Origin: Candidatus Sericytochromatia bacterium
GTDB lineage: Bacteria > Cyanobacteriota > Sericytochromatia > UBA7694
DNA: 64,000 bases
NCBI GenBank assembly: GCA_015272195.1
Contig: JACYMC010000023.1
Span: 5,352 to 69,351, forward strand
Reading direction: 5' to 3'
Shown: in pieces, positions 1-64,000 of the stretch
Layout: every line of letters starts with the position of its first letter
Position numbering within the stretch: position 1 is the first letter of the stretch
Program-made: the position numbers and the translations under genes
The notes under the pieces: generated by a model
The model's input: only the letters and a program-made list of their open reading frames with translations
The model's database searches: none
What the model was told of the DNA's origin: nothing

Positions 1-8
1 GCCCGTGC

Positions 9-14
9 TATAAT
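9..14 (+). promoter_or_regulatory. Possible -10 box (TATAAT) upstream of the first gene; any -35 element lies outside the window
   Basis: Exact TATAAT hexamer about 47 nt upstream of the ATG at 61. Confidence 0.2.
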
Positions 15-60
15 CCACTATTCCGCAATCGCTACACACCATTGAAATCGAGGCTTAGAT

Positions 61-1053
61 ATGTCTGTTCCCTTACAAATCCTGGCCATGGGCAAATACC
101 TGCCGCCCCGACAGGTCAGCGCTGCTGAACTGGAGGCCCGGCTGAATCTCAGTCACGGCTGGATTGAAGCCAAAAACGGGGTCAGCGTGCGCCATTACGT
201 CGATGGCGAAAGCAATTCAGATCTGGGGGCCAAGGCCCTGCAACGGGCCCTCGACAAGGCCGGCCTGGCCTATGAGGAACTGGATCTGCTGATCAATGCC
301 TCTGGCTCCTACGATTACCCGATTCCTGAAACCTCAGCTTTGATTCAGGATAAAATGGGCCAGGGCAACTCCGGCATGCCCAGTTTTACCGTCGATGCCA
401 CCTGCCTGAGCTTTGTCACCGCTCTGGATGTGGCGGGGGCCTTTATCGCCAGCGGCCGCTACCGCACGATTGCGATTGTCAGCTCTGAAGTGGCCTCCAA
501 ATCACTGAATCCTGCAGAAAAAGAAAGCGCCACCCTGCTGGGCGACGGTGCAGCTGCTGCGATTGTGCGCCGGGCCCCTGAGGGCAGCCCCTCGGCTTTG
601 CTGAGCAGCGTCATGGAAACCTATGGCAGCGGGGCCATGTACACCCACGTCAAGGGCGGCGGCAATGTCTGCCACCCGCGTGATGCCGGTGTGCGCGACA
701 GCGACTTTACCTTTCATATGGACGGCCCGGCCGTGCTGGGCAGCGCGTTTCGCCGCCTGCGGCCCTTTGTCAAAAAACTCTTTGGCCCGCTGGATTTTAG
801 TTTGCAGGAGGTCGACCTCTTTGTGCCGCATCAGGCCAGCAAAGTGGCCCTCGAAAAAGCCCAGCGCTTTTTTCGCCTGCGCGACGAGCAGTTTGCCAAC
901 TATCTCGCTCAGCACGGCAACTGTATTGCGGCCTCGATTCCCATGGCCCTGCATGATGCGATTGAAGCCGGACGGATTCAACGCGGTGGGCGCATCTGCC
1001 TGCTGGGCACGGCGGCCGGGCTATCGGTCGGCGGTGCCGTGCTGATTTACTGA
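61..1053 (+). CDS. 3-oxoacyl-ACP synthase III-like condensing enzyme (KAS III / FabH family)
   Basis: 330 aa. Thiolase-fold motifs: active-site Cys in 'VDATCLSF', His in 'VPHQAS', Asn in 'GNCIAAS'. Stop overlaps the next gene's start (TGAGATG). Confidence 0.7.
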   Translation: MSVPLQILAMGKYLPPRQVSAAELEARLNLSHGWIEAKNGVSVRHYVDGESNSDLGAKALQRALDKAGLAYEELDLLINASGSYDYPIPETSALIQDKMGQGNSGMPSFTVDATCLSFVTALDVAGAFIASGRYRTIAIVSSEVASKSLNPAEKESATLLGDGAAAAIVRRAPEGSPSALLSSVMETYGSGAMYTHVKGGGNVCHPRDAGVRDSDFTFHMDGPAVLGSAFRRLRPFVKKLFGPLDFSLQEVDLFVPHQASKVALEKAQRFFRLRDEQFANYLAQHGNCIAASIPMALHDAIEAGRIQRGGRICLLGTAAGLSVGGAVLIY

Positions 1054-1054
1054 G

Positions 1055-2206
1055 ATGCAGCGGGTTCTGTTTACCGGCGGCCGCAGTCCAGCCACCCTGG
1101 CCCTGCTGCGCCTGTTTGCCCAGGCCGGGCATCACTGCCAGGTGGCCGAAAGCCTGCAGCCCAGCCTGGCCGGGGCTTCACGCTATTGCGCCAAAAACCA
1201 CCGGCTGCCCCCACCCCGGCAGCAAACCGGGGCGTTTATTGCCCGGCTGAAAGCGCTGCTGCTGCACGAAAAAATTGATTTGCTGATTCCCACCTGCGAA
1301 GAAACTTTTTACGTTTCACGCTTTATGCGCGAGCTGGAGAGCACCGGCTGCCGGGTATTCACCAGCAGCATCGACCTGCTGACCCATCTGCACAGCAAAT
1401 ACCAGTTTAATCAGCTGCTGCGCACCCTCAAGCTGCCGGCCCCTGAAACCGAACGCTTTGATAATCTGGAACAATTGCTCGCCCGTCTGCCCGAATGGCA
1501 GGCCTATGTCTTAAAACCGGAGTTTTCACGCTTTGCCAGTCAGGTGCTGATCCGCCCCCAGCTGCAGCAGGTGGAGTACCTGTCGGTCACCTCGGAGCAG
1601 CCCTGGGTGTTGCAAACCTTTTTGCCCGGACCGCAGTTCTGCTCTTACTCCATCGCTCAGAACGGCCGTTTGCGCGCCCACTCGGTGTACCCGACCCGCT
1701 ATACCGCAGGGCAGGGTGCCACGATTTATTTTGAAGCGGTACAGGTGCCTGAAATTGAAGCCATCGTGGCCAAAATTGTGCAGAGCCTCGACTATACCGG
1801 GCAGATCTCGTTTGATTTTCTGTTTTCAGACGGCCTGTATTATCCGATTGAGTGCAACCCGCGCACCACCACCGGGACCTTTTTGTTTCAACCCGGCGAC
1901 CAGCTGCCCGACAGTTTTTTGCCTGAACAGCAAGCCATCATTTATGCCGCAGCGGCCCAGCCCGTCAGCCTGACCCTGGCCATGCTGCTCTACGCCCTGC
2001 CGCAGCATCTGCTGCAACTGCCCGCCCTGCTGCGTGATATGCACAAGGCCCAGGACCCCCTTTGGCAGCTGGCTGACTTTGCCCCTTTTCTGGCCCAGTT
2101 TGGCATGCTGGGGCAAACCTTCTGGCGGGCCAAACGGCAGGGGCTAAGCCTGCTGGCCGGCTCTACCCACGATATCGAATGGAACGGTTTCTGGCACGAA
2201 AGCTGA
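1055..2206 (+). CDS. ATP-grasp domain protein
   Basis: 383 aa. 'YVLKPEFSRFASQVL' and a later 'YYPIECNPR' look like the ATP-grasp nucleotide-binding core. Starts 1 nt after the KAS III stop. Confidence 0.5.
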   Translation: MQRVLFTGGRSPATLALLRLFAQAGHHCQVAESLQPSLAGASRYCAKNHRLPPPRQQTGAFIARLKALLLHEKIDLLIPTCEETFYVSRFMRELESTGCRVFTSSIDLLTHLHSKYQFNQLLRTLKLPAPETERFDNLEQLLARLPEWQAYVLKPEFSRFASQVLIRPQLQQVEYLSVTSEQPWVLQTFLPGPQFCSYSIAQNGRLRAHSVYPTRYTAGQGATIYFEAVQVPEIEAIVAKIVQSLDYTGQISFDFLFSDGLYYPIECNPRTTTGTFLFQPGDQLPDSFLPEQQAIIYAAAAQPVSLTLAMLLYALPQHLLQLPALLRDMHKAQDPLWQLADFAPFLAQFGMLGQTFWRAKRQGLSLLAGSTHDIEWNGFWHES

Positions 2207-2314
2207 AGAATTTCTGCTGCAGCTGTGCATTGGACACGTTGGCCCCTGCAGAGAAGGTGTTACACTGTCAAAAAACAGCAATGAAACCATTTATACAAGG
2301 ATAATAAACGCAAA

Positions 2315-3256
2315 ATGACTCCATTGGTCAGTATCAAAGTATTTGGCGTCGGTGGCAGCGGCGGCAATACCATCAACTATATGCGGGCCGCCGACTTTGA
2401 AGGTGTTGAATTTATTGCCGTCAACACCGATGCACAGGCCCTCTCACTGGTAAACACCGAAGAGCGCATTCAGATTGGCAACCGCCTGACGCGCGGCCTC
2501 GGTGCCGGCGGGGACCCCAACGTAGGCTTTAAAGCCCTCGAAGAAAACCGCGACGACATGAACCACTTCCTGCAGGAAACCGATATGGTCTTTATCACCT
2601 GCGGCATGGGTGGCGGTACCGGTACCGGTGCAGCCCCTGCCCTGGCCCAGATGGCCAAGAGCCAGGGGGCCCTGACGGTTGGTGTGGTCACCCGGCCCTT
2701 TCTGTTTGAGGGCAAGCGCCGCAAAGATCAGGCCGATGCGGGCATTCAGCGCATGCTCAACAGCGTGGACACCCTGATTGTGATCTCCAATGACCGCTTG
2801 CTGCAAAGCGTCAAAGGCGGTCTGGCCGTCAAAGACGCTTTTAAAGAAGTCGATAATGTGCTCTTTCAGGCCATTCAGGGCATTTCAGACATCATCAATA
2901 TCCCCGGTCTGATCAACGTGGACTTTGCCGACGTCAAAGCCATTATGAGCGATGCCGGCGTCGGGGTGATGGGCGTGGGCATCAGTTCCACCGAAGTCGA
3001 GCACCCGGCCGTGGAAGCCGTCAAAAATGCCATTCAGAACCCCCTGCTGGAATACTCCATTGACGGGGCTGTGGGCGTGGTGTTTAACATCACCAGCGGT
3101 CAGGATCTCTCATTGCATGAGATCAACCAGGCGGCAGAGGTGATTTATAATACGGTGAATCCGGATGCCAACGTGATTTTTGGTACGGTCATTGACGAAA
3201 ACATGAAAGACAGCGTCAAAGTCACCGTCATTGCCATTGTGGGCAAGCACCTCTAA
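2315..3256 (+). CDS. ftsZ: FtsZ-family tubulin-like GTPase lacking the C-terminal linker and tail (core domain only, 313 aa)
   Basis: 'FGVGGSGGN' at the N-terminus, tubulin signature 'GMGGGTGTGAAP', T7 loop 'NVDFADV'. The protein ends where the FtsZ globular core ends. Confidence 0.8.
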   Translation: MTPLVSIKVFGVGGSGGNTINYMRAADFEGVEFIAVNTDAQALSLVNTEERIQIGNRLTRGLGAGGDPNVGFKALEENRDDMNHFLQETDMVFITCGMGGGTGTGAAPALAQMAKSQGALTVGVVTRPFLFEGKRRKDQADAGIQRMLNSVDTLIVISNDRLLQSVKGGLAVKDAFKEVDNVLFQAIQGISDIINIPGLINVDFADVKAIMSDAGVGVMGVGISSTEVEHPAVEAVKNAIQNPLLEYSIDGAVGVVFNITSGQDLSLHEINQAAEVIYNTVNPDANVIFGTVIDENMKDSVKVTVIAIVGKHL

Positions 3257-3729
3257 AAAGAGGCTTCTTCAGGCTCGCTTTCCAGCGGGGCGACAGGCGT
3301 CTGCACCGCCCCGGGAATGCGCCAGGCACTGACCAGGGAGCGGGCGGAAAAGGTCACAATCATCATTGATAAAAACAACAAATTGGGCAGGAACCAGTTG
3401 GGAAACGGCTGGTTCCTGTACTTTTTAAGCACCGAAAGCGTGGTCAGGGCCACGAGAATGCAGCCTGTCAAAACAAACTTGGCCAGGTTGTGATGTTTTT
3501 GCACCACTTCAATGGCAGGTGCCGACAGGTCTGCAATCAAAGCTGCCTTGAGCGAAAAGCCGACACCATAGGGTACGACCAATAAAACAAGACAGGCCAC
3601 AAAAGCCCAGGCTGTAAAACGTTCAAGTTGTTGATCTTTGCGCAACAGGCTGAGCACACCAATCATGGCGGTGACTAAAAACGCAAAGATAAAAACATAG
3701 CTTCCCCAGATGTGAAGCAGCTTCAGCAT
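3253..3729 (-). CDS. Integral membrane protein, 4-5 predicted TM helices
   Basis: Hydrophobic segments throughout. Tightly spaced behind the upstream minus-strand gene. Confidence 0.4.
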   Translation of the reverse strand: MLKLLHIWGSYVFIFAFLVTAMIGVLSLLRKDQQLERFTAWAFVACLVLLVVPYGVGFSLKAALIADLSAPAIEVVQKHHNLAKFVLTGCILVALTTLSVLKKYRNQPFPNWFLPNLLFLSMMIVTFSARSLVSAWRIPGAVQTPVAPLESEPEEASF

Positions 3730-3735
3730 GCTGCT

Positions 3736-4350
3736 TTACAGTCTGCTGAACGGCATATTGCCGGGTATAGGCACAGGACCAATATAATACTTGGCGAGTC
3801 CTTTAATGTCTTTGCCAGCTTGCTCAATCGTCACATGCATTTTAACCAGAGGGGCTTTAAACTCCAGCTGCTGGCTTCTGCTGTTTGACCCGGCGCCTAC
3901 CATCACTTTAACAGGACCACTCAGCAAAAGCTGATTATTGCCCTCATCAAAAAGCAGGTAGGAGAAGGTACCGTCAGATTGTTTTTTGACCTCAAAGCGA
4001 AATTTGACATCATTGGTTTTGGATGAAAGCTTACGTTCAACCACCTGTTCAATAGCAGCTCTGGCAAAACGATTCAGATTGATCTGCTGCTGAATCTGCA
4101 GGTGATTGGACCCCAGCTTAGTAAACTGCATTTTGCCGGTCGCCAGACCGCCGGTTTTGATCCAATCATCCTGTTTGATGCCCACCAGTGCGGGTATCTG
4201 GTTGACCTCTGTATATTTTGAGGCAGCAGCTGCAGGCATGAGAGGTGATATGCCGGGCAAAACGGGCATGACCGCTGTGGCCATTACCAGACTGGTTGAA
4301 AGAAATAATTGTTTAAGCATGGATTTCATTATAGAAGATTTTACCCCCAT
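3736..4350 (-). CDS. Secreted/periplasmic hypothetical protein
   Basis: N-terminal signal-peptide-like segment 'MKSMLKQLFLSTSLVMATAVMPVLP'. Downstream of slt in the same orientation. Confidence 0.4.
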   Translation of the reverse strand: MGVKSSIMKSMLKQLFLSTSLVMATAVMPVLPGISPLMPAAAASKYTEVNQIPALVGIKQDDWIKTGGLATGKMQFTKLGSNHLQIQQQINLNRFARAAIEQVVERKLSSKTNDVKFRFEVKKQSDGTFSYLLFDEGNNQLLLSGPVKVMVGAGSNSRSQQLEFKAPLVKMHVTIEQAGKDIKGLAKYYIGPVPIPGNMPFSRL

Positions 4351-4368
4351 CTGAAAACAAAGTGCAGT

Positions 4369-6660
4369 TTAGCCCCCGGAGCGTCCATAAAGGTGCTGAT
4401 AGATCCAGTAAGACGTAAAGACGTGTTTCACGTAGCCCCGGGTTTCAGGGTAGGTGATCGATTCTGCCAGCGCGTCGTAGGGCAGATGCCCAAACTGCTT
4501 CAGCCAGCGATAAACAGGCCCGGCCCCGGCGTTATAAGAGGCCACGGCCAGCAGGGAGTTGCCTTCAAAGGTTTTGTGGCGGGTATGCAGATACCAGACC
4601 CCCATCTGGATATTGGTTTCAGCATGGGTCAGGTCATAATCTGTCAGCTGTAATTCAGCAGCGATCTGCTGGCCCGTGGCGGGCATAATCTGCATCAGAC
4701 CTGTGGCACCCACCCAGGACTGAATATCGGGCTTATACTGGCTCTCTTGCCAGATCAAACCCGCCGCCAGAAAAGGATTCATCTGATACTTGGCTGCTTC
4801 AGATTCAATGTGGTCAAAAAAAGCCAGCGGAAAAGCAGCCGGCAGGTAAACATCGTCTTTGGTGGCCAGATAACGGTAACGGGTCACCGCATCATAATAG
4901 CGGCCCTCGCGCTGCAGCTGCAGACCGTAAAGCACCTGCCAGCGCGGCTCCTGGCTCAGACTGGCCAGCTGCATAAATTCTGGTGTCTGGCCGAGCAAAA
5001 GCAGTTCCTGCAGCGGCGATAAAGCCAGAGCATCGCCTTTCACTGCCGCTTCAAACGCCTGTGCATAGCTTGGAAACGTCGCCACCTCACGCTGATAACC
5101 GGTATAAGCTGTGGTGGCATAGTCATCATCGCCACCCTGCTTCAGCACCTTCAGGCGGGCGCGGGCGCGATGTGTGTAATAGTCCATCAGAGGGTTGTTT
5201 TCCAGCTGACGATACGCTGCTTCAGCTTCATCCCATTGCTCCAGTGCCTCATGGGAGCGCCCCAGCCAGTAAACAAAACGGGGTTTGAGGCTGTGGTCCT
5301 CATAATAGCGGGCAAAACGGGTCAGATCGCGAATCACCCGGGCATAGTCCCGCTGGCGGTAATCATGCCAGAGGGCGTACCACAGCGCTTCCATAGCGTG
5401 CTCATACTCAGGGTCCAGCTCAAGCAGCTGATGATAAACCCGCGCCCGGTCTGCATCTTTGTTCTGCAAATCATACAAAATGCCTTCTTCCCAGAGGGCC
5501 GCAGCCTGTACGCGGGGCTGGCGGGTATAAGCTGAGCGGGCAGCTGCCAGCTGCTGCCGGGCCGGGCCGTAGGCCTTGTTGAGGCGCTGCAGCGTGGCCA
5601 GGGCCACGGTGGCCAGTCCAGCCTCCTGAGAACCGGGATAACGCTGTTTCAGGGTTTCATAATGCTGCCGGGCCTGGGGATAGTATTTGGCTTTCATGGC
5701 ATATTCAGCCAGCTGCCAGTGATCCTGAAGGCTACGTGGTGGCACCTGACTCAGTTCAGCATAAGCCGTCTGATACATGTAGCGCTCATGTGCCGCTTCA
5801 GCCAGCCAGCGGTGATCGGCGGTTCCCAGCCGCTCTTTAAAGTCCTCACGCACAGTATAAATCGTCTGGCGCCCCGCCGGATGGGTGGGAAACAGACGCA
5901 AATAAGTCTGGTAATAATTTAAAGCTGCAGCAGGCTGTTTTTCTGTACTGTACTCGGCCTGTTTTAGCAAGACATGAGCCTTTTGTGGATCGCGATCCGA
6001 CAGTTCGCCTTTCCAGCGCACCAGGAGGCTATGGGCTTCTGCCGGACGTTCCTGCTGCCAGTGCAGGCTGGTCAGCGCATCATACCAGGCAAAGCAAAAA
6101 GGGCTGTCAGGAAAGCGCTCCAGCAGCTCAGCAAAACGCTCAGGCGCTTCACGGGCCTGTTCCCAGGCAACCAGTTGCTGCAGCAGCGGGTCCTGACTGC
6201 GCGCCAGGGATGAGAGCAGTGCCTGATCCTGCCGGTTTGTTTTACGGTACAGCAGCCAGCGCACGCGCTCAGCTAAAAAATCGTTGGGCACTTCGTCAAG
6301 GTAGCGCTGCAGCGCAGCCGCATCTTTGCTTTCACGCAGCTCATCAAGTGCCACAAAGTGCACCTTCAGCGCTTTAAGGCCGCGCTGCAGCGCCGGATGT
6401 TCGGGTTCTTGTGCGTACAGCTCCCGCAGGGCCGTCAAAGCCGCCGACAAACCCTCAGTATAAAACCGGGTTTCGGCCAGCAGGACCTGGGCCTCAAAAG
6501 AGTCAGGTTCTTGCTGCAGCACCTGTGTCAGGGTTTGCTGTGCTTCCTGCCAGCGCCCGTCACGTAAATGGTTTTCAGCATCTTCCAGCCCTGGCTGACA
6601 GGCGGTCAGCGCACTCAGCAAGAAGCTCACAGCCAGATATTTTGACAGTGCTTGCATCAA
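4369..6660 (-). CDS. Soluble lytic murein transglycosylase (Slt70-like): superhelical TPR-like N-domain plus C-terminal lysozyme-like SLT domain
   Basis: 763 aa. Signal peptide plus lipobox-like 'LSALTAC'. SLT catalytic-region motifs 'AAGLIWQESQY', 'GATGLMQIMPATG', 'ASYNAGAG'. Confidence 0.8.
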   Translation of the reverse strand: MMQALSKYLAVSFLLSALTACQPGLEDAENHLRDGRWQEAQQTLTQVLQQEPDSFEAQVLLAETRFYTEGLSAALTALRELYAQEPEHPALQRGLKALKVHFVALDELRESKDAAALQRYLDEVPNDFLAERVRWLLYRKTNRQDQALLSSLARSQDPLLQQLVAWEQAREAPERFAELLERFPDSPFCFAWYDALTSLHWQQERPAEAHSLLVRWKGELSDRDPQKAHVLLKQAEYSTEKQPAAALNYYQTYLRLFPTHPAGRQTIYTVREDFKERLGTADHRWLAEAAHERYMYQTAYAELSQVPPRSLQDHWQLAEYAMKAKYYPQARQHYETLKQRYPGSQEAGLATVALATLQRLNKAYGPARQQLAAARSAYTRQPRVQAAALWEEGILYDLQNKDADRARVYHQLLELDPEYEHAMEALWYALWHDYRQRDYARVIRDLTRFARYYEDHSLKPRFVYWLGRSHEALEQWDEAEAAYRQLENNPLMDYYTHRARARLKVLKQGGDDDYATTAYTGYQREVATFPSYAQAFEAAVKGDALALSPLQELLLLGQTPEFMQLASLSQEPRWQVLYGLQLQREGRYYDAVTRYRYLATKDDVYLPAAFPLAFFDHIESEAAKYQMNPFLAAGLIWQESQYKPDIQSWVGATGLMQIMPATGQQIAAELQLTDYDLTHAETNIQMGVWYLHTRHKTFEGNSLLAVASYNAGAGPVYRWLKQFGHLPYDALAESITYPETRGYVKHVFTSYWIYQHLYGRSGG

Positions 6661-7415
6661 CCCAGCCAGGTGACCAGAGCTGAGGTCAAAAAGTAGTTCA
6701 CGCAGACAATCAACAGAATGGAGTGCACCACCGTGGTATTGGCCGCTTTGCCCACACCCAGGGCGCCACCGGAGACATTGTAGCCTTTATAACAGCTCAT
6801 CAGTCCCACAATAATACCAAAAACACAGGCTTTCAACATGCCGCCCCAGATATGTACCATCTGAGTAAAACTGAAAAGATTGGCAATAAAAACGCCAGAG
6901 TTCAGGCCTTTTAAACCCACAGCCACCGCATAGCCCCCGAGAATCCCCGAAAAACTGGCAATCGCATTAATCACCGGCACCATCACCGACAGGGCAATCA
7001 GGCGCGGCACAATCACATACTGAAAAGGATCCACAGCCATGACTTCCATGGCGTCGATTTCCTCTTTCACGCGCATGGTACCGATTTCACCCGACACCGC
7101 ACTGCCAGCCTGAGAGGCCACCATAATACTGACCAGGGTGGGAGATAACTCTCTGAAAATTGCCTCTGACAGCAGACTGCTCAGCAGGCGCTGGGCACCA
7201 AAAAGCTCAAAGACATGTAAACCCTGTAGCGTCGTGACCATCCCGGTAGGAACCACAATCGCCAACACGGGCAAAATACACTGAAAGCCCGTCATATGCA
7301 TGGCGCGCAGGGTCTCGCGCCAGAAAAAAGGCCGCCTGAACAGGGCCTGTACAATCTGTATGCAAAACAGACCAAACAGCCCCACCTGCTCAATAAAGCG
7401 CTGCAGGGGCTGCAT
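6657..7415 (-). CDS. mlaE: MlaE/YrbE-family ABC transporter permease (phospholipid transport)
   Basis: 252 aa, multi-TM, typical MlaE length and conserved 'EIDAMEVMA' region. No MlaF or MlaD gene adjacent. Confidence 0.7.
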   Translation of the reverse strand: MQPLQRFIEQVGLFGLFCIQIVQALFRRPFFWRETLRAMHMTGFQCILPVLAIVVPTGMVTTLQGLHVFELFGAQRLLSSLLSEAIFRELSPTLVSIMVASQAGSAVSGEIGTMRVKEEIDAMEVMAVDPFQYVIVPRLIALSVMVPVINAIASFSGILGGYAVAVGLKGLNSGVFIANLFSFTQMVHIWGGMLKACVFGIIVGLMSCYKGYNVSGGALGVGKAANTTVVHSILLIVCVNYFLTSALVTWLG

Positions 7416-8098
7416 CAGATCAGTTGATCGGTGCTGACAATATCTTCGTCTGCAGCCCGTGGGCGATGGGTAATAATCTGACGGGTGCCCAGATCTTCCA
7501 CACTCAGGCGACCCCGCAGTGCCAGTTTCTCAACCCGTGTCATGGCCTGGGTATTCATGTCAATAATCCAGTCGTCCTGACCCGCCGGTGGCATCGGTGT
7601 AATGGCCTGCTCTGGCTTGATTTGCTCCAGAATGGTGCGGTCATGGATGATATACGTCAGCAGGTCGCTCACAAACACCAGGTTGCGCTGAAAATGCTGA
7701 ACGCGTTCTTCCGACAGGCCAGGCAGCCCCCCGTAATTAATATAGTCATTCTGCCAATTGGCCTTCAGATCGCTTAAGACGCGATCCAGTAAAGCATAGG
7801 GGTCCAGAAAACCCCAGTTTTCTTTGACATGAATGCCCAGCGGCGAGAAAGAAGCCGGCGTGGGACGCAGCGCGTCTTTAATGGCCTCGCCTTTCCAGTT
7901 ATCGTATTTAACCAGGGTCAGCCATTCACCCGTATTAAAAGGCTCAAAGCCTTTAATATCGGTCACCACACGATCCGTCCGCTGATAAATCTGGCGTTTG
8001 ATGCGCAGGGCATTCAACTGATTGCCCTGCAGCCGGGTTTCAACAGACAGGCGGTCGTCACCTGTGATTTCAACAAAAAAGATGGGCATGGTCAGCAC
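7415..8098 (-). CDS. Hypothetical protein
   Basis: 227 aa ORF whose stop overlaps the mlaE start (ATGA). No recognisable motifs. Confidence 0.4.
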   Translation of the reverse strand: MLTMPIFFVEITGDDRLSVETRLQGNQLNALRIKRQIYQRTDRVVTDIKGFEPFNTGEWLTLVKYDNWKGEAIKDALRPTPASFSPLGIHVKENWGFLDPYALLDRVLSDLKANWQNDYINYGGLPGLSEERVQHFQRNLVFVSDLLTYIIHDRTILEQIKPEQAITPMPPAGQDDWIIDMNTQAMTRVEKLALRGRLSVEDLGTRQIITHRPRAADEDIVSTDQLI

Positions 8099-8114
8099 CT
8101 CTATTGAGCTGGAT

Positions 8115-9734
8115 TTACTTTGACTGTAAAATCCGCGGTGTTACCATAATAACAATTTCCACATCTTCCTGCGTCTTCTGGGTGTCTGAAAACAAAGCGC
8201 CCAGCAAAGGGATATCACCCAACAGGGGAATCCGGTTGCGGGTTTCAGTATCAGCTTTACGCATCAGACCGCCAATGATCACAGAATCGCCATCCGGCAC
8301 TCTCAGCACCGTAGACAGCGAGCGAGTGTTGCGTTCAGGCACGGTTTGCCCGCCCACACTGACCACTTCACCCCGCGTGCTGATATTCGGCATCAGCTGC
8401 ATGGTGATAACGCCTTCCTCCACGTCAATAAACGGCGTGATCTCAAGGGTTTCACCAATATCCAGGGTCTGAACCGTCTGCACGGCGGTGGTCGCCGTGG
8501 TGGTTGTGCTCAGAATCGGAAACTGGGTGGTAGAGTCAAAACGTGCCGTAATCCCATGCTGAATGGTTAAACGGGGATTGGTCAGCACCCGTGCCTGACT
8601 GTCGCGGATCAGGGCGTTTAAACGCGCATTAAAGTTGGGGGCAAAACGATTCAGCGAGTTAAAAGAAATCACGCCCTCGCCATCTCCGGTCAGCGGGTTA
8701 CCCGGACCACGAGCAGCCTCAGCCAGTGTATTGTTAAAACTGGCGCCCATTTTATCCTGACCAAAGCCGTAGCTGACGCCCAGCTCCTGGCTGGCGCGCT
8801 GGGTCAGCTCAATTAACTTGATTTCGACCACCACCTGAGGCAAAGGCCGATCCAGGATAGGAATCATGGCATCAGCAATATCAATGGCTTCCTGGGTACC
8901 AATCACAATCAGGGTAGAGGTGCGCTGATCCATCATCAACTTGGGTTGAGGACTGACACCTCGGCTCTGAAACACCGCTGTCAACTGCTGAGCGATGGGC
9001 AAAGGCATCACGGGCCAGCCCATCTGATTTGCCCCCTGTTGTTGCATCATCGGCATCTGCTGCATCTGCTGCTGCATGGGCATACCCAGATTGGCTTCTG
9101 CGCGCATCACCTGAGTCGGAAACTGATTGTACAGCGTGTAAGTTTTAATAATGGGGGTTGAAAAGCCCAGCTGCTCCATGCGTTCAGGGGTTGAAATCAA
9201 AATGGAGTTATACACCCGTCGACCCGTTAAGCCACTCAGGCGCATCACCATTGAAAAGGCTTCGCTGACAGGGATATCTTTGAGTTCAAGATAGGGAATC
9301 ACCAGACGCAAAGGTCCGGCTGAGGCACCGGAAGCAGTTCCCGCACTGTTGGCAACGCCCCCCCCGCTGTTGTCTCCAGACATCTGGCGCTCCAGTGCGG
9401 CCAATGGATCGTCGGAATCACTGGCGCTATAATCGTCTCCGGACGAACCGCTTTGAGGGACACCGTCCACCATAAAAATCAGGTTGAGATTGGCCTTTTG
9501 AGCCAGACCCCTCAGAATAAACTCCACAGGCTGATTGCGCAGAACCAGGCTGACAGTGGGGTCTTTCTCCAATTGAAAGGCCTTGCGAATGGTCAGCGCA
9601 TCGACCGTCCCGGAGACTGGCGGGCTGATCAGACGAGAGTCACGCGCCAGCGCCGCAGTCGAAAAATTGAGCAGGCAAAAGGCCACCAGAGCAGCAATGC
9701 CTTTGCGTTGTTTACTTGAAACGTTCAATGTCAT
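8115..9734 (-). CDS. pilQ: Type IV pilus secretin PilQ-like, with a Q/M-rich low-complexity insert
   Basis: Signal peptide. C-terminal secretin domain '...GGLMRKADTETRNRIPLLGDIPLLGALF...VTPRIL'. Last gene of the pilM-N-O-P-Q series. Confidence 0.8.
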   Translation of the reverse strand: MTLNVSSKQRKGIAALVAFCLLNFSTAALARDSRLISPPVSGTVDALTIRKAFQLEKDPTVSLVLRNQPVEFILRGLAQKANLNLIFMVDGVPQSGSSGDDYSASDSDDPLAALERQMSGDNSGGGVANSAGTASGASAGPLRLVIPYLELKDIPVSEAFSMVMRLSGLTGRRVYNSILISTPERMEQLGFSTPIIKTYTLYNQFPTQVMRAEANLGMPMQQQMQQMPMMQQQGANQMGWPVMPLPIAQQLTAVFQSRGVSPQPKLMMDQRTSTLIVIGTQEAIDIADAMIPILDRPLPQVVVEIKLIELTQRASQELGVSYGFGQDKMGASFNNTLAEAARGPGNPLTGDGEGVISFNSLNRFAPNFNARLNALIRDSQARVLTNPRLTIQHGITARFDSTTQFPILSTTTTATTAVQTVQTLDIGETLEITPFIDVEEGVITMQLMPNISTRGEVVSVGGQTVPERNTRSLSTVLRVPDGDSVIIGGLMRKADTETRNRIPLLGDIPLLGALFSDTQKTQEDVEIVIMVTPRILQSK

Positions 9735-9741
9735 TCGCCTC

Positions 9742-10503
9742 CTAATACGACGGGGTCTTGGGTGTTGGTAAAGTTAAAGTCCCTTTTTGTTGACCACGGG
9801 ACAGGGTCACGCGCTTTTGCTCAAAGTGAATGGATGTCACCAGGATGTTTCCTGACAAGCGTTCACCCACTCGAACCATTTCAGTGGCGCCATTAACCTC
9901 AATCAGCGCAATGGGATCAATACCACCATCAATCAGGCCTTTCAGACTAAGACCCTGTTCGAGTGGGGCAACCACAGGCACAGCGGATGCTGGCGTAGGA
10001 ACAGGACGGGGTGTGGCCACAACCTGTACTGCAGCCTCTTCATCAGGGGGCAGCATGAGCTGGGGTAAAGCCAGCTGCTCAGGTGAAATCGCGGTTTCAA
10101 ACGCTGGCAAATTGGGGGGAAACATCGATTTAAAGGGGTCCATTCTTCCGGCATGCAGCTGTGCTTCGCGCAATACAGCGTCAGGCGAAGTGGCAGCAAT
10201 GCCAAAGGTCTCCATTGCACTGGCTGTAGGCGAAGGTTCAGGTGTCGGGCTGGGAGAAGGACTGGCGCTCGCAGCGGGTGAGGCACTGGGCTGAGCGCCG
10301 GGAGAAGCGCTGGCATCCGGGCTGGCACTGGCCGCGCTGCTCGGTTGAGAAGAAGGCTCTCCAGAAGCCGTTTCAGCGGGTGTTGGCGTCGCACTGGCGA
10401 TAACATCAGGCCCCGTCGCATCTTCTGGCAAAGAAACGGAAAGGAGCAAGAGGCTGGTGGCCGCAATCAGCAAAGCGGGCAAAATCACCATATGTTTATT
10501 CAT
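9742..10503 (-). CDS. pilP: PilP-like pilus assembly lipoprotein with a Pro/Ala/Ser-rich linker
   Basis: Signal peptide, long PAS-rich linker, C-terminal beta-rich domain. Sits between pilO and pilQ. Confidence 0.5.
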   Translation of the reverse strand: MNKHMVILPALLIAATSLLLLSVSLPEDATGPDVIASATPTPAETASGEPSSQPSSAASASPDASASPGAQPSASPAASASPSPSPTPEPSPTASAMETFGIAATSPDAVLREAQLHAGRMDPFKSMFPPNLPAFETAISPEQLALPQLMLPPDEEAAVQVVATPRPVPTPASAVPVVAPLEQGLSLKGLIDGGIDPIALIEVNGATEMVRVGERLSGNILVTSIHFEQKRVTLSRGQQKGTLTLPTPKTPSY

Positions 10504-10505
10504 GA

Positions 10506-11156
10506 CTAGCTTCCTCCCGCCAGCAAAAAGGCTTTCAGTGTAAAGGAGACGTTCACTGGGGTATAAAGATCATCCTGGTCTTCAACCGGCAAAATCGAAA
10601 GTTCATCAAGACCCAGCGTCCGCTCATAGCTTTCGTAGTCTTGCAGGAGTTTGATCAAATCAGGATAAGAAATCCGGGAAAGCCGAACATTAACAGGCAG
10701 TTGTTTAAGCTGTTTGGCCGTTTCTGAATCTTCGGCATCTTTTAAAGACGCCGGCAGATTAAAGTTCACGATATCGCGGGGGCGAAACTCATTCAGCACG
10801 GCGGCATTACCATAAAGCGCTTTATTTTCCGTGATCTCTTCCACGTCAAGCAAAAGAGGCGCAATATTCGCTTCCTTCGGTATCTTGCGACGCAAAAGAA
10901 CCAGCTTGTCTTCAATATCTTTCAACTCTTTTTTAAGTTCAGGCAAATTTTTTACCTGCAATTCTTTGGTCTGGATTTCGGTTTCCTGCTCGGCAATCTC
11001 GGCTTCCAACGCCTGTAAATTGGTCCATTTGGGGTAGAGATCAAAATAACCACCCGCAAGCAAAATAGCCAGTGCCGTCAATCCACCGGCCAGCACCTTT
11101 TGAAACGGCGTAATATTGTCTGTGTCAATAGTGCGGCCAAAAAGTTCCGTCTTCAT
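10506..11156 (-). CDS. pilO: Type IV pilus assembly protein PilO-like
   Basis: N-terminal TM helix followed by a coiled coil ('LEAEIAEQETEIQTKELQ'). Operon position after pilN. Confidence 0.55.
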   Translation of the reverse strand: MKTELFGRTIDTDNITPFQKVLAGGLTALAILLAGGYFDLYPKWTNLQALEAEIAEQETEIQTKELQVKNLPELKKELKDIEDKLVLLRRKIPKEANIAPLLLDVEEITENKALYGNAAVLNEFRPRDIVNFNLPASLKDAEDSETAKQLKQLPVNVRLSRISYPDLIKLLQDYESYERTLGLDELSILPVEDQDDLYTPVNVSFTLKAFLLAGGS

Positions 11157-11159
11157 CGT

Positions 11160-11711
11160 TTAATTTGCCTCAATTTTGCAGGTAATCACAAAGTTTGTTG
11201 CAGCTTCCGGGGTCTCTTTTACGCTGGATAAGAGCTTGACACCGCCAATCATTTTAGAATTCTGCAGATTGACCAGAAACAGCGCAACCGAACGGTGATC
11301 TGTGGCTGTACCGTTTAATGAAACAGTACCCTGGGCATCAAATTTCAAGTCTTTAATCTGTACATCCAGAGGCATCAGGGTACGAATCTCTTGCAAAAGA
11401 TAGGACCAGCGATAGGTCTCCCCGGTGACATAGCGCAAGATTTTTTGTTCCACGAGCAAACTTGCTTTCTTGGCTTCCAGCTCCTTAATCTCTTTGAGCT
11501 GAGCTTCCAGCTTTTTAATTTTGGCTTCATTATCTGCTTTTGTTGCTTCAGCCGTGCTGATAAAACTGTTCAGCAAAGTGGACAAAGCCAGCCAAATAAG
11601 GGTGGCTGCCAGAACAGAGCCAATCGCTCCCGCCAGCGGTTTGTCAATGGCAAGCCCTCTGCCTTTGACGGCCTCCTTGCGTTCAACGCCTAAAAGGTTA
11701 ATATTGATCAT
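11160..11711 (-). CDS. pilN: Type IV pilus assembly protein PilN
   Basis: N-terminal 'MININLLG' (PilN INLLP-type motif), single TM, coiled coil. Follows pilM. Confidence 0.6.
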   Translation of the reverse strand: MININLLGVERKEAVKGRGLAIDKPLAGAIGSVLAATLIWLALSTLLNSFISTAEATKADNEAKIKKLEAQLKEIKELEAKKASLLVEQKILRYVTGETYRWSYLLQEIRTLMPLDVQIKDLKFDAQGTVSLNGTATDHRSVALFLVNLQNSKMIGGVKLLSSVKETPEAATNFVITCKIEAN

Positions 11712-11714
11712 GCG

Positions 11715-12878
11715 TCAGTTTCCTGCTATTCCTCTCCGAGCCAGTCCGATGGCGGTCGCAAAAAGAGTCGCCTGCGCTCTCAGTTCAGCCTGCGAAAACA
11801 CATCTGGGTCAAAATACAGATGTTTGATCGGATCCGCAATTTCGACATCAATTCCCAGCTGGTGCGAAAAGTACTGATCCAGACGCTTGATTTTAGCGCC
11901 CCGGTCAGAGAGCACCAGCTGCTGGATACGCGTATAATCCTGCTGGGATTGATGGAAATACTCAATCGACTTTTGAATTTCATTGGTCAGGTCTTTGAGT
12001 AAAAAGCGCACTTCTTCTGCAGCCCGCTCAACCATCGGATCTTCGAAGGTTTCGTCACCAATCACCGGAATTTCAAGGCGTTCAAAAATTGAGACCGCTT
12101 CTTCAAATTCAAGCCCCATATTACTGGCAATGGTTTCAATAAAGGTGCTGCTGCCCAGCGGAATACTCCTTGAAAAAAGCGGCGCACCGTTTTGGATGAC
12201 GTTCAGGTCTGTGGTTTCACCCCGAATCAAAATCAGAACGTTCAGCTGATCATCATTCACCTCCGCCTCTTCTTCCACGACAGGGCTCAAAGCCCGCATC
12301 ACGGCAAAAGAGGCCACATCAACAGCAACCAGCTCCAGCTCAGCCTGGGCAAAGGTTTCCAGATAGGTATCGATCAACTGCTTCTGGGCTGTCACGAGTA
12401 AAACATCGTATTTGCTCATGCCCTCTTCTTCAACAGTACCGGTAACCTCAAAGTCAATATATACATCCTGGATGGGGAAGGGAATGTAGCGTTCCGCATC
12501 ATGCAAAACCACCTCTTTAAGCTCCTTGCGTGGAATCGCCGGAAACTTAATCCGCGGACGGATAATGGCAGCCTGGCCTGAAACAGCAGTGATCACCTTA
12601 CGCGACTTAAACCCGTGCTCTGAAAGCAAAGACTTAATCTGTGCTGCGACCCTTGAAGGGTCAACGATTTCACCGTCACGCACAGCATTTTCAGGTGTGC
12701 GTACATGGGCCATACGCAACAGCTCAAGCTGATCGGGCTGATTTTTCATGGGCGCAATTTCAACAGCCAGGATAAATTCATTGGTAATATCAATACCAAT
12801 AGGCGGCTCTTTTGAAAAGGGATTTTTGAGCAAACGGGCCAGGGAGCCAGGGTTAATCTCTCGGCCAAATAGCTTCAT
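11715..12878 (-). CDS. pilM: Type IV pilus assembly ATPase-fold protein PilM
   Basis: 387 aa with an actin/FtsA-like fold ('IGIDITNEFILAVEI...'). First gene of pilMNOPQ. Confidence 0.75.
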   Translation of the reverse strand: MKLFGREINPGSLARLLKNPFSKEPPIGIDITNEFILAVEIAPMKNQPDQLELLRMAHVRTPENAVRDGEIVDPSRVAAQIKSLLSEHGFKSRKVITAVSGQAAIIRPRIKFPAIPRKELKEVVLHDAERYIPFPIQDVYIDFEVTGTVEEEGMSKYDVLLVTAQKQLIDTYLETFAQAELELVAVDVASFAVMRALSPVVEEEAEVNDDQLNVLILIRGETTDLNVIQNGAPLFSRSIPLGSSTFIETIASNMGLEFEEAVSIFERLEIPVIGDETFEDPMVERAAEEVRFLLKDLTNEIQKSIEYFHQSQQDYTRIQQLVLSDRGAKIKRLDQYFSHQLGIDVEIADPIKHLYFDPDVFSQAELRAQATLFATAIGLARRGIAGN

Positions 12879-12926
12879 GATAGGGATCCTTTGAAGTTCT
12901 TATTCTGCTTCATATTATTCATCATT

Positions 12927-13865
12927 CTACGAGATTGACTTATTAATATACCACGTCCATACACCATCACCAACACCCCACGATACCAGAGCACCCAGAA
13001 CCAGAAATGGCCCAAATGGAAAGGGCTTGCTTTGTCTGCTCACCAGGAGCAGGCCAAGACCTGCCAAAGCGCCAAGAGTAAAGGCCAATGCCAGTGCAAC
13101 AACCAATTTAGACGGCCCCAGCCAGATACCCAGGAGAATGGCAAGCTTGACATCTCCGCCGCCCATACCCTCTTTACGCAAGAAGATAATGCTAAGCAGC
13201 ATAATCAGCTCAAACAGAGCCCAGACACCCAAACCGGTGGCAAGCGCTAAAAAAAGCGTTCCTTGATATGCATTATAAAGGATCGCAATCAAAATGCTTG
13301 GGTATGTCATCACATTGAAGATAAACTGTGTATCCAAATCAATCCAGAAGATGGTCCACAACACAGCCACCAAAAACAGTGACAGCGGCAACTCAGGGCT
13401 CATGCCGGTCAGCCAGAAGGCATAACAAAACAAAGAGGCTGTCAGGGCCTCAATCAGGGGGTAGCGAAACGAAAACGCCTGTTGGCAGTGTCTGCATTTT
13501 CCTCTGAGCCAGAACCAGCTCAGTACAGGCAGATTATCGTACCATCTGACCGGCTGCTGGCAATGGCCACAGTGTGAGGCAGGAAAAGCAATGCCCTTCA
13601 AAACCAGGACCGACTCCTGCCAGAAATCTTTAAAGCAGTAGGCCACACTGAACCAGATGTCTGAGAGCACGTAGCGCAGTGCCCAGACGACACGGGCGAA
13701 AAAAGCGTCAGGAATACTCTGTTCTTCCTCCAGCTCCTCTTCTGTGCAGTCAGCCAGCAGAATAGCCGGGGTCCGAAAGATGACCACGTTTAAAAAGCTG
13801 CCAATCACCAGCCCAAAAAGAGCCACAAAAAGATAGAGAAACTCGGGGGACAAGACAGAGAGCAT
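12927..13865 (-). CDS. pilD: Prepilin peptidase (A24 family, PilD)
   Basis: Tetracysteine zinc site 'CGHCQQP...CRHCQQ', catalytic region 'GGGDVKL', polytopic membrane protein. Confidence 0.85.
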   Translation of the reverse strand: MLSVLSPEFLYLFVALFGLVIGSFLNVVIFRTPAILLADCTEEELEEEQSIPDAFFARVVWALRYVLSDIWFSVAYCFKDFWQESVLVLKGIAFPASHCGHCQQPVRWYDNLPVLSWFWLRGKCRHCQQAFSFRYPLIEALTASLFCYAFWLTGMSPELPLSLFLVAVLWTIFWIDLDTQFIFNVMTYPSILIAILYNAYQGTLFLALATGLGVWALFELIMLLSIIFLRKEGMGGGDVKLAILLGIWLGPSKLVVALALAFTLGALAGLGLLLVSRQSKPFPFGPFLVLGALVSWGVGDGVWTWYINKSIS

Positions 13866-13923
13866 GCTGCACGTCTTTCTTTCTTAACATCTCTTTACAA
13901 ATTACAGCAAGAAGTGTGGCGGG

Positions 13924-15174
13924 TCAAGCGTTTAAAGCGTGATAAGGGTGGTCTGGATTAAAAAAGTCCACCAGAACCCCCTGGTGTTCGATCATCAAGT
14001 GTTCAAAAGCAATCCGGCGGGACTGAATTTCCAGCGCAATATCTGCAGCACGCCACTGCGCAGGAATAATAATGATATCAACAGGCTCGGCTTCAAGCAA
14101 ATCACAGGATTCGATTTGATAAGCCGTGCCAGGAACATAGGTCCCCACTTTCAGCGGGTCAGAATCCACTACCCGCAGGGGAAAGCCCACCGGCTCCAGC
14201 CCAAAATGATGCACAAAAGCAGCGCCTTTACCTGTACCACCCCAAAGGGCCAGGCGCTTACCCGACTTCAGCAGAGCATCTACCTGCCGGGCAATCTGCT
14301 GTTGTGCCCTGTGAGCAAGCAGCTTGAAGTGCTGTGTTTCAGCAAGGGTTTTCTGGCATTCAGGCATGGCTTTAAGACGCAGCAAACCAAAAATCACCTC
14401 GCCATTGTAACCGGTTTCAATAAAATGGGTTTCGCAAGGCAGGCTTTGCAACATGATCTCAAACGAGCGGCTGGTGAAATGAGAGTTATGCTCATAATAA
14501 AGATCTTCCAGACGACCAAAAGCCAGCAGCCGATCCACACAAGGCACTTCAAAAAACAGGTGGGGATAAACCTCATAGCAGGACGAAAAAAAGACGGTTT
14601 CCTGCAGAAACGCCAGAGGATTCATTAAATGCTCTAAAACATGTCGGCTTAGCACCAAATCAGGACGATACGCAGAAAGATGTTTGGCAGGTTCAAACAA
14701 GCACGCCGCCAAAGACACATTGGCTTCTGAGGCCGTCTGACCCGTCTGTAAATTGGGGTCAAAACCAATAAAACGACCGTCCGGACACAAAGAGGCCAGT
14801 CGCTTCAAAAAAGCACCCTGACCGCAGCCAACTTCTATCACCACCGGATTTTCCGGCAGAACGGCCAGCAGACGTTGGGCCAGCTGATCCAGATGGGACT
14901 GCCAGATCTGGCTGTCGTTATACATCAGATTGGGATGAGACTGATAAGGCACCTGATGATACGCAAAAGAACGATTATAAATATGGCCACAGCGGACACA
15001 CCGCATAAAGTCGAGCGGATAGCGAGGCATTTCACAGGAGCTTTGTGCACTGCTTGGCCACCCCAGGGTTGCAAGCGGGCGGTTTTCACTTTGAAACAAA
15101 GTCACCGCCCAGGCAAAACCACAGGCCAGACAGACCGAGGGTTGAGGTTGAAGAGATTCTGAAAGCTTAGACAT
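13924..15174 (-). CDS. Class I SAM-dependent methyltransferase with an N-terminal zinc ribbon (NDP-sugar C-methyltransferase-like)
   Basis: 'CLACG...CVRCGH' zinc ribbon and SAM motif I 'VIEVGCGQGAF'. The start was moved to the internal Met (MSKLSE); the ORF track extends to 15285. Confidence 0.55.
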   Translation of the reverse strand: MSKLSESLQPQPSVCLACGFAWAVTLFQSENRPLATLGWPSSAQSSCEMPRYPLDFMRCVRCGHIYNRSFAYHQVPYQSHPNLMYNDSQIWQSHLDQLAQRLLAVLPENPVVIEVGCGQGAFLKRLASLCPDGRFIGFDPNLQTGQTASEANVSLAACLFEPAKHLSAYRPDLVLSRHVLEHLMNPLAFLQETVFFSSCYEVYPHLFFEVPCVDRLLAFGRLEDLYYEHNSHFTSRSFEIMLQSLPCETHFIETGYNGEVIFGLLRLKAMPECQKTLAETQHFKLLAHRAQQQIARQVDALLKSGKRLALWGGTGKGAAFVHHFGLEPVGFPLRVVDSDPLKVGTYVPGTAYQIESCDLLEAEPVDIIIIPAQWRAADIALEIQSRRIAFEHLMIEHQGVLVDFFNPDHPYHALNA

Positions 15175-15300
15175 AAGCTGTATATTAACCGATTCTCCAG
15201 CCAGACAAAAGTCAGAGGCATTTTCACAATCCCCGCTCAAGAATGCTATCATGCATAAAATCCGAAAACTAAAAATCAAGCACAATCAGGTGAGGTTTTA

Positions 15301-16173
15301 ATGGCTATTCTTCTTGATGCACAAACACGCGTGCTGGTCCAGGGTATTACCGGACGCGATGGTTCTTTTCATACCCAGCAAATGCTGGATTACGGCACAT
15401 CTGTCGTAGCAGGTGTAACCCCTGGCAAAAAAGGTCAGGAAATGGCTGGCGTTCCCGTCTTTAATACGGTTCAGGAAGCAGTGGACGCGACGGCAGCCAA
15501 CTGCTCCATTATTTTTGTCCCCCCCCGTTTTGCCACTGACGCCATTCTGGAAGCTGCTGATGCAAAAATCCCATTGATTATCTGTATCACCGAAGGTGTT
15601 CCTGTCCAGGAAATGATTGGCGCATATCAGTATGTTCAGCAGGCCGGTTGTCGCCTGATTGGGCCAAACTGCCCGGGCCTGATTGCACCCGGTGCAGCCA
15701 AAGTGGGCATCATGCCCGGGCATATTCACAAAGCCGGCAACATCGGCGTGATTTCACGCAGTGGTACGCTGACCTATGAAGTGGTCTACCAGCTGACACA
15801 GGCCGGTATGGGACAGTCTACCTGTGTGGGTATTGGCGGCGATCCGATTATCGGCACCAAATATGTTGATCTGCTGGAACTGTTTGAAGCAGATCCCGAA
15901 ACTGAAGCCATTGTACTGATTGGTGAAATTGGCGGCAACGATGAAGAAGTGGCTGCAGAATACATTGCCAAACATGTCAGCAAACCTGTTGTCAGCTTTA
16001 TTTCTGGCCGCACCGCACCGCCTGGCAAACGCATGGGTCATGCTGGTGCCATTATTTCAGGCAGCAGCGGCACAGCTGAAGCCAAAGTCGAAGCCCTGAA
16101 TGCTGCCGGCGTTCCTGTGGCAGACACACCCGCACAGGTTGTAGGTCTTTTACAGGAGAGGCTAAAAGCCTGA
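15301..16173 (+). CDS. sucD: Succinyl-CoA ligase alpha subunit (CoA-binding, ADP-forming family)
   Basis: 290 aa. '[15 protein letters not shown]', 'GEIGG', phosphohistidine region 'MGHAGAII'. No sucC upstream. Confidence 0.8.
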
Positions 16174-16215
16174 TTTGGATTCAGGGATCGCAACATGCGC
16201 TCGAAAAACTGAGAC

Positions 16216-16644
16216 ATGAAAGCCCCTGAGAACAAACTGTTTAATCTGGTCCCTCATCTGGGTGTTCAGCACATTTTAATCTGGACACCCAGTGAATCCA
16301 GCTTCCGAATCGTCGAACGGATCTTAAACAAGTTGGAGAACATTGAAATACACTGGCACAGCCAGGTCATCGACGCACTGGCCGATGTTTTTATGCGTCG
16401 GCCACCTCTGGTGGTTATTTTTGGTGATACCAACACCGAAAGCCTTGAGTTTGCACGCCTGATCAGAAATCACCAGGACTTTAAAAAAACACCTTTGTTT
16501 ACCATTCTGCCCGAAAACATCAAGCTGCAAACACGCCTGATTAAAAAGCTGGGTATTACAGAAGTCTTTCAGACACCTGTAGAGCCCGGTCGTTTGTTTA
16601 ACCGGACCCGTCAGATTATTTCAGAGTTAGAGACAAGCAGATAA
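16216..16644 (+). CDS. CheY-like receiver-fold protein, degenerate (no obvious DD acidic pocket)
   Basis: 142 aa with receiver-like spacing: 'PLVVIFGDTN', 'TPLFTILPE', 'K...ITEVFQTP'. Confidence 0.35.
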   Translation: MKAPENKLFNLVPHLGVQHILIWTPSESSFRIVERILNKLENIEIHWHSQVIDALADVFMRRPPLVVIFGDTNTESLEFARLIRNHQDFKKTPLFTILPENIKLQTRLIKKLGITEVFQTPVEPGRLFNRTRQIISELETSR

Positions 16645-16655
16645 AGCGATTGGCT

Positions 16656-17552
16656 TTAGCCACCCATCAGTGAGGCACCCATTTCTGGCAGGCGCTGAAT
16701 GCGATCAAGCCCGGCCTGAGCGTTCTCATTATCTGGATCAATCAACAGGATCTGCTGATAGGTTTCCTGGGCTTTTTCAAGATTGCCCTGCTCTTCATAA
16801 AGAATGCCACAGAGCTCATAAACCTGCATGGTTTCAACCCCTGCTTCAAGTGCCCGCTCCAACAAAGGCAAGGCTTCAGCGTGGCGGCCAGTTTCAATAT
16901 AAATAATGCCCAGACGCACCAAAGGGGTTAACAGCTCAGGCTCGTCTTGATGCAAACGCTGAAGCTCACGCTCGGCAGCGTCATAACGCCCCATCCGGCG
17001 GTAAATTTCAGACAGTAAGATTCTGGACTCCTGATGCCTGGGAAACAGGCGCAGCGCATCCAGAACATTGGCCATTGCAGGGTAATGGTCACCCATCTCC
17101 ATATAAATAGAACCCAGCATAAACGCAGCCTGAAAGGTATTGCCATTTAACTTGAGAACACGCTCAAAAGACTGACGGGCTTTTTCAAGGTTTTGGGTCT
17201 GGCCATAAAGAATACCCAGATTGATATGGACATCGATATTCTGAGGATCCAGCTGGGCCGCTTTGGTATAGGTTTGCTCAGCCCTGACCAGATCACCGAG
17301 CATAAACTGGGCGCTGCCAAGGTTAAGATAGGCGTGAAACATGCGGTCGTCGTACTGAATGGCCTTATGAAGGTAATCCAGCGCTTCCTGCAGGCGCTGT
17401 TGTACAAGCGCAATCATACCAAGATTACAACAGGCGGCTGCAGAGCGGGGCTCTGCAGCCAGAACAGACTCAAAAATCGCCTGCGCCGTCTCTAAATCCT
17501 GCTGCTGAAGCGCTTCAACGCCTTCATGAATACGTTGTTGCAAATCAAGCAT
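16656..17552 (-). CDS. TPR repeat protein (last gene of the novel operon)
   Basis: Repeated 34-aa units (A..Y..A....G....A). 5-nt gap from the upstream gene. Confidence 0.7.
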   Translation of the reverse strand: MLDLQQRIHEGVEALQQQDLETAQAIFESVLAAEPRSAAACCNLGMIALVQQRLQEALDYLHKAIQYDDRMFHAYLNLGSAQFMLGDLVRAEQTYTKAAQLDPQNIDVHINLGILYGQTQNLEKARQSFERVLKLNGNTFQAAFMLGSIYMEMGDHYPAMANVLDALRLFPRHQESRILLSEIYRRMGRYDAAERELQRLHQDEPELLTPLVRLGIIYIETGRHAEALPLLERALEAGVETMQVYELCGILYEEQGNLEKAQETYQQILLIDPDNENAQAGLDRIQRLPEMGASLMGG

Positions 17553-17557
17553 AATGG

Positions 17558-18076
17558 TTAGGAAAGTGTACGGTTAAAGGACAGGTCAGTCGCAGACTCC
17601 CCAGCTTTCAAAGCGGTGGGCTTCTGTTCGAGAGACATTTCGCTTTCCTGTTTTTTCTCCTGAACTTTTTTCTGCAGGGCGTTCATGTCTTCTGTCAACT
17701 GCGCCAGAATTTTAGAAAACTCAGCAAAGAGCTCATCGACACTGACAGCATCAGGTGTAGGGGCCAGGTTAATCTGGTCTTCAAGGGCATTGGCCTGGGC
17801 CACCAGCGCACTGACTTTGGAGCTGACCAGGGCAGCGGCCTGCTGCAGATCAACCATCTCGGCATTGGACTGGGGCGGCGCAGAGCTGGCGGCGTTCAAA
17901 ACGCTACCCAGCTGAGCAAAAAGCTGACCGGCAGCACCTGTAGGCTCGGCACTGGGCTGTCCACCACTCTGCTGAGCTGACTGAGCCTGCTGCTGCGAAG
18001 CATTCACCTGTTGCTGAGCCTGGGCCAGGGCATTGGTCGTGTTCACCATTTCTGTCAGTTTACTTAAATCAATCAT
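17558..18076 (-). CDS. Gln/Ala-rich coiled-coil protein
   Basis: 172 aa with heptad-like segments. 13-nt gap from the 1181-aa gene. Confidence 0.45.
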   Translation of the reverse strand: MIDLSKLTEMVNTTNALAQAQQQVNASQQQAQSAQQSGGQPSAEPTGAAGQLFAQLGSVLNAASSAPPQSNAEMVDLQQAAALVSSKVSALVAQANALEDQINLAPTPDAVSVDELFAEFSKILAQLTEDMNALQKKVQEKKQESEMSLEQKPTALKAGESATDLSFNRTLS

Positions 18077-18089
18077 CTTTCGTCCTCCT

Positions 18090-21000
18090 TTAATTGCTAG
18101 CCACTAATTTATCTTGTACCACAGATATACTCTGCTTGGTCTGATCATAAGTCAAGGTCAGCGCACCTTCCAGACTCATGCCGTTGGGCAGACTGGTCTG
18201 ACTGGTGATCGCCAGCTGGTTGAGATTACTCAACAGACCCAGCTTGAAGATATCCCGGTATTTTTCCTGATTCAGAATCCCAATCAAAATTTCCACAAAA
18301 TTGTTGGCCGCCTTATTTGAAGAACCCGTTGTTTCTTTTGAGCTCGACAGCCTGGCAAGTTTGCTTGCGTTATCGTTTTCCACCGACAAAGGCACCATTC
18401 GCGTTTGCCAGCGGCTCTGAACCTTCAGTGTTCCTGGCCTGACAAACTCTGGCGCATATTTGGCTGCAGCCAGGTCATCATAGCCCGTAATCACTTTGGC
18501 ATTGATCAGCGCGTCAACCTCAGGTTCGTTACCCGTACCGGTTGTGACACGGATCCCTTCTCGGTAGTTATTGACACCTGCTGAGTTGATAAATGTCCCG
18601 TCTGAGGCCTGAATCGAAATGGTATTCAGACCTTCCTGCAGATAAGGCGCCATATCAAAGGTGTAATTGACATCACGTATATCGGCAGGGTAAGCGCCGC
18701 CAATAAGCGGAGCCGTTGGCGTCACCAGCACTTCGCGGCCATTAATAAAAATCTTGGGCTGGTCGTTCCCTGTACCATAATGAACCCCTGTCAGGTCAAT
18801 ACTGACATTGAACGCTTTTTTGGTATAGGTCGGACGCACCCGGCCTGTGGCGTCGGTGATCCAGTTGGTCGGGTTCTCCAATTCCAGCAAATCATCTGGC
18901 TTCAGGTGAAAGGTATTGCGGGCCTGGATCACCTGTCGGGGAGAGTTGAGCTTGCCGTAACCCGCAGCTCCGCCCACAACTTCGTCATCGTCATAGCTGT
19001 AAAGCGTGTCTTTGACCAATGGGAACCAGATAAAGCCGTTATCAGGATCACCGGCATTTGTTGTGGCCAGCAGCTCTGACTGGTACCAGTCCGTGGGCAC
19101 GGCATTGGCTGCATTGATCTCCATCACTGACGGTGGCTCAAAGTCAACGATATTGCGACTCATTTCATAAGAGCGCATCACGCCTTCATACTTGCCGATT
19201 TCAAAGCCCCCCAGAATGGGGTTGGCTTTTTTGCTGTCATTGCTGACCACGTTCAGGCCATTAAAGCTATGAATCTTGTGCAGCCCCTGAATAAACTCCC
19301 CGTTAAAGCTGTCGGTCATATTGCCCGTAGAGCGGGAAATACTGTCATTGGGATTATTGGCAGTCGGGTCAGCGTCGGGAACCCAGTCATAGCTTTTGCT
19401 CGCGTCCACCGCATTCGAGCGGGCCAGACCACCATGCACGTACATTTTACCGGTACCGTCACGCTCAATGTCATTAACCGCCGTGGTCAGGTCGTCGACG
19501 TTGGTGCGCTTGTCATTGTTAAACTCCGCTGTGCGGGTTTCTACAATGTAATGGTTAAAGAACAGCGAGCTGGTAATTTGCCCTCTGGCATTCACGCGGG
19601 TCACGTCATCCACAAGCTCGGTCTCATCAACCGTAATATCGGTGTTCAGGCCGCCGCCTGCCTCAGTCGACCGCTCCCCCATATCGACCTTGTGCTTAAA
19701 CACGCTGCCCAGCTGAATATTGGTATCAAAGAGCCGCACGGCACCGCCGCCACCGGCCTGAACTTCAACATCATAGGCCTGATTGGCGGGTGGGGTTCTG
19801 AGAATAGTTCCCTGATACCCACCGGCAGGGTCAAAGACAGGTAAGTTTACCGGGGCGTCAAGTGTTGCCACACCATTAGCATCTATAGCAATAATCGTGC
19901 GTGTTTCATCAATCGCAGGCTGTGGCGGCCCGGTATCCTGAATTCGAATTTGTGTACTTCCGGGCACGAAAGACGGAGGTATTGTGCCTAGCCGAACTTC
20001 AATAAAGTTGGGTGGAGGGCCTGCTTCTGCAGGCGTCACAGTCACAGATGTGGGAATCTGTGACGCCATCTCCAGCAAGGTGACCGGTCCAGACAAGGTG
20101 ACCACACTGCCAGCAATGCTCTGAATCACACGGGTCTGACCATCAATCGTCAGGGTATCACCAGCGCTCATGCCTGCCGTAGAGCCAAGTGTCAACTGAA
20201 TATATTCAGGCGGGTCATTAGGCGCTCCTGCTGCAGCAGAGACTGTCGTGGTGGTATTAATGGTTGATGTTGAGGTAACCTGCCGGGCATGACTCTGATA
20301 CACAATCCCGTTTTCAAGATAGGTACCCACCACATTACCGCCGACACCATTGGTATTGGAAAACAAGCCTTCATAGACATAGGTGCCACTCTGAAAGATC
20401 AGGCCGTCCACAATCTGAACTTCCCCGTCTGATACATCGGCGTTGTTACGCCAGAGGCGTGTACCCACGTCTGTGGCCACAAGATCCTGATTCAGATTAA
20501 GCTCGTTTTTCTGAGACTGGGTTAAACCCGCGGCGTTCCAGCTCTCTGGATCCAGCCAGGCTTTCTGACGGTTGACCACGGTAGTGTAATCCTGGCTGGT
20601 GCCTGAGCGCTCCAACTGATAACCTTCAGTTGGATCCGTGCTGACCCAGGCCACGCGCTGCCCCGCATCATCTCCCGAAAGGGGATAAGTCTGGTTGCGA
20701 CTGTCAGGTACATCCGTCAGATGGACCAGTTCACCGTTGATCAGGTAGTTGTCATTGCCCGCTTCGTCTGAGTTGGCCGTATAACCCACGGCGTAACTGT
20801 ACTGAATCTCACGCGGTGCAAAGTTGTACAGATAGTTGACCGTAGACCAGAAGGCCCCTGTATTAAAAGTGGTTGTTTTCTGTTCCAGCTTCTGGTTGAA
20901 GTAGGTTGGCGGGGGCGGCCCCCCTGTGATCAGAGAGGTAATACCCTGCAAAAACCCAAGAAAGCCTGGAACAGGTGCAGGCTCAGGCGGATCGTCTTCC

Positions 21001-21635
21001 ACGCGCATGGTGACAAAAATATCACCGCTGACATTGCCTGCAGCCGTGGCACTGTCTGTCAGAGAACGAAACTCAACGTTGCGGCTTCCGGCCAGCGCAC
21101 GGCCATAGCCAAAGTAACCATCATCAGCAGCGACAATCCCGTTTAAACCGTCCTGAAGATTGCCAGAATAGCCCACAGGCGCACGCCAGATGTCATTGCC
21201 ATCGTTGTCTGTCCCAAAAACCATGCCACGCTGGTCAGTGGGTCTGACACCCAGGTCTTCAAAGCCCGTCATACCTGCAATGCCTTCAATAATTTGTGCG
21301 TTATCATTGCCGTCCAGCACAACGTCTGCGCGCAGATTGGTTGCAGCACCTTCACCAATTTGCTGGGAGGTGGACACATTGAGCAGATCGGCATAGGCTT
21401 CCTGCAGTTGTTTGGTCAGCTCATTCAGGCGGTTCTGCATTTTGGCGCGATACTGATCGTTAAAAGCCTTTTCCCATTGATAATCGAGAGACGAGCGCAA
21501 CACAAAAGCGGTTTCAAGCGTGGAAGGGGTAAAGCTGCCACCCGCAACCGGCTTACTCGCCAGGCGCAATGTCGGGGATTTATTGCTGGTCAGGTTCATG
21601 GCCTGAGTGCCCACGTTAAATGCAGAAAAGCTCAT
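18090..21635 (-). CDS. Giant protein of unrecognised family (1181 aa); N-terminal helical 'DQYRAKMQNRLNEL' motif shared with operon paralogues; Gly/Thr/Asn/Asp-rich centre
   Basis: Uninterrupted 3.5-kb ORF co-directional with its neighbours. No signal peptide. The internal plus-strand ORFs are short antisense artefacts. Confidence 0.6.
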   Translation of the reverse strand: MSFSAFNVGTQAMNLTSNKSPTLRLASKPVAGGSFTPSTLETAFVLRSSLDYQWEKAFNDQYRAKMQNRLNELTKQLQEAYADLLNVSTSQQIGEGAATNLRADVVLDGNDNAQIIEGIAGMTGFEDLGVRPTDQRGMVFGTDNDGNDIWRAPVGYSGNLQDGLNGIVAADDGYFGYGRALAGSRNVEFRSLTDSATAAGNVSGDIFVTMRVEDDPPEPAPVPGFLGFLQGITSLITGGPPPPTYFNQKLEQKTTTFNTGAFWSTVNYLYNFAPREIQYSYAVGYTANSDEAGNDNYLINGELVHLTDVPDSRNQTYPLSGDDAGQRVAWVSTDPTEGYQLERSGTSQDYTTVVNRQKAWLDPESWNAAGLTQSQKNELNLNQDLVATDVGTRLWRNNADVSDGEVQIVDGLIFQSGTYVYEGLFSNTNGVGGNVVGTYLENGIVYQSHARQVTSTSTINTTTTVSAAAGAPNDPPEYIQLTLGSTAGMSAGDTLTIDGQTRVIQSIAGSVVTLSGPVTLLEMASQIPTSVTVTPAEAGPPPNFIEVRLGTIPPSFVPGSTQIRIQDTGPPQPAIDETRTIIAIDANGVATLDAPVNLPVFDPAGGYQGTILRTPPANQAYDVEVQAGGGGAVRLFDTNIQLGSVFKHKVDMGERSTEAGGGLNTDITVDETELVDDVTRVNARGQITSSLFFNHYIVETRTAEFNNDKRTNVDDLTTAVNDIERDGTGKMYVHGGLARSNAVDASKSYDWVPDADPTANNPNDSISRSTGNMTDSFNGEFIQGLHKIHSFNGLNVVSNDSKKANPILGGFEIGKYEGVMRSYEMSRNIVDFEPPSVMEINAANAVPTDWYQSELLATTNAGDPDNGFIWFPLVKDTLYSYDDDEVVGGAAGYGKLNSPRQVIQARNTFHLKPDDLLELENPTNWITDATGRVRPTYTKKAFNVSIDLTGVHYGTGNDQPKIFINGREVLVTPTAPLIGGAYPADIRDVNYTFDMAPYLQEGLNTISIQASDGTFINSAGVNNYREGIRVTTGTGNEPEVDALINAKVITGYDDLAAAKYAPEFVRPGTLKVQSRWQTRMVPLSVENDNASKLARLSSSKETTGSSNKAANNFVEILIGILNQEKYRDIFKLGLLSNLNQLAITSQTSLPNGMSLEGALTLTYDQTKQSISVVQDKLVASN

Positions 21636-21743
21636 GGGGTATGCTCCTTGGATAGATGTTCACTCGTCTCTTATCCTGCGAGAGGCCTATCTTCTGTCTG
21701 AACTAAAAGAAGTTTTAATATAAAGCCAACACAGAACTAACAA

Positions 21744-21768
21744 GCCCGAACAGTTGTCCTGTTCGGGC
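21744..21768 (-). terminator. Perfect 10-bp stem hairpin (GCCCGAACAG-ttgtc-CTGTTCGGGC) between the two giant genes; candidate partial terminator or attenuator
   Basis: Lies 14 nt downstream of the 1559-aa gene's stop on the transcribed strand. Followed by a T-rich stretch (TTGTTAGTTCTGTGTTGGCTTTATATT). Confidence 0.3.
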
Positions 21769-21781
21769 TGAAGTCGGTCAC

Positions 21782-24700
21782 CTATTTGGCTGGCGTGGCC
21801 GGCGGGCGCTTAAAGGCGTAAAAGGAGCTGAGATAAATCTCCGCCATCGCCCGGTTGGTGTTTTTAAAGACATCATAAGTACCGACCAAGCCGGGTTCAC
21901 GCAGCAGATTCTGGGTTACAGAGGTGCCGTCTGCACGGGTCACAGTGCGCGTCCCTGCAATTTCTTCCTGCCGGCGTTCTTCGTAATCACCAAAATTGAC
22001 CGGCACTGCCGCTGAAGTCGCGGCAGTGCCGATCTGACGAAACTTAATCCGAATCGATGAGGTGACACCGCCGCCTGTGGTCGCATTGGCCGAGGCCGTC
22101 AGGAACATATCGTCCAAAAATCCGTTGTTAAACACGTCGCGGTATTCTCTGACCAGTTGGGCATTGGAGCCATCTGATTTGAGGTGCATATGTTCATAAA
22201 GCACTCTGGTCAGGGGGTTTTCAACCCCGATGGTGCTTTCACCCAGAGCCTGAGTCAGATTGTTCTGGTCAACGCGGGCCAGCAGCATGCGACCGCCCAG
22301 CACAGGCGCCAGCGCCTGGTTGGCTGTGAGATTGATCGCTGTGCTGTCGAGGCCTTTGACATTCAACGTATAATCGTAGCGACGATCATAGTACTTTTGC
22401 CCGCCGTGAAGTTGCAGAATCACGTTACTGCGGCCATCCACATCACCAGTGACCCCCACACGCACGGTGTTTGCGTTGACCGCAGCAGCCCCTTTGGCAG
22501 TGGCGTCCGCTGCGTTAATAAAGGTGCCAAAGTATTTATCGTGATAGTAGCCTGTCCGGAAGCTCTGCAGATTCAGGGGGGATGCACCATCATAATTGCG
22601 ACCCACAATGCGGCCATGCGAGCCCACATAGCGATCAATATGGGTGGTAACATTGGGCGTCAGACCACTGAGACCCTCACTCACCGCACCGTTATAGTCC
22701 ACCACATTTTTACGCACATAAACTTCGTTGATATCGCCCATGCCCGTATCGTCCCAGAAACCACGTTTGATATCCCAGTTGTCATCATAACGAGTGGTAT
22801 CACCCTCATGACGACTCAGCTCATGGGCTCTGCGGCCATCGATGCCAAAGGCGGCGCCATAACCCTGGCGGCCGGCAGCGCCGTCAACACCAGTTAAGAA
22901 GGGTTTATAACGACGGGTATTGGCCATACCGTTAAGCACCTGGTTAGGCAATTCAAAGGAACCCGTGCCCCACTGGGCCAGCGCACCGATAGCGCCCAGC
23001 TGACCGCCGTCGCGGGTGGTATTGTAGTCATAAGCAAACAGTTTTTTCTCGTCTTCAATAAAGTCATAACCTTCGGCTGTCAGACTGCTGCTGCTGATGC
23101 GATCGGAGGTCACAAAACCTCTTTCATTCTGATCGCGCAGCAGCAGATCCCACATCATGTTTTCATTCAATTGCTGCTGATAAGAGGACAGCATCAGGTC
23201 CAGCACGCTCAATACCACAGCCCAGCCCATACTGGGCGGGCCCGCATTCAGCCTGCCCGCAGCCGCGAAAATGGCTTTGTTGAGAAACTTCATGATCTCT
23301 TTGCCCGTGAGGGCCAGCATCCGCAGGGTATCCATATTGGCGATTTCTTCGTTCTGGTGCGTGCCAGTCCAGTAAGAATAACTCAGATCATTGAGCTGAA
23401 ACTGCGACAGAAAGGCTGCTGTCGAGAAGAATGCACCCGTATCCAGCTCACGGGCTTCGCCCGCATTCATACTATGACGCTGTTCACCACCAAAGACTCC
23501 ATCTTCGCGTAAATTATAATCATTGATAGTATATGAGTTGATACCCAATAAACCCTTGGCCTGATCCAGAAAACCGCCTAAATCAAAAATGCCAATGAGC
23601 TCGGGCATTTTTTGAAGGGTGGACCAGGCTGTTTTTTCGGTAAAGTGGTATTCACCGCGCATGCCATAGCTGTCCATGGCATAACCACCGCTGGTGGCAT
23701 AAGAATAGGCCGAAACGCTATCGATCACCTCATGCTTCATGGCATCCAGAAATTCATGCATATAATCCGTCAGAATATCGTAAGAAGCGGCACCATATGT
23801 GGTCATGGGCAGGTTCAAAAAGAACACACCCGCCATGGGAATGGGAATCGGAATCGGGATGTTAAGATCTGCGTGAAAGCCTCCGATCCCGACGTTGGGG
23901 AAGTAACTGATATCGTCCTTACTGGCGCCACCAATATTGGCCAGAATCCCCAATGACAGGTTCATGGCCTGAAGGGCGGGACCAATATCCCCCCCCTGAC
24001 CGCCGGAGTTATCCATCAGGTCCTCTACCTTGCCAATCGTACCAATGGCTGAAGTGTGGCCCCAGTAAATGCCGCCAACCCCGGCACCAATGGCTGTGCC
24101 GCTGAAACTGTAAGCCGTCGAGGTGCCGTCCAGGTCAACAATCCCCTTGGAGTCAGAGCCGCCGCCCACATGAAAGAAAGGGCCGCCCAGCAGGTTATTG
24201 GCCACATCGTCCAGACGACCCAGCGCCAGACCGGTTGCAATCGCTTGCAGGGCAAAGCCTTCGATCGGCGGAGAAAGGGTCATGGCTGAGATCATTGAGC
24301 TGCTTTTGGCGTAAGGGTCATACCACAAAACAGGCGAAACCTTAAGATGCGAGGAGATGGTCTCAGCATCATATTTGACTGGCGCAATGTCTTTTGTGCC
24401 CGGTGTGGCGGTTTCAGCACCTCCGGGCACAAAACCCGGCGCGTAGTCCCATTGACGTCCCACAAAAAGATTGCTGATCACATCCATGGTGTTGCCACCA
24501 AAGGCGCTTTTGGTGGTATCAACCAAATCGTCTGTACCGTTATCATCATTTACATCCGGCTGGCCATTGGACTCAGCTGCACCTACAGGAATAGGTACAT
24601 AAAGTTTAGAATCACCAATACTTGTGCGCGGGGTTGGCGGTGGCGGCGCCGGCGGGCCAGGCGTGCTGACCGGGGGCAAAGCCGGTGGCGCAGGAACACT

Positions 24701-26461
24701 GCCGACCGGGTCTGCCATCATTTCGAGACGCTTATTGAGAATCGAATAAATACTGGCTTCTGAACTGGGGGTTTTGGGACTGCTATAGTCTGCACCAACC
24801 TGGTATACAGAGTTGATGGTACCCTCAAAGGTACTGGGTGGCGTGTAGTAATAGCCATAGGGAACCATACCGCTGATAGGGCTGACGTTGTCCAGATAAT
24901 TACTCGGGGCATCAGGATGTGGGTTGACTGGCGGCAGCGGAGGGGTACCGGGCGGATAGTTACTGGGCGGGGAGGTAGGCGCTGTCACCGAGCCTTTGGC
25001 CAGCTGGTCAATGCCTGAGAACACCTGGTCCATAATCTGATCATAGGTATAGTCAGGATTCTTTGCTTTGATGTCACCCGCATTATCCACATACGCTTTA
25101 TAAGCAGCTTCTATCTGCGCTTCACGCTTCTGGATCTGACGGGCCTCATACCAGGAGTCTAGAAAACCCTGCTGATAAGGCGGCAAATGCCCTTTGCTGG
25201 CATTAAAATCCTGTTCATCCAGGGTCGCGCCCAAAGGCTGGGCCAGCTTGGGATTCAGCGTGATGCCGCCGACCGTACCGGAGCCATAAGGAAACGAGCC
25301 TGGATCCGGTGCAAACAGACGCTGATTAGACACACCTGGATCAGGGTCAACAAAGCGAATGCCGTTGTTTAAGGTGTAAATACCGCTGCCAGGCGATGTT
25401 TCAGTAAAGTCGCCATTCGTCATGCCATGACCACCTGCTACAATGGCGTCGCGCTGGGCTGTTGTAAATTGCATGGTCGTTGGATTGCTGTTACTCGTAA
25501 TAAAAGTCGGCAACAGAGCAAAATCCGTTGATGTCATGCCATTAAAGGTTTCAATATAATAACGGTTACTGGCATTGGAACGCACAAAGTTACGGGTATC
25601 TGTCGAGGGCGGCACGTTCATGTTCTTGGCAATTTCTTCAAACCAGGCGTTGCTGTTAACGCCGGGGTCATTCAGATCGTAAGCGTAAGGGGATGGGACT
25701 GGTCCTGCATTGGTGCGCCAGAGGTCATAATACTGGTTGTCAGCAGCACCGTCGCTGGTCACATAGCCCGTGCTGTCAACAGGTGCTTTGTAGTGAGGCC
25801 CCTTAAAAGTGGGGTAGGCCACAGGATCATCTGCTGGTATCAGGCTGCCATTAATTTGAACTTCTGCAGTACCGTCCCCGTCCATATCCTGAAGAGGGGC
25901 CTGGCTGTTGATGTAGCGGCGAATATCGTTGTAAGCATCACTTGTACCGCCATACGCCTGCTTATCGGGGCCGAACCAGTCCGGGTGGGCGTACAGATTG
26001 TTGTCTATTTCTTCCACTTCGTTGGGCGGGTTGTCAATCACGGCACCTGAATAAAAAGCCAGGGGCGTTTCGGCGCTGATATCATTGCGATCGCGGTTGG
26101 CATTGGGCGCCCAGCGTTCGTCGGGGCGCATGGGCGCATAGATACTGTTTTCAAGGGTGCGCACATAAGCCCGGTTCAGCTTTTTTTTGAGTGCTTCAGC
26201 GCGCAGGCTCAAAACGGCACGGTACTCGTTATACCAGGTCTGGGCAAAGCTGTTCTGGGCATCGCGGTCATAGGTGGTCTGATACTCGCCAGAGGTGAGC
26301 TGAAACATGCCCTGGGTACGGTTTTCGAGCCGTAAAAAATTGCCATTGGGACTGGCATAATTCGACAGGACAGCCTGCAAGCCCTGGCCAATATCCCGCT
26401 GACCGCCTCCCAGAAAATCTCTGAAAGACTGTCCTGAACTTCCAAGCTGCCCGATTGACAT
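21782..26461 (-). CDS. Giant protein of unrecognised family (1559 aa); N-terminal 'YNEYRAVLSLRAEAL' and C-terminal 'AEIYLSSFYAF' motifs shared with the tandem paralogues; Pro-rich 'PPPTPRT' and 'PIPIPIP' segments
   Basis: Uninterrupted 4.7-kb ORF, no signal peptide, Gly/Asn/Thr/Tyr-rich. Confidence 0.6.
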   Translation of the reverse strand: MSIGQLGSSGQSFRDFLGGGQRDIGQGLQAVLSNYASPNGNFLRLENRTQGMFQLTSGEYQTTYDRDAQNSFAQTWYNEYRAVLSLRAEALKKKLNRAYVRTLENSIYAPMRPDERWAPNANRDRNDISAETPLAFYSGAVIDNPPNEVEEIDNNLYAHPDWFGPDKQAYGGTSDAYNDIRRYINSQAPLQDMDGDGTAEVQINGSLIPADDPVAYPTFKGPHYKAPVDSTGYVTSDGAADNQYYDLWRTNAGPVPSPYAYDLNDPGVNSNAWFEEIAKNMNVPPSTDTRNFVRSNASNRYYIETFNGMTSTDFALLPTFITSNSNPTTMQFTTAQRDAIVAGGHGMTNGDFTETSPGSGIYTLNNGIRFVDPDPGVSNQRLFAPDPGSFPYGSGTVGGITLNPKLAQPLGATLDEQDFNASKGHLPPYQQGFLDSWYEARQIQKREAQIEAAYKAYVDNAGDIKAKNPDYTYDQIMDQVFSGIDQLAKGSVTAPTSPPSNYPPGTPPLPPVNPHPDAPSNYLDNVSPISGMVPYGYYYTPPSTFEGTINSVYQVGADYSSPKTPSSEASIYSILNKRLEMMADPVGSVPAPPALPPVSTPGPPAPPPPTPRTSIGDSKLYVPIPVGAAESNGQPDVNDDNGTDDLVDTTKSAFGGNTMDVISNLFVGRQWDYAPGFVPGGAETATPGTKDIAPVKYDAETISSHLKVSPVLWYDPYAKSSSMISAMTLSPPIEGFALQAIATGLALGRLDDVANNLLGGPFFHVGGGSDSKGIVDLDGTSTAYSFSGTAIGAGVGGIYWGHTSAIGTIGKVEDLMDNSGGQGGDIGPALQAMNLSLGILANIGGASKDDISYFPNVGIGGFHADLNIPIPIPIPMAGVFFLNLPMTTYGAASYDILTDYMHEFLDAMKHEVIDSVSAYSYATSGGYAMDSYGMRGEYHFTEKTAWSTLQKMPELIGIFDLGGFLDQAKGLLGINSYTINDYNLREDGVFGGEQRHSMNAGEARELDTGAFFSTAAFLSQFQLNDLSYSYWTGTHQNEEIANMDTLRMLALTGKEIMKFLNKAIFAAAGRLNAGPPSMGWAVVLSVLDLMLSSYQQQLNENMMWDLLLRDQNERGFVTSDRISSSSLTAEGYDFIEDEKKLFAYDYNTTRDGGQLGAIGALAQWGTGSFELPNQVLNGMANTRRYKPFLTGVDGAAGRQGYGAAFGIDGRRAHELSRHEGDTTRYDDNWDIKRGFWDDTGMGDINEVYVRKNVVDYNGAVSEGLSGLTPNVTTHIDRYVGSHGRIVGRNYDGASPLNLQSFRTGYYHDKYFGTFINAADATAKGAAAVNANTVRVGVTGDVDGRSNVILQLHGGQKYYDRRYDYTLNVKGLDSTAINLTANQALAPVLGGRMLLARVDQNNLTQALGESTIGVENPLTRVLYEHMHLKSDGSNAQLVREYRDVFNNGFLDDMFLTASANATTGGGVTSSIRIKFRQIGTAATSAAVPVNFGDYEERRQEEIAGTRTVTRADGTSVTQNLLREPGLVGTYDVFKNTNRAMAEIYLSSFYAFKRPPATPAK

Positions 26462-26493
26462 AAAATAAGCTCCTTTGTCTTAAGTTTCCAGCG

Positions 26494-27669
26494 CTAGCAA
26501 TGATAAAAGGCGCTGAAGCGATCGATTGAAAGATTGATGCGTCCCCCCAGATCTGGACGATCAGGGTTTTCCGGAACGAAGTTAAGAAACACACTGGCCT
26601 GGGCCTGAGAGCCCGAAGGTAGGGAGGAAGTTGATGCCACCTGCATATCACTGAAGAAGCCGTTTTTCTCAGACAAACGAAAAATATCGCGCAGCAAATT
26701 ACGCTGATCTAACTCATAAATGGCATCATACAGCACCTTTTGAAACTGATTTTTAGCCCGGCCTGTCGCATTAAAAGCTTCATAGCTTTGGGTCTCATTG
26801 ACCCAGTCCAGATTATTCATGTTTCCTGTATCAGCAGCTCCAGCCACGTTTTGAGGCAGGTTATTATTGGTATAGACAATGTTCTGGGCATTAGAACGGT
26901 AGTTAGGGATGGAGGGGGCTGGCGGAGTATTTGCCACATCAATAAAACGATAGCGGTTCTGATGGGAGATAAAACCGCCACCCACTTCGCGATAAGCCAC
27001 AGTACGCCCCCCATGATTCACTTCAAGGGAGTCGATCAAGCCTTCGGTTTCGGCTTCCATATGAAAAGACTGCTGAATAGTAGCCGTACCAAAAACACGC
27101 ACAGTGGCTTCATCGCCATTGCCTGCACCCAGACTGCGAAAGAAAATCGCATCGGCGGAAGCGTCCGGGGTGACGCGATTCCTCCCATCAAAGTGGGGTA
27201 CTCCGACATAAGGTTCAGAAGTTACAGAGCCCCCGGCAGGGTTGACCCCCTGGGCATAACCCGTCATAAAGTTATAGGCCACACGGGCAGCACCAGCATC
27301 CTGCAAACGATCGGTAAATCCCTGAGAAGCGGAACGATCATTCCAGGCCGCACGGGTTCCTTCTAAAGCTGTATCCAGGTCACGCGTCAAAGCAGCCGTC
27401 AAATCAGTAATCAACTGCTGAATTCGTGAGCGCAGCAGAGCCTGGTATTCAAACAGAAAGACGGTACTGTTGTCGTTTTTTTGATCTTGCTGCATCAGCA
27501 CATTCAAATAGGAGCTGGTGTAATCCAAAAAGCTGGAGGCTGTATCGGGATTGGCCAACTGCCGATATCTATCCAGATTGCTGGACATATCCGCCAGTTT
27601 AAACGAGGTGGGGTCCTGTTGAAACTGCTGTTGCATATTGTTGCTGCCCAGACCAAAGGTAAACGTCAT
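26494..27669 (-). CDS. Paralogue A (391 aa) of the conserved-termini family
   Basis: Shares 'VFLFEYQALLRSRIQQLITDLTAALTRDLD', 'DAGAARVAYNFMTGY', 'KNQFQKVLYDAI', 'SSLPSGSQAQASVFLNF' and '...FSAFYHC' with the adjacent 332-aa protein. Confidence 0.6.
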   Translation of the reverse strand: MTFTFGLGSNNMQQQFQQDPTSFKLADMSSNLDRYRQLANPDTASSFLDYTSSYLNVLMQQDQKNDNSTVFLFEYQALLRSRIQQLITDLTAALTRDLDTALEGTRAAWNDRSASQGFTDRLQDAGAARVAYNFMTGYAQGVNPAGGSVTSEPYVGVPHFDGRNRVTPDASADAIFFRSLGAGNGDEATVRVFGTATIQQSFHMEAETEGLIDSLEVNHGGRTVAYREVGGGFISHQNRYRFIDVANTPPAPSIPNYRSNAQNIVYTNNNLPQNVAGAADTGNMNNLDWVNETQSYEAFNATGRAKNQFQKVLYDAIYELDQRNLLRDIFRLSEKNGFFSDMQVASTSSLPSGSQAQASVFLNFVPENPDRPDLGGRINLSIDRFSAFYHC

Positions 27670-27730
27670 ATAAAAGACTCCTGCATCGTCATTGATTCAA
27701 AGCACTGCCTGTCATGTGGATGTGCGTTGC

Positions 27731-28729
27731 TTAGCCCGAAGCATAATAGGCCGTCATCTTATCGAGAGAAATATGGAGGTTACCGCCATCCTGGGCACCT
27801 TCAAAACTCAGATTAAAGCTTGCCTGGACCTGTGATCCCGTGGGTAGACTCGAGCTGGCAGCCACGACCAGATTTTTAAACAGGCCTGAACTCAGCACCG
27901 CTCGGTATTCAACACTTGAGACCGCATCAAATAAAACTTTCTGAAACAAATTCTTGGCATTTCGTGCACGGGCACCTGCACCAAGTGGCCCGCTGAAACT
28001 ATTATCCAGAACATTGTGATCGGCTGTAGGCGCTGCGTCATCCGCATTTGTATTTGTATAAATAAAAGTGGGGGCCGCACCGCGCAAGTCACCAATTTGA
28101 AGCGTGTCAATCACCCGACTGTTACCGTTTGCGGGCAAGGGGCCAACAGTGACCAGCGTTGCCGTACCTGCAGCTCTCAGCGTGGGTGTGCCCCCACCAT
28201 AAGCGACACCTTCAAAAGTACCGTCAAAACCTTCTGCCTGCTGGACAGAGCCAGGCACAGGCGGCGGCCCAGGAACGAAGGCGCTGCCTGTTAAAGCGGG
28301 TGTGGCACCGGCAGACACGGTGGAAGAGCTCATCCAGCCCATCATAAAGTTATAAGCTGTACGGGCCGCACCGGCATCTGCAACTGTGGGCGTTGAGAGA
28401 CCGTTCATGGCGGGTTTGGGCGTACCGCCCCAGCGTGGGTTGGCCGCACTCATCGCCACATCCAGATCAGAGGCCAGGGCGTTGCTGAGCTGGGCAATCA
28501 GGGTCTGAATACGGGAATTCAGCAGGGCACGGTATTCAAACAGGAAGATCAGGTTGTCGTCATTCTGCTTATCGGTTTCTTCTTTTTTGAGGATTGCGCG
28601 GCTGGTAGGGTTCCAGACAAAGCCACTTGAGACACTGGCCATGCCCGTTGCCGTTGTGGTCAGACGCTGATTGTGCACATCGGCAGTTGTGAGCTTGACG
28701 CCCAGTTGCACGTTGCCAATTCCGGCCAT
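27731..28729 (-). CDS. Paralogue B (332 aa) of the conserved-termini family
   Basis: 'LIFLFEYRALLNSRIQTLIAQLSNALASDLD', 'DAGAARTAYNFMMGW', 'KNLFQKVLFDAV', 'SSLPTGSQVQASFNLSF', '...MTAYYASG'. The middle region is divergent. Confidence 0.6.
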   Translation of the reverse strand: MAGIGNVQLGVKLTTADVHNQRLTTTATGMASVSSGFVWNPTSRAILKKEETDKQNDDNLIFLFEYRALLNSRIQTLIAQLSNALASDLDVAMSAANPRWGGTPKPAMNGLSTPTVADAGAARTAYNFMMGWMSSSTVSAGATPALTGSAFVPGPPPVPGSVQQAEGFDGTFEGVAYGGGTPTLRAAGTATLVTVGPLPANGNSRVIDTLQIGDLRGAAPTFIYTNTNADDAAPTADHNVLDNSFSGPLGAGARARNAKNLFQKVLFDAVSSVEYRAVLSSGLFKNLVVAASSSLPTGSQVQASFNLSFEGAQDGGNLHISLDKMTAYYASG

Positions 28730-28786
28730 AATTTTATATTCTCCTGTTTAAATATCTTGTCTATCTCAAAGGACAACGCCCTGAAA

Positions 28787-29455
28787 TCAGGTGTTGTTAC
28801 GGTAAGCTGCAGAACCATTAACGGTTGTATCGTAATGAAACATGCGACTGATGGATCCGACTGAGCCCCAGTTATAAAACGAAGCATAGTTAATGGTCGA
28901 ACCATCCTGACGGTTATAAAAGCGCTGATCCGTCCAGCGAGGCGTAAAGGAATCACGATACATAATCGCACCACGACCACCCATGGCCGAGCCTTCTTCG
29001 GCGCCATCAAAAAACTCGCCATTGCCGGTAAAGCCTGCCTGAACAGTCCACTGCGCAAAAGTAGCAGCAACAGCACGCCATTGCAACTGAGCCTCCTGAC
29101 GCTTGAGAATAAATTCCGTGATGGACCGGATCACGTCGATAATATCGCGCGTATCGGTTTTACTGAGGACTGCTAGAAAGGTACTGACCGCTGAAGAAAC
29201 GAGTTTCATGCCGCCTCCCGCCGTCATCTCAGCCAGAGAGCCCTGGGCATCCACCTTTTTGCGGATTTCTGCAGCCAAAGCATTGGCGGCCTGAAAGCGC
29301 GACTGGATCAGCTGCTCAGCGTTATCCTGACCTTTGATGATATTCTGGCCCAGCGCTTGATTTACCGAGTTAAAAAAGCTCGGGATCTTTTCTTTGACGT
29401 CTTCCTTGGAGCGAGCCGCCAGAGCATCTGAGCGCATTGCTTGGATTGCGGGCAT
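28787..29455 (-). CDS. Hypothetical protein (222 aa), part of the novel operon
   Basis: Helical N-half, Gly/aromatic-rich C-half ('FYNRQDGSTINYASFYNWGS'). Co-directional with short gaps to its neighbours. Confidence 0.45.
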   Translation of the reverse strand: MPAIQAMRSDALAARSKEDVKEKIPSFFNSVNQALGQNIIKGQDNAEQLIQSRFQAANALAAEIRKKVDAQGSLAEMTAGGGMKLVSSAVSTFLAVLSKTDTRDIIDVIRSITEFILKRQEAQLQWRAVAATFAQWTVQAGFTGNGEFFDGAEEGSAMGGRGAIMYRDSFTPRWTDQRFYNRQDGSTINYASFYNWGSVGSISRMFHYDTTVNGSAAYRNNT

Positions 29456-29475
29456 AAAACAAACCTCTTATAGAA

Positions 29476-29949
29476 TTAGATAAAGGGGTTGGCATTCAAT
29501 GCCTGTACCGCTTTATCAGAGCCAACGCGCATGATATTCAGGCGCTTCATATCTTCTTCAACCGCTTCAAGTTCAGCATTGGCTTTGCTGATATCGAGCA
29601 GCTTGGTGATCACGTTACCGACACCATTCACAATATCGGCCCAGCCGGACTTTTTGCTGTCACCGCTCGGACGGGTGCTGTTGACGACCGTGCCCAGCAG
29701 AGACACCACAGCCGCTGCGGCAGCAATTTTAGCCGCTTTTTTACTTGCATCAGCAGCAATTTCTTTAAATCTGAGGTCAGCCGCTTTGAGATCAAGATCA
29801 GCTTTTTCTTCGGCGCGCGCGTCCTTTTCGGCCATCACACTGGTGGTGATCAGGTTGTTGTTGCGCAGCATGCGCTGTTGTTCAACAGCAGTCAGCCCAA
29901 GTTCTGAAACAGCGCGGGTCATGTTTCCGGCAGAAGCCCATGCAGTCAT
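29476..29949 (-). CDS. Hypothetical coiled-coil protein with a central hydrophobic (possibly TM) segment; first gene of the novel operon
   Basis: 157 aa. 'KKAAKIAAAAAVVSLLGTVVN' hydrophobic stretch. An AAGGAAG Shine-Dalgarno sits about 10 nt upstream of the ATG. Confidence 0.45.
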   Translation of the reverse strand: MTAWASAGNMTRAVSELGLTAVEQQRMLRNNNLITTSVMAEKDARAEEKADLDLKAADLRFKEIAADASKKAAKIAAAAAVVSLLGTVVNSTRPSGDSKKSGWADIVNGVGNVITKLLDISKANAELEAVEEDMKRLNIMRVGSDKAVQALNANPFI

Positions 29950-30098
29950 AATTCAATACTTCCTTTACAATGAGATGAAGACTCGTTACTTATCTGTGCA
30001 GGGGTCTTTCGGCTGAAGCCATTTAATTCTGGCTTAACATAAAAAACACAGAAAAAAACTTTTTTTTAAAACATTAAGTCTGCGCAGGACCTGATTCA

Positions 30099-30115
30099 TA
30101 CGTTAGTATACGTTA
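30099..30115 (+). promoter_or_regulatory. Direct repeat TACGTTA-gta-TACGTTA (10-bp period) in the divergent uvrA / novel-operon intergenic region; candidate operator
   Basis: Exact 7-mer repeated one helical turn apart, 42 nt upstream of the uvrA ATG, in an AT-rich 207-bp intergenic region. Confidence 0.25.
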
Positions 30116-30156
30116 AGACATTCAACCTTGCCGCACAGAACCAAAGGATCCTCACC

Positions 30157-33066
30157 ATGCACAGCCATATTCATATTAAAAATGCCAATGAGCACAACCT
30201 GAAACAGGTCAGCCTGCATCTGCCGCGCAACCAGATGATCGTTTTTACCGGGGTCAGCGGTTCAGGCAAATCGAGCCTGGCTTTTGACACCATTTTTGCC
30301 GAAGGTCAGCGGCGTTATGTGGAGTCCCTCTCAGCCTATGCGCGCCAGTTTCTGGGCCAGATGCAAAAACCGGACGTTGAAAGCATCGAAGGGCTCTCGC
30401 CGGCCATCTCGATCGATCAGAAGTCCACCAGCCACAATCCCCGCTCCACGGTCGGCACGGTGACGGAGATCTATGACTATCTGCGCCTGCTCTATGCCCG
30501 CATTGGCATCCCCCACTGCCCGGACTGCGGACAGGCCATCCGCTCCCAGAGTATCGATCAGATCGTGGATCAGGTCACAGCCCTACCAGACGATACCCGA
30601 CTGTATATTCTGGCCCCCCTGATCCGAGGGCGCAAAGGCGAGTACAAAAGCCTGCTGGATAACCTGCAGCGCGAAGGCTTTACCCGTGTCAAGGTGGACG
30701 GCGCTTACCGGGAGCTGGACGAAGACATTCAGCTCAGCAAAACCCACAAACACGATCTGGATCTGGTGGTGGACCGCCTCAAGCTCAAATCAGAATCCCA
30801 CACCCGCCTGACCGAATCCCTGCAGCTGGCGCTCGATAAAGGTGAGGGACGGGTACTGGTAGAAGCCATGGACGGGAGTTTCTCACAGCTGTATAACCAG
30901 AATCACGCCTGCCCGGACTGCGGTTTCAGCTTTCCGGAAATTTCACCGCGTCTGTTTTCATTCAACAGCCCTTTTGGGGCCTGTGCTGACTGCCATGGCC
31001 TGGGCTCACGCCAGGAAATCGCCGTCGATAAGATTGTGCCCGACCCTGGCCTGAGTCTGAACCAGGGCGCCATTCGCCCCTGGGCCCGCAGCCTGGATCA
31101 GTCGGGCGGCTCTTATTTAAAGACCCTGCTGACCAGCCTGCAACAAGAGCTCCATTTTTCGCTGGATACCCCCTTTGAAAAGCTGCCCAAAAATATTCAA
31201 AAGGTCCTGCTGCATGGCCACGACAGCCGCATCAAGGTCGATTACCAGAGCCAGAGCAAAGGGCAGATGCAGTACAGCTTTTACACCCGCTTTGAAGGGG
31301 TAATTCCCCGTTTGCAGCGCCTGTATGCTGAAAGCAACTCCGAAGCCAGCCGCAGTGAAGCCGAGCGCTACATGGAAAAACTGCCCTGCGACAGCTGCCA
31401 CGGCCAGCGCCTGCAGCCCGCCAGTCTGGCGGTCAGGGTACAGGGCCACAGCATCGCTGACGTGACCGATCTCTCGCTGGAAAAATTTGCCCGCTGGCTC
31501 GAAAACCTCGATCTGAACGCCCGCGAACGCCTGATCGCGGAGCTGATTCTACGCGAGCTCAAAGAGCGCAGCAGCTTTCTGCTGAACGTGGGGCTGGACT
31601 ATCTCAGCCTGAACCGCAGTGCCAACACGCTGTCAGGCGGTGAGGCCCAGCGCATTCGCCTGGCCACCCAGATTGGTTCGGGCCTGGTGGGCGTGCTGTA
31701 TATTCTGGATGAACCCAGTATCGGCCTGCACCAACGCGATAACCGCCGCCTGCTGGATACGCTCAAGCGCCTGCGGGATCTGGGCAATACCCTGATTGTG
31801 GTCGAGCATGACGAAGACACGATCACCGAGGCGGACTACCTGGTGGATATCGGCCCCCTGGCCGGCCGCCACGGCGGGCAGATTGTGGCCCAGGGCAATC
31901 TGGAAACCCTCTGCAACACCCCGGAATCGCTGACCGGTCAGTATCTCAGCGGTCAGAAGCGCATTCCTGTGCCTGCCAAACGACAGGCTGGTAACGGCAA
32001 AGCCCTGACAATCCGGGGCGCGCGCAAAAACAACCTCAAAAACATTGATGTCAGCATTCCGCTCGGTCAGCTGATCTGCGTCACCGGCGTCAGTGGCTCA
32101 GGCAAATCGACCCTGATCAATGAAATTCTGGCGCCTTACGTGGAGCATCACCTGCACCGCAACCAGCCCCGGCCGCTGGATGTGGACGCTGTCGAAGGCC
32201 TGGAGCATCTCGACAAGCTGATCCGCATTGATCAGTCTCCCATCGGGCGCACGCCCCGCTCCAACCCGGCCACCTATACGGGCTTGTTTACACCCATCCG
32301 CGAACTCTTTGCCCAGAGCGTGGAAGCCAAAATCCGGGGCTATAAACCCGGACGCTTCAGTTTCAACGTCAAAGGCGGACGCTGTGAATCCTGCCAGGGC
32401 GACGGCATGCTCAAGATTGAAATGCACTTTTTGCCCGATGTCTATGTGCCCTGCGAAGTCTGCAAAGGCCAGCGCTATAACCGCGAAACCCTGGCCGTGC
32501 TCTGGAAAGGCGCCTCGATTGCCGACGTGCTCAATATGACCGTCGAAGAAGCCCTGGAGCACTTTGACCAGATTCCTGCCATCCAGCGCAAGCTGCAGAC
32601 CCTGATGGATGTCGGCCTGAACTATATCCAGCTGGGCCAGGCCGCGACCACCCTCTCCGGCGGCGAAGCCCAGCGGGTCAAGCTGGCCACCGAGCTGAGC
32701 AAGCGCAGCACGGGGCAGACCCTCTATCTGCTGGATGAGCCCACCACCGGCCTGCATTTTGCTGACGTGGCCAAACTACTGGAGGTCATGCTGCGCCTGG
32801 TGCGCAAGGGCAACACCGTCCTGGTGATTGAGCATAATCTGGACGTGATCAAGGTCGCCGACCACCTGATCGATCTGGGACCGGAAGGCGGCCATCGGGG
32901 CGGACAGGTGCTGGTGCAGGGCACGCCCGAAACCGTGGCGGCCCATCCAGAGTCTTTTACCGGCCAGTTTCTGAAGCCTTTGCTTAACACAAAAGCATCT
33001 GCCAAAAGTAAGCCCACTGCAGCGCCTAAAAAAAAGGTCAGCCGTAAAAAAGCGCGCTCAGCCTGA
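30157..33066 (+). CDS. uvrA: Excinuclease ABC subunit A
   Basis: 969 aa. Two ABC modules ('[10 protein letters not shown]', 'LSGGEAQR' twice, '[10 protein letters not shown]') plus zinc-finger cysteines 'CPDCG...C', 'CESCQGDG'. Confidence 0.95.
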
Positions 33067-35073
33067 AGCAGGAAACAAGCTGTTCAGGAAATCCTGCATG
33101 GCAGCGGCCGCGCGATGATCTTCCCAGATGCGGGCGGCGTTGTTGCGGAGCCGCTGCTGAATAGTCTGGCGCAGGTCAGGGCTGTTGAGCAATTCTATTA
33201 CGCGGGTCATATAGGCTACGGGGCTTTCAACCACGCCTTCAGGGTAGCCTATCTGCTGGCAAAGCGCTGCCTGAATGCGTCCGCGCAGGTACTCCCCCGG
33301 CCAGGTCACCACGGGCAGCCCCCAGGCCAGCATTTGATAGGCCGTATTGCCTGAGCCATAATAAAAGGTATCCAGCCCCACATCGGCAATCTGAATCAAA
33401 CCCAGAAAGTCCGCGTTAGCCAGCGGTGGAAAAATCCAGATACGCGGCATCACATCGGGCATGACCTCAGCAAAACGACGGCTGAGTTCCTCGGCCTGCC
33501 AGTCTTCTTTGGCGGCCACCAGCGCCAGTTGGGCTGTGGGCACAGCCCGCAGCACGGTCGCCAGCACCCGGTCAAAATCAGGATGAAACTTCAACAGGTT
33601 TTGCGCACAGAGCAGAACCGGCGCCTCAGGATCCAGGCCAAAATCTGCCCGGCTGCGAGGGGGCTCAGGGAAAACGGTCTGCATGGGCAATGAAGGGAGA
33701 CAGGGCCAGCAGATCAGTTTTTCGCTGTAATGCTGCTGGGCAGACGGGGACTCCAGCAGCGTGGAAGAGAGAAAGTAGTCAATTTGCTTTAAGCCACTGG
33801 TGCCGACGTTGATCCAATTGCTCAGCTGCACAGGGGCCATGCGCAGACTGGCCAGGGCATATTGCTGAAACTGCCAGCTGGGCTCGGTAAAAAAAGCCAG
33901 CTGTAAATGCGCTTCGCGCATCAAGGTGGCTGCTGCCTGCAGGTTTTCGGGCAGTACATAAAAGGCTTTTGCCTTTTGGAAACGATGGGGACTGTCAGGC
34001 TGCTGCCAGTGGGCTGGCAAGTGCCCCTGCACAAAGACATGCAGCTCAAAACGCTCATCAAGTTGCTCCAGCAGGTTGCCCAGGGCCATATAGACCATAA
34101 CGGCACTGCCCGGCGCCAGAACCAGCCCCACACGGATGGGCCCGGCCTGCGCCCGCGCTTCGGGCAAAGGCGGTAGCTGCGGCAGATGATAATAACAGAG
34201 CTGGGCAAAAGCCTGCCACAGCGGGCGCAGCGATACAGGGGCATAGTTAAACTGAGCCATTTGCCGGTGCAAAACGGTCAGGCAAAAAAAATGTTCCGGG
34301 CTGGCCGCGCTTTCAACAGACTGAAGCCCAGGCTGGGTCAGGCTGCTCAGTCCAAACTGCAGGGCCTGATAATCGCGCAGCCAGGCCTGCGCTTCGGTTT
34401 TAATGGGCGAGTGGCAAAGCGTGGCCTGCAGCTGCCAGAAAGCGGGCCAGCGACTGTGCGGCAAGACTTCCTGATACATCTGCCGGGCTGCGGCAAAGCG
34501 GCCGTGCTGCGTCAGCAAAAGCCCCCCCATCATGGCCAGCAGATCCGGGCTGGTGCCATGCCAGCGCGACAGAGCCTGTAAACAGTCCAGCGCTGTTTGC
34601 AGCGCCCCCCGATCGGCCAGCAGCTGAAACAGCGCCAGGCAGGTTTCCACACTGAGATCACCCTGTTCCAGGGCCTGCAAATAAAGTGACAGCGCCAGAT
34701 CACTCAGCCCACAACTTTGACAGTCTGCTGCCAGCTGACGATAAAAAAGCCCGTCGGCCACAAAAGTCGGTTGCTGCAGGCAGCGCAGCAGAAGCTGTAC
34801 AGCACGGGGCAGATGGCCCTGCTGACGGGCCAGATGTCCTGCCTGCTGCAGAACATTCGGATCACGCGGGGCCAGATAGAGCGCCCGGTTCAGGGCCTGC
34901 TCGGCCTCAGGCAGCTCATCCTGCTGCAGATGCCATTCAGCCAGCTGTCGCCAAAAAGCGGGGTGCTGGGCTGAGCGAGCATATAAACGGCGCAGAACAC
35001 GTTTCTGATGGGCGCCTGTGCTGTTGTTCAGATGACGCAGCCAGCGCCGGGGAAAATCAGCGGCATTTCTCAT
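33058..35073 (-). CDS. TPR repeat protein with a C-terminal GT41 (O-GlcNAc transferase / SPINDLY-like) glycosyltransferase domain
   Basis: N-terminal TPRs. C-terminal '[30 protein letters not shown]...[10 protein letters not shown]...[24 protein letters not shown]' is characteristic of the COG3914 OGT-like family. Confidence 0.7.
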
Positions 35074-37121
35074 GACAACATGTGCTCCAGACTGCGATGC
35101 AGTTTTTCTTTGATATCCGGAGGTTCAAACAGGCGCCAGGCAGTGCAGCGCAGGTGCTGCTGAATCGCCTTGCGGGCTGCAGGATCAGCGCCCAGGGCCA
35201 CGGCCTTTTGAATATAGGCTTCAGGTGAGGCCACAATGCCCTCAGTATAATCTACCCGACGGCAAAGGGCCGCTGTGGCCTGGCCCGTCAGACCAGGTGT
35301 GGGCAGGGTGACCAGCGGCGCTCCCCAGGCCAGGGTCTGGTAGGTGGTGGTGCCGCCCCCATAGTAAAGGGTATCCAGCACCACGTCACTCAGCTGAAGC
35401 AGCTGTAAAAACTGCACATTGGGCAGGGCCGGAAAGACCCAGATTCGAGGCATCAGCTCAGGCATCACGTGTTCAAAGCGCCGGGTCAGCTGCTGGGCCA
35501 GCGCCGCATCCACATCGGCCACCAGCAAGAGCTGCCCCTGAGGGTCAGCGTTTAAAATACCGGCCAGCAGAGCATCAAAATCCGGATGAAATTTGCGGGG
35601 ATTCTGCAGACAGGTATACAGATGTGCCGCCGGATCCAAACCAAATTCTGAGCGGGGTACGGGCTCCGGAAAAACAATCTGCGGCATCCAGCAGGGCAGG
35701 GCATCCCACAGAATCAATTGCTCTGAATAATCCTGCTGATCGCCTGTCGGGTGAAAATCAGCCACCGACAAAAAGTAATCCATGGTGGCCAATCCGGTGC
35801 TGCTGGCATTCATCACAGAGGTGCACTGGGCCGGCGCCACCCGGCAGGCCGCCAGGAAATACTGCTTAAAATCCCAGCTTGGCTCTGTAAACCAGGCGAT
35901 ATCGAGGCGGGCTTGCCGGAGCTGGGTCAGGTGATCTTCAAGATCTCCCTGCAGCACATGGGCCCGTATGGCGGGATTGCGCACATGATAGGGCCGCGCC
36001 TGATCAAGCAGCTCATGCACCCGCTCCCCAAAACAAAAAAGACTGACCTGAAAAGCGGCTGGGTCCAGCAAATCCACCATGGCCAGCACATAAATATAAC
36101 TCATCCAGACGCTGCGGGCAGCCATAATGATGCCCAGGTGTATCGGTCGTGCGGACTGCGGGGCACGCTGCAGCGGATCGGTTTTGGCCGCCAGACCGGC
36201 GGGCTCAATCAGAGTAGCCAGCAGTTGAGCAAACTGCTGGCGCCAGGCCAGCGGCAGACCGTTGACATAGATCAGGCGAAACAAGCCGGAGTAGATGCTG
36301 TTTAGGACCGTAAAGCCCTGATTTTTGAAGCGCAGCGGCTGTTGACGCAGCTGGTTCAGCGTCCGGTTAAGGGCCTTTGGGACCCCGGCAGCCCAGCGTT
36401 CAAAATCGGCCAGGTCCTGCACAATCACCGGATAGGTCAAGGCCCGTTTCAGCCGCAGCAGGATTTGGTGGGGATTAAATTGCAGGGCCGCATCATAGCA
36501 GGCCAGGGCTGCTGGAATATCATATTTTTTTTCGTAGAGAAAACCCAGCGCAAAAGCCAGCCGATCGCGGGGCATGGGGTAGAGCTGCGCCAGGCGTTGC
36601 AGCCACTCAATAGCCTGGGCTATTTCTTCGGGGGTATCGGCATCACTGAACAGCCCAAGACACACATTCAGGTCCACATAACCTGACTCCAGCGCCCGCA
36701 AAAAATAGTGCTGAGAGCGCTGCGGCTGCTGCAGCTGTTTAAAACTTTCACCTAAAAAATAAAAAACCTGCCGGGCAGGAGCAGGCGGCTGGCAGGCCAG
36801 ATACGCTTCCAGCGCGGTGGCGGCTGTCTGAAAATGCCCCAGCTGAAAAGCGGTTTTGCCCATGCGGTACAGCGCCGCTTCATGCACCGGCTGCAGCCAG
36901 AGCACCCGGCGATACAGCTGAAGCGCCCGCTCCGGCTGCAGCTGCTCCTGACTGCGGGCCAGCTCATACCAGACCTCAGGCGCCTGTCTGAAGCGCTGCA
37001 GCAAGCGGCGTACGGCCCGCTGAACGCGCTCGGTGCGCCCCTGGCGCCGCCAGTGCCGGATACGCAGCAGGGGCCGGCGCGAACGGCGGGCTGGCAGTGA
37101 CTGCGTACGTGGGCCCATCAC
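35070..37121 (-). CDS. TPR repeat protein with a C-terminal GT41 (OGT/SPINDLY-like) glycosyltransferase domain; paralogue of 33058..35073
   Basis: 'MDYFLSVADFHPTGDQQDYSEQLILWDALP...QNPRKFHPDF...LDTLYYGGGTTTYQTLAWGAPLVT'. Stop overlaps the neighbour's start (4 nt). Confidence 0.7.
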   Translation of the reverse strand: MMGPRTQSLPARRSRRPLLRIRHWRRQGRTERVQRAVRRLLQRFRQAPEVWYELARSQEQLQPERALQLYRRVLWLQPVHEAALYRMGKTAFQLGHFQTAATALEAYLACQPPAPARQVFYFLGESFKQLQQPQRSQHYFLRALESGYVDLNVCLGLFSDADTPEEIAQAIEWLQRLAQLYPMPRDRLAFALGFLYEKKYDIPAALACYDAALQFNPHQILLRLKRALTYPVIVQDLADFERWAAGVPKALNRTLNQLRQQPLRFKNQGFTVLNSIYSGLFRLIYVNGLPLAWRQQFAQLLATLIEPAGLAAKTDPLQRAPQSARPIHLGIIMAARSVWMSYIYVLAMVDLLDPAAFQVSLFCFGERVHELLDQARPYHVRNPAIRAHVLQGDLEDHLTQLRQARLDIAWFTEPSWDFKQYFLAACRVAPAQCTSVMNASSTGLATMDYFLSVADFHPTGDQQDYSEQLILWDALPCWMPQIVFPEPVPRSEFGLDPAAHLYTCLQNPRKFHPDFDALLAGILNADPQGQLLLVADVDAALAQQLTRRFEHVMPELMPRIWVFPALPNVQFLQLLQLSDVVLDTLYYGGGTTTYQTLAWGAPLVTLPTPGLTGQATAALCRRVDYTEGIVASPEAYIQKAVALGADPAARKAIQQHLRCTAWRLFEPPDIKEKLHRSLEHMLS

Positions 37122-37357
37122 AGGCGAAAAACCCCATAAGGATCACGGGGGCTCTTAATCTGCGCTGAAAGGGCCTGGGCAGCAGCTGCTGCTGCCGCGC
37201 GCACTTCTGGCTGCAGATCGTGCTTCAGGCAGTCCACCAGCCAGGCAATGGCTTCAGGCCGTCCGGCGGCTTGTAAGGCGGCGATGGCCCGTAGACGGAT
37301 GGCCGGATCCGGACTGTACAGCTCATCTTTTGTGCTGTTTTTGCTCACACACATCAT
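37118..37357 (-). CDS. Small HEAT-repeat-like protein (79 aa)
   Basis: 'PDPAIRLRAIAALQAAGRPEAIAWLVDCLKHDLQPEVRAAAAAA' matches HEAT/PBS-lyase repeat spacing. 4-nt overlaps with genes on both sides. Confidence 0.4.
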   Translation of the reverse strand: MMCVSKNSTKDELYSPDPAIRLRAIAALQAAGRPEAIAWLVDCLKHDLQPEVRAAAAAAAQALSAQIKSPRDPYGVFRL

Positions 37358-38985
37358 ACCGCCCCTTTCAAAGCCACTTGCCCCTCTTTAACTTGCCATA
37401 CCCCGTCCCAGAAATGCAAGCTGCCAGCGCGGTGTGAGACCACCAGACAGCAGATTTCCGGCCGGGCCTGCTGCAGAGCATCCAAAAGCCGGCGTTCGGT
37501 TTCAGCATCCAGCTCGGACGTGGCTTCATCAAGCAAGAGCAGACGCGGGGCCAGCAAGAGCGCGCGGGCAATGGCCAGACGCTGCTGCTCTCCGCCCGAC
37601 AGACGCTGGGCCCCCGGCCCCAGCGGGGTCTCCAGCCCCTGCGGCAGGCTGCTGACCAGGGCCGTCAGCTGGCAAACAGCCAAAACATCCTCCAGCTGCG
37701 CCTGTGTGCAGGGCTGACCCAGGCAAAGATTGTCGCGCAGGCTCAGATCAAAAAAACCGGCCTTCTGGGGCACCAGTACCACCGGGCTGAATAAGGCAGC
37801 CCAGGCCTCGGGCCAGATCAGGTCGCCAGCACTCAGGGGCAGGCGGGCGGCCAGCAGATGCAACAAGGTGCTTTTGCCGGCGCCGCTGGGCCCCTGCACC
37901 AGCCAGCGCTGGCCCGGCGCCGGCACAAAATCAAGCTGAAGATCGTAAAGCGTGGCGGTTTCTGTACCCGTCAACTGCCCGTCAACCAGCTGCACGGCTT
38001 CGCCGGCATAAACCGGCTGCACGGCAATTGTCTCAGCGGGGACGGCCAGGAGCTGCTGCAGCCGCTCCCAGGAGGCCTGAGCAACCAGCAGCTGGGCACG
38101 GCTCTCAGCCAGCCAGAGCGCCGGATCCACGGCCAGGGCCAGGGCCGCGGCAAAAGCCAGCAGGGCCGGCAGCGTCAGCACACCCTGCTGGACCAGCCAG
38201 ACACTGATACCCAGCAAAAGCGCCATGGCCAGAACCTGCAGGCTGCCCATCAGGGGACGCTCCGCTTCGCGCCAGCAGATGGTGCGCCAGCTGGCAGAAA
38301 ACCATTGCTGATGGCTGTGCTGCAGGCGCTGCAAACGCCAGGAAACCAGCCCGTACAGCTGAATCAGACTGCGCTGCTGCAGGGTGTCATTCAGCTCAGC
38401 CATCACCCCGTCCAGGGCGTTTTGCTGCTGGTGGGCCTGACGCTGCAGGCGCTGGCTGAGCAGGCGCAATAATCCACTCAGCAAGGGGGCTGTAAGCAGA
38501 AGCAGCAACATCAGCTGCCAGGCCAGCCAGCTGGCCGCGCCCAGCAGCACCGCCAGTAACAATAAACTGGGCATAAAACGGTGCAAAAGCGCCACCAGGG
38601 CCTGGCGCAACACCTGCAAATCGTCTGTCAGCACCGTCAGCAAATGCTCCGGGGACTGTCGGCGCAGCCAGAGCCAGTCACGGGCAAAGATGGCGGCAAA
38701 GGCTTGCTGCCGCAGTTGCAGCACCCAGCGACCGGCCAGCCATTCGAGCAGGCACTTCTGGGCATACTCCAGACCATGACGACAGAGATAGACCCCACAG
38801 ATCACGGTCAGCAGACCCGCCATGCCGGTCAGCGTCAACTTGCCTGTAAACACCGTTTCCAGCCGGGCGGCCAGGGGCAGCAGCGCCAGGGTCAGCACCA
38901 GCTGTGCCGCAAACAGTCCAAAGGCCAGCCAGAGCCGCAAGCGCCAGGGGCGCAGCTGCTGCAGCAGGGCCATCACAAAGCGCAT
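37354..38985 (-). CDS. Fused ABC transporter permease/ATPase (exporter type, CydC/CydD- or MsbA-like)
   Basis: N-terminal 5-6 TM region. C-terminal Walker A 'GPSGAGKST', signature 'LSGGEQQRLAIARAL', Walker B 'LLLLDEATS'. Confidence 0.75.
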   Translation of the reverse strand: MRFVMALLQQLRPWRLRLWLAFGLFAAQLVLTLALLPLAARLETVFTGKLTLTGMAGLLTVICGVYLCRHGLEYAQKCLLEWLAGRWVLQLRQQAFAAIFARDWLWLRRQSPEHLLTVLTDDLQVLRQALVALLHRFMPSLLLLAVLLGAASWLAWQLMLLLLLTAPLLSGLLRLLSQRLQRQAHQQQNALDGVMAELNDTLQQRSLIQLYGLVSWRLQRLQHSHQQWFSASWRTICWREAERPLMGSLQVLAMALLLGISVWLVQQGVLTLPALLAFAAALALAVDPALWLAESRAQLLVAQASWERLQQLLAVPAETIAVQPVYAGEAVQLVDGQLTGTETATLYDLQLDFVPAPGQRWLVQGPSGAGKSTLLHLLAARLPLSAGDLIWPEAWAALFSPVVLVPQKAGFFDLSLRDNLCLGQPCTQAQLEDVLAVCQLTALVSSLPQGLETPLGPGAQRLSGGEQQRLAIARALLLAPRLLLLDEATSELDAETERRLLDALQQARPEICCLVVSHRAGSLHFWDGVWQVKEGQVALKGAV

Positions 38986-39001
38986 GCCGCTTCAGCTGCG
39001 T

Positions 39002-39607
39002 TCAGGCATACCAGCCTGCAAAGCCAATGGACTCAGAGACCGTGTCGCCGGTTTTCACAGCGGCAAGGTCCTGCTCAAACTGGGCGCGCAGCAGGCGGCC
39101 ATAGATCACCAGGTCTCGGCCCATGCGCTGCAGGCGATCCAGGGCCCGCTGTTCCTGCAGGCTGCCATCGGGGGCAAAGTCGGCCTCGCGCACCGCCGTC
39201 TGATAGGGCAGGGCCCAGCCATGGCAGTGCTGCACCGCCACACGCATCTGGGTATTGCAGCTCACGCCCATGCTGCCACCGGTAGTCGCAGCCAGGGCAA
39301 AGAGTTTGCCCGCAAACTCGTGGTAGTGAAAGTCAAAAAAGTTTTTGATCCAGTTGCTCATACAGCCGTGGTACTCTGGCGAGACCACAATAAAGCCGTC
39401 AGCATCCCGCGTCAGCTGCTTCATCTGCTGCACGGCGACATCGGCAGCAAAGTCCTGATCCACCCGCATAATCGGAATGGCAGCGGCCAGCACGTCCAGC
39501 GCCTGAACTTCAGCCCCGGCGGCACGGGCGGCTTCGGCAATCACATTGACGGTCAGGCGGGAGCGGCTGTCCTGCTGGGTGGCCCCGTAAACGGCAAGAA
39601 TCTTCAT
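39002..39607 (-). CDS. NAD(P)H-dependent FMN reductase family protein
   Basis: 'MKILAVYGATQQDSRSRL', 'DGFIVVSPEYHGCMSNWIKN', typical flavodoxin-like fold motifs. Confidence 0.7.
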   Translation of the reverse strand: MKILAVYGATQQDSRSRLTVNVIAEAARAAGAEVQALDVLAAAIPIMRVDQDFAADVAVQQMKQLTRDADGFIVVSPEYHGCMSNWIKNFFDFHYHEFAGKLFALAATTGGSMGVSCNTQMRVAVQHCHGWALPYQTAVREADFAPDGSLQEQRALDRLQRMGRDLVIYGRLLRAQFEQDLAAVKTGDTVSESIGFAGWYA

Positions 39608-39665
39608 GGTTTCAGCTCCTGATTGGGTTTGCCCTCTATCTTACCGCATGATATGCTGAGCCTGT

Positions 39666-40052
39666 GAAGTGGTCCAGGTGATTGCGCTGCGCCCCTGTCA
39701 AGAGGCCAGTGAGGAAAGTCCGGGCTCCACAGGGCAGGATGCTGGTTAACGGCCAGCGGGGGTGACCCCGGGAAAGTGCCACAGAAAAGAACCGCCTTCA
39801 TCACGCAGCCCACAACGCAGCCGAAGGTAAGGGTGCAACGGTGGTGTAAGAGACCACCAGCAATTGAGCGATCAATTGGCTAGGCAAACCCCGTCCGGAG
39901 CAAGGCAAACAGAGGCCATGGCGGCCCGTCTCGTCCTCAGGTATGCCGCAGGAGGTGTCCGGCAACGGGCATCCCAGATAGATAATCACCCCGTCTGCGA
40001 CCGGCTTGCCGGCCACAGACGGACAGAACCCGGCTTATCGGACCACTTTACA
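39666..40052 (+). ncRNA. rnpB: RNase P RNA, bacterial type A
   Basis: Universal blocks present: 'GAGGAAAGTCCGGGCTCCACAGGGCA', 'GGTAACGGCCAGCGGGGGTGACCCCGGGAAAGTGCCACAGAAA', 'GGTAAGGGTGCAACGGTGGTGTAAGAGACCACC', 'CCGGAGCAAGGCAAACAGAGG', 'ACAGAACCCGGCTTATCGG'. P1 pairs GAAGTGGTCC (5') with GGACCACTTT (3'). Confidence 0.9.
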
Positions 40053-40069
40053 TCCCTGCTTAACAGGAT

Positions 40070-40696
40070 TCAGGCCGGCAGCCAGGCTTCGGCACAGTCC
40101 GGGTCAATCGCTTCCAACTCATCGCGGTAGTCACCCAGCACATCATCGCGATCGCGGGCAAAAGCGCCTTCCTCAAAGTCGTTGACATCGTCATAGGCCT
40201 CATCAAAACTGCCTTCGCCGTCCTCATCAAAGGCACTCAGACCGCTGAGCATATCGAGCCCTGTGCGCACCATTTTGAGAAACTGGGGAAAAGAAGAAGC
40301 AATACAGCGGGCATCGCCATCGGGCTCCAGCACAAACACAGCAGCACTCAGCGCGTCATCGCTGGCCGACTCCAGCACCAGGGGCTGATCGTTAAAGCTG
40401 CCAATCACAAAATAACCGGGCTCGGCATCGGCCTGAAACTCCGGCAGGGCATCCGCACTGTGTAGCTGCACGGCAATCTGCCCTCCAATGCGCCAGACAC
40501 TGTCACCCGGATTGAGCTGGCCCAGAAAAGCGCGGTAGACTCCGGGCAGGCGGAACGTGCGCGCCACACTGTCGAGCACATCCTCTTCTGCGCCATCCTG
40601 GTAATCGTAGCCTTCGTGGTCAAGCAGGACTTTTAAATCGGCAATCTCTTCGAGCAAAATTTCATGGGACATGGTTTGATCCTTTCTGCTGGCCAC
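40070..40696 (-). CDS. SMI1/KNR4 (SUKH)-like acidic protein
   Basis: 208 aa with a central 'GYFVIGSFNDQPLVLE' pattern and an acidic C-terminal tail. Weak family call. Confidence 0.35.
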   Translation of the reverse strand: MASRKDQTMSHEILLEEIADLKVLLDHEGYDYQDGAEEDVLDSVARTFRLPGVYRAFLGQLNPGDSVWRIGGQIAVQLHSADALPEFQADAEPGYFVIGSFNDQPLVLESASDDALSAAVFVLEPDGDARCIASSFPQFLKMVRTGLDMLSGLSAFDEDGEGSFDEAYDDVNDFEEGAFARDRDDVLGDYRDELEAIDPDCAEAWLPA

Positions 40697-40718
40697 AGAT
40701 TCTGTTGCTTGTCTTTTT

Positions 40719-40781
40719 TATGATAACAGGATGATAGCCGTCTCAGGTTTCGGAGCATGATAAGATGAAGACAATAAGATG
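40719..40781 (+). promoter_or_regulatory. Cluster of ATGATAA / GATGATAG / ATAAGATG motif copies in the divergent intergenic region upstream of the GT4 gene
   Basis: ATGATAA at 40720 and 40757, GATGATAG at 40730, ATAAGATG at 40760 and 40774. Confidence 0.2.
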
Positions 40782-40802
40782 TGCAAGACAATGAGGTAAA
40801 GT

Positions 40803-41966
40803 ATGAATATTCTGATGTTAAGCTGGGAATACCCACCCCGCGTGGTCGGCGGACTCGCCCGCCATGCCGAAGAAATCTCCGAAGCGCTGGTCAATGCCTG
40901 GGAACATGTAGATGTGATCACCGCAGACCATCCCGACACCCCGGCATACAGCCAGGTCAACGGCGTACACATTCATCGCATCAAAGAAGCCATTAAAGCG
41001 CCCCAGTTCTTCCCCTGGGTGCTGCACATGAATTTCGATATGCTCAACCGCGCCCACCAGATCATGCAGACCCAGGATATCGACATCATTCACGCCCACG
41101 ACTGGCTCGTGGCGCATGCCGCCATTCAGCTCAAGCAAATCTACAAAAAGCCGATTGTGGCCACCATTCACGCCACCGAATCCGGTCGCTGGAGCGGTAT
41201 TCACAACGAAATTCAGGCCTATGTACACAGCATGGAGTGGTACCTGAACTACGAATCCGCCCGCACCATTGTCTGCAGCGACTATATGCGTGACGAAGTG
41301 ATCCGCAACTACAACCTGCCCTACGACAAAATCGACATTATTCCCAACGGCATCAAGCGCGAGAAGTTTCTGTTTGACTTCCCCGACGCGCTCAACTTCC
41401 GCCGGGGGCTGGCAGCGGACCACGAGCCGCTGATTGTCAGCGTGGGCCGCATGGTGCCCGAAAAGGGCTTCCAGAACCTGATTGCAGCCGCCGCCGACGT
41501 ACTGGCCGAGATCCCGCAGGCCCGCTTTGTGATTGCCGGCAAGGGCGGCATGCTCGAAGAGCTGCGCAGCCGCGCCCAGGCCTATGGCATTGCCGACCGC
41601 GTCTTTTTGCCCGGCTACGTTTCTGACGAAGATCTTCTGAAGCTGCTGCGCGTGGCCGATGTGGGCGTGTACCCCAGCCTTTACGAGCCCTTTGGCATTG
41701 TGGCCCTGGAGGCCATGGCGGCCCGCACCCCCGTGGTGGTGTCAGACACTGGCGGCCTGGCCGGCATTGTGGAACACGGCGTCACCGGTCTCAAAACCCA
41801 CGTCGGCTCTTCTGACTCGCTGGCCTGGGGCATCAAACAGATGCTCTACCACCCCGAGTGGGCCAGCTGGATGGTAGACCAGGCCTATCAGCGCCTGATC
41901 GACACCTTTAACTGGGATATTATTGCCGAGCAGACCAAGGCCGTTTACCGGCAGGTGGCCGGTTAA
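40803..41966 (+). CDS. Glycosyltransferase family 4 (GT-B, 'glycosyl transferase group 1')
   Basis: N-terminal 'PPRVVGGLARHAEEISEAL' motif and the C-terminal 'E..G...LEAMA.G.PVV.S..GG' sequence 'YEPFGIVALEAMAARTPVVVSDTGGL'. Confidence 0.75.
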   Translation: MNILMLSWEYPPRVVGGLARHAEEISEALVNAWEHVDVITADHPDTPAYSQVNGVHIHRIKEAIKAPQFFPWVLHMNFDMLNRAHQIMQTQDIDIIHAHDWLVAHAAIQLKQIYKKPIVATIHATESGRWSGIHNEIQAYVHSMEWYLNYESARTIVCSDYMRDEVIRNYNLPYDKIDIIPNGIKREKFLFDFPDALNFRRGLAADHEPLIVSVGRMVPEKGFQNLIAAAADVLAEIPQARFVIAGKGGMLEELRSRAQAYGIADRVFLPGYVSDEDLLKLLRVADVGVYPSLYEPFGIVALEAMAARTPVVVSDTGGLAGIVEHGVTGLKTHVGSSDSLAWGIKQMLYHPEWASWMVDQAYQRLIDTFNWDIIAEQTKAVYRQVAG

Positions 41967-41974
41967 CACCGCGT

Positions 41975-42595
41975 ATGCTGGATATCTTGCTGGCTGAAGA
42001 CGACCCCATTGCCCAGGAGATCACCCGCACGGCGGTCAGCGCCTGGGGCTACAGCATGCAGATTGCCGCTGACGGTAACCAGGCCTGGGAAATTCTGCAA
42101 ACCAAAGAAACCCCGCGCCTGGTGTTGCTCGACTGGAGCATGCCGGGTCTCAACGGCCTGGAAATCTGCCAGCGCGTGCGGGCTTCAGCCAGCCTGAAAT
42201 CGCTTTATATCATTGTGCTGACCGCCAGCTCCGGCCGCGAGAACATGCTGGCCTGCCTGGCCGCCGGTGCCGACGACTACCTCGAAAAGCCGGTCGATGC
42301 AACCCTGCTCCAGGCTCGAATTCGCGTGGCAGAACGCATTTTAAGCCTGCAACGCGAGCTGACGGCCAATATTCATGAGCTGCAGGAAGCCCTGGCCAAC
42401 GTCAAAGAGCTGAGCGGCCTGCTGCCGATCTGCTCTTACTGCAAAAAAATCCGCAACGACGAAAACTACTGGGAGCGTCTGGAGTCCTATCTGATGACCC
42501 ATACCCACGCTCAGTTCAGCCACAGCATCTGCCCGGACTGTTACAACGATGTGGTCAGCAAAGAACTCAACGCCTTCAAAAAAAAGGACAGCTAG
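41975..42595 (+). CDS. Response regulator: receiver domain plus C-terminal Cys-rich 'CSYCKKIR...W...H...CPDCY' domain
   Basis: 'ILLAEDD', phospho-acceptor 'LVLLDWSMPGLNG', 'IIVLTA', 'GADDYLEKP'. The C-terminal 'LPICSYCKKIRNDENYWERLESYLMTHTHAQFSHSICPDCY' is a recurring signalling-protein C-tail. Confidence 0.75.
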   Translation: MLDILLAEDDPIAQEITRTAVSAWGYSMQIAADGNQAWEILQTKETPRLVLLDWSMPGLNGLEICQRVRASASLKSLYIIVLTASSGRENMLACLAAGADDYLEKPVDATLLQARIRVAERILSLQRELTANIHELQEALANVKELSGLLPICSYCKKIRNDENYWERLESYLMTHTHAQFSHSICPDCYNDVVSKELNAFKKKDS

Positions 42596-42597
42596 CC

Positions 42598-43521
42598 ATG
42601 CTGATCGCCCTTGCCGGACCCACCGCCAGCGGCAAAACCGAGCTGGCTCTGCAACTGGCCGAACAGCTCGACGGTGAGATTCTCTGCGCTGACTCGCGCC
42701 AAATCTACAAAGAACTGGATATTGGCACGGCCACCCCAGGTCTGGCCGAACAGGCCCGCGCCCCGCACCATCTCTTTAATATGGCCGATCCCCGCACAAC
42801 CCTGACCCTGGCCGAGTACGCCGCCGCCGCTGAAGCGGCCATCAAAGCCATCATGGCGCGGAGTAAAGTACCCATTCTGGTAGGGGGCACGGGGCTGTAT
42901 TTTCGCACCCTGCTCTATGCCTATCAGATTCCTGAGGTGGCCCCACAGCCGACGCTGCGCGCTGAACTGCAGGCCCGCGAAGACGCCAGCCCCGGTAGCC
43001 TGCACCGTGAGCTGGCCGACGTGGACCCGCTCAGCGCCGAGCGGCTGCATGCCCACGATCTGCGGCGCATTATCCGGGCGCTGGAGGTCTACCAGCAGAC
43101 CGGTCAGCCCATCTCAAGCCTGCAGCAGGGGGCATCACAGCTGCAGCGCCCCTGCCTGTATTATGGCCTGCAGGTGCCCAAAGAAGTGCTCTACCGGCGT
43201 ATTCAGCAGCGCATTCAGCAGATGTTTGCCGACGGCCTGGCCGAAGAAGTCAGCCAGCTGCGCGCCCGCTACGGTGCCGATCTGCCCCTGCTGCAGACCC
43301 TCAACTACCTGGAAACCGGCAAATATCTCGACGGCACCTGGGATCTGGCCACCGCCAGTGAGCAGATGTTTATTCACACCCGCCAATACGCCAAGCGCCA
43401 GTACACCTGGTTTCGCCGCGACAGCGAACTGCAGCGGCAGCCGGTCGCCAGTGCAGCCGACATTGCTGCCCTGGCCCAGCAGATCGCCCGGCAGTGGCAG
43501 GAGTGTGTGAGCCATGTCTGA
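42598..43521 (+). CDS. miaA: tRNA dimethylallyltransferase
   Basis: P-loop 'GPTASGKT', 'DSRQIYKELDIGTA', 'GGTGLY'. 307 aa. Confidence 0.9.
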   Translation: MLIALAGPTASGKTELALQLAEQLDGEILCADSRQIYKELDIGTATPGLAEQARAPHHLFNMADPRTTLTLAEYAAAAEAAIKAIMARSKVPILVGGTGLYFRTLLYAYQIPEVAPQPTLRAELQAREDASPGSLHRELADVDPLSAERLHAHDLRRIIRALEVYQQTGQPISSLQQGASQLQRPCLYYGLQVPKEVLYRRIQQRIQQMFADGLAEEVSQLRARYGADLPLLQTLNYLETGKYLDGTWDLATASEQMFIHTRQYAKRQYTWFRRDSELQRQPVASAADIAALAQQIARQWQECVSHV

Positions 43522-44728
43522 AGACAGCTTTCGGCTGCAGGTAGAAAGCCACCCTGAGACGCAGTTATTGCAGACCCTGCACCTGGGCCTGCAGCACACC
43601 GTCCAGGTGGTCAGCCTCTTTGACAAAATCTACCTGATTGAGCGCTACAAGGCCGAGCGCATGCCGCCCCTGCGCCTGGACGAGCCGGCCCTGCTGAAAC
43701 AGCTCTATACCACCGGCAAGCTGGAGGCGGAGGCCCTGCGCCCCCTGCTGCCCCCGCGCCAGAGTGCCAGCATCGACTTTTTGATCGATGATCAAAGCAG
43801 CAGCACAGCACCTGAAGCCAGCGAACAAAACGAGGCCACAACAGCCCCGGCTGCCGGTGCGGGCCACGACCCGCTGCAGGCCCTGCTCTACCAGGCCATG
43901 AGCCGTTTTGCCCGCCAGAGCGAGGCCAATGTCGCCCCAGCGCCCGACAACGCTGAGAGCCAGCCCCCTGCAGCAACCGATGCGGCGTCCATCGCTGACC
44001 CCGCACAGCCAGCCATATCAGCTGAACGCCCGCCGATTCAGCTGCTGACCGCCCCGCTGGTGCAAGAGGCCCTGCAAAACGCCCTGGAGCAACAGCAGCA
44101 ACGCCTGGAACAGAGCCAGCAGCTGCACCAGCAATTGCAAAACCAGACCACTGAAGTGCGGCAGGCCTTCGACACCCTGCCCCATATGCAGGCCCGTATG
44201 GATCACCTGCAGGCCCAGCTGGAGCAGTGGCAAAGCGATATGGAGCGCCACCACCTGACCCGCGATCACCTGCTGGCTCACACCCAGCAGGAACTGAGTC
44301 AGATGCAGCAGGAGCTGCAGCAGCTACTGGCCGACGGCCTGGCCCTGCAAAAAGTGTTGCGCGAGCAGCGCTTCCCGCCCCAGAGCCAGATGGATGAACG
44401 GCTGGAGTGCCTGGCCGATATGCTGGATCAGGTGGTGCAGCAGCGCCGCTGGGTGCACGCCCTGCAGCAGCGGGCCAGTTATCAGGCCCTCGAAAGCAGC
44501 CGTTTGCAGCTGCTACAGCAACGCCGGCAGGCGCTGCGCGAAGATATCGCCAGCCTGCAGGCCGCCATCGCACAGCTGGAGCAGATCAATCAGGAAATTT
44601 TAACCGCCGATCCGCTCTGCGTGCCCGAGCCCGTGCCCGCCCTGGCTTTGCACGAACTGGCCCGCCTGGAGCAGGAACTGCAGATTCTGAACCATGACCC
44701 CGCCCTGACCGAAGGAGAAGCCCCTTGA
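43514..44728 (+). CDS. Gln-rich coiled-coil protein, overlapping the miaA stop by 8 nt
   Basis: 404 aa with extensive Q/L heptads ('LEQSQQLHQQLQNQ...'). ATG sits inside the miaA stop context (ATGTCTGA). Confidence 0.5.
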   Translation: MSEDSFRLQVESHPETQLLQTLHLGLQHTVQVVSLFDKIYLIERYKAERMPPLRLDEPALLKQLYTTGKLEAEALRPLLPPRQSASIDFLIDDQSSSTAPEASEQNEATTAPAAGAGHDPLQALLYQAMSRFARQSEANVAPAPDNAESQPPAATDAASIADPAQPAISAERPPIQLLTAPLVQEALQNALEQQQQRLEQSQQLHQQLQNQTTEVRQAFDTLPHMQARMDHLQAQLEQWQSDMERHHLTRDHLLAHTQQELSQMQQELQQLLADGLALQKVLREQRFPPQSQMDERLECLADMLDQVVQQRRWVHALQQRASYQALESSRLQLLQQRRQALREDIASLQAAIAQLEQINQEILTADPLCVPEPVPALALHELARLEQELQILNHDPALTEGEAP

Positions 44729-44901
44729 AAACCATTGTATCTGCTGGCCTGAGACTGCTCAAATACCTGCTGATCTTTGCCGCGCTGAGCCTGTGTATTC
44801 CGTATTTGTTTAAATCTTTGCCCTTTGTGACCCTGGGCTTTTTGGGCATTGTGGTGGTGCTGGTCATGAAGCGCGACCTGCTGGGGTCCCAGGCCCCATG
44901 A
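44725..44901 (+). CDS. Possible small membrane protein (58 aa) with a TTG start
   Basis: GAAGGAG Shine-Dalgarno 7 nt upstream of the TTG. Two hydrophobic helices. Stop overlaps the next gene's ATG (ATGA). Confidence 0.25.
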   Translation: MKTIVSAGLRLLKYLLIFAALSLCIPYLFKSLPFVTLGFLGIVVVLVMKRDLLGSQAP

Positions 44902-45320
44902 AGCCCCGCGCCCTGCTGCTCTGGCTGGGCCTCTGGTTCTGTCTGGTCGGACCCGCCACTGCCAGCGCACGGCCTGTTTTAAAAGTGGTGGAACCCGTGG
45001 TGATTTTTGGCAGCCAGCAGCAGTATCAGTTCAAGGCCCGCATTGACACAGGGGCCACCCTCTCAAGCATCGACAGCCGTCTGGCCCAGCGCCTGGGCCT
45101 GGACCAGCAGCCCCTGCGCGAGATTCTGGTACAGAACGCCCACGGCACCACCCGCCGCCGGGTGATCAGGGTCAAATACATTCTCAAAGGCCAGCTGCGC
45201 GAAAGCGACTTTACCCTGATTTCACGTCAGGATTTGCCTTACCCGATCCTGCTGGGCCGTCGCAGCCTCAAAGGCTTTCTGGTAGACCCCAGCGAACCGG
45301 AGGGCTCTGCACAGCCCTGA
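44898..45320 (+). CDS. Secreted retropepsin-like aspartic protease domain protein (DTGA motif)
   Basis: Signal peptide 'MKPRALLLWLGLWFCLVGPATASA'. 'ARIDTGATLSSID' Asp-Thr-Gly catalytic signature. 'ILLGRRSL' matches the retropepsin C-terminal pattern. Confidence 0.55.
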   Translation: MKPRALLLWLGLWFCLVGPATASARPVLKVVEPVVIFGSQQQYQFKARIDTGATLSSIDSRLAQRLGLDQQPLREILVQNAHGTTRRRVIRVKYILKGQLRESDFTLISRQDLPYPILLGRRSLKGFLVDPSEPEGSAQP

Positions 45321-45405
45321 TGTGTATCATGCACGCACCCGACTTGAACAAAAAACGGATTTATGCGTCAATAAAAGCCAGTCTGCATCCACCGAGGTCA
45401 AGCCC

Positions 45406-45924
45406 ATGAAAAAATACGCCCTGATTATCACCGGCCTGCTGGCCTGCACCCCGCCCGCTCTGGCCCAGAGCGCCCCAATGGCAGAATCTCCGGCCCAGGT
45501 CGATTACCCCGGCTTTACCCGCCTGGCCGCTGAGGCCGAGCAGCACCGCCAGCAGCGGCTGGTTGATCTCAACACCTTCTTAAAAATGGCCGCTGAACCC
45601 GGCACAGTCGTACTCGACAGCCGCTCGGCAGCCGCCTTTGCCCGCAAACATATCCAGGGTGCTGTGCACCTCAACTTTTCAGACTTCACCGCCGCCAAGC
45701 TGGCCGCTGTGATTCCCGACAAAAACACCCGCATTCTGATCTACTGCAACAACAACCTCGAAGACGACAGCCAGAACTTTCCGGCCAAAAGCATGACCCT
45801 GGCCCTGAATATTCCCACCTTCATCAACCTCTACGGCTACGGCTACACCAACATCTACGAACTGGCCAGCCTGGTCTCGGTCAGCGACCCCCGTCTGGTG
45901 TTTGCGGGCAGTGCCGTACCCTGA
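45406..45924 (+). CDS. Rhodanese-domain lipoprotein
   Basis: Lipobox 'GLLAC'. Rhodanese active-site region 'RILIYCNNN' (Cys in the CNNN loop). Start moved to the internal Met preceded by the signal peptide. Confidence 0.55.
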   Translation: MKKYALIITGLLACTPPALAQSAPMAESPAQVDYPGFTRLAAEAEQHRQQRLVDLNTFLKMAAEPGTVVLDSRSAAAFARKHIQGAVHLNFSDFTAAKLAAVIPDKNTRILIYCNNNLEDDSQNFPAKSMTLALNIPTFINLYGYGYTNIYELASLVSVSDPRLVFAGSAVP

Positions 45925-45942
45925 AAAAACAAAACGCCCCGC

Positions 45943-47103
45943 CTAAAACCAGCGCAGCGGGTCGACCGGGTTGCCGTTCTGGCGCACTTCCATGTGCAAG
46001 TGGGGGCCGGTGCTGTAGCCCGTGCTGCCGACGGCGGCAATCACCTGGCCCTTGGTGACGCGCTGGCTGGGGCGCACATAATAGGCGGAGCTGTGGGCGT
46101 AGAGGGTCACCAGGCCCTGGCCGTGATCGATAATCACCGCTTTGCCATAGCCACCGCGCCAGCCGGCTTCGATCACCACGCCTGTGTCAGCGGCCCGGAT
46201 AGGGGTGCCTGAAGGGGCGCCAAAATCCACGCCCGTGTGCATGCGGCGGGTTTTAAAGATCGGGTGCACGCGCCAGCCAAAGCGGGAGGTCATCGGAAAG
46301 CCGGGCACGGGGTTGGTAAAGCGACCCGTGCCGAGCTTGATATTGCTCTGCTGCACGCCCTGGCGGGCATAGCGCCGCCGCAGCATGTCGGTAATGGACT
46401 GCGACTCGCGCTCCAGGGCGCGGGCCTCGCGCTCGTAGGCCTGGCGGTCGCGGGTCAGGCGCTTGAGTTCAGATTCTTCTTTCTGCTTGGCCAGCTGGTG
46501 CTGGTCTTTGGCCTCGGCCTGCTCATGGGCCTGTTTGCCAAGCACCTGGCGCTTGAGCATCTGCTGATACTGCAGCTGGGCAAAATTGTCTTTTTTGAGC
46601 TTGAGTTCGTTCAGCACCGACTGGTCCTGGGCCGCGAGGTATTTAAAATAACCCACCTTGCGGGTCAGCTCGCCCAGATTCTGTGACTCCATCAACTGGT
46701 TAACCTGGGCATACTGGCGAAACTTGTACATGCGGCGCAGGCGCTGCTGGGCGGCTTTGCGCTGGTCCTCCCAGTCTTCTTCGGCCTGAATCAGCTGTGT
46801 TTCGATTTGCTCGACTTCTTTTTGCGCGGCTTCATAGCGCCGGTTGGAAGCTTCCAGATCGCGGGCGGCTTTTTCAAGATCCTGCTGAATGTCGGCGATG
46901 TTTTCCTGCTTCTCTTTTTCCTTTTTTTTGAGGGCTTCGGCTTTTTGCTTGAGCTGCTGAATCTTGCGCTCATTTTGCTTGAGCTTATTGGCGTCAGCCC
47001 GCACATTGCGCTGGGCCAGACTGCTCTGGTGCAGCGGGCCGCTCAGGGTCAGCAGGGTCAGGGTGACAAGGGCCGCAAAACGAAACAGAAATGAAGATGA
47101 CAT
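45943..47103 (-). CDS. M23 family metallopeptidase with an N-terminal coiled coil (EnvC/NlpD-like murein hydrolase or activator)
   Basis: Signal peptide. Long coiled coil. 'GYGKAVIIDHGQGLVTLYAHSS' and 'GSTGYSTGPHLHMEVRQNGNPVDP' (HxxxD / HxH zinc motifs). Confidence 0.8.
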   Translation of the reverse strand: MSSSFLFRFAALVTLTLLTLSGPLHQSSLAQRNVRADANKLKQNERKIQQLKQKAEALKKKEKEKQENIADIQQDLEKAARDLEASNRRYEAAQKEVEQIETQLIQAEEDWEDQRKAAQQRLRRMYKFRQYAQVNQLMESQNLGELTRKVGYFKYLAAQDQSVLNELKLKKDNFAQLQYQQMLKRQVLGKQAHEQAEAKDQHQLAKQKEESELKRLTRDRQAYEREARALERESQSITDMLRRRYARQGVQQSNIKLGTGRFTNPVPGFPMTSRFGWRVHPIFKTRRMHTGVDFGAPSGTPIRAADTGVVIEAGWRGGYGKAVIIDHGQGLVTLYAHSSAYYVRPSQRVTKGQVIAAVGSTGYSTGPHLHMEVRQNGNPVDPLRWF

Positions 47104-47107
47104 AGCC

Positions 47108-47224
47108 CTATTGTACAAAAAAGCTGGCGATCGAAACAACCAGACTAAATAACACGGTCAGCACAAAACAGAGAATGGTGAAGATAATCACCGGTTTATT
47201 GTGCTTGCGCAGCTTACGAATCAT
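47108..47224 (-). CDS. Possible 38-aa hydrophobic micro-protein (MIRKLRKHNKPVIIFTILCFVLTVLFSLVVSIASFFVQ)
   Basis: ATG with GAGG about 8 nt upstream. One TM helix. Sits between uvrC and the M23 gene and overlaps the uvrC 3' end by 11 nt. Confidence 0.2.
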   Translation of the reverse strand: MIRKLRKHNKPVIIFTILCFVLTVLFSLVVSIASFFVQ

Positions 47225-49073
47225 AATGGGCCTCATTTTGATTTGATGGGGGGTGAAAATGCGCGTGCAGCGCCTGGGCCACCTTGCGTGGCAGGCCCCC
47301 GGTCAGCACCAGTTCACTCAGACTGGCTTCCCGTATTTTAGCCAGAGATCCAAAGCGCCGCAACAGTTCCACGCGCCGGCGCGGCCCAATGCCCGGAATC
47401 TGATTCAGCTCAGAATCAAGGGTGCGCTGCCCCCGGCGCTGGCGCTGGTAGGCCAGGGCAAAGCGGTGGGACTCATCGCGCACCTGCTGCAGCAGACGCA
47501 AAGCCGGCGAGTGACGCGGCAGGCGCAGCAGATCTTTGTGGCCGGGCAGCACGATCAGCTCTTCTTTTTTGGCCAGACCAATCAGGGCCGGCGGGCTGAT
47601 CTTCAGCCGACCAAAGGCTTTCATGGCAGCCGAGACCTGGCCCTTGCCGCCATCGATCAGAATCAGGTCGGGCATGGACTGCGGCGATTGATTCACACGG
47701 CGGTAGCGACGGGTGATCACTTCTTCCATCGATAAAAAGTCATTGGGCAGGCCTTCAGCCGAGCGGATCTTAAAGCGGCGGTACTCGGCTTTACTGGGCG
47801 CCCCCTGCTCAAAGACCACCATCGAGGCCACGGTCTCCTGGCCCTGAAAGTGAGAGATATCAAAGCCTTCAATGCGCAGGGGCAGATCGGGCAGCTCCAG
47901 CAATTGCTTCAGCTCCTGCAGCCCTTCGAGGGAGAGGGCGTACTTCTGACTGTGCTCAGCCTGCTGCAGGCCGTTGGCGGCGTTGGTGGCCGCCAGATCC
48001 AGCAGGGCTTTTTTGTCACCGCGCTGCGGCGTCAGCAGCCGCACCTTTTTGCCGCGCTGCTGCTGCAGCCAGGCGGCCAGGGCCTCGGCTTCGCTCTCGG
48101 GCAGGCTGTCGGGTACCAGCACTTCAGGGGGAATCTCGCCGTAACGGGCATAAAACTGGTAGATAAAGCGGGCCAGAATCTCGCCGTCAGCGTCCTGGGC
48201 CTGCACGCGAAAGGTCTGGGGCAAAGGCGTCTGCAGGCAGCCCTCGCGCACCGGAAACACCACAATATGGCACATCAGGGCGTTGCGCGCCAGCTGAATC
48301 AGATCGACGTTCAACTCGGGTTTACCCACAACTTTCTGCTTGCCGGCCGGCACAATATAGCGGCGCAGGGCGGCCAGGGTGTCGCGGATCTGACCGGCCT
48401 GCTCAAAGCGCAGAGCCTCTGAGTGCTGCTGCATTTTGGCCTGCAGGCGCTGCTGCAGCAGATCAGATTTGCCCTCTAAAAAGAGCCGGATATCCTGCAG
48501 CATGTCTTTGAATTCATCGGGGCTGACCTTGGCCTGGCAATGGCCGAGGCAGCGCCGGATCTGGTAATACATGCAGACCTGCTTTTCTTTGCGGGGGTCT
48601 TTGCACTTTTCGATCGGAAACATCTCGCGCACGGCGTTGAGCAGACCATAGACCGCGCTGGCACTGGGAAAGGGACCATAATACATGGCCGCATCCTTGC
48701 TGCGGCGCTGGCGCGCCAGCTCCAGGCGGGGATAGTCTTCGCGCCAGTCGATGCGCAGATAAGGGAAGCCCTTGCTGTTTTTGAGCAGGGTGTTGTAGCG
48801 CGGCTGGTGCTGGCGGATCAATTGCTCTTCGAGCACCAGGGCCTCGACTTCGCTGGCGGTGATAATGGTTTCAATCTGACGCACCAGGGGCACCATGACC
48901 TCGATCTTGGGGCCGTGCAGGGGCCGATCCTGAAAATAAGAGCGCACCCGGCGGGCCAGCTGGCGGGCCTTGCCCACATAGAGCAGCTGGCCGTCGGCGT
49001 CTTTCATCAGATAGACGCCCGGCTGCAGGGGCAGAGATTCCAGCTGGGATTGCAGCTCAGGCAGCAGTGCCAT
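47214..49073 (-). CDS. uvrC: Excinuclease ABC subunit C
   Basis: N-terminal GIY-YIG ('GVYLMKDADGQLLYVGKA'), UvrBC-interaction region, C-terminal RNase H-like and HhH ('LNQIPGIGPRRRVELLRRFGS'). Confidence 0.9.
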   Translation of the reverse strand: MALLPELQSQLESLPLQPGVYLMKDADGQLLYVGKARQLARRVRSYFQDRPLHGPKIEVMVPLVRQIETIITASEVEALVLEEQLIRQHQPRYNTLLKNSKGFPYLRIDWREDYPRLELARQRRSKDAAMYYGPFPSASAVYGLLNAVREMFPIEKCKDPRKEKQVCMYYQIRRCLGHCQAKVSPDEFKDMLQDIRLFLEGKSDLLQQRLQAKMQQHSEALRFEQAGQIRDTLAALRRYIVPAGKQKVVGKPELNVDLIQLARNALMCHIVVFPVREGCLQTPLPQTFRVQAQDADGEILARFIYQFYARYGEIPPEVLVPDSLPESEAEALAAWLQQQRGKKVRLLTPQRGDKKALLDLAATNAANGLQQAEHSQKYALSLEGLQELKQLLELPDLPLRIEGFDISHFQGQETVASMVVFEQGAPSKAEYRRFKIRSAEGLPNDFLSMEEVITRRYRRVNQSPQSMPDLILIDGGKGQVSAAMKAFGRLKISPPALIGLAKKEELIVLPGHKDLLRLPRHSPALRLLQQVRDESHRFALAYQRQRRGQRTLDSELNQIPGIGPRRRVELLRRFGSLAKIREASLSELVLTGGLPRKVAQALHAHFHPPSNQNEAHYDS

Positions 49074-49087
49074 GGTCAGAAAAAACC

Positions 49088-50344
49088 TCAGGCCAGATCG
49101 TCGGGCAGCTGCTCACCCCGCACCAGATCCGCATAGGCCTCGCGGGCGCGGATCACGTGGTAGCGGTCGCCGTCGACCAGCACCTCTGCCGGGCGGGGGT
49201 AGGAGTTGTACTGGGAGGCCATGCTGAAGCCATAGGCTCCGGCCCCCATTACGGCCAGCAGGTCCCCGGCCTGCAGCGGCGGCAGTTCCCGCGCCAGGGC
49301 CAGAAAGTCGCCGCTTTCACAAATCGGACCGACCACATCCACCACTTCAGCCTCACCCGTACGCGGCAGCACGGGCTGAATCTGCTGCCAGGCCTGATAC
49401 AGGGCCGGACGGATCAGGTGATGCATGCCCGTATCGACAATCGCAAAGCGTTTTTTGTAATTGCTTTTGATGTATTGCACCTGCGTCAGCAAAATGCCCG
49501 CATTGCCCACAATCACGCGACCGGGCTCAAAGACCAGGGTGCAATCCATGGCCCGTGAGCGGGCCACAATTTCGCGGGCGTATTCGTCCGGGTGGGGCGG
49601 GGTTTCGTTATTATAGGGAATACCCAGCCCGCCGCCCAGATCCAGGTAGCGCACGGGCAGGCCCTGGGCCCGCAGTTCCTGCACCACCTGCTGAATGCGC
49701 TCCAGCGCATCCAGAAAGGGGGCCAGCTCCGTGATCTGGGAACCGATATGGCAATCCACCCCCACAAGCTCCAGATGGCTGGCGGCATGGGCCTTGCCAA
49801 ACAGGGGCCGGGCGGTGTCAAGATCCACGCCAAATTTGCTCTCATAGAGCCCGGTGGCAATATACGGATGGGTGCGCGGGTCAATATCCGGGTTGACGCG
49901 AATCGAGACCCGTGCGACCTGATCGCGCGCGGCCGCCACGGCCTGAATGCGATCCAGTTCGGCTTCAGACTCCACGTTAAACACCAGAATATTGGCATCG
50001 AGGGCCTGCTCAATCTCCGGGACGGTTTTGCCCACGCCCGAAAAGACGATTTTGGCCGGATCGGCCCCCACGCGCAGGGCCCGATAGAGCTCTCCGCCGG
50101 AGACGATATCGAGGCCACTGCCCATGTTTAACAGCAGTTTAAGGATTGCAGCATTGGAATTGGCCTTCATGGAATAACAGATCATGTGTGAGACCGCCGC
50201 CAGAGGCTCGGCAAAAACCCGGTAGTGGCGGCGCAGGGTGGCCGCACTGTAGACATAGCAGGGAGAGCCGACCTCAGCGGCGATCTGGCTTAAAGGCACC
50301 TGTTCACAGTGCAGGCTGCCTTCATGAAAATCAAAATGGTGCAT
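49088..50344 (-). CDS. lysA: Diaminopimelate decarboxylase
   Basis: PLP fold-III decarboxylase: 'YSMKAN' PLP-lysine motif, 'GGGLGIPY', 'EPGR', 'CESGD'. Start moved to the internal Met (MHHFDF). Confidence 0.85.
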   Translation of the reverse strand: MHHFDFHEGSLHCEQVPLSQIAAEVGSPCYVYSAATLRRHYRVFAEPLAAVSHMICYSMKANSNAAILKLLLNMGSGLDIVSGGELYRALRVGADPAKIVFSGVGKTVPEIEQALDANILVFNVESEAELDRIQAVAAARDQVARVSIRVNPDIDPRTHPYIATGLYESKFGVDLDTARPLFGKAHAASHLELVGVDCHIGSQITELAPFLDALERIQQVVQELRAQGLPVRYLDLGGGLGIPYNNETPPHPDEYAREIVARSRAMDCTLVFEPGRVIVGNAGILLTQVQYIKSNYKKRFAIVDTGMHHLIRPALYQAWQQIQPVLPRTGEAEVVDVVGPICESGDFLALARELPPLQAGDLLAVMGAGAYGFSMASQYNSYPRPAEVLVDGDRYHVIRAREAYADLVRGEQLPDDLA

Positions 50345-50481
50345 GGGGCCTTTTCCTTTGCTGATAATGCTGGATCTGAAATTTTTTTGGATTTTTGGAT
50401 TGTACCACGCAAGCCTGAATGTTATGATTACTATAAGAAGATTAAGCAAAGATTAAGGCAAGATAAAAGAGGTTTAAGCTT

Positions 50482-50967
50482 ATGTACGTTCAGCCGCTCA
50501 CTCCCTACCATGCCCGCATGGTGGCCAATAATGTGGATTATAACTGGAGCGGCACGATCGAATCACGTGAGCTGAAGTTTCGCAACGGGTCCAAGCGTCT
50601 GGTGGATCTGGACCGCAATGGCCGGGTCAGCACCGAAGAGCTGGCCCAGTCGCTGATGCGCGGCGATATTTACATCAACAATCGTACAGCCTATCCGGCC
50701 TACCGCTATGGTTACGGCCACCCTGTACGCCCGATCTTTGGTGGCTCCCCTTACGGCAATTATCAGCCGCCTCACCCCCAGGCGCCGGGTTACCCCTATC
50801 AGCACAATCCCGGCAGCGGCGGCAATCTGGGCATGACCCTGGGTGCAACAGCTGTGGGTGCCGGTGTCGGCGCTGGTGTGGCTTACGCCATGGCCGCCCC
50901 GCTGGCCACCGGTGCCGCCGTCGGCGCAGCCATCGGCCTGGTGGGCAGCTTTCTGTTCAACCGCTAA
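50482..50967 (+). CDS. EF-hand calcium-binding motif protein with a C-terminal glycine-zipper hydrophobic domain
   Basis: Canonical 12-residue loop 'DLDRNGRVSTEE'. C-terminal 'GATAVGAGVGAGVAYAMAAPLATGAAVGAAIGLVG' GxxxG repeats. Confidence 0.5.
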   Translation: MYVQPLTPYHARMVANNVDYNWSGTIESRELKFRNGSKRLVDLDRNGRVSTEELAQSLMRGDIYINNRTAYPAYRYGYGHPVRPIFGGSPYGNYQPPHPQAPGYPYQHNPGSGGNLGMTLGATAVGAGVGAGVAYAMAAPLATGAAVGAAIGLVGSFLFNR

Positions 50968-50999
50968 AGCCCCTTTAAACCCACCATCCCCTTAATCCA

Positions 51000-51023
51000 G
51001 ACAGCCTGCGGGCTGTCTTTTTT
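51000..51023 (+). terminator. Rho-independent terminator (GACAGCC-tgcg-GGCTGTC + TTTTTT)
   Basis: 7-bp GC-rich stem, 4-nt loop, 6 U tract, 33 nt downstream of the EF-hand gene stop. Confidence 0.7.
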
Positions 51024-51118
51024 CATGCCGGCCGGTCTGTTTCGGCCCAGGCGTCCAGCACCTGGCAAATTAGACATTGGGATGCACTCTGGTATAGTGA
51101 AAAAAAAAGGAGGGATCC

Positions 51119-52951
51119 ATGTCAGATCTTGAACACACCCACAACACCCTTGAGATCAACCGCGATCTGGGAACCATGGACTTGCACCCACAGCCGGGCG
51201 GTGGCTTTCCCAAATTCCTCAAAAAACCCGCTTTCTGGTTTTTTATCCTGACCATGATGCTCTCGGTTTATATCGGCCAGAATATCAGCCCCACCTGGAC
51301 CGCTGACCGCATCACCCTTGAAGCCCAGGTGGATGAGCAGGGCGCTTATTATATGCTGCGCAACAAGCGCCGGGACATTGAAAACCCCGTCCCTTATGCT
51401 GAAGCCACCTTGCATCCTGAGCAGCTTAAACAACTCAACGCCAGCGGCCAGCCCCCTGAAGTGATGGAGCAGTATGCCGTGCACACCACGGCCACAGGCG
51501 AAACCCTTTATTACCAGCTGCTGGCCAAAAAGCACTGGGGCCCCTGGTCTTTGCTGCCTGCGCTGGTGGCGATTGGGCTCTGCTTTTTAAACCGCGAGCC
51601 GGTCACAGCCCTGCTGGGCGGTGTGGTCTCCGGCGGGCTGATTCTGGGCCATTTTGATATTCTCGACAAGGTCTTGCTGCCCAATCTGGCTACGACGACC
51701 GCCGCAGGCATGCTGATTCTTTACCTCTGGTTGCTGGGCGGCCTGATGGGAATCTGGTCGCGCATGGGTGCCCCCCGCGCCTTTGCTGAGCTGATGACCA
51801 AACACGTGGTCAAAGGCCCCCGCAGTGCCAAGCTGGTGGGCTGGATTCTGGGCGTGGTCTTCTTTCAGGGCGGCACGGTCAGCACCGTCCTGGTCGGCAC
51901 CACCGTCAAGCCGCTCTGCGACAAAGAAAATGTCTCACACGAAGAGCTGGCTTATATCGTCGACTCGACCGCCTCACCGATTGCCTCTCTGATCGCCTTC
52001 AACGCCTGGCCTGGCTATGTACAGGCCTTTTTATTTGTGGCCGGCGTGCCCTTTCTGGCGACGGAAGCCGATCGCATTGCCTTTTTCTTTAAGAGTATTC
52101 CCTTCAGCTTTTACGCCATCTTTGCCGTGCTGAGCACCTTTTTGCTCAGCATCGACAAGCTGCCCTGGATGAGCAAAAACATGCGTACAGCCATTGACCG
52201 CAGCCGCAACCAGGGTCTGCTGGATGCCCCGTACGCCAAACCGCTGGCGGCCTCTGATCTCGAAAACGACAATATCGCGCCCGGTTATACACCCAGCGTC
52301 TGGGACTTTTTTGCGCCGCTGATTCTGCTGATTGGCCTGGCGATTGCCACCTTTCTGATCTTTGGCTCGCCCAAAGTGCGCTGGGCTTTTGGTGCCGGCC
52401 TGCTGCTGGCAGCGGGCATGGCCCTGTTTAAGGGCATGTCGCTGCTGGATCTGATCGACGGTTTTGGCGACGGCATGAAAGGCGTGGTGATGGGCTCGGT
52501 GATTCTGCTGCTGGCCATCACGATTGGCGCCATCAGCCAGGAAACCGGTGGTGGCAACTACCTGGTCGAGCTACTGGGCGAAAGCCTGCCGTACTGGGCT
52601 CTGCCGACCTTTCTGGCCCTGCTGACGATGATCATGGCCTTTTCGACCGGCTCCAGTTTTGGCACCTATGCCGTGGCCTTTCCACTGGCCATGCCCCTGG
52701 CCTGGGCCATTGCCGAAAGCCAGGGCCTGGGCAACCCCATGCTCTATATGATGGTGGCCTTTGCCTCTGTGCTCAACGGCAGTGTCTTTGGCGACCAGTG
52801 CTCGCCCATCTCAGACACCACCGTGCTGAGTGCCATGTGTACAGGCTGTGACCTGATGGATCACGTCAAAACCCAGCTACCCAACGCCGCCGTGGCCGCC
52901 GTACTGGCGATCATTGGCTGGACCCTGACCGTGGTCCTGTTTGCCGCTTAG
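51119..52951 (+). CDS. Polytopic membrane transporter, NhaC-type Na+/H+ antiporter-like family
   Basis: 610 aa with at least 12 hydrophobic helices. Family assignment is tentative. Confidence 0.4.
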   Translation: MSDLEHTHNTLEINRDLGTMDLHPQPGGGFPKFLKKPAFWFFILTMMLSVYIGQNISPTWTADRITLEAQVDEQGAYYMLRNKRRDIENPVPYAEATLHPEQLKQLNASGQPPEVMEQYAVHTTATGETLYYQLLAKKHWGPWSLLPALVAIGLCFLNREPVTALLGGVVSGGLILGHFDILDKVLLPNLATTTAAGMLILYLWLLGGLMGIWSRMGAPRAFAELMTKHVVKGPRSAKLVGWILGVVFFQGGTVSTVLVGTTVKPLCDKENVSHEELAYIVDSTASPIASLIAFNAWPGYVQAFLFVAGVPFLATEADRIAFFFKSIPFSFYAIFAVLSTFLLSIDKLPWMSKNMRTAIDRSRNQGLLDAPYAKPLAASDLENDNIAPGYTPSVWDFFAPLILLIGLAIATFLIFGSPKVRWAFGAGLLLAAGMALFKGMSLLDLIDGFGDGMKGVVMGSVILLLAITIGAISQETGGGNYLVELLGESLPYWALPTFLALLTMIMAFSTGSSFGTYAVAFPLAMPLAWAIAESQGLGNPMLYMMVAFASVLNGSVFGDQCSPISDTTVLSAMCTGCDLMDHVKTQLPNAAVAAVLAIIGWTLTVVLFAA

Positions 52952-52962
52952 TCTGTCATGAT

Positions 52963-53781
52963 TTAAGTCTGCGGGCTGTGCCGGATTTCGGCATGGCCCG
53001 TCAGCGGCACGGCAAAGCCCGCCGCATTGCGGTGCCCCCCGCCGCCAAAGCGGGCCGCAATAGCGGCCACGTCGTTTTCGCCCACCGAGCGCAAGCTGAA
53101 CTTGCGCTGGCCCTCATGCTCGGCATAACAGGCGGCAAACGGGGCTTTGGGGTATTTGAGGCAGAGCTGATTGCCCAGCTCAGAGGCAAACAGGGGTGTA
53201 TTGACCGCAGGCACCCGCTGGCCGCAGATTTCCAGCCAGTCCACTTTCTGGCTCAGGCGCTCCACCAGTTGCTGCTTAAAGCGCAACACCACTTTACCTT
53301 CTGCACGCAGGGTTTCAACATCCAGGGCATCCCAGGCCGCAAAGTCCAGTGGGTAAATCGAGAGGGCCGTACAGATTTCGGCACTGTCGGGCAAGACCCA
53401 GGTCCAGAGATCCTGATCCTGCACATACTGCAGCAAAAGCGGCACTTCGGTATCAGGGTGAAAAAACTGCCAGGCCATTACGGCCCCGGAGCGCTGCATA
53501 TCAAATTCGGCAAAATCAAGCCCGGCCAGATCCGCCTGGGCGGTTTTGTGGTGGTCGAGCACCTTGATGCGATGCTTCTGGGCCAGTTCGAGCAAAATCT
53601 GACGGGGGTAGGCATAGTCGATAATATACACTTCAGAACCGGTCGGCATATCGGGTGGAGCCTCACCGTGCTTGACAGGCAGATAGCGGGCCTGCTCGCC
53701 AAAGCGCTTCCAGGCGGCCCAGGCCGCGCCAAAGCCATCGGGACAGTTGGCGTGAAACAGAATAAAACGGGATGTGCTCAT
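52963..53781 (-). CDS. DHH/DHHA1 family phosphoesterase (NrnA-like oligoribonuclease / pAp phosphatase)
   Basis: 'ILFHANCPDGFGAA' (motif I-II), 'VLDHHKT' (DHH motif), C-terminal 'GGGGHRNAAGF' (DHHA1 GGGH). Confidence 0.7.
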   Translation of the reverse strand: MSTSRFILFHANCPDGFGAAWAAWKRFGEQARYLPVKHGEAPPDMPTGSEVYIIDYAYPRQILLELAQKHRIKVLDHHKTAQADLAGLDFAEFDMQRSGAVMAWQFFHPDTEVPLLLQYVQDQDLWTWVLPDSAEICTALSIYPLDFAAWDALDVETLRAEGKVVLRFKQQLVERLSQKVDWLEICGQRVPAVNTPLFASELGNQLCLKYPKAPFAACYAEHEGQRKFSLRSVGENDVAAIAARFGGGGHRNAAGFAVPLTGHAEIRHSPQT

Positions 53782-53911
53782 GGCGCTAAGGCCTCCTTAC
53801 AGGCGAGAATCGGGCCTTCAGCATAGCATATTCCCCCTTGACCGCCGCCTTTGCCAACGTGGTATTCTGGCAATATTACCTGTTCAAACAACCAAGGAGA
53901 ATCACAAAACC

Positions 53912-54394
<483 letters not shown>

Positions 54395-54415
54395 GCAAGA
54401 CAGCAGCGCTCTGCT

Positions 54416-55357
54416 TCAGGCGTCGAGCAGATCCTGCAACTGCTCGACCGTGCTGACGAGCCGGGCATAGACCGGCTCCAGCAGGGCAATACTGTAGCCC
54501 TGGCTTTCGGTCTGGTCGAGCAGGTCAGCAAAGCGATCGCACTCGTCGAGGTATTTTTCAAGCTTCTGCTCCATCGCTGCTGAGGACCCAAGGCACAGAG
54601 AAACATCCTGCTGTACCTGCTCGGTCAGGGTTTTGATTTCGTGCTGGGTGCGCAGCAGGCGCGAAGACGCCTGACGCAGCCCCTGCAGCTTCGTGATCGC
54701 CGACTCCAGCGGCCGCAGCTGCTGACGCAGCGAAGCCGTGTCAAAGTCCAGCTCCAGATCGGCCAGCTTTTCGTTGAAGGCCGCACGGGCCTGCTCCAGG
54801 CTGGCATACTGGTCTTCAAGCGCTTTAAAAGCCGGCGGGGTCAGGGCCAGATCCCAGCGCAGATGCCGCAACTGAGCCAACTGCGCGGTAATCAGGGCCT
54901 GAACCTCTTCAAACAGGGCATCGCCCAGATCGTCATCAGGCTCTTCGCCATCCAGCGCCACCAGCGAAAAGTCATCTTCAGGCGCTGGCTCTGCCGCGTA
55001 GGCATCCGGGTTCTGAATATAATCGGTCAGGGTTAAAATATCCTGATTACGGGGATCTATGCGGCGTCCCTCGTTGAGATAGCGCACAGCCATCACATGG
55101 TCACCCAGCAGGATCAGCAGATAAGCCATGCCAACATAGGCATCCACATTCTGGCGGCCATACTGAATCGCCCGGATAAAGCCCTCACTGGCCTGCTTGA
55201 GGGATTCTTTATCTTCAAATGCCGACGCCTGGGCACGCGCCAGGGCGGCCAGTCCCTGCTCATAGGCATCGTCACTGGTATGGCGGCGGTTGGAGGCCAG
55301 ACGGTTGGTCTGATCTTTCATTTGCTGTAATAGCGCCAGGTCCATGAGTCGGTCCAC
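54416..55357 (-). CDS. Hypothetical coiled-coil / TPR-like protein
   Basis: 313 aa. N-terminal TPR-like segment ('ASEGFIRAIQYGRQNVDAYVGMAYLLILLGDHVMAVRYLNEGRRIDP'), then coiled coil. Confidence 0.45.
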   Translation of the reverse strand: MDRLMDLALLQQMKDQTNRLASNRRHTSDDAYEQGLAALARAQASAFEDKESLKQASEGFIRAIQYGRQNVDAYVGMAYLLILLGDHVMAVRYLNEGRRIDPRNQDILTLTDYIQNPDAYAAEPAPEDDFSLVALDGEEPDDDLGDALFEEVQALITAQLAQLRHLRWDLALTPPAFKALEDQYASLEQARAAFNEKLADLELDFDTASLRQQLRPLESAITKLQGLRQASSRLLRTQHEIKTLTEQVQQDVSLCLGSSAAMEQKLEKYLDECDRFADLLDQTESQGYSIALLEPVYARLVSTVEQLQDLLDA

Positions 55358-55479
55358 CTTTCAAACAACACAAAGCATCTGTGCATCATTGTAGCTCAAG
55401 TCCCCGAACATGGCGAAACCCCGGTGCACTTCAAGCCACAAGCCGGCATAAATTGCGTGAAGCCCGGCCCCAGATAAGC

Positions 55480-55532
55480 TATAATAGAGGGCAATACTGA
55501 TCACAACTGTGTCACGGTTTGACCTGACACAG
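55480..55532 (+). promoter_or_regulatory. TATAAT -10 box followed by a perfect 8-bp inverted repeat CTGTGTCA-N10-TGACACAG in the leader of 55550..56758
   Basis: -10 at 55480..55485. IR arms at 55507..55514 and 55525..55532. AAGGGAGAAAG Shine-Dalgarno just before the ATG. Confidence 0.35.
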
Positions 55533-55549
55533 CACAAGGGAGAAAGCTT

Positions 55550-56758
55550 ATGAAACGCCGCCTCTTAGGAGCTGCAGCAGGTGCCCTGGGCGCCTGCGCC
55601 CTGTTTGAACTCTGGTTCCGTACCCGCGACACCAAACCCTGCATGATGCTGCCCGCCCACCGTCATCCCTGGCGGGTGCACCACTTTTCTGCCGAGCACC
55701 GGGTGTTTCGCACCAATATTCCCATTCGTAATTTCAGCAAGCGCTATGAGGCCACCGTGGTCGATCTGAAACCCAGCGTGCGGATGCTGGCCAAAAAAGT
55801 ATTGCCTGATCCCGCTGAATTAAAAGTTTCAGCCCAGGTGCGGCCCTGGCATAAAGAAACCCGCGAGGACGGCTACTGGCCGGCTTATATTCTGACCCCT
55901 CAGACCACTCTGGAATTTGAGCTCTCCGTCAGCTTTGAAGGCTCGCTTGAGCGCATGCAGGATATTCACGCCCTGGTGATCAGCCTCGACTACACCATTT
56001 ACTCCCGCCGCGAAAAACAGCACAAACACGAAGAAGTGATTCTGATTCCTGAACAGGGCCAGATCACCCAGCCAGACCCGGTGTCTGAAGGCAATATCAC
56101 CATTTTGCCCATCAAAACCCATGTGCTGACCGATGCCGACAACATGGCCGAAGTCGTCGCCAAATATGCTGGTCCTGTAGCTCAGCCCGATGATATTGTG
56201 GTGATGGCCGAAAGCGTGGTGGCCATTACCCAGCGCCGTTACCTGATACCCGATGAGCACGTTCAGCCCGGCTTCTGGGCCAAACGCCTCTGCTATCTGA
56301 TCCCCAATGTGGGTTCGCTGTCCTCGCGCTATGGCATGCAGTCAGCCATCAACGAGGTGGGCCTGCCCCGCATGCTGGCCGGCATGACCGTCGGGGCCCT
56401 GATGAAAGCCGTGGGCCAGCCCGGCTGGCTTTACCGCATTGCAGGCATGCCGTCTGAACTGGTGGATGACATCAGCGGTACCATGCCGCCCTATGACAAA
56501 TACATTGTGCTGGGCCCGGCCCACGCCCAGTCTGTGGTCAATGAGGTCAAAGCCCGCACCGGTCTTGACGCCGCCATTGCCGATGTCAACAACCTGCGCC
56601 GGGCCACCCTGATTGCCCACACCAAAGGCGTGGATCCCAAAGCCTTAACGGCCGCCCTGCTGAGCAATCCCATGGGCAATGCCGCTGAGCAGACCCCGCT
56701 GGCGCTGGTGCGCACCCAGCCCGCAGCTGTCGAAGCCGAATCCGAATCACCGGCATGA
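55550..56758 (+). CDS. Hypothetical protein; C-terminal half may be a CofE (F420-0:gamma-glutamyl ligase)-like domain
   Basis: 402 aa, N-terminal TM. 'DDIVVMAESVVAITQRRY' resembles the CofE fold's beta-strand/ligand region. Low-confidence family call. Confidence 0.35.
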   Translation: MKRRLLGAAAGALGACALFELWFRTRDTKPCMMLPAHRHPWRVHHFSAEHRVFRTNIPIRNFSKRYEATVVDLKPSVRMLAKKVLPDPAELKVSAQVRPWHKETREDGYWPAYILTPQTTLEFELSVSFEGSLERMQDIHALVISLDYTIYSRREKQHKHEEVILIPEQGQITQPDPVSEGNITILPIKTHVLTDADNMAEVVAKYAGPVAQPDDIVVMAESVVAITQRRYLIPDEHVQPGFWAKRLCYLIPNVGSLSSRYGMQSAINEVGLPRMLAGMTVGALMKAVGQPGWLYRIAGMPSELVDDISGTMPPYDKYIVLGPAHAQSVVNEVKARTGLDAAIADVNNLRRATLIAHTKGVDPKALTAALLSNPMGNAAEQTPLALVRTQPAAVEAESESPA

Positions 56759-57795
56759 AAACCCGGCAGGCCCGCAAACGCGATCTGGCCGGCGTCAAAG
56801 CCATCTTTGAGCTGGCCTTTACCGAAGAGTACCAACAGCGCGAGGTGAATATTGTGCAGCGCATTGACAAAATGCGCAGCCTTTACCCGCTGCTGAAAGT
56901 CCTCTCGCTCTTTCCCAATCCTTATCAGCATGTATTTACGGTGCATGTGGCCGAAGAAGATCGCCAGATTGCGGGCATGGCCCAGGTCTCACCGCGTAAC
57001 AGCCAGCAAAGCCGCTGGCACATCGACAACATTGCCATCCACCCGGATTTTCGGGGACGGGGTCTGGCCCAGCAGCTGCTCAACGATGTGTTTATGTTTT
57101 ATAACCAGCGTGGAGCCCAGCGCTTTACGCTGGAGGTGGATACCCGCAATCAGGCCGCCATCAAGCTTTATGAAAAACTGGGCTTCCGACGCTACTCCAC
57201 CCTGTTTTACTATAAGCTACCGCCACGGCAGCTGGGAACCTTTGCCAAACCCGAAGAACTGGTGATTCCCAAAGGCCTGCGTCTGCGCCAGGCCAAAGAT
57301 ACCGAAGCCGTCTGGAGCCTTTACCAGCAAGCGATTCCGCCCTACATTCGCCTGGTTGAGGATCGCCAGGCCGCAGACTTTGCGGTTGGCCCCTTACAAC
57401 AAGGTGCGGAGTGGCTAAAAAAACGCCTCAAGCGCTCCGAATCAATGCACTGGGTGATTGAAGACAGCCAGCGCCAATGTCTGGTGGCCAGTCTGGATCT
57501 TTACGCCCAGCTGCATAGCCTGCCCCATGTGATTCAGATGACCGTGCATCCGGCCTATGGCGATCTGGCCGATCCGCTTTTGCGCTTTGCCCTGCATCAG
57601 GCGGCTGAGGTCAGCATCAATCCAGTCCTGATTGGGGCTTATGAGTGCCAGCGGGCCAAGCTGGATGCCTGCAAAGCGGCAGGCTTTAAAAAGCTGACGG
57701 CTGATTTTTTAATGGTCAAAGACAGCCTTGAACATCTTGTACTTCCTGCGGCGCAGGAAGTCCAGATGCTCAACAGCATGCGATTTGACATTTAA
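56755..57795 (+). CDS. GNAT family N-acetyltransferase (two-domain)
   Basis: Motif A 'IAIHPDFRGRGLAQQLL' and 'LEVDTRNQAAIKLYEKLGF'. Overlaps the upstream stop (ATGA). Confidence 0.7.
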   Translation: MKTRQARKRDLAGVKAIFELAFTEEYQQREVNIVQRIDKMRSLYPLLKVLSLFPNPYQHVFTVHVAEEDRQIAGMAQVSPRNSQQSRWHIDNIAIHPDFRGRGLAQQLLNDVFMFYNQRGAQRFTLEVDTRNQAAIKLYEKLGFRRYSTLFYYKLPPRQLGTFAKPEELVIPKGLRLRQAKDTEAVWSLYQQAIPPYIRLVEDRQAADFAVGPLQQGAEWLKKRLKRSESMHWVIEDSQRQCLVASLDLYAQLHSLPHVIQMTVHPAYGDLADPLLRFALHQAAEVSINPVLIGAYECQRAKLDACKAAGFKKLTADFLMVKDSLEHLVLPAAQEVQMLNSMRFDI

Positions 57796-57807
57796 AGCAC
57801 ACCGAGC

Positions 57808-58104
57808 TTAAGGTGCTGCAGGGCTTTCTTCGGCAGGAATCCGAATCTGGCTGGGTACGGGTGTGGGGGTTCCCCGCATTTCAATGCCCCGGCTGCTGGC
57901 GTCTTCAAGGCGCCGCTCCATCTGACGCTCAAACTGCTGCATAGGTTTATCGGTCCGCTGGCGGATTTCCTGGGCCCGTTCAGGAATCGACTTTTCATAG
58001 GTCGGATCCTGAAGCTGGGGCCGGTTATAATACCACCAGGCATAAGCAGAGAGACCGCCCAGAATTGCGATAAAAATCAAAAAACCTTTGATGCTGGCAC
58101 TCAT
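57808..58104 (-). CDS. Small membrane-anchored protein (98 aa)
   Basis: N-terminal TM 'FLIFIAILGGLSAYAWWYY', charged C-terminal region. Confidence 0.4.
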   Translation of the reverse strand: MSASIKGFLIFIAILGGLSAYAWWYYNRPQLQDPTYEKSIPERAQEIRQRTDKPMQQFERQMERRLEDASSRGIEMRGTPTPVPSQIRIPAEESPAAP

Positions 58105-58192
58105 GTGTATCCTCCAGGCTTCAGCAGGCCATTGGCTGACGTATCTTGTTGACTGTTTTTAAATTATCGCATTAATCCGCCCGATTGGACAG

Positions 58193-60373
58193 TTAGCGCA
58201 CCTGCTTCTCTCTGGCAAGCTGGCACAGGACCTCCGCCAACTCAGCCACGGTACGCTCCTGGGCAAAGAGCTGGTCCTGCTTTGCCGCAATCGCCTGCCG
58301 CAAAGGGCAAACTGCCGGATCGCGCCGGGCAATGGCGAGCGCCAGCTGTACATAATGCGCCGGATCACGGGCCAGGGCATCGTGCAGCTGCATCTGCAGA
58401 TAACGCCCCGCACACAGGCGGCTGCGGGCACTGTCACCCGGCAGGGTCACGATCGGCAAGCCCAGGCTCAGGGCATCATCGGTGGTTTGCCCGCCACTGT
58501 AAAAAAATGGATCCAGTACCACCTGGGCCTGCTGCAAGACCTGTAAATAGCGTTCACGGGACATCAGGGGCAGCCAGTGAATCCGCTCTGAGACCGTTGC
58601 AAACAGACGCTGAGCTCGTTGCGTCACCCATGGGGAGCGGCTTTGCAGTAACAGAATCTGTGCCTCCGGGTCCTGACGGACAATCGCCTGCAAAGCTTCA
58701 GCAAATCCCGGACTGAGTTTAAGGGGGTTTTGCAGGCAGACATAAAGACGTCCCACAGGCAAATGTAAGTCTTCATCAGCAGCGGGAGGCGGCGCTGTTT
58801 TAACCAGCCAGCCCGGCAGGGTTTCAAGACAGATCAGCTGTTCGCTGTAATGGTTCTGGGCATCCGGGGGTTCAAGCAGGGTACTCGAAAGATAATAGTC
58901 CAGGGTGGGCAGGCCAGTGCTCACAGGGGTCCCCCAGGACGTCAGCTGAACCGGGGCGGGGTTTAATAAAGGCAAGAAGGCGTTGCGGCTGTCACTGCCC
59001 ACTTCCCAGTGATACAGAATATCCACCCCTGCCTGTTGAATCTGCGCGGCCAGACCTGTCAGGGTTGCAGCAGGCAACTGGACGCTGGCCGCTGGATAAC
59101 GCGACAGAATGGGATCGGGCTTGCAAAAAAACGTCACCTGAATCTGGTGCGCTGTCAAGGCCTGCAACAGGCCCAGGGCGAGCTGGCAAAAAATACCCTC
59201 ATGTCGGGCGGTGACCACCACGCCAAGATGCAGCAAATTCTGTGGATTCCAGGGCTTTACAGGAAAATGTGGCGGTGTTTCAGGCCGGGCAAAACAGGCC
59301 GCGTAGGCCTGTTTGTACTGCAGCAGGTTGCCACGCGTAAAATAGGCCAGATGCCAGAGGGTGTCGATATTCAGCCAGAACCCGTCCTGCAGATATCTGA
59401 ACGGTGCCAGCGGCTGCTGGCGTTGCAGCGCCAGGATCTGCGCCAGATGGTCCAGATATTTTTGCTGGGCCTCAGGCGCTTCAGCAAACCAGATCTCAGG
59501 ATGACCAATAGCAGCCACAAATTGCCAGAGCGGGTCGGATCGGGTTTGCAAGGCCTGGGCATAGCAGGCATTGGCTGCCTCCAGATTGCCCTGCCAGCCA
59601 GCCAGCCGTCCCAGCAGCATCTGCAGCTCTGCTTTAAAAGCCACCTGTGGCAGCCCCTGTCGAAGGGTCTGTTCAGCCAGGTCCAGCTGGCCTGCCTCCA
59701 GCTGCAGACAGCTCAGATCACGCCAGGCTTCATGCTGCTGAGGCCAGGCCGCACACAGGCGCTGCAGCACCTGAATCGCAGCCGGCGCATCTCCCTGAAG
59801 CAAAGCCAGGCGGCTCTGCAGCAGCAAGGCGGGATAATATTGTGGGACCAGGGCCAGGCAACGCGCCAGACTGATCCGGGCAGCCGGGTACTGCCCCTGG
59901 CTGAGCTGCAGGCTGGCCAGATTGCTCCAGGCTTCGGGCAGATTGGCCTCTAACTGCAGGGCGCGGGCATAAGCCGCTGCGGCCGCTTCAGCATCCAGCT
60001 GCCGCGCCCGGGCCCAGCCCAGATTACTCCAGAGGCCCGCCTCATCGGGCGCATACTGTAAAGCCTGTTCAAAAGCCTGCTGAGCGGCCGGCCATTGCTC
60101 ACAGGCCAGCCAGATATTGCCCAGCATCAGCCAGTAAAACGCAGACTCTGGCTCCTGCTGCAGGCGCGCACGCACAAGGTTTAAGGCCTGCTGAAACTCA
60201 CCCTGACTGACCAGACGCTGAATCTGCTGGCTCCACCGCATCTGTTCCTGCACCCCATACCTCCTGCACAGCCCTGCTTCATTGTTAATGCAAAGCAGGA
60301 CTTTGCGCAAGCGTTCGCTCTGGCTGGCTGCGCCCAAATAGGTAGTGTTATGATAAAAGACATGCCGAGTCAA
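58193..60373 (-). CDS. TPR repeat protein with a C-terminal GT41 (OGT/SPINDLY-like) glycosyltransferase domain; third paralogue. True start is probably the internal Met near 60238
   Basis: 'LDYYLSSTLLEPPDAQNHYSEQLICLETLP...QNPLKLSPGF...LDPFFYSGGQTTDDALSLGLPIVT'. The listed start overlaps the divergent gene's start. Confidence 0.65.
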   Translation of the reverse strand: MTRHVFYHNTTYLGAASQSERLRKVLLCINNEAGLCRRYGVQEQMRWSQQIQRLVSQGEFQQALNLVRARLQQEPESAFYWLMLGNIWLACEQWPAAQQAFEQALQYAPDEAGLWSNLGWARARQLDAEAAAAAYARALQLEANLPEAWSNLASLQLSQGQYPAARISLARCLALVPQYYPALLLQSRLALLQGDAPAAIQVLQRLCAAWPQQHEAWRDLSCLQLEAGQLDLAEQTLRQGLPQVAFKAELQMLLGRLAGWQGNLEAANACYAQALQTRSDPLWQFVAAIGHPEIWFAEAPEAQQKYLDHLAQILALQRQQPLAPFRYLQDGFWLNIDTLWHLAYFTRGNLLQYKQAYAACFARPETPPHFPVKPWNPQNLLHLGVVVTARHEGIFCQLALGLLQALTAHQIQVTFFCKPDPILSRYPAASVQLPAATLTGLAAQIQQAGVDILYHWEVGSDSRNAFLPLLNPAPVQLTSWGTPVSTGLPTLDYYLSSTLLEPPDAQNHYSEQLICLETLPGWLVKTAPPPAADEDLHLPVGRLYVCLQNPLKLSPGFAEALQAIVRQDPEAQILLLQSRSPWVTQRAQRLFATVSERIHWLPLMSRERYLQVLQQAQVVLDPFFYSGGQTTDDALSLGLPIVTLPGDSARSRLCAGRYLQMQLHDALARDPAHYVQLALAIARRDPAVCPLRQAIAAKQDQLFAQERTVAELAEVLCQLAREKQVR

Positions 60374-61699
60374 TCTGTTCCCTTACTGTCTGTGGCGGCC
60401 TTTTCTGATGCCAGCAGCCTGGACGCCCTGCCGTTTTTTTTGCTGGGTCTGCGCCAGCAGGATCTCGCGCCTGAAGCCTGGGAGCTGCACTGGTGTCATC
60501 GTGGGCCTGCTGAAGGGCTGCAGGACCTGCTGCAGCGCTTTGAAAGCCAGACCGGGGCGTGCCTGCAGCAACAGCTGCACTGCTTTCCCGCAGAAACGAG
60601 CATGGCAGAAATGCTGAATCCGCTCTATGACCAGCTGCAGGGCCAGGCCCTCTTATTGCTGGACAGCACTTTTCAGCCCCACAACAGCTTATTAAAACAG
60701 CATCTGGACTTTCAGAGCGCACAGGCTTACAGCGCGCTGGGTGTTGGCAGCAGCCAGTTTCATCCTGAACAGGCCCTGACCCTGCTGGGCCTGGCAGTTC
60801 AGCAAAATCAGCTGCTATTTAACTTTTACCCGATAGAACAGGATTACCAGCTGAGCTATACAGCAACCCGCTTTCATAACCTCAGCCTGCCGCGCAAAGC
60901 CTGGCTCCCGATAGAGCCGGGCTTTCAGTCGCTGCGCTTCGGCGGCTGGGATCTGGGTCTGCGCTGCTGGCGCGCAGGCCTGCGGCCCTGGCCCCTGCCC
61001 CTGGCACGCAGCTGCGCCAGTACCCTGTACCCCCTCGACAGCCTGGTGCTGAACTGGCAAAACGATTGCCAGCAAGACCTGGCAAGCTTCTTGAACAAAC
61101 ACCCCTTTCCCATGCCCAGCTTAAAACTGGCCTGGCCCCAGCCAGACCTGCAGCTGCCTGATCTGCAGACGCTCAAAGGCCTGAAAAACACCCTGGCGCA
61201 GCAACAACATCGCTACTGTGTGCCCATTGAGCCGGGCGATAAGCAAGATCAGTTCCTCCAGCAATGGAGCCAGCAGCTGGCTGTTCTGTGGCGTGGGCTG
61301 GCACTGCACAGCCTGCACAATCAAAAGCCAGCCAGGCTACGCTGGGGATTCCCATTCCCCTGGCAAGGGCTGCAAAACCCCGATCCCGGCAGCCTCTGGC
61401 AGGTGATTGCCGCGCACTGTCCTGAAGCACAAAGCGATCTGAACAAAAGCAGTGAGCCCCCACCGCACCAGCTGGCGGCTATTCAATGCCCGGAAGGCCC
61501 CTTTGATCTGCGGCTCAGACAGTTTCTGGCCCTCACAGACCACCTCCAGCCGGGCTGTCTGATGCTGATGCACGGGCAACAGCAGCCCCAGATGCAGCGC
61601 CTGGCCGCCCTGATCCAACAGGCTTACCCCTGGTTTGCTCTCGAACAATGGCACGAATCCATCCTGCTCTGTTATCTGGGAAGCGATGCAGTCGCTTGA
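60350..61699 (+). CDS. Hypothetical protein, Gln/Leu/Pro/Trp-rich (possibly glycosyltransferase-associated)
   Basis: 449 aa ORF divergent from the OGT-like gene. Stop overlaps the next gene (ATGCAGTCGCTTGA). Confidence 0.4.
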   Translation: MIKDMPSQSVPLLSVAAFSDASSLDALPFFLLGLRQQDLAPEAWELHWCHRGPAEGLQDLLQRFESQTGACLQQQLHCFPAETSMAEMLNPLYDQLQGQALLLLDSTFQPHNSLLKQHLDFQSAQAYSALGVGSSQFHPEQALTLLGLAVQQNQLLFNFYPIEQDYQLSYTATRFHNLSLPRKAWLPIEPGFQSLRFGGWDLGLRCWRAGLRPWPLPLARSCASTLYPLDSLVLNWQNDCQQDLASFLNKHPFPMPSLKLAWPQPDLQLPDLQTLKGLKNTLAQQQHRYCVPIEPGDKQDQFLQQWSQQLAVLWRGLALHSLHNQKPARLRWGFPFPWQGLQNPDPGSLWQVIAAHCPEAQSDLNKSSEPPPHQLAAIQCPEGPFDLRLRQFLALTDHLQPGCLMLMHGQQQPQMQRLAALIQQAYPWFALEQWHESILLCYLGSDAVA

Positions 61700-63629
61700 T
61701 TTGCCCTACCGCATTCTCTATGGACCCTGTTACTCGGGGTCTTTGCTGGGACGCCTGCAGGCCTCCCCCCAGATCAAAACCTTCAACAGCCAGCGCCATA
61801 TCTGGGTCACCCAAATTCATCAGACCGTGCCCCTGGAAGCCGACATTTATTATGACCCCAGAGAAGCCTGCTTTGCGGATATTCTGAAGCAGCTGCCACC
61901 CGACTGGGCGCCCGACATTGTAATCTGGTCCTGTCTGGCCGGCACACCCCTGCCGCCGGGCATTGAAGAGAGCCCCTTTCCGACCCTGGGGGTGATCCAT
62001 GACTGGCCGCTGAATTTACAGGCCTGTCTGGATTATGTGGAGGCCTTTGACTTTGTGGTCGGCGACCGGGCGTTTTTGCAGATTCTGCAGCAACAGGGCT
62101 TTGAAAACTGTGCCTGGTGGCCCTGCTATGCCCATGACCCGCTCAACCACTACCTGATGCCGGGTCTGGCGCGCGTTTACGATATCACCTTTGCCGGCAA
62201 AATCTGCTATCACTACCACAGGGAGCGCAACACCTGGCTGGAGCGTCTCAGCGCCCTGTCCGATCGCTACCGGGTCATGATCAGCGATCAGCATTATGAC
62301 CAGGACTACACCCGCCTGCTGAACCAGAGCAAAATTGTGTTTAACCGCAGCATTCGCGGCGAAATGAACATGCGCACCTATGAGGCTGCCGCCTGCGGGG
62401 CCCTGGTGTTTATCGAAGAAGACAATCTGGAGATCGGCGACTTTCTGGAAGACGGGGTCTCCTGCGTGCTGTATAACAGCGACAACCTGGAGCACAAGCT
62501 GGCGCACTACCTCGAAAACCCTGAACTCAGGCAGCAGGTGGCTGCTGCCGGCGTGCAGGCCATTGCCCGGCACACGCCAGAGCGGCAGTTTGCGCGCTTA
62601 ATGGACATCATTCCGCGGGTCCAGGCCGTGTTTGCCGCCCGCAGACAGCGGCCTTTTCAGCAGGCGCCACCGGACCACAAAGCCCTGGTTCAGGCCCGCC
62701 AGCTCTCGCGCATGGAGCCCGGACGGGCCGTTCAGATTCTGCAAGCGGCTCAGCAAGGCTCCCTGAATGCCGAGGACGCCGAAAGCCGCTTAAGATTACA
62801 GGCCATGCAGGTGGCGGTCAGCCTGTATCGCTTTGGCAACGGTACATCTCTGGTCGAACTCAGTCCGCCGACAACCGCTGAGCTGGCTCAGCTCCAGATT
62901 CTGACGCGAGCGGCCAGAGATCTGCCAGAAGGCATCTGGCACTGCTATAATCTGGCCTGCCTGCAAACGCGCATGCAGCAGTTTGCCCCGGCTCTGGAGC
63001 TGTGGCAGGCCCTGCTGCCCGCGCTCCAGCAGCAGCCCATCACCCGTGAGCAGCTGAGCCAGGTGCTGTTTTTGCCGCGCGGCAAAGAGGCCCTGCATGA
63101 AATGATTTATCTCTGGGACAGCACCTGCGCACAGGTGCTGACAGGCAAAGCAGAACCCCAGGCCCTCAATCGGCTGCTGCTCTGGCAGGCCTGGGAACAT
63201 ATGGGGTATTGTTATGCTTACTTAAACGCCCCGGAGCAAGCCGTTCAGGCTTTACTCAAAGCTGAAAGCTATATGCCCTTTCCCGGCAGTCGCTTTATTT
63301 ATATCCCCCTGATTCGCCTGATGCAGCAGTTAAAATACCCCCTGCAGGATCTGGCCGCCGTTTTGCAGCGGGCCGTGGCCGGCCTGGGCCTGCTGGAAGA
63401 GTTTCGCCGCGACGAGATTCTGGCGCTGCAGCAGCTGCAGCTGCCAGAGCTGGAAGAGCGCCTGAGAGCTTACACCCGCCTGATCAGCAGCTGTGAAGGC
63501 GCAGCCATTCCCAAAAGCGTGCCCCAGACCGGCATGAAATCCGTCATGCTTTGGTTTGCGCTTTCACTTCAGCGTCATCTCAGCTGGCAGGCCCTGAGCG
63601 GGCCGTCAGAAAGCGCCAGTGCCCGCTGA
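61686..63629 (+). CDS. CgeB/DUF3880-like glycosyltransferase (GT1-like C-terminal half) with a helical TPR-like tail
   Basis: 'IVFNRSIRGEMNMRTYEAAACGALVFIEEDN...GVSCVLYNSDNLEHKLAHYLENPELRQQVAAAGVQAI' matches GT-B C-terminal donor-binding motifs (E..A.G). Confidence 0.55.
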   Translation: MQSLDLPYRILYGPCYSGSLLGRLQASPQIKTFNSQRHIWVTQIHQTVPLEADIYYDPREACFADILKQLPPDWAPDIVIWSCLAGTPLPPGIEESPFPTLGVIHDWPLNLQACLDYVEAFDFVVGDRAFLQILQQQGFENCAWWPCYAHDPLNHYLMPGLARVYDITFAGKICYHYHRERNTWLERLSALSDRYRVMISDQHYDQDYTRLLNQSKIVFNRSIRGEMNMRTYEAAACGALVFIEEDNLEIGDFLEDGVSCVLYNSDNLEHKLAHYLENPELRQQVAAAGVQAIARHTPERQFARLMDIIPRVQAVFAARRQRPFQQAPPDHKALVQARQLSRMEPGRAVQILQAAQQGSLNAEDAESRLRLQAMQVAVSLYRFGNGTSLVELSPPTTAELAQLQILTRAARDLPEGIWHCYNLACLQTRMQQFAPALELWQALLPALQQQPITREQLSQVLFLPRGKEALHEMIYLWDSTCAQVLTGKAEPQALNRLLLWQAWEHMGYCYAYLNAPEQAVQALLKAESYMPFPGSRFIYIPLIRLMQQLKYPLQDLAAVLQRAVAGLGLLEEFRRDEILALQQLQLPELEERLRAYTRLISSCEGAAIPKSVPQTGMKSVMLWFALSLQRHLSWQALSGPSESASAR

Positions 63630-64000
63630 GATCCCGCAGCAGCTGCAGTTCATGCCACAGCGGTGCGTTGAACAGGGCCGCCGTTTGCTGTGCCAGCGGG
63701 GCTTCCAGCTCCAACCAGAGCTGCCCGCCCAGCCTGAGATACGCTGCCGCCTCAGCGGCAAAGCATCGGTAAAAATGCAGGGCATCCGGGCCCGGTGTCA
63801 GGGCCAGCTGGGGCTCAAAGTCGCGGACCTCCGGGGCCAGGCCCGCAATGTTCTGCTGTGGGATATAAGGCGGATTGGAAATCAGGGCCTCAAAAGGCGC
63901 GTAAGGTCTGAGGGGTTCCAGCGTGTCACCGCTTAAAAACTGAATGTTTAAGCCCAGGGCTTCAGCGTTGGCACGGGCCTGCGCCAGAGCATCTGCTGAA
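63580..64000 (-). CDS. prmC: Release-factor glutamine N5-methyltransferase (PrmC/HemK), C-terminal part; the N-terminus lies beyond the window
   Basis: Minus-strand reading frame, open to the window edge, encodes '...ISNPPYIPQQNIAGLAPEVRDFEPQLALTPGPDAL...' with the diagnostic NPPY motif. Stop (TGA) falls at 63580-63582. Confidence 0.6.
   Translation of the reverse strand, partial: SADALAQARANAEALGLNIQFLSGDTLEPLRPYAPFEALISNPPYIPQQNIAGLAPEVRDFEPQLALTPGPDALHFYRCFAAEAAAYLRLGGQLWLELEAPLAQQTAALFNAPLWHELQLLRDLSGHWRFLTARSGPAS

Follow-up and report, generated by a model that had tools for sequence, protein, structure and literature searches.

What do two neighbouring genes with similar ends and dissimilar middles encode in a bacterium of the Sericytochromatia? 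This group is the non-photosynthetic sister lineage of the oxygenic cyanobacteria and has been studied almost wholly for the origin of photosynthesis and respiration; it appears to have no cultured representative, and its cell biology is essentially unknown. In the 64-kb stretch of DNA analysed here (the window), the two genes, A (27731..28729, 332 aa) and B (26494..27669, 391 aa), lie next to each other on the minus strand with a gap of 61 nt, at the coordinates and with the lengths that the original prediction had given them. That prediction described them as tandem paralogues with conserved ends and unrelated central regions of about 120 residues, and took this to be the pattern of flagellins and pilins under diversifying selection or of two distinct subunit types in one polymer.

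The A and B proteins

Pairwise alignment confirms the paralogy of A and B, which share 32% identity over 340 columns (BLASTP, E=1e-36), far above chance. The three motifs originally noticed in the pair each occur in both ORF translations, namely as ADAGAARTAYNFMMG and QDAGAARVAYNFMTG, as KNLFQKVLFDA and KNQFQKVLYDA, and as SSLPTGSQVQASFNLSF and SSLPSGSQAQASVFLNF. A can be divided into an N block (aa 1-131, nt 28337-28729), a central beta region (aa 132-255, nt 27965-28336) and a C block (aa 256-332, nt 27734-27964), and B correspondingly into an N block (aa 1-137, nt 27259-27669), a central region (aa 138-300, nt 26770-27258) and a C block (aa 301-391, nt 26497-26769). The ends are the best conserved parts, as the block profiles of A and B taken alone match each other (hhalign) with E-values of 7.6e-28 (N block) and 6.2e-22 (C block). 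The centres, however, are not unrelated in sequence: the sub-alignments of A 132-255 and B 138-300 align on their own with E=1.2e-8 and 95.6% probability over 46 columns (hhalign), whereas mismatched regions used as a control give E=0.15-0.58. Of the pattern first described, the paralogy, the motifs and the conserved ends thus stand, but the unrelated centres do not.

The two centres have in common the motifs V-P-D..., R-V-G-T-A-T-I-x-Q and x-I-D-x-L-x-V, and equivalent beta strands are predicted in each by AlphaFold2 (AF2). Throughout the alignment of 62 proteins of the A, B and single-copy types, G188 and D208 (A numbering) never vary and T189 hardly does. The difference in length between A and B stems mostly from insertions in B, for example around GRTVAYREVGGGFISHQNRYRF.... 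Given the alignment, the common motifs and the equivalent predicted strands, the centre is homologous despite its divergence and its many indels. Column entropy bears out the proposed architecture of conserved ends and a faster, indel-prone middle, as it reaches 2.1-2.6 bits in the centre of A and 1.4-2.1 in that of B, compared with about 0.5-1.0 for those terminal blocks that are best conserved and at most 1.5 for the rest of the ends; the indels of the A/B family are concentrated in the centre and in a single loop of the C-terminal part.

The AF2 models of A (pLDDT 79, pTM 0.73) and B (pLDDT 72, pTM 0.70) are of moderate confidence and share one topology, which in A consists of a long helix (41-94), beta strands (167-224, the central beta region being predicted confidently with pLDDT 78-87), helices (248-281) and a three-stranded sheet (287-328) that takes up the last ~45 residues of either model. 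The extreme N-terminus is strongly conserved yet predicted with low confidence (pLDDT 35-58), which would fit a signal or a contact that depends on assembly. Foldseek searches with both models give no significant match in the PDB. The top matches are helix-plus-antiparallel-sheet domains of PAS/LOV-like type, with E-values no better than 0.024, probabilities up to 0.54 and TM scores up to 0.18 when normalised to query length; such a faint structural echo of PAS/LOV-like alpha/beta folds gives no evidence of PAS/LOV homology or of a sensor function.

Four paralogues in a conserved operon

The shared ends extend to two giant genes of the same strand, X (21782..26461, minus strand, 1559 aa) and Y (18090..21635, minus strand, 1181 aa). 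The N-terminal helix block of X (…WYNEYRAVLSLRAEAL…) and its C-terminal block (…EYRDVFNNGFLDDMFLTASANATTGGGVTSSIRIKF…SSFYAFKRP) are as in A and B, and so are the N-terminal helix (…FNDQYRAKMQNRLNEL…) and the C-terminal block (…KYRDIFKLGLLSNLNQLAITSQTSLPNGMSLEGALTLTYDQ…QDKLVA) of Y. In profile comparisons (hhalign) a combined A and B profile matches an alignment of six X sequences at the N-terminus (1-130, E=7.7e-5) and the C-terminus (1406-1467, E=2.8e-5), and Y at the C-terminus (E=2.5e-7, probability 93%) and the N helix (E=7e-4), in both cases collinearly. An HMM of A and B also finds the X-type ORF of a related locus (L024, 9.6e-13) and the Y-type ORFs of three (L024, 2.8e-10; L027, 1.1e-13; L028, 3.4e-12), the B orthologue of L001 matches the C block of the window's Y by BLASTP (E=0.001), and a library-wide profile search picked up proteins of 591-1704 aa through their ends. 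As judged from these matches, A, B, X and Y are four paralogues with common terminal blocks.

What the four proteins share is a core split in two. It begins with a conserved extreme N-terminus (M-x-F/I-S/T/G-x-F/L-G…) and an N helix of ~55-60 residues carrying an [FY]EY[RQ]ALL motif, for which an [FY]EY[RQ]A[LV]L-like pattern was used as the test, and it resumes with the C-terminal helices and three-stranded sheet (KNxFQxVL…YRxxxxxGLFxxxxxxxxSSLPxGSQxQxS…), which in A, B and their orthologues end in (D/E)(R/K)x(S/T)AF(Y/F)HS. The insert between the halves measures ~120 aa in A, ~160 aa in B and 1000-1300 aa in Y and X. All of A, B, X and Y have the N-helix motif, a C block of the form YRxxxxxGLFxxxxxxxx(S/T)(S/A)xxxG… and a place in the same operon. 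The suggestion of two distinct subunit types in one polymer is plausible but too narrow, there being four paralogues for a candidate polymer.

The operon comprises eight genes and ~4300 codons. It opens with g1 (29476..29949, minus strand), which encodes an alanine-rich protein of 157 aa with a single moderately hydrophobic segment (aa 71-92) and holds the first position in 26 of the 29 loci, window included. The next gene, g2 (28787..29455, minus strand, 222 aa), is conserved in position and encodes the motifs MxxIQxxRxxA… and …RDxxxPR…G.xG. A Q- and A-rich protein of 172 aa is encoded by g7 (17558..18076, minus strand), which follows Y in every locus long enough to show that position, and the last gene (16656..17552, minus strand) encodes a TPR protein of 298 aa (TPR_1, TPR_2 and TPR_8, E down to 6e-43), whose position is kept in L001, L004-6, L022, L024 and L026. 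The TPR protein also has sub-threshold matches to MamA, PilW and LcrH/SycD models and is a candidate cytoplasmic chaperone or adaptor.

The order g1-g2-A-(B)-X-Y-g7-TPR is identical in 29 of 29 loci, window included, and in at least three different genomic contexts. All 29 loci come from Sericytochromatia and close relatives, and when 1.84 billion representative proteins were searched with a profile of the family, only 50 relatives were returned. All genes of the operon are under purifying selection, with dN/dS of 0.04-0.09. Within the 146-nt spacer between X and Y, 13 nt past the X stop codon, a consensus scan detects a terminator-like hairpin (21743..21769, minus strand; 11-bp stem with 7 G-C pairs), possibly an internal terminator or attenuator that separates g1-X from Y-TPR. 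In L002 and L003 an unrelated tRNA-synthetase gene lies exactly between X and Y. A search with Rfam revealed no riboswitch or leader upstream of g1, the sole match in the window being RNase P at another place.

The family is undescribed, and the non-TPR products of the operon match no known family or, in the case of the A and B models, no known fold. The TPR protein is the sole operon member with a library match, and A, B, X, Y, g1, g2 and g7 yielded nothing significant against Pfam, NCBIfam, PHROGs, PADLOC and PDB sequences. In Pfam, A, B, X and Y were scanned at E<=0.1 and all 62 family members at E<=1, the latter with nothing consistent; none of the 53 A orthologues has a Pfam domain. A weak sub-threshold match of g7 to DUF948 was all that was seen for this protein. 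Against the PDB, the A1, A2, g1 and g2 profiles and the X and Y sequences gave nothing meaningful: a nicking endonuclease matched at chance level (E=0.015), and the sole matches of g1 are engineered spike S2 constructs, apparently for reasons of composition. Phage structural proteins and anti-phage defence were considered and rejected, since PHROGs and PADLOC returned nothing significant and a fold search of BFVD nothing at all; the only PHROGs match (0.002) pairs an internal segment of Y with a head-protein family. Literature searches on pili, flagella and motility in Sericytochromatia and Blackallbacteria turned up no mention of this family, nor anything on the cell surface of Sericytochromatia.

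Composition, neighbourhood and candidate functions

The seven non-TPR products contain one Cys in 4014 residues as compared to 48.6 expected (P ~4e-20; the Cys background in this genome is 1.2%), and they are enriched in N, S, T, G and D and depleted in H. The TPR protein, with 3 Cys, is the sole member with a normal Cys content. Cys is absent from X and from Y in six orthologues each, and g1 and g2 are Cys-free; the depletion is not universal, as a distant X orthologue (L027) has several. Signals of the Sec, Tat, lipoprotein, pilin or sortase kind were not found in the non-TPR products. Regex and hydropathy scans of A, B, X, Y, g1, g2 and g7 detect neither a hydrophobic run in the first 40 residues nor a prepilin motif nor a class III signal peptide (G followed by F/M, Glu5). 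LPxTG is absent as well; the conserved 'SLPTGSQ' reads LPTGS, with no membrane anchor after it. Sortase-assembled and chaperone-usher pilins were rejected for want of an N-terminal hydrophobic region, of LPxTG and of a pilin Pfam match.

The operon products probably build a cell-surface structure. The reading that we favour, tentatively, is that A, B, X and Y are exported and come together in one surface assembly as subunits linked to each other by the shared core. The Cys-free products, lacking a signal peptide, would leave the cell by a Sec-independent route and join into one structure at the surface, where the core would make the contacts between subunits and the central beta region and the inserts would face outward. 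The small building blocks would be A and B, and the large specialised parts, for instance adhesive, anchoring or membrane-contacting ones, would be X and Y. Roles as cytoplasmic chaperones or accessory factors would fall to the TPR protein and possibly to g1, g2 and g7, and GT41 enzymes encoded nearby may glycosylate the Ser/Thr-rich subunits. Strict conservation, the lack of known counterparts, the small number of relatives (~50) and a composition of the exported structural type together make the operon a candidate for a lineage-defining envelope structure, be it a fibre, a sheath, an array of adhesins or an apparatus for contact, which might have an export route of a new kind. The operon gives experimenters defined targets in A and B, and structural biologists a family without detectable fold relatives. 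Even if the function proved mundane, recognising four 'hypothetical proteins' as one split-core family would improve the annotation of Sericytochromatia.

The GT41 genes are a tandem pair (33058..37121, minus strand; Pfam Glyco_transf_41 and TPR, O-GlcNAc-transferase-like) located beyond uvrA, and the same arrangement is found in L001 and L025. In L024, an unrelated context, a TPR-GT41 gene (E=1e-50) adjoins g1 and is transcribed divergently; the 10-kb flanks in L002-5 and L022 contain no such genes. A functional link of the GT41 genes to the operon may perhaps exist.

A narrower form of the favoured reading, possible but rather doubtful, is that of an unknown kind of surface appendage or fibre with axial subunits of its own, small (A, B) and giant (X, Y), which would polymerise through the split core, be exported independently of Sec and be confined to Sericytochromatia. 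Such an appendage would resemble the flagellar axis in its logic while being unrelated to it in sequence and fold. Like FliC, FlgK/FlgL and FlgE/FlgG, the operon proteins are paralogues of one locus with conserved N- and C-terminal ends and central inserts of 0 to >1000 aa, are Cys-free, rich in N, S, T and G and without a Sec signal, have conserved terminal segments that are poorly ordered in the monomer model, and are accompanied by small accessory proteins and a TPR protein as potential chaperones and by glycosyltransferases nearby. Unlike the flagellar proteins, A, B, X, Y and the 62 family members do not match Flagellin_N (PF00669), Flagellin_C (PF00700), Flg_bb_rod (PF00460) or Flg_bbr_C (PF06429), nor do the other operon proteins match Flagellin or Flg models, although the same Pfam library does find flagellar domains in FlgE-like orphans of L027, L022 and L033. 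Moreover, the C-terminal block of A and B is predicted as a beta sheet and not as a coiled-coil helix, Foldseek reports no similarity to flagellin or hook (the cap-filament entry 9gnz_U scores a probability of 0.14 and a TM of 0.16), and flagellar export (fT3SS) genes are absent from the 64-kb window and from the 10-kb flanks of the 29 loci. Orphan FlgE/G-like genes do exist in some Sericytochromatia; in only two of the six contexts examined are they found less than 10 kb from the operon (2.7 kb away in L027, 7.4 kb in L022); those of L031-L034 have housekeeping neighbours or no operon genes within reach. With adjacency in only two of six contexts and no homologue in the window, this lead was rejected.

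With type IV pilins, A and B share a long N-terminal helix (~54-62 residues) followed by a variable beta region, but they differ in having no class III leader (E5 included), an N-terminal helix that is not hydrophobic and a conserved C-terminus. The genes pilD and pilMNOPQ are located 3-8 kb downstream of the operon in the window and are conserved neighbours solely in the window's clade; a type IV pilus link was discarded, as this adjacency is confined to one clade and the prepilin motif is absent.

The shared core could also serve export or anchoring and not contacts between subunits. In that case the terminal blocks would be a common module for export, retention or envelope anchoring, and A, B, X and Y would be independent surface proteins, such as adhesins or S-layer-like proteins, in parallel with T1SS adhesins and SLH- or CTD-tagged surface proteins, and not one polymer. 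We consider this rather unlikely. It would account for the same pattern of conserved ends, variable passenger, missing Cys and missing Sec signal as the assembly does, and the invariant extreme C-terminus (AFYHS-COOH) could act as a sorting signal. Cyanobacterial surface proteins and RTX adhesins secreted by T1SS (SwmA, oscillin and LapA-type proteins) are large, acidic, Cys-free and without a signal peptide and carry terminal modules for retention or secretion on either side of a variable passenger. The operon proteins share these traits; they are unlike them in lacking sequence similarity, consistently linked HlyB/HlyD/TolC and tandem RTX nonapeptides, a single GGxGxD being present in X and none in A, B or Y. 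Among the neighbouring genes in the window and in the loci of relatives we found no export machinery tied to the operon. In the window as well as in L001 and L025 an ABC exporter is encoded 7 kb upstream, and in L027 alone genes for a MacB-type permease and a TolC-like OEP stand directly upstream of the operon, both in line with an export module. Then again, the ABC protein of the window is a generic half-transporter of 543 aa, an HlyD-type adaptor was not seen near the operon, and the exporter neighbours vary between contexts. In addition, the single-chain models (pTM 0.70-0.73) include both the N helix and the C-terminal sheet, which may fit one domain better than two tags.

An improbable alternative is a secreted toxin or translocator complex for contact with prey or host, in which X, secreted together with A, B and Y as its partners, would insert into a target membrane or an outer membrane, and the TPR protein would resemble a class-II chaperone. 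X does contain glycine-rich, moderately hydrophobic segments at ~aa 690-890 and a further such stretch at ~1040-1075, g1 matches the TcdA/TcdB pore region very weakly (E=0.098), the TPR protein has its LcrH/SycD matches, and predation is known from Vampirovibrio, a related non-photosynthetic lineage of Cyanobacteriota (PMC6340189). However, these matches are all sub-threshold, TPR models cross-match freely, the operon is devoid of toxin, enzyme, T3SS, T4SS and T6SS domains, and, in contrast to polymorphic toxin loci, it is strictly conserved and syntenic in single copy.

Likewise improbable is a structural assembly that stays within the cell or the periplasm, in the manner of a cytoskeleton, a sheath or an inclusion, and is not exported across the envelope. 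No recognisable signal peptide or secretion apparatus was found, and the predicted long helix and alpha/beta core would be compatible with cytoplasmic scaffolds. Near-absent Cys, low His and richness in N, S, T and G are nevertheless atypical of this genome's cytoplasmic proteins, and proline-rich linkers, as found in X, together with giant indel-tolerant inserts are typical of surface proteins.

Selection and age of A and B

Orthologues of A (n=53) are 49-93% identical to the query at 86-100%, mostly 100%, coverage, and full-length orthologues of B (n=47) are 39-94% identical. Whole-gene dN/dS is 0.085 for A and 0.042 for B. Computed by region against the closest relative (L025), it is 0.04 in the N block, 0.19-0.20 in the centre and 0.03 in the C block of A, and 0.05, 0.06 and 0.02, respectively, in B. 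It is very improbable, and at the level of regions largely refuted, that A and B are flagellin- or pilin-type subunits whose exposed centre is under diversifying (antigenic) selection. The centre is indeed the most variable part and carries indels, and the stretch with the top dN/dS is a loop of ~45 codons at about aa 136-180 in A, but even the highest of the 30-codon windows in A and B reaches no more than 0.44. In the 47 orthologues of B, 12 positions of the centre are invariant and 13 more nearly so; by the refuting condition set in the original prediction, this conservation across species refutes the proposed diversification for B and weakens it for A. Matches to flagellin or pilin HMMs, motifs and folds, as outlined above, are all absent.

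That one copy might be a redundant, decaying product of a recent tandem duplication is refuted by intact A and B ORFs, each with a Shine-Dalgarno-like motif, by dN/dS of 0.04-0.09, and by an A-B distance of 64-71%, equal to the distance from the copies of other lineages, with both genes retained in all window-clade genomes seen. Neither is a pseudogene, and their order is the same in every window-clade locus covering both positions; the one exception is L012, in which B and X are broken into fragments, probably through assembly frameshifts. The tree puts A and B in a clade each (bootstrap 180/200 and 200/200), and their joint monophyly, which bears on whether the A/B duplication is older than the single-copy lineages, receives only 33% bootstrap. 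A and B are old, non-redundant members of one undescribed family.

Codon usage (ENC 47-48, GC3 below that of the flanking housekeeping genes) gives no sign of the very high expression of A and B that is often seen in a major filament subunit. Two antisense ORFs within the genes (26740..27366 in B and 28016..28294 in A, both plus strand) were dismissed as by-products because the minus-strand frames are conserved and under purifying selection.

The paired genes A and B and their central regions

A (27731..28729, minus strand, 332 aa), the upstream member of the pair, and B (26494..27669, minus strand, 391 aa) are both intact open reading frames and lie 61 nt apart. The original prediction described them as tandem paralogues with conserved ends and a central region unrelated in sequence; the paralogy and the conservation of the ends are confirmed, whereas the centres prove to be related. 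The two proteins share 32% identity over 340 columns in BLASTP (E=1e-36), which excludes chance, and the three motif strings quoted for the pair are all found in both. When sub-region profiles are compared with hhalign, the N blocks (aa 1-131 of A, 1-137 of B) match at E=7.6e-28 and the C blocks (256-332 and 301-391) at E=6.2e-22. The centres alone (A 132-255, B 138-300) still align over 46 columns at E=1.2e-8 (probability 95.6%), whereas mismatched-region controls gave E=0.15-0.58, and the centres are therefore homologous, albeit divergent and rich in indels. They have in common the motifs V-P-D…, R-V-G-T-A-T-x-x-Q and x-I-D-x-L-x-V, with G188 and D208 (A numbering) invariant and T189 nearly so among 62 family members, and the length difference between A and B consists mainly of insertions in B.

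Alignments of orthologues (53 relatives of A with 49-93% identity; 47 full-length relatives of B with 39-94%) place the most variable part of each protein in its centre, where A has a column entropy of 2.1-2.6 bits and 11-41% gaps and B an entropy of 1.4-2.1 bits, as against about 0.5-1.0 bits in the best-conserved terminal blocks. Despite this variability, 12 positions of the B centre are invariant and 13 more are nearly so. When codons were compared with those of the two nearest relatives, loci L025 and L026, dN/dS values of 0.085-0.094 were obtained for the whole of A (0.04-0.05, 0.19-0.20 and 0.03 for its N block, centre and C block) and of 0.02-0.04 for the whole of B (0.06 for its centre, against L025); the operon genes g1, g2, X and Y reach 0.045-0.085 and the flanking uvrA 0.03. 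The highest 30-codon window, at 0.44, falls near codons 136-180 of A, in a loop that is modelled by AF2 with low confidence. This pattern is one of relaxed constraint in loops rather than of positive selection, and the proposed diversifying selection on the centre thus finds no support. Nor is either gene a decaying copy, as both are intact, have orthologue sets of their own and show low dN/dS. A and B form separate clades (bootstrap 180/200 and 200/200) and differ from each other by 64-71%, the same distance as to the copies of other lineages; by these measures the duplication is old, with both copies retained.

A four-paralogue family in a conserved operon

A is preceded by g1 (157 aa) and g2 (222 aa); downstream of the pair follow the giant genes X (21782..26461, minus strand, 1559 aa) and Y (18090..21635, minus strand, 1181 aa), then g7 (172 aa) and finally a TPR protein of 298 aa, with spacers of 5-61 nt, that of X-Y (146 nt) being the exception. 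All 29 loci examined, the window among them, have one and the same order, g1-g2-small-(second small)-X-Y-g7-TPR. All loci of the window's own clade, in which uvrA and sucD flank the operon, contain A and B in the same order; a lone small gene is found in the lineages of L006/L007, L022, L023, L024 and L028, and two in L027. Quite different genes flank the operon in L022, L024, L027 and L028, and L006 has a glyoxalase/ATP-grasp region upstream of it, so that the operon evidently moves as a unit. The X-Y spacer (21636..21781) contains a terminator-like hairpin at 21743..21769, and in Blackallbacteria (L002/L003, 16013..17059) an unrelated gene, coding for a class Ib tRNA synthetase, interrupts the operon exactly at this junction; both observations suggest two transcription units, g1-X and Y-TPR. 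In the MAG of L012 (CAWCRG010000002.1) B is split into ORFs of 183, 82 and 323 aa and X into ORFs of 942 and 700 aa, probably by assembly frameshift errors rather than real decay.

The N-terminal helix motif of A and B, as read from the translations, recurs in X (…WYNEYRAVLSLRAEAL…) and Y (…FNDQYRAKMQNRLNEL…), and so does the C-terminal block (X …EYRDVFNNGFLDDMFLTASANATTGGGVTSSIRIKF…SSFYAFKRP; Y …KYRDIFKLGLLSNLNQLAITSQTSLPNGMSLEGALTLTY…QDKLVA). When the A+B alignment was compared, profile against profile, with alignments of six X and six Y sequences from related loci, X was matched at its N-terminus (1-130, E=7.7e-5) and C-terminus (E=2.8e-5) and Y at its C-terminus (E=2.5e-7, probability 93%) and N helix (E=7e-4), all matches being N-to-N or C-to-C. 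An A+B HMM applied to loci outside its building set detected the X-type (9.6e-13) and Y-type (2.8e-10) ORFs of L024 and the Y-type ORFs of L027 (1.1e-13) and L028 (3.4e-12). Likewise, the A+B profile, run exhaustively against a library of 1.84 billion representative proteins, matched proteins 591-1704 aa long at both ends (the first ~120 and the last ~100 residues), with E-values of 1e-11 to 7e-4 over the whole library. The N-terminal starts are also similar in all four (MAGIGNVQLG, MTFTFGLGS, MSIGQLGSSG, MSFSAFNVGT). A, B, X and Y thus make up one family of four paralogues, in which a split core common to all encloses central regions of about 120 to 1300 aa. The original suggestion of two subunit types is plausible, though understated.

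The family is taxonomically very narrow. Only 50 proteins in that library reach E<=1e-3 with the A+B profile, all 15 matches from GTDB species representatives bear the label Sericytochromatia, Blackallbacteria, Cyanobacteria UBA7694 or Cyanobacteriota, and the few named database entries are given as Sericytochromatia, Blackallbacteria or 'Melainabacteria HGW-1'. More distant members (P0140, P0141, P0143 and P0144, 272-434 aa) ending in 'AFWHS' or 'AFYHS' occur on short metagenome contigs (L008 905..3243; L009) with no downstream giant genes within the contig; L008 carries an X-like N-terminal fragment 2.5 kb off, past two unrelated opposite-strand genes.

Y contains, at about aa 490-541 (roughly nt 20013..20168), a short module of some 30-60 aa (…GDxVxVxxGxxxxxxTxxSVxxxxxITFTP…) that is also inserted into the C-terminal loop in certain B orthologues (L001 B, aa ~400-440) and is present in a 160-aa relative, its occurrences including P0046 and P0156. 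The likeness (BLASTP E=0.005, with 47% identity over 30 aa) is a hint that modules may have been shuffled between the paralogues.

A possible surface assembly

Apart from the TPR protein, no operon product matched Pfam, NCBIfam, PHROGs or PADLOC, and family members had no match among PDB sequences. AF2 models built from family alignments show the same topology at moderate confidence for B (pLDDT 72, pTM 0.70) and A (pLDDT 79, pTM 0.73): an N-terminus predicted to be poorly ordered though conserved in sequence, a very long helix (41-94 in A, 42-103 in B) and a short one, a centre of four or five β-strands (pLDDT 78-87 in A), two or three helices and a three-stranded C-terminal sheet. The seven non-TPR products contain a single cysteine in 4014 residues where 48.6 would be expected from 22 other genes of the window (P about 4e-20); histidine is reduced by half, and N, S, T, G and D are in excess. 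Both X and Y lack cysteine altogether in six lineages, although the distant X of L027 has several.

The near absence of cysteine, the N/S/T/G-rich composition, the lack of a Sec signal, the conserved disordered termini, the restriction of indels to the centre and a single C-terminal loop, the proline-rich linkers of X and the cytoplasm-like TPR protein encoded last in the operon together match the expectation for proteins that leave the cell unfolded and act outside it. Co-assembly is the simplest explanation for a core common to four co-transcribed paralogues. On these grounds we tentatively propose a surface assembly specific to this lineage: the four proteins would join through the shared core into one structure, A and B as small and X and Y as large specialised subunits, with export, assembly and orientation all inferred. 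The chief alternative, which we consider less probable, is that the shared ends serve for export or anchoring and are carried by surface proteins that do not otherwise belong together. A toxin or translocator complex and an intracellular scaffold are both improbable.

The surface assembly that we favour recalls the flagellar axial proteins. Flagellar rod, hook, junction, filament and cap proteins have termini in common, and the architecture of paralogues with shared termini, and the logic of co-assembly, are alike. However, the family does not belong to them, since there is no HMM match, the predicted C-terminus is a β-sheet and no fold match was obtained; fT3SS genes are absent from the vicinity of the operon. 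All operon proteins scanned lack a hydrophobic N-terminal region, a class III pilin leader, LPxTG and tandem RTX repeats. Type IV pilins were rejected because both leader and hydrophobic helix are missing, sortase or chaperone-usher pilins and RTX/T1SS proteins because their defining features are, and phage proteins and defence systems were excluded as well. We found no paper mentioning this family, and family and operon, whose function we infer, are undescribed and show no detectable relation to any known kind of system.

Neighbouring genes and related loci

Two tandem TPR-GT41 (O-GlcNAc-transferase-like) genes lie beyond uvrA in the window (33058..37121, minus strand); the arrangement recurs in L025 (two tandem copies) and L001 (one copy), and in the unrelated context of L024 one such gene (6594..8573, minus strand) adjoins g1 and is divergently transcribed. 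These enzymes may glycosylate the Ser/Thr-rich operon products. In L027 (1..1980), which comes from a 5.18-Mb contig, genes for a MacB-type permease (FtsX) and a TolC-like OEP, followed by a 271-aa lipoprotein, are immediately upstream of the operon, and could hint at an export route in this single lineage.

A type IV pilus cluster (8115..13865, minus strand), 3-8 kb downstream of the operon, encodes a prepilin peptidase (A24), PilM, PilN, PilO, a 253-aa PilP-like protein and a secretin; no pilin gene is visible. Immediately upstream of pilD is a C-methyltransferase-like gene (13924..15285). G+C is 0.49-0.54 across operon and pil cluster (about 8000..30000) against 0.57-0.63 in the flanks, and GC3 is 0.49-0.60 there, most flanking genes having 0.61-0.76, although sucD, which lies within the low-GC stretch, has 0.47. 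The drop may stem from amino-acid composition, expression level or ancient acquisition.

Orphan FlgE/F/G-like flagellar rod or hook proteins (PF22692, E=1e-10; Flg_bbr_C, 22.8 bits against a cutoff of 23) are encoded on Sericytochromatia-type contigs, in L027 (15116..16486, minus strand), L022 (354..1289, minus strand), L033 (9995..14014) and L034 (10001..11771). Such genes are absent from the 64-kb window; in L027 and L022, which represent two distant lineages, their distances from the operon are 2.7 kb and 7.4 kb respectively, and four other contexts have housekeeping neighbours or no operon genes in reach, sometimes with tandem pairs. They have only 21 relatives in a 5.8-billion-protein index.

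The sole Rfam match in the whole window is a bacterial class A RNase P RNA (39666..40053, plus strand; 280 bits, E=1.6e-90). Typical FtsZ is longer than 313 aa, the length of an FtsZ-family protein with Tubulin and FtsZ_C domains that is encoded at 2315..3256 (plus strand) beside an ATP-grasp gene and a FabH-like gene.
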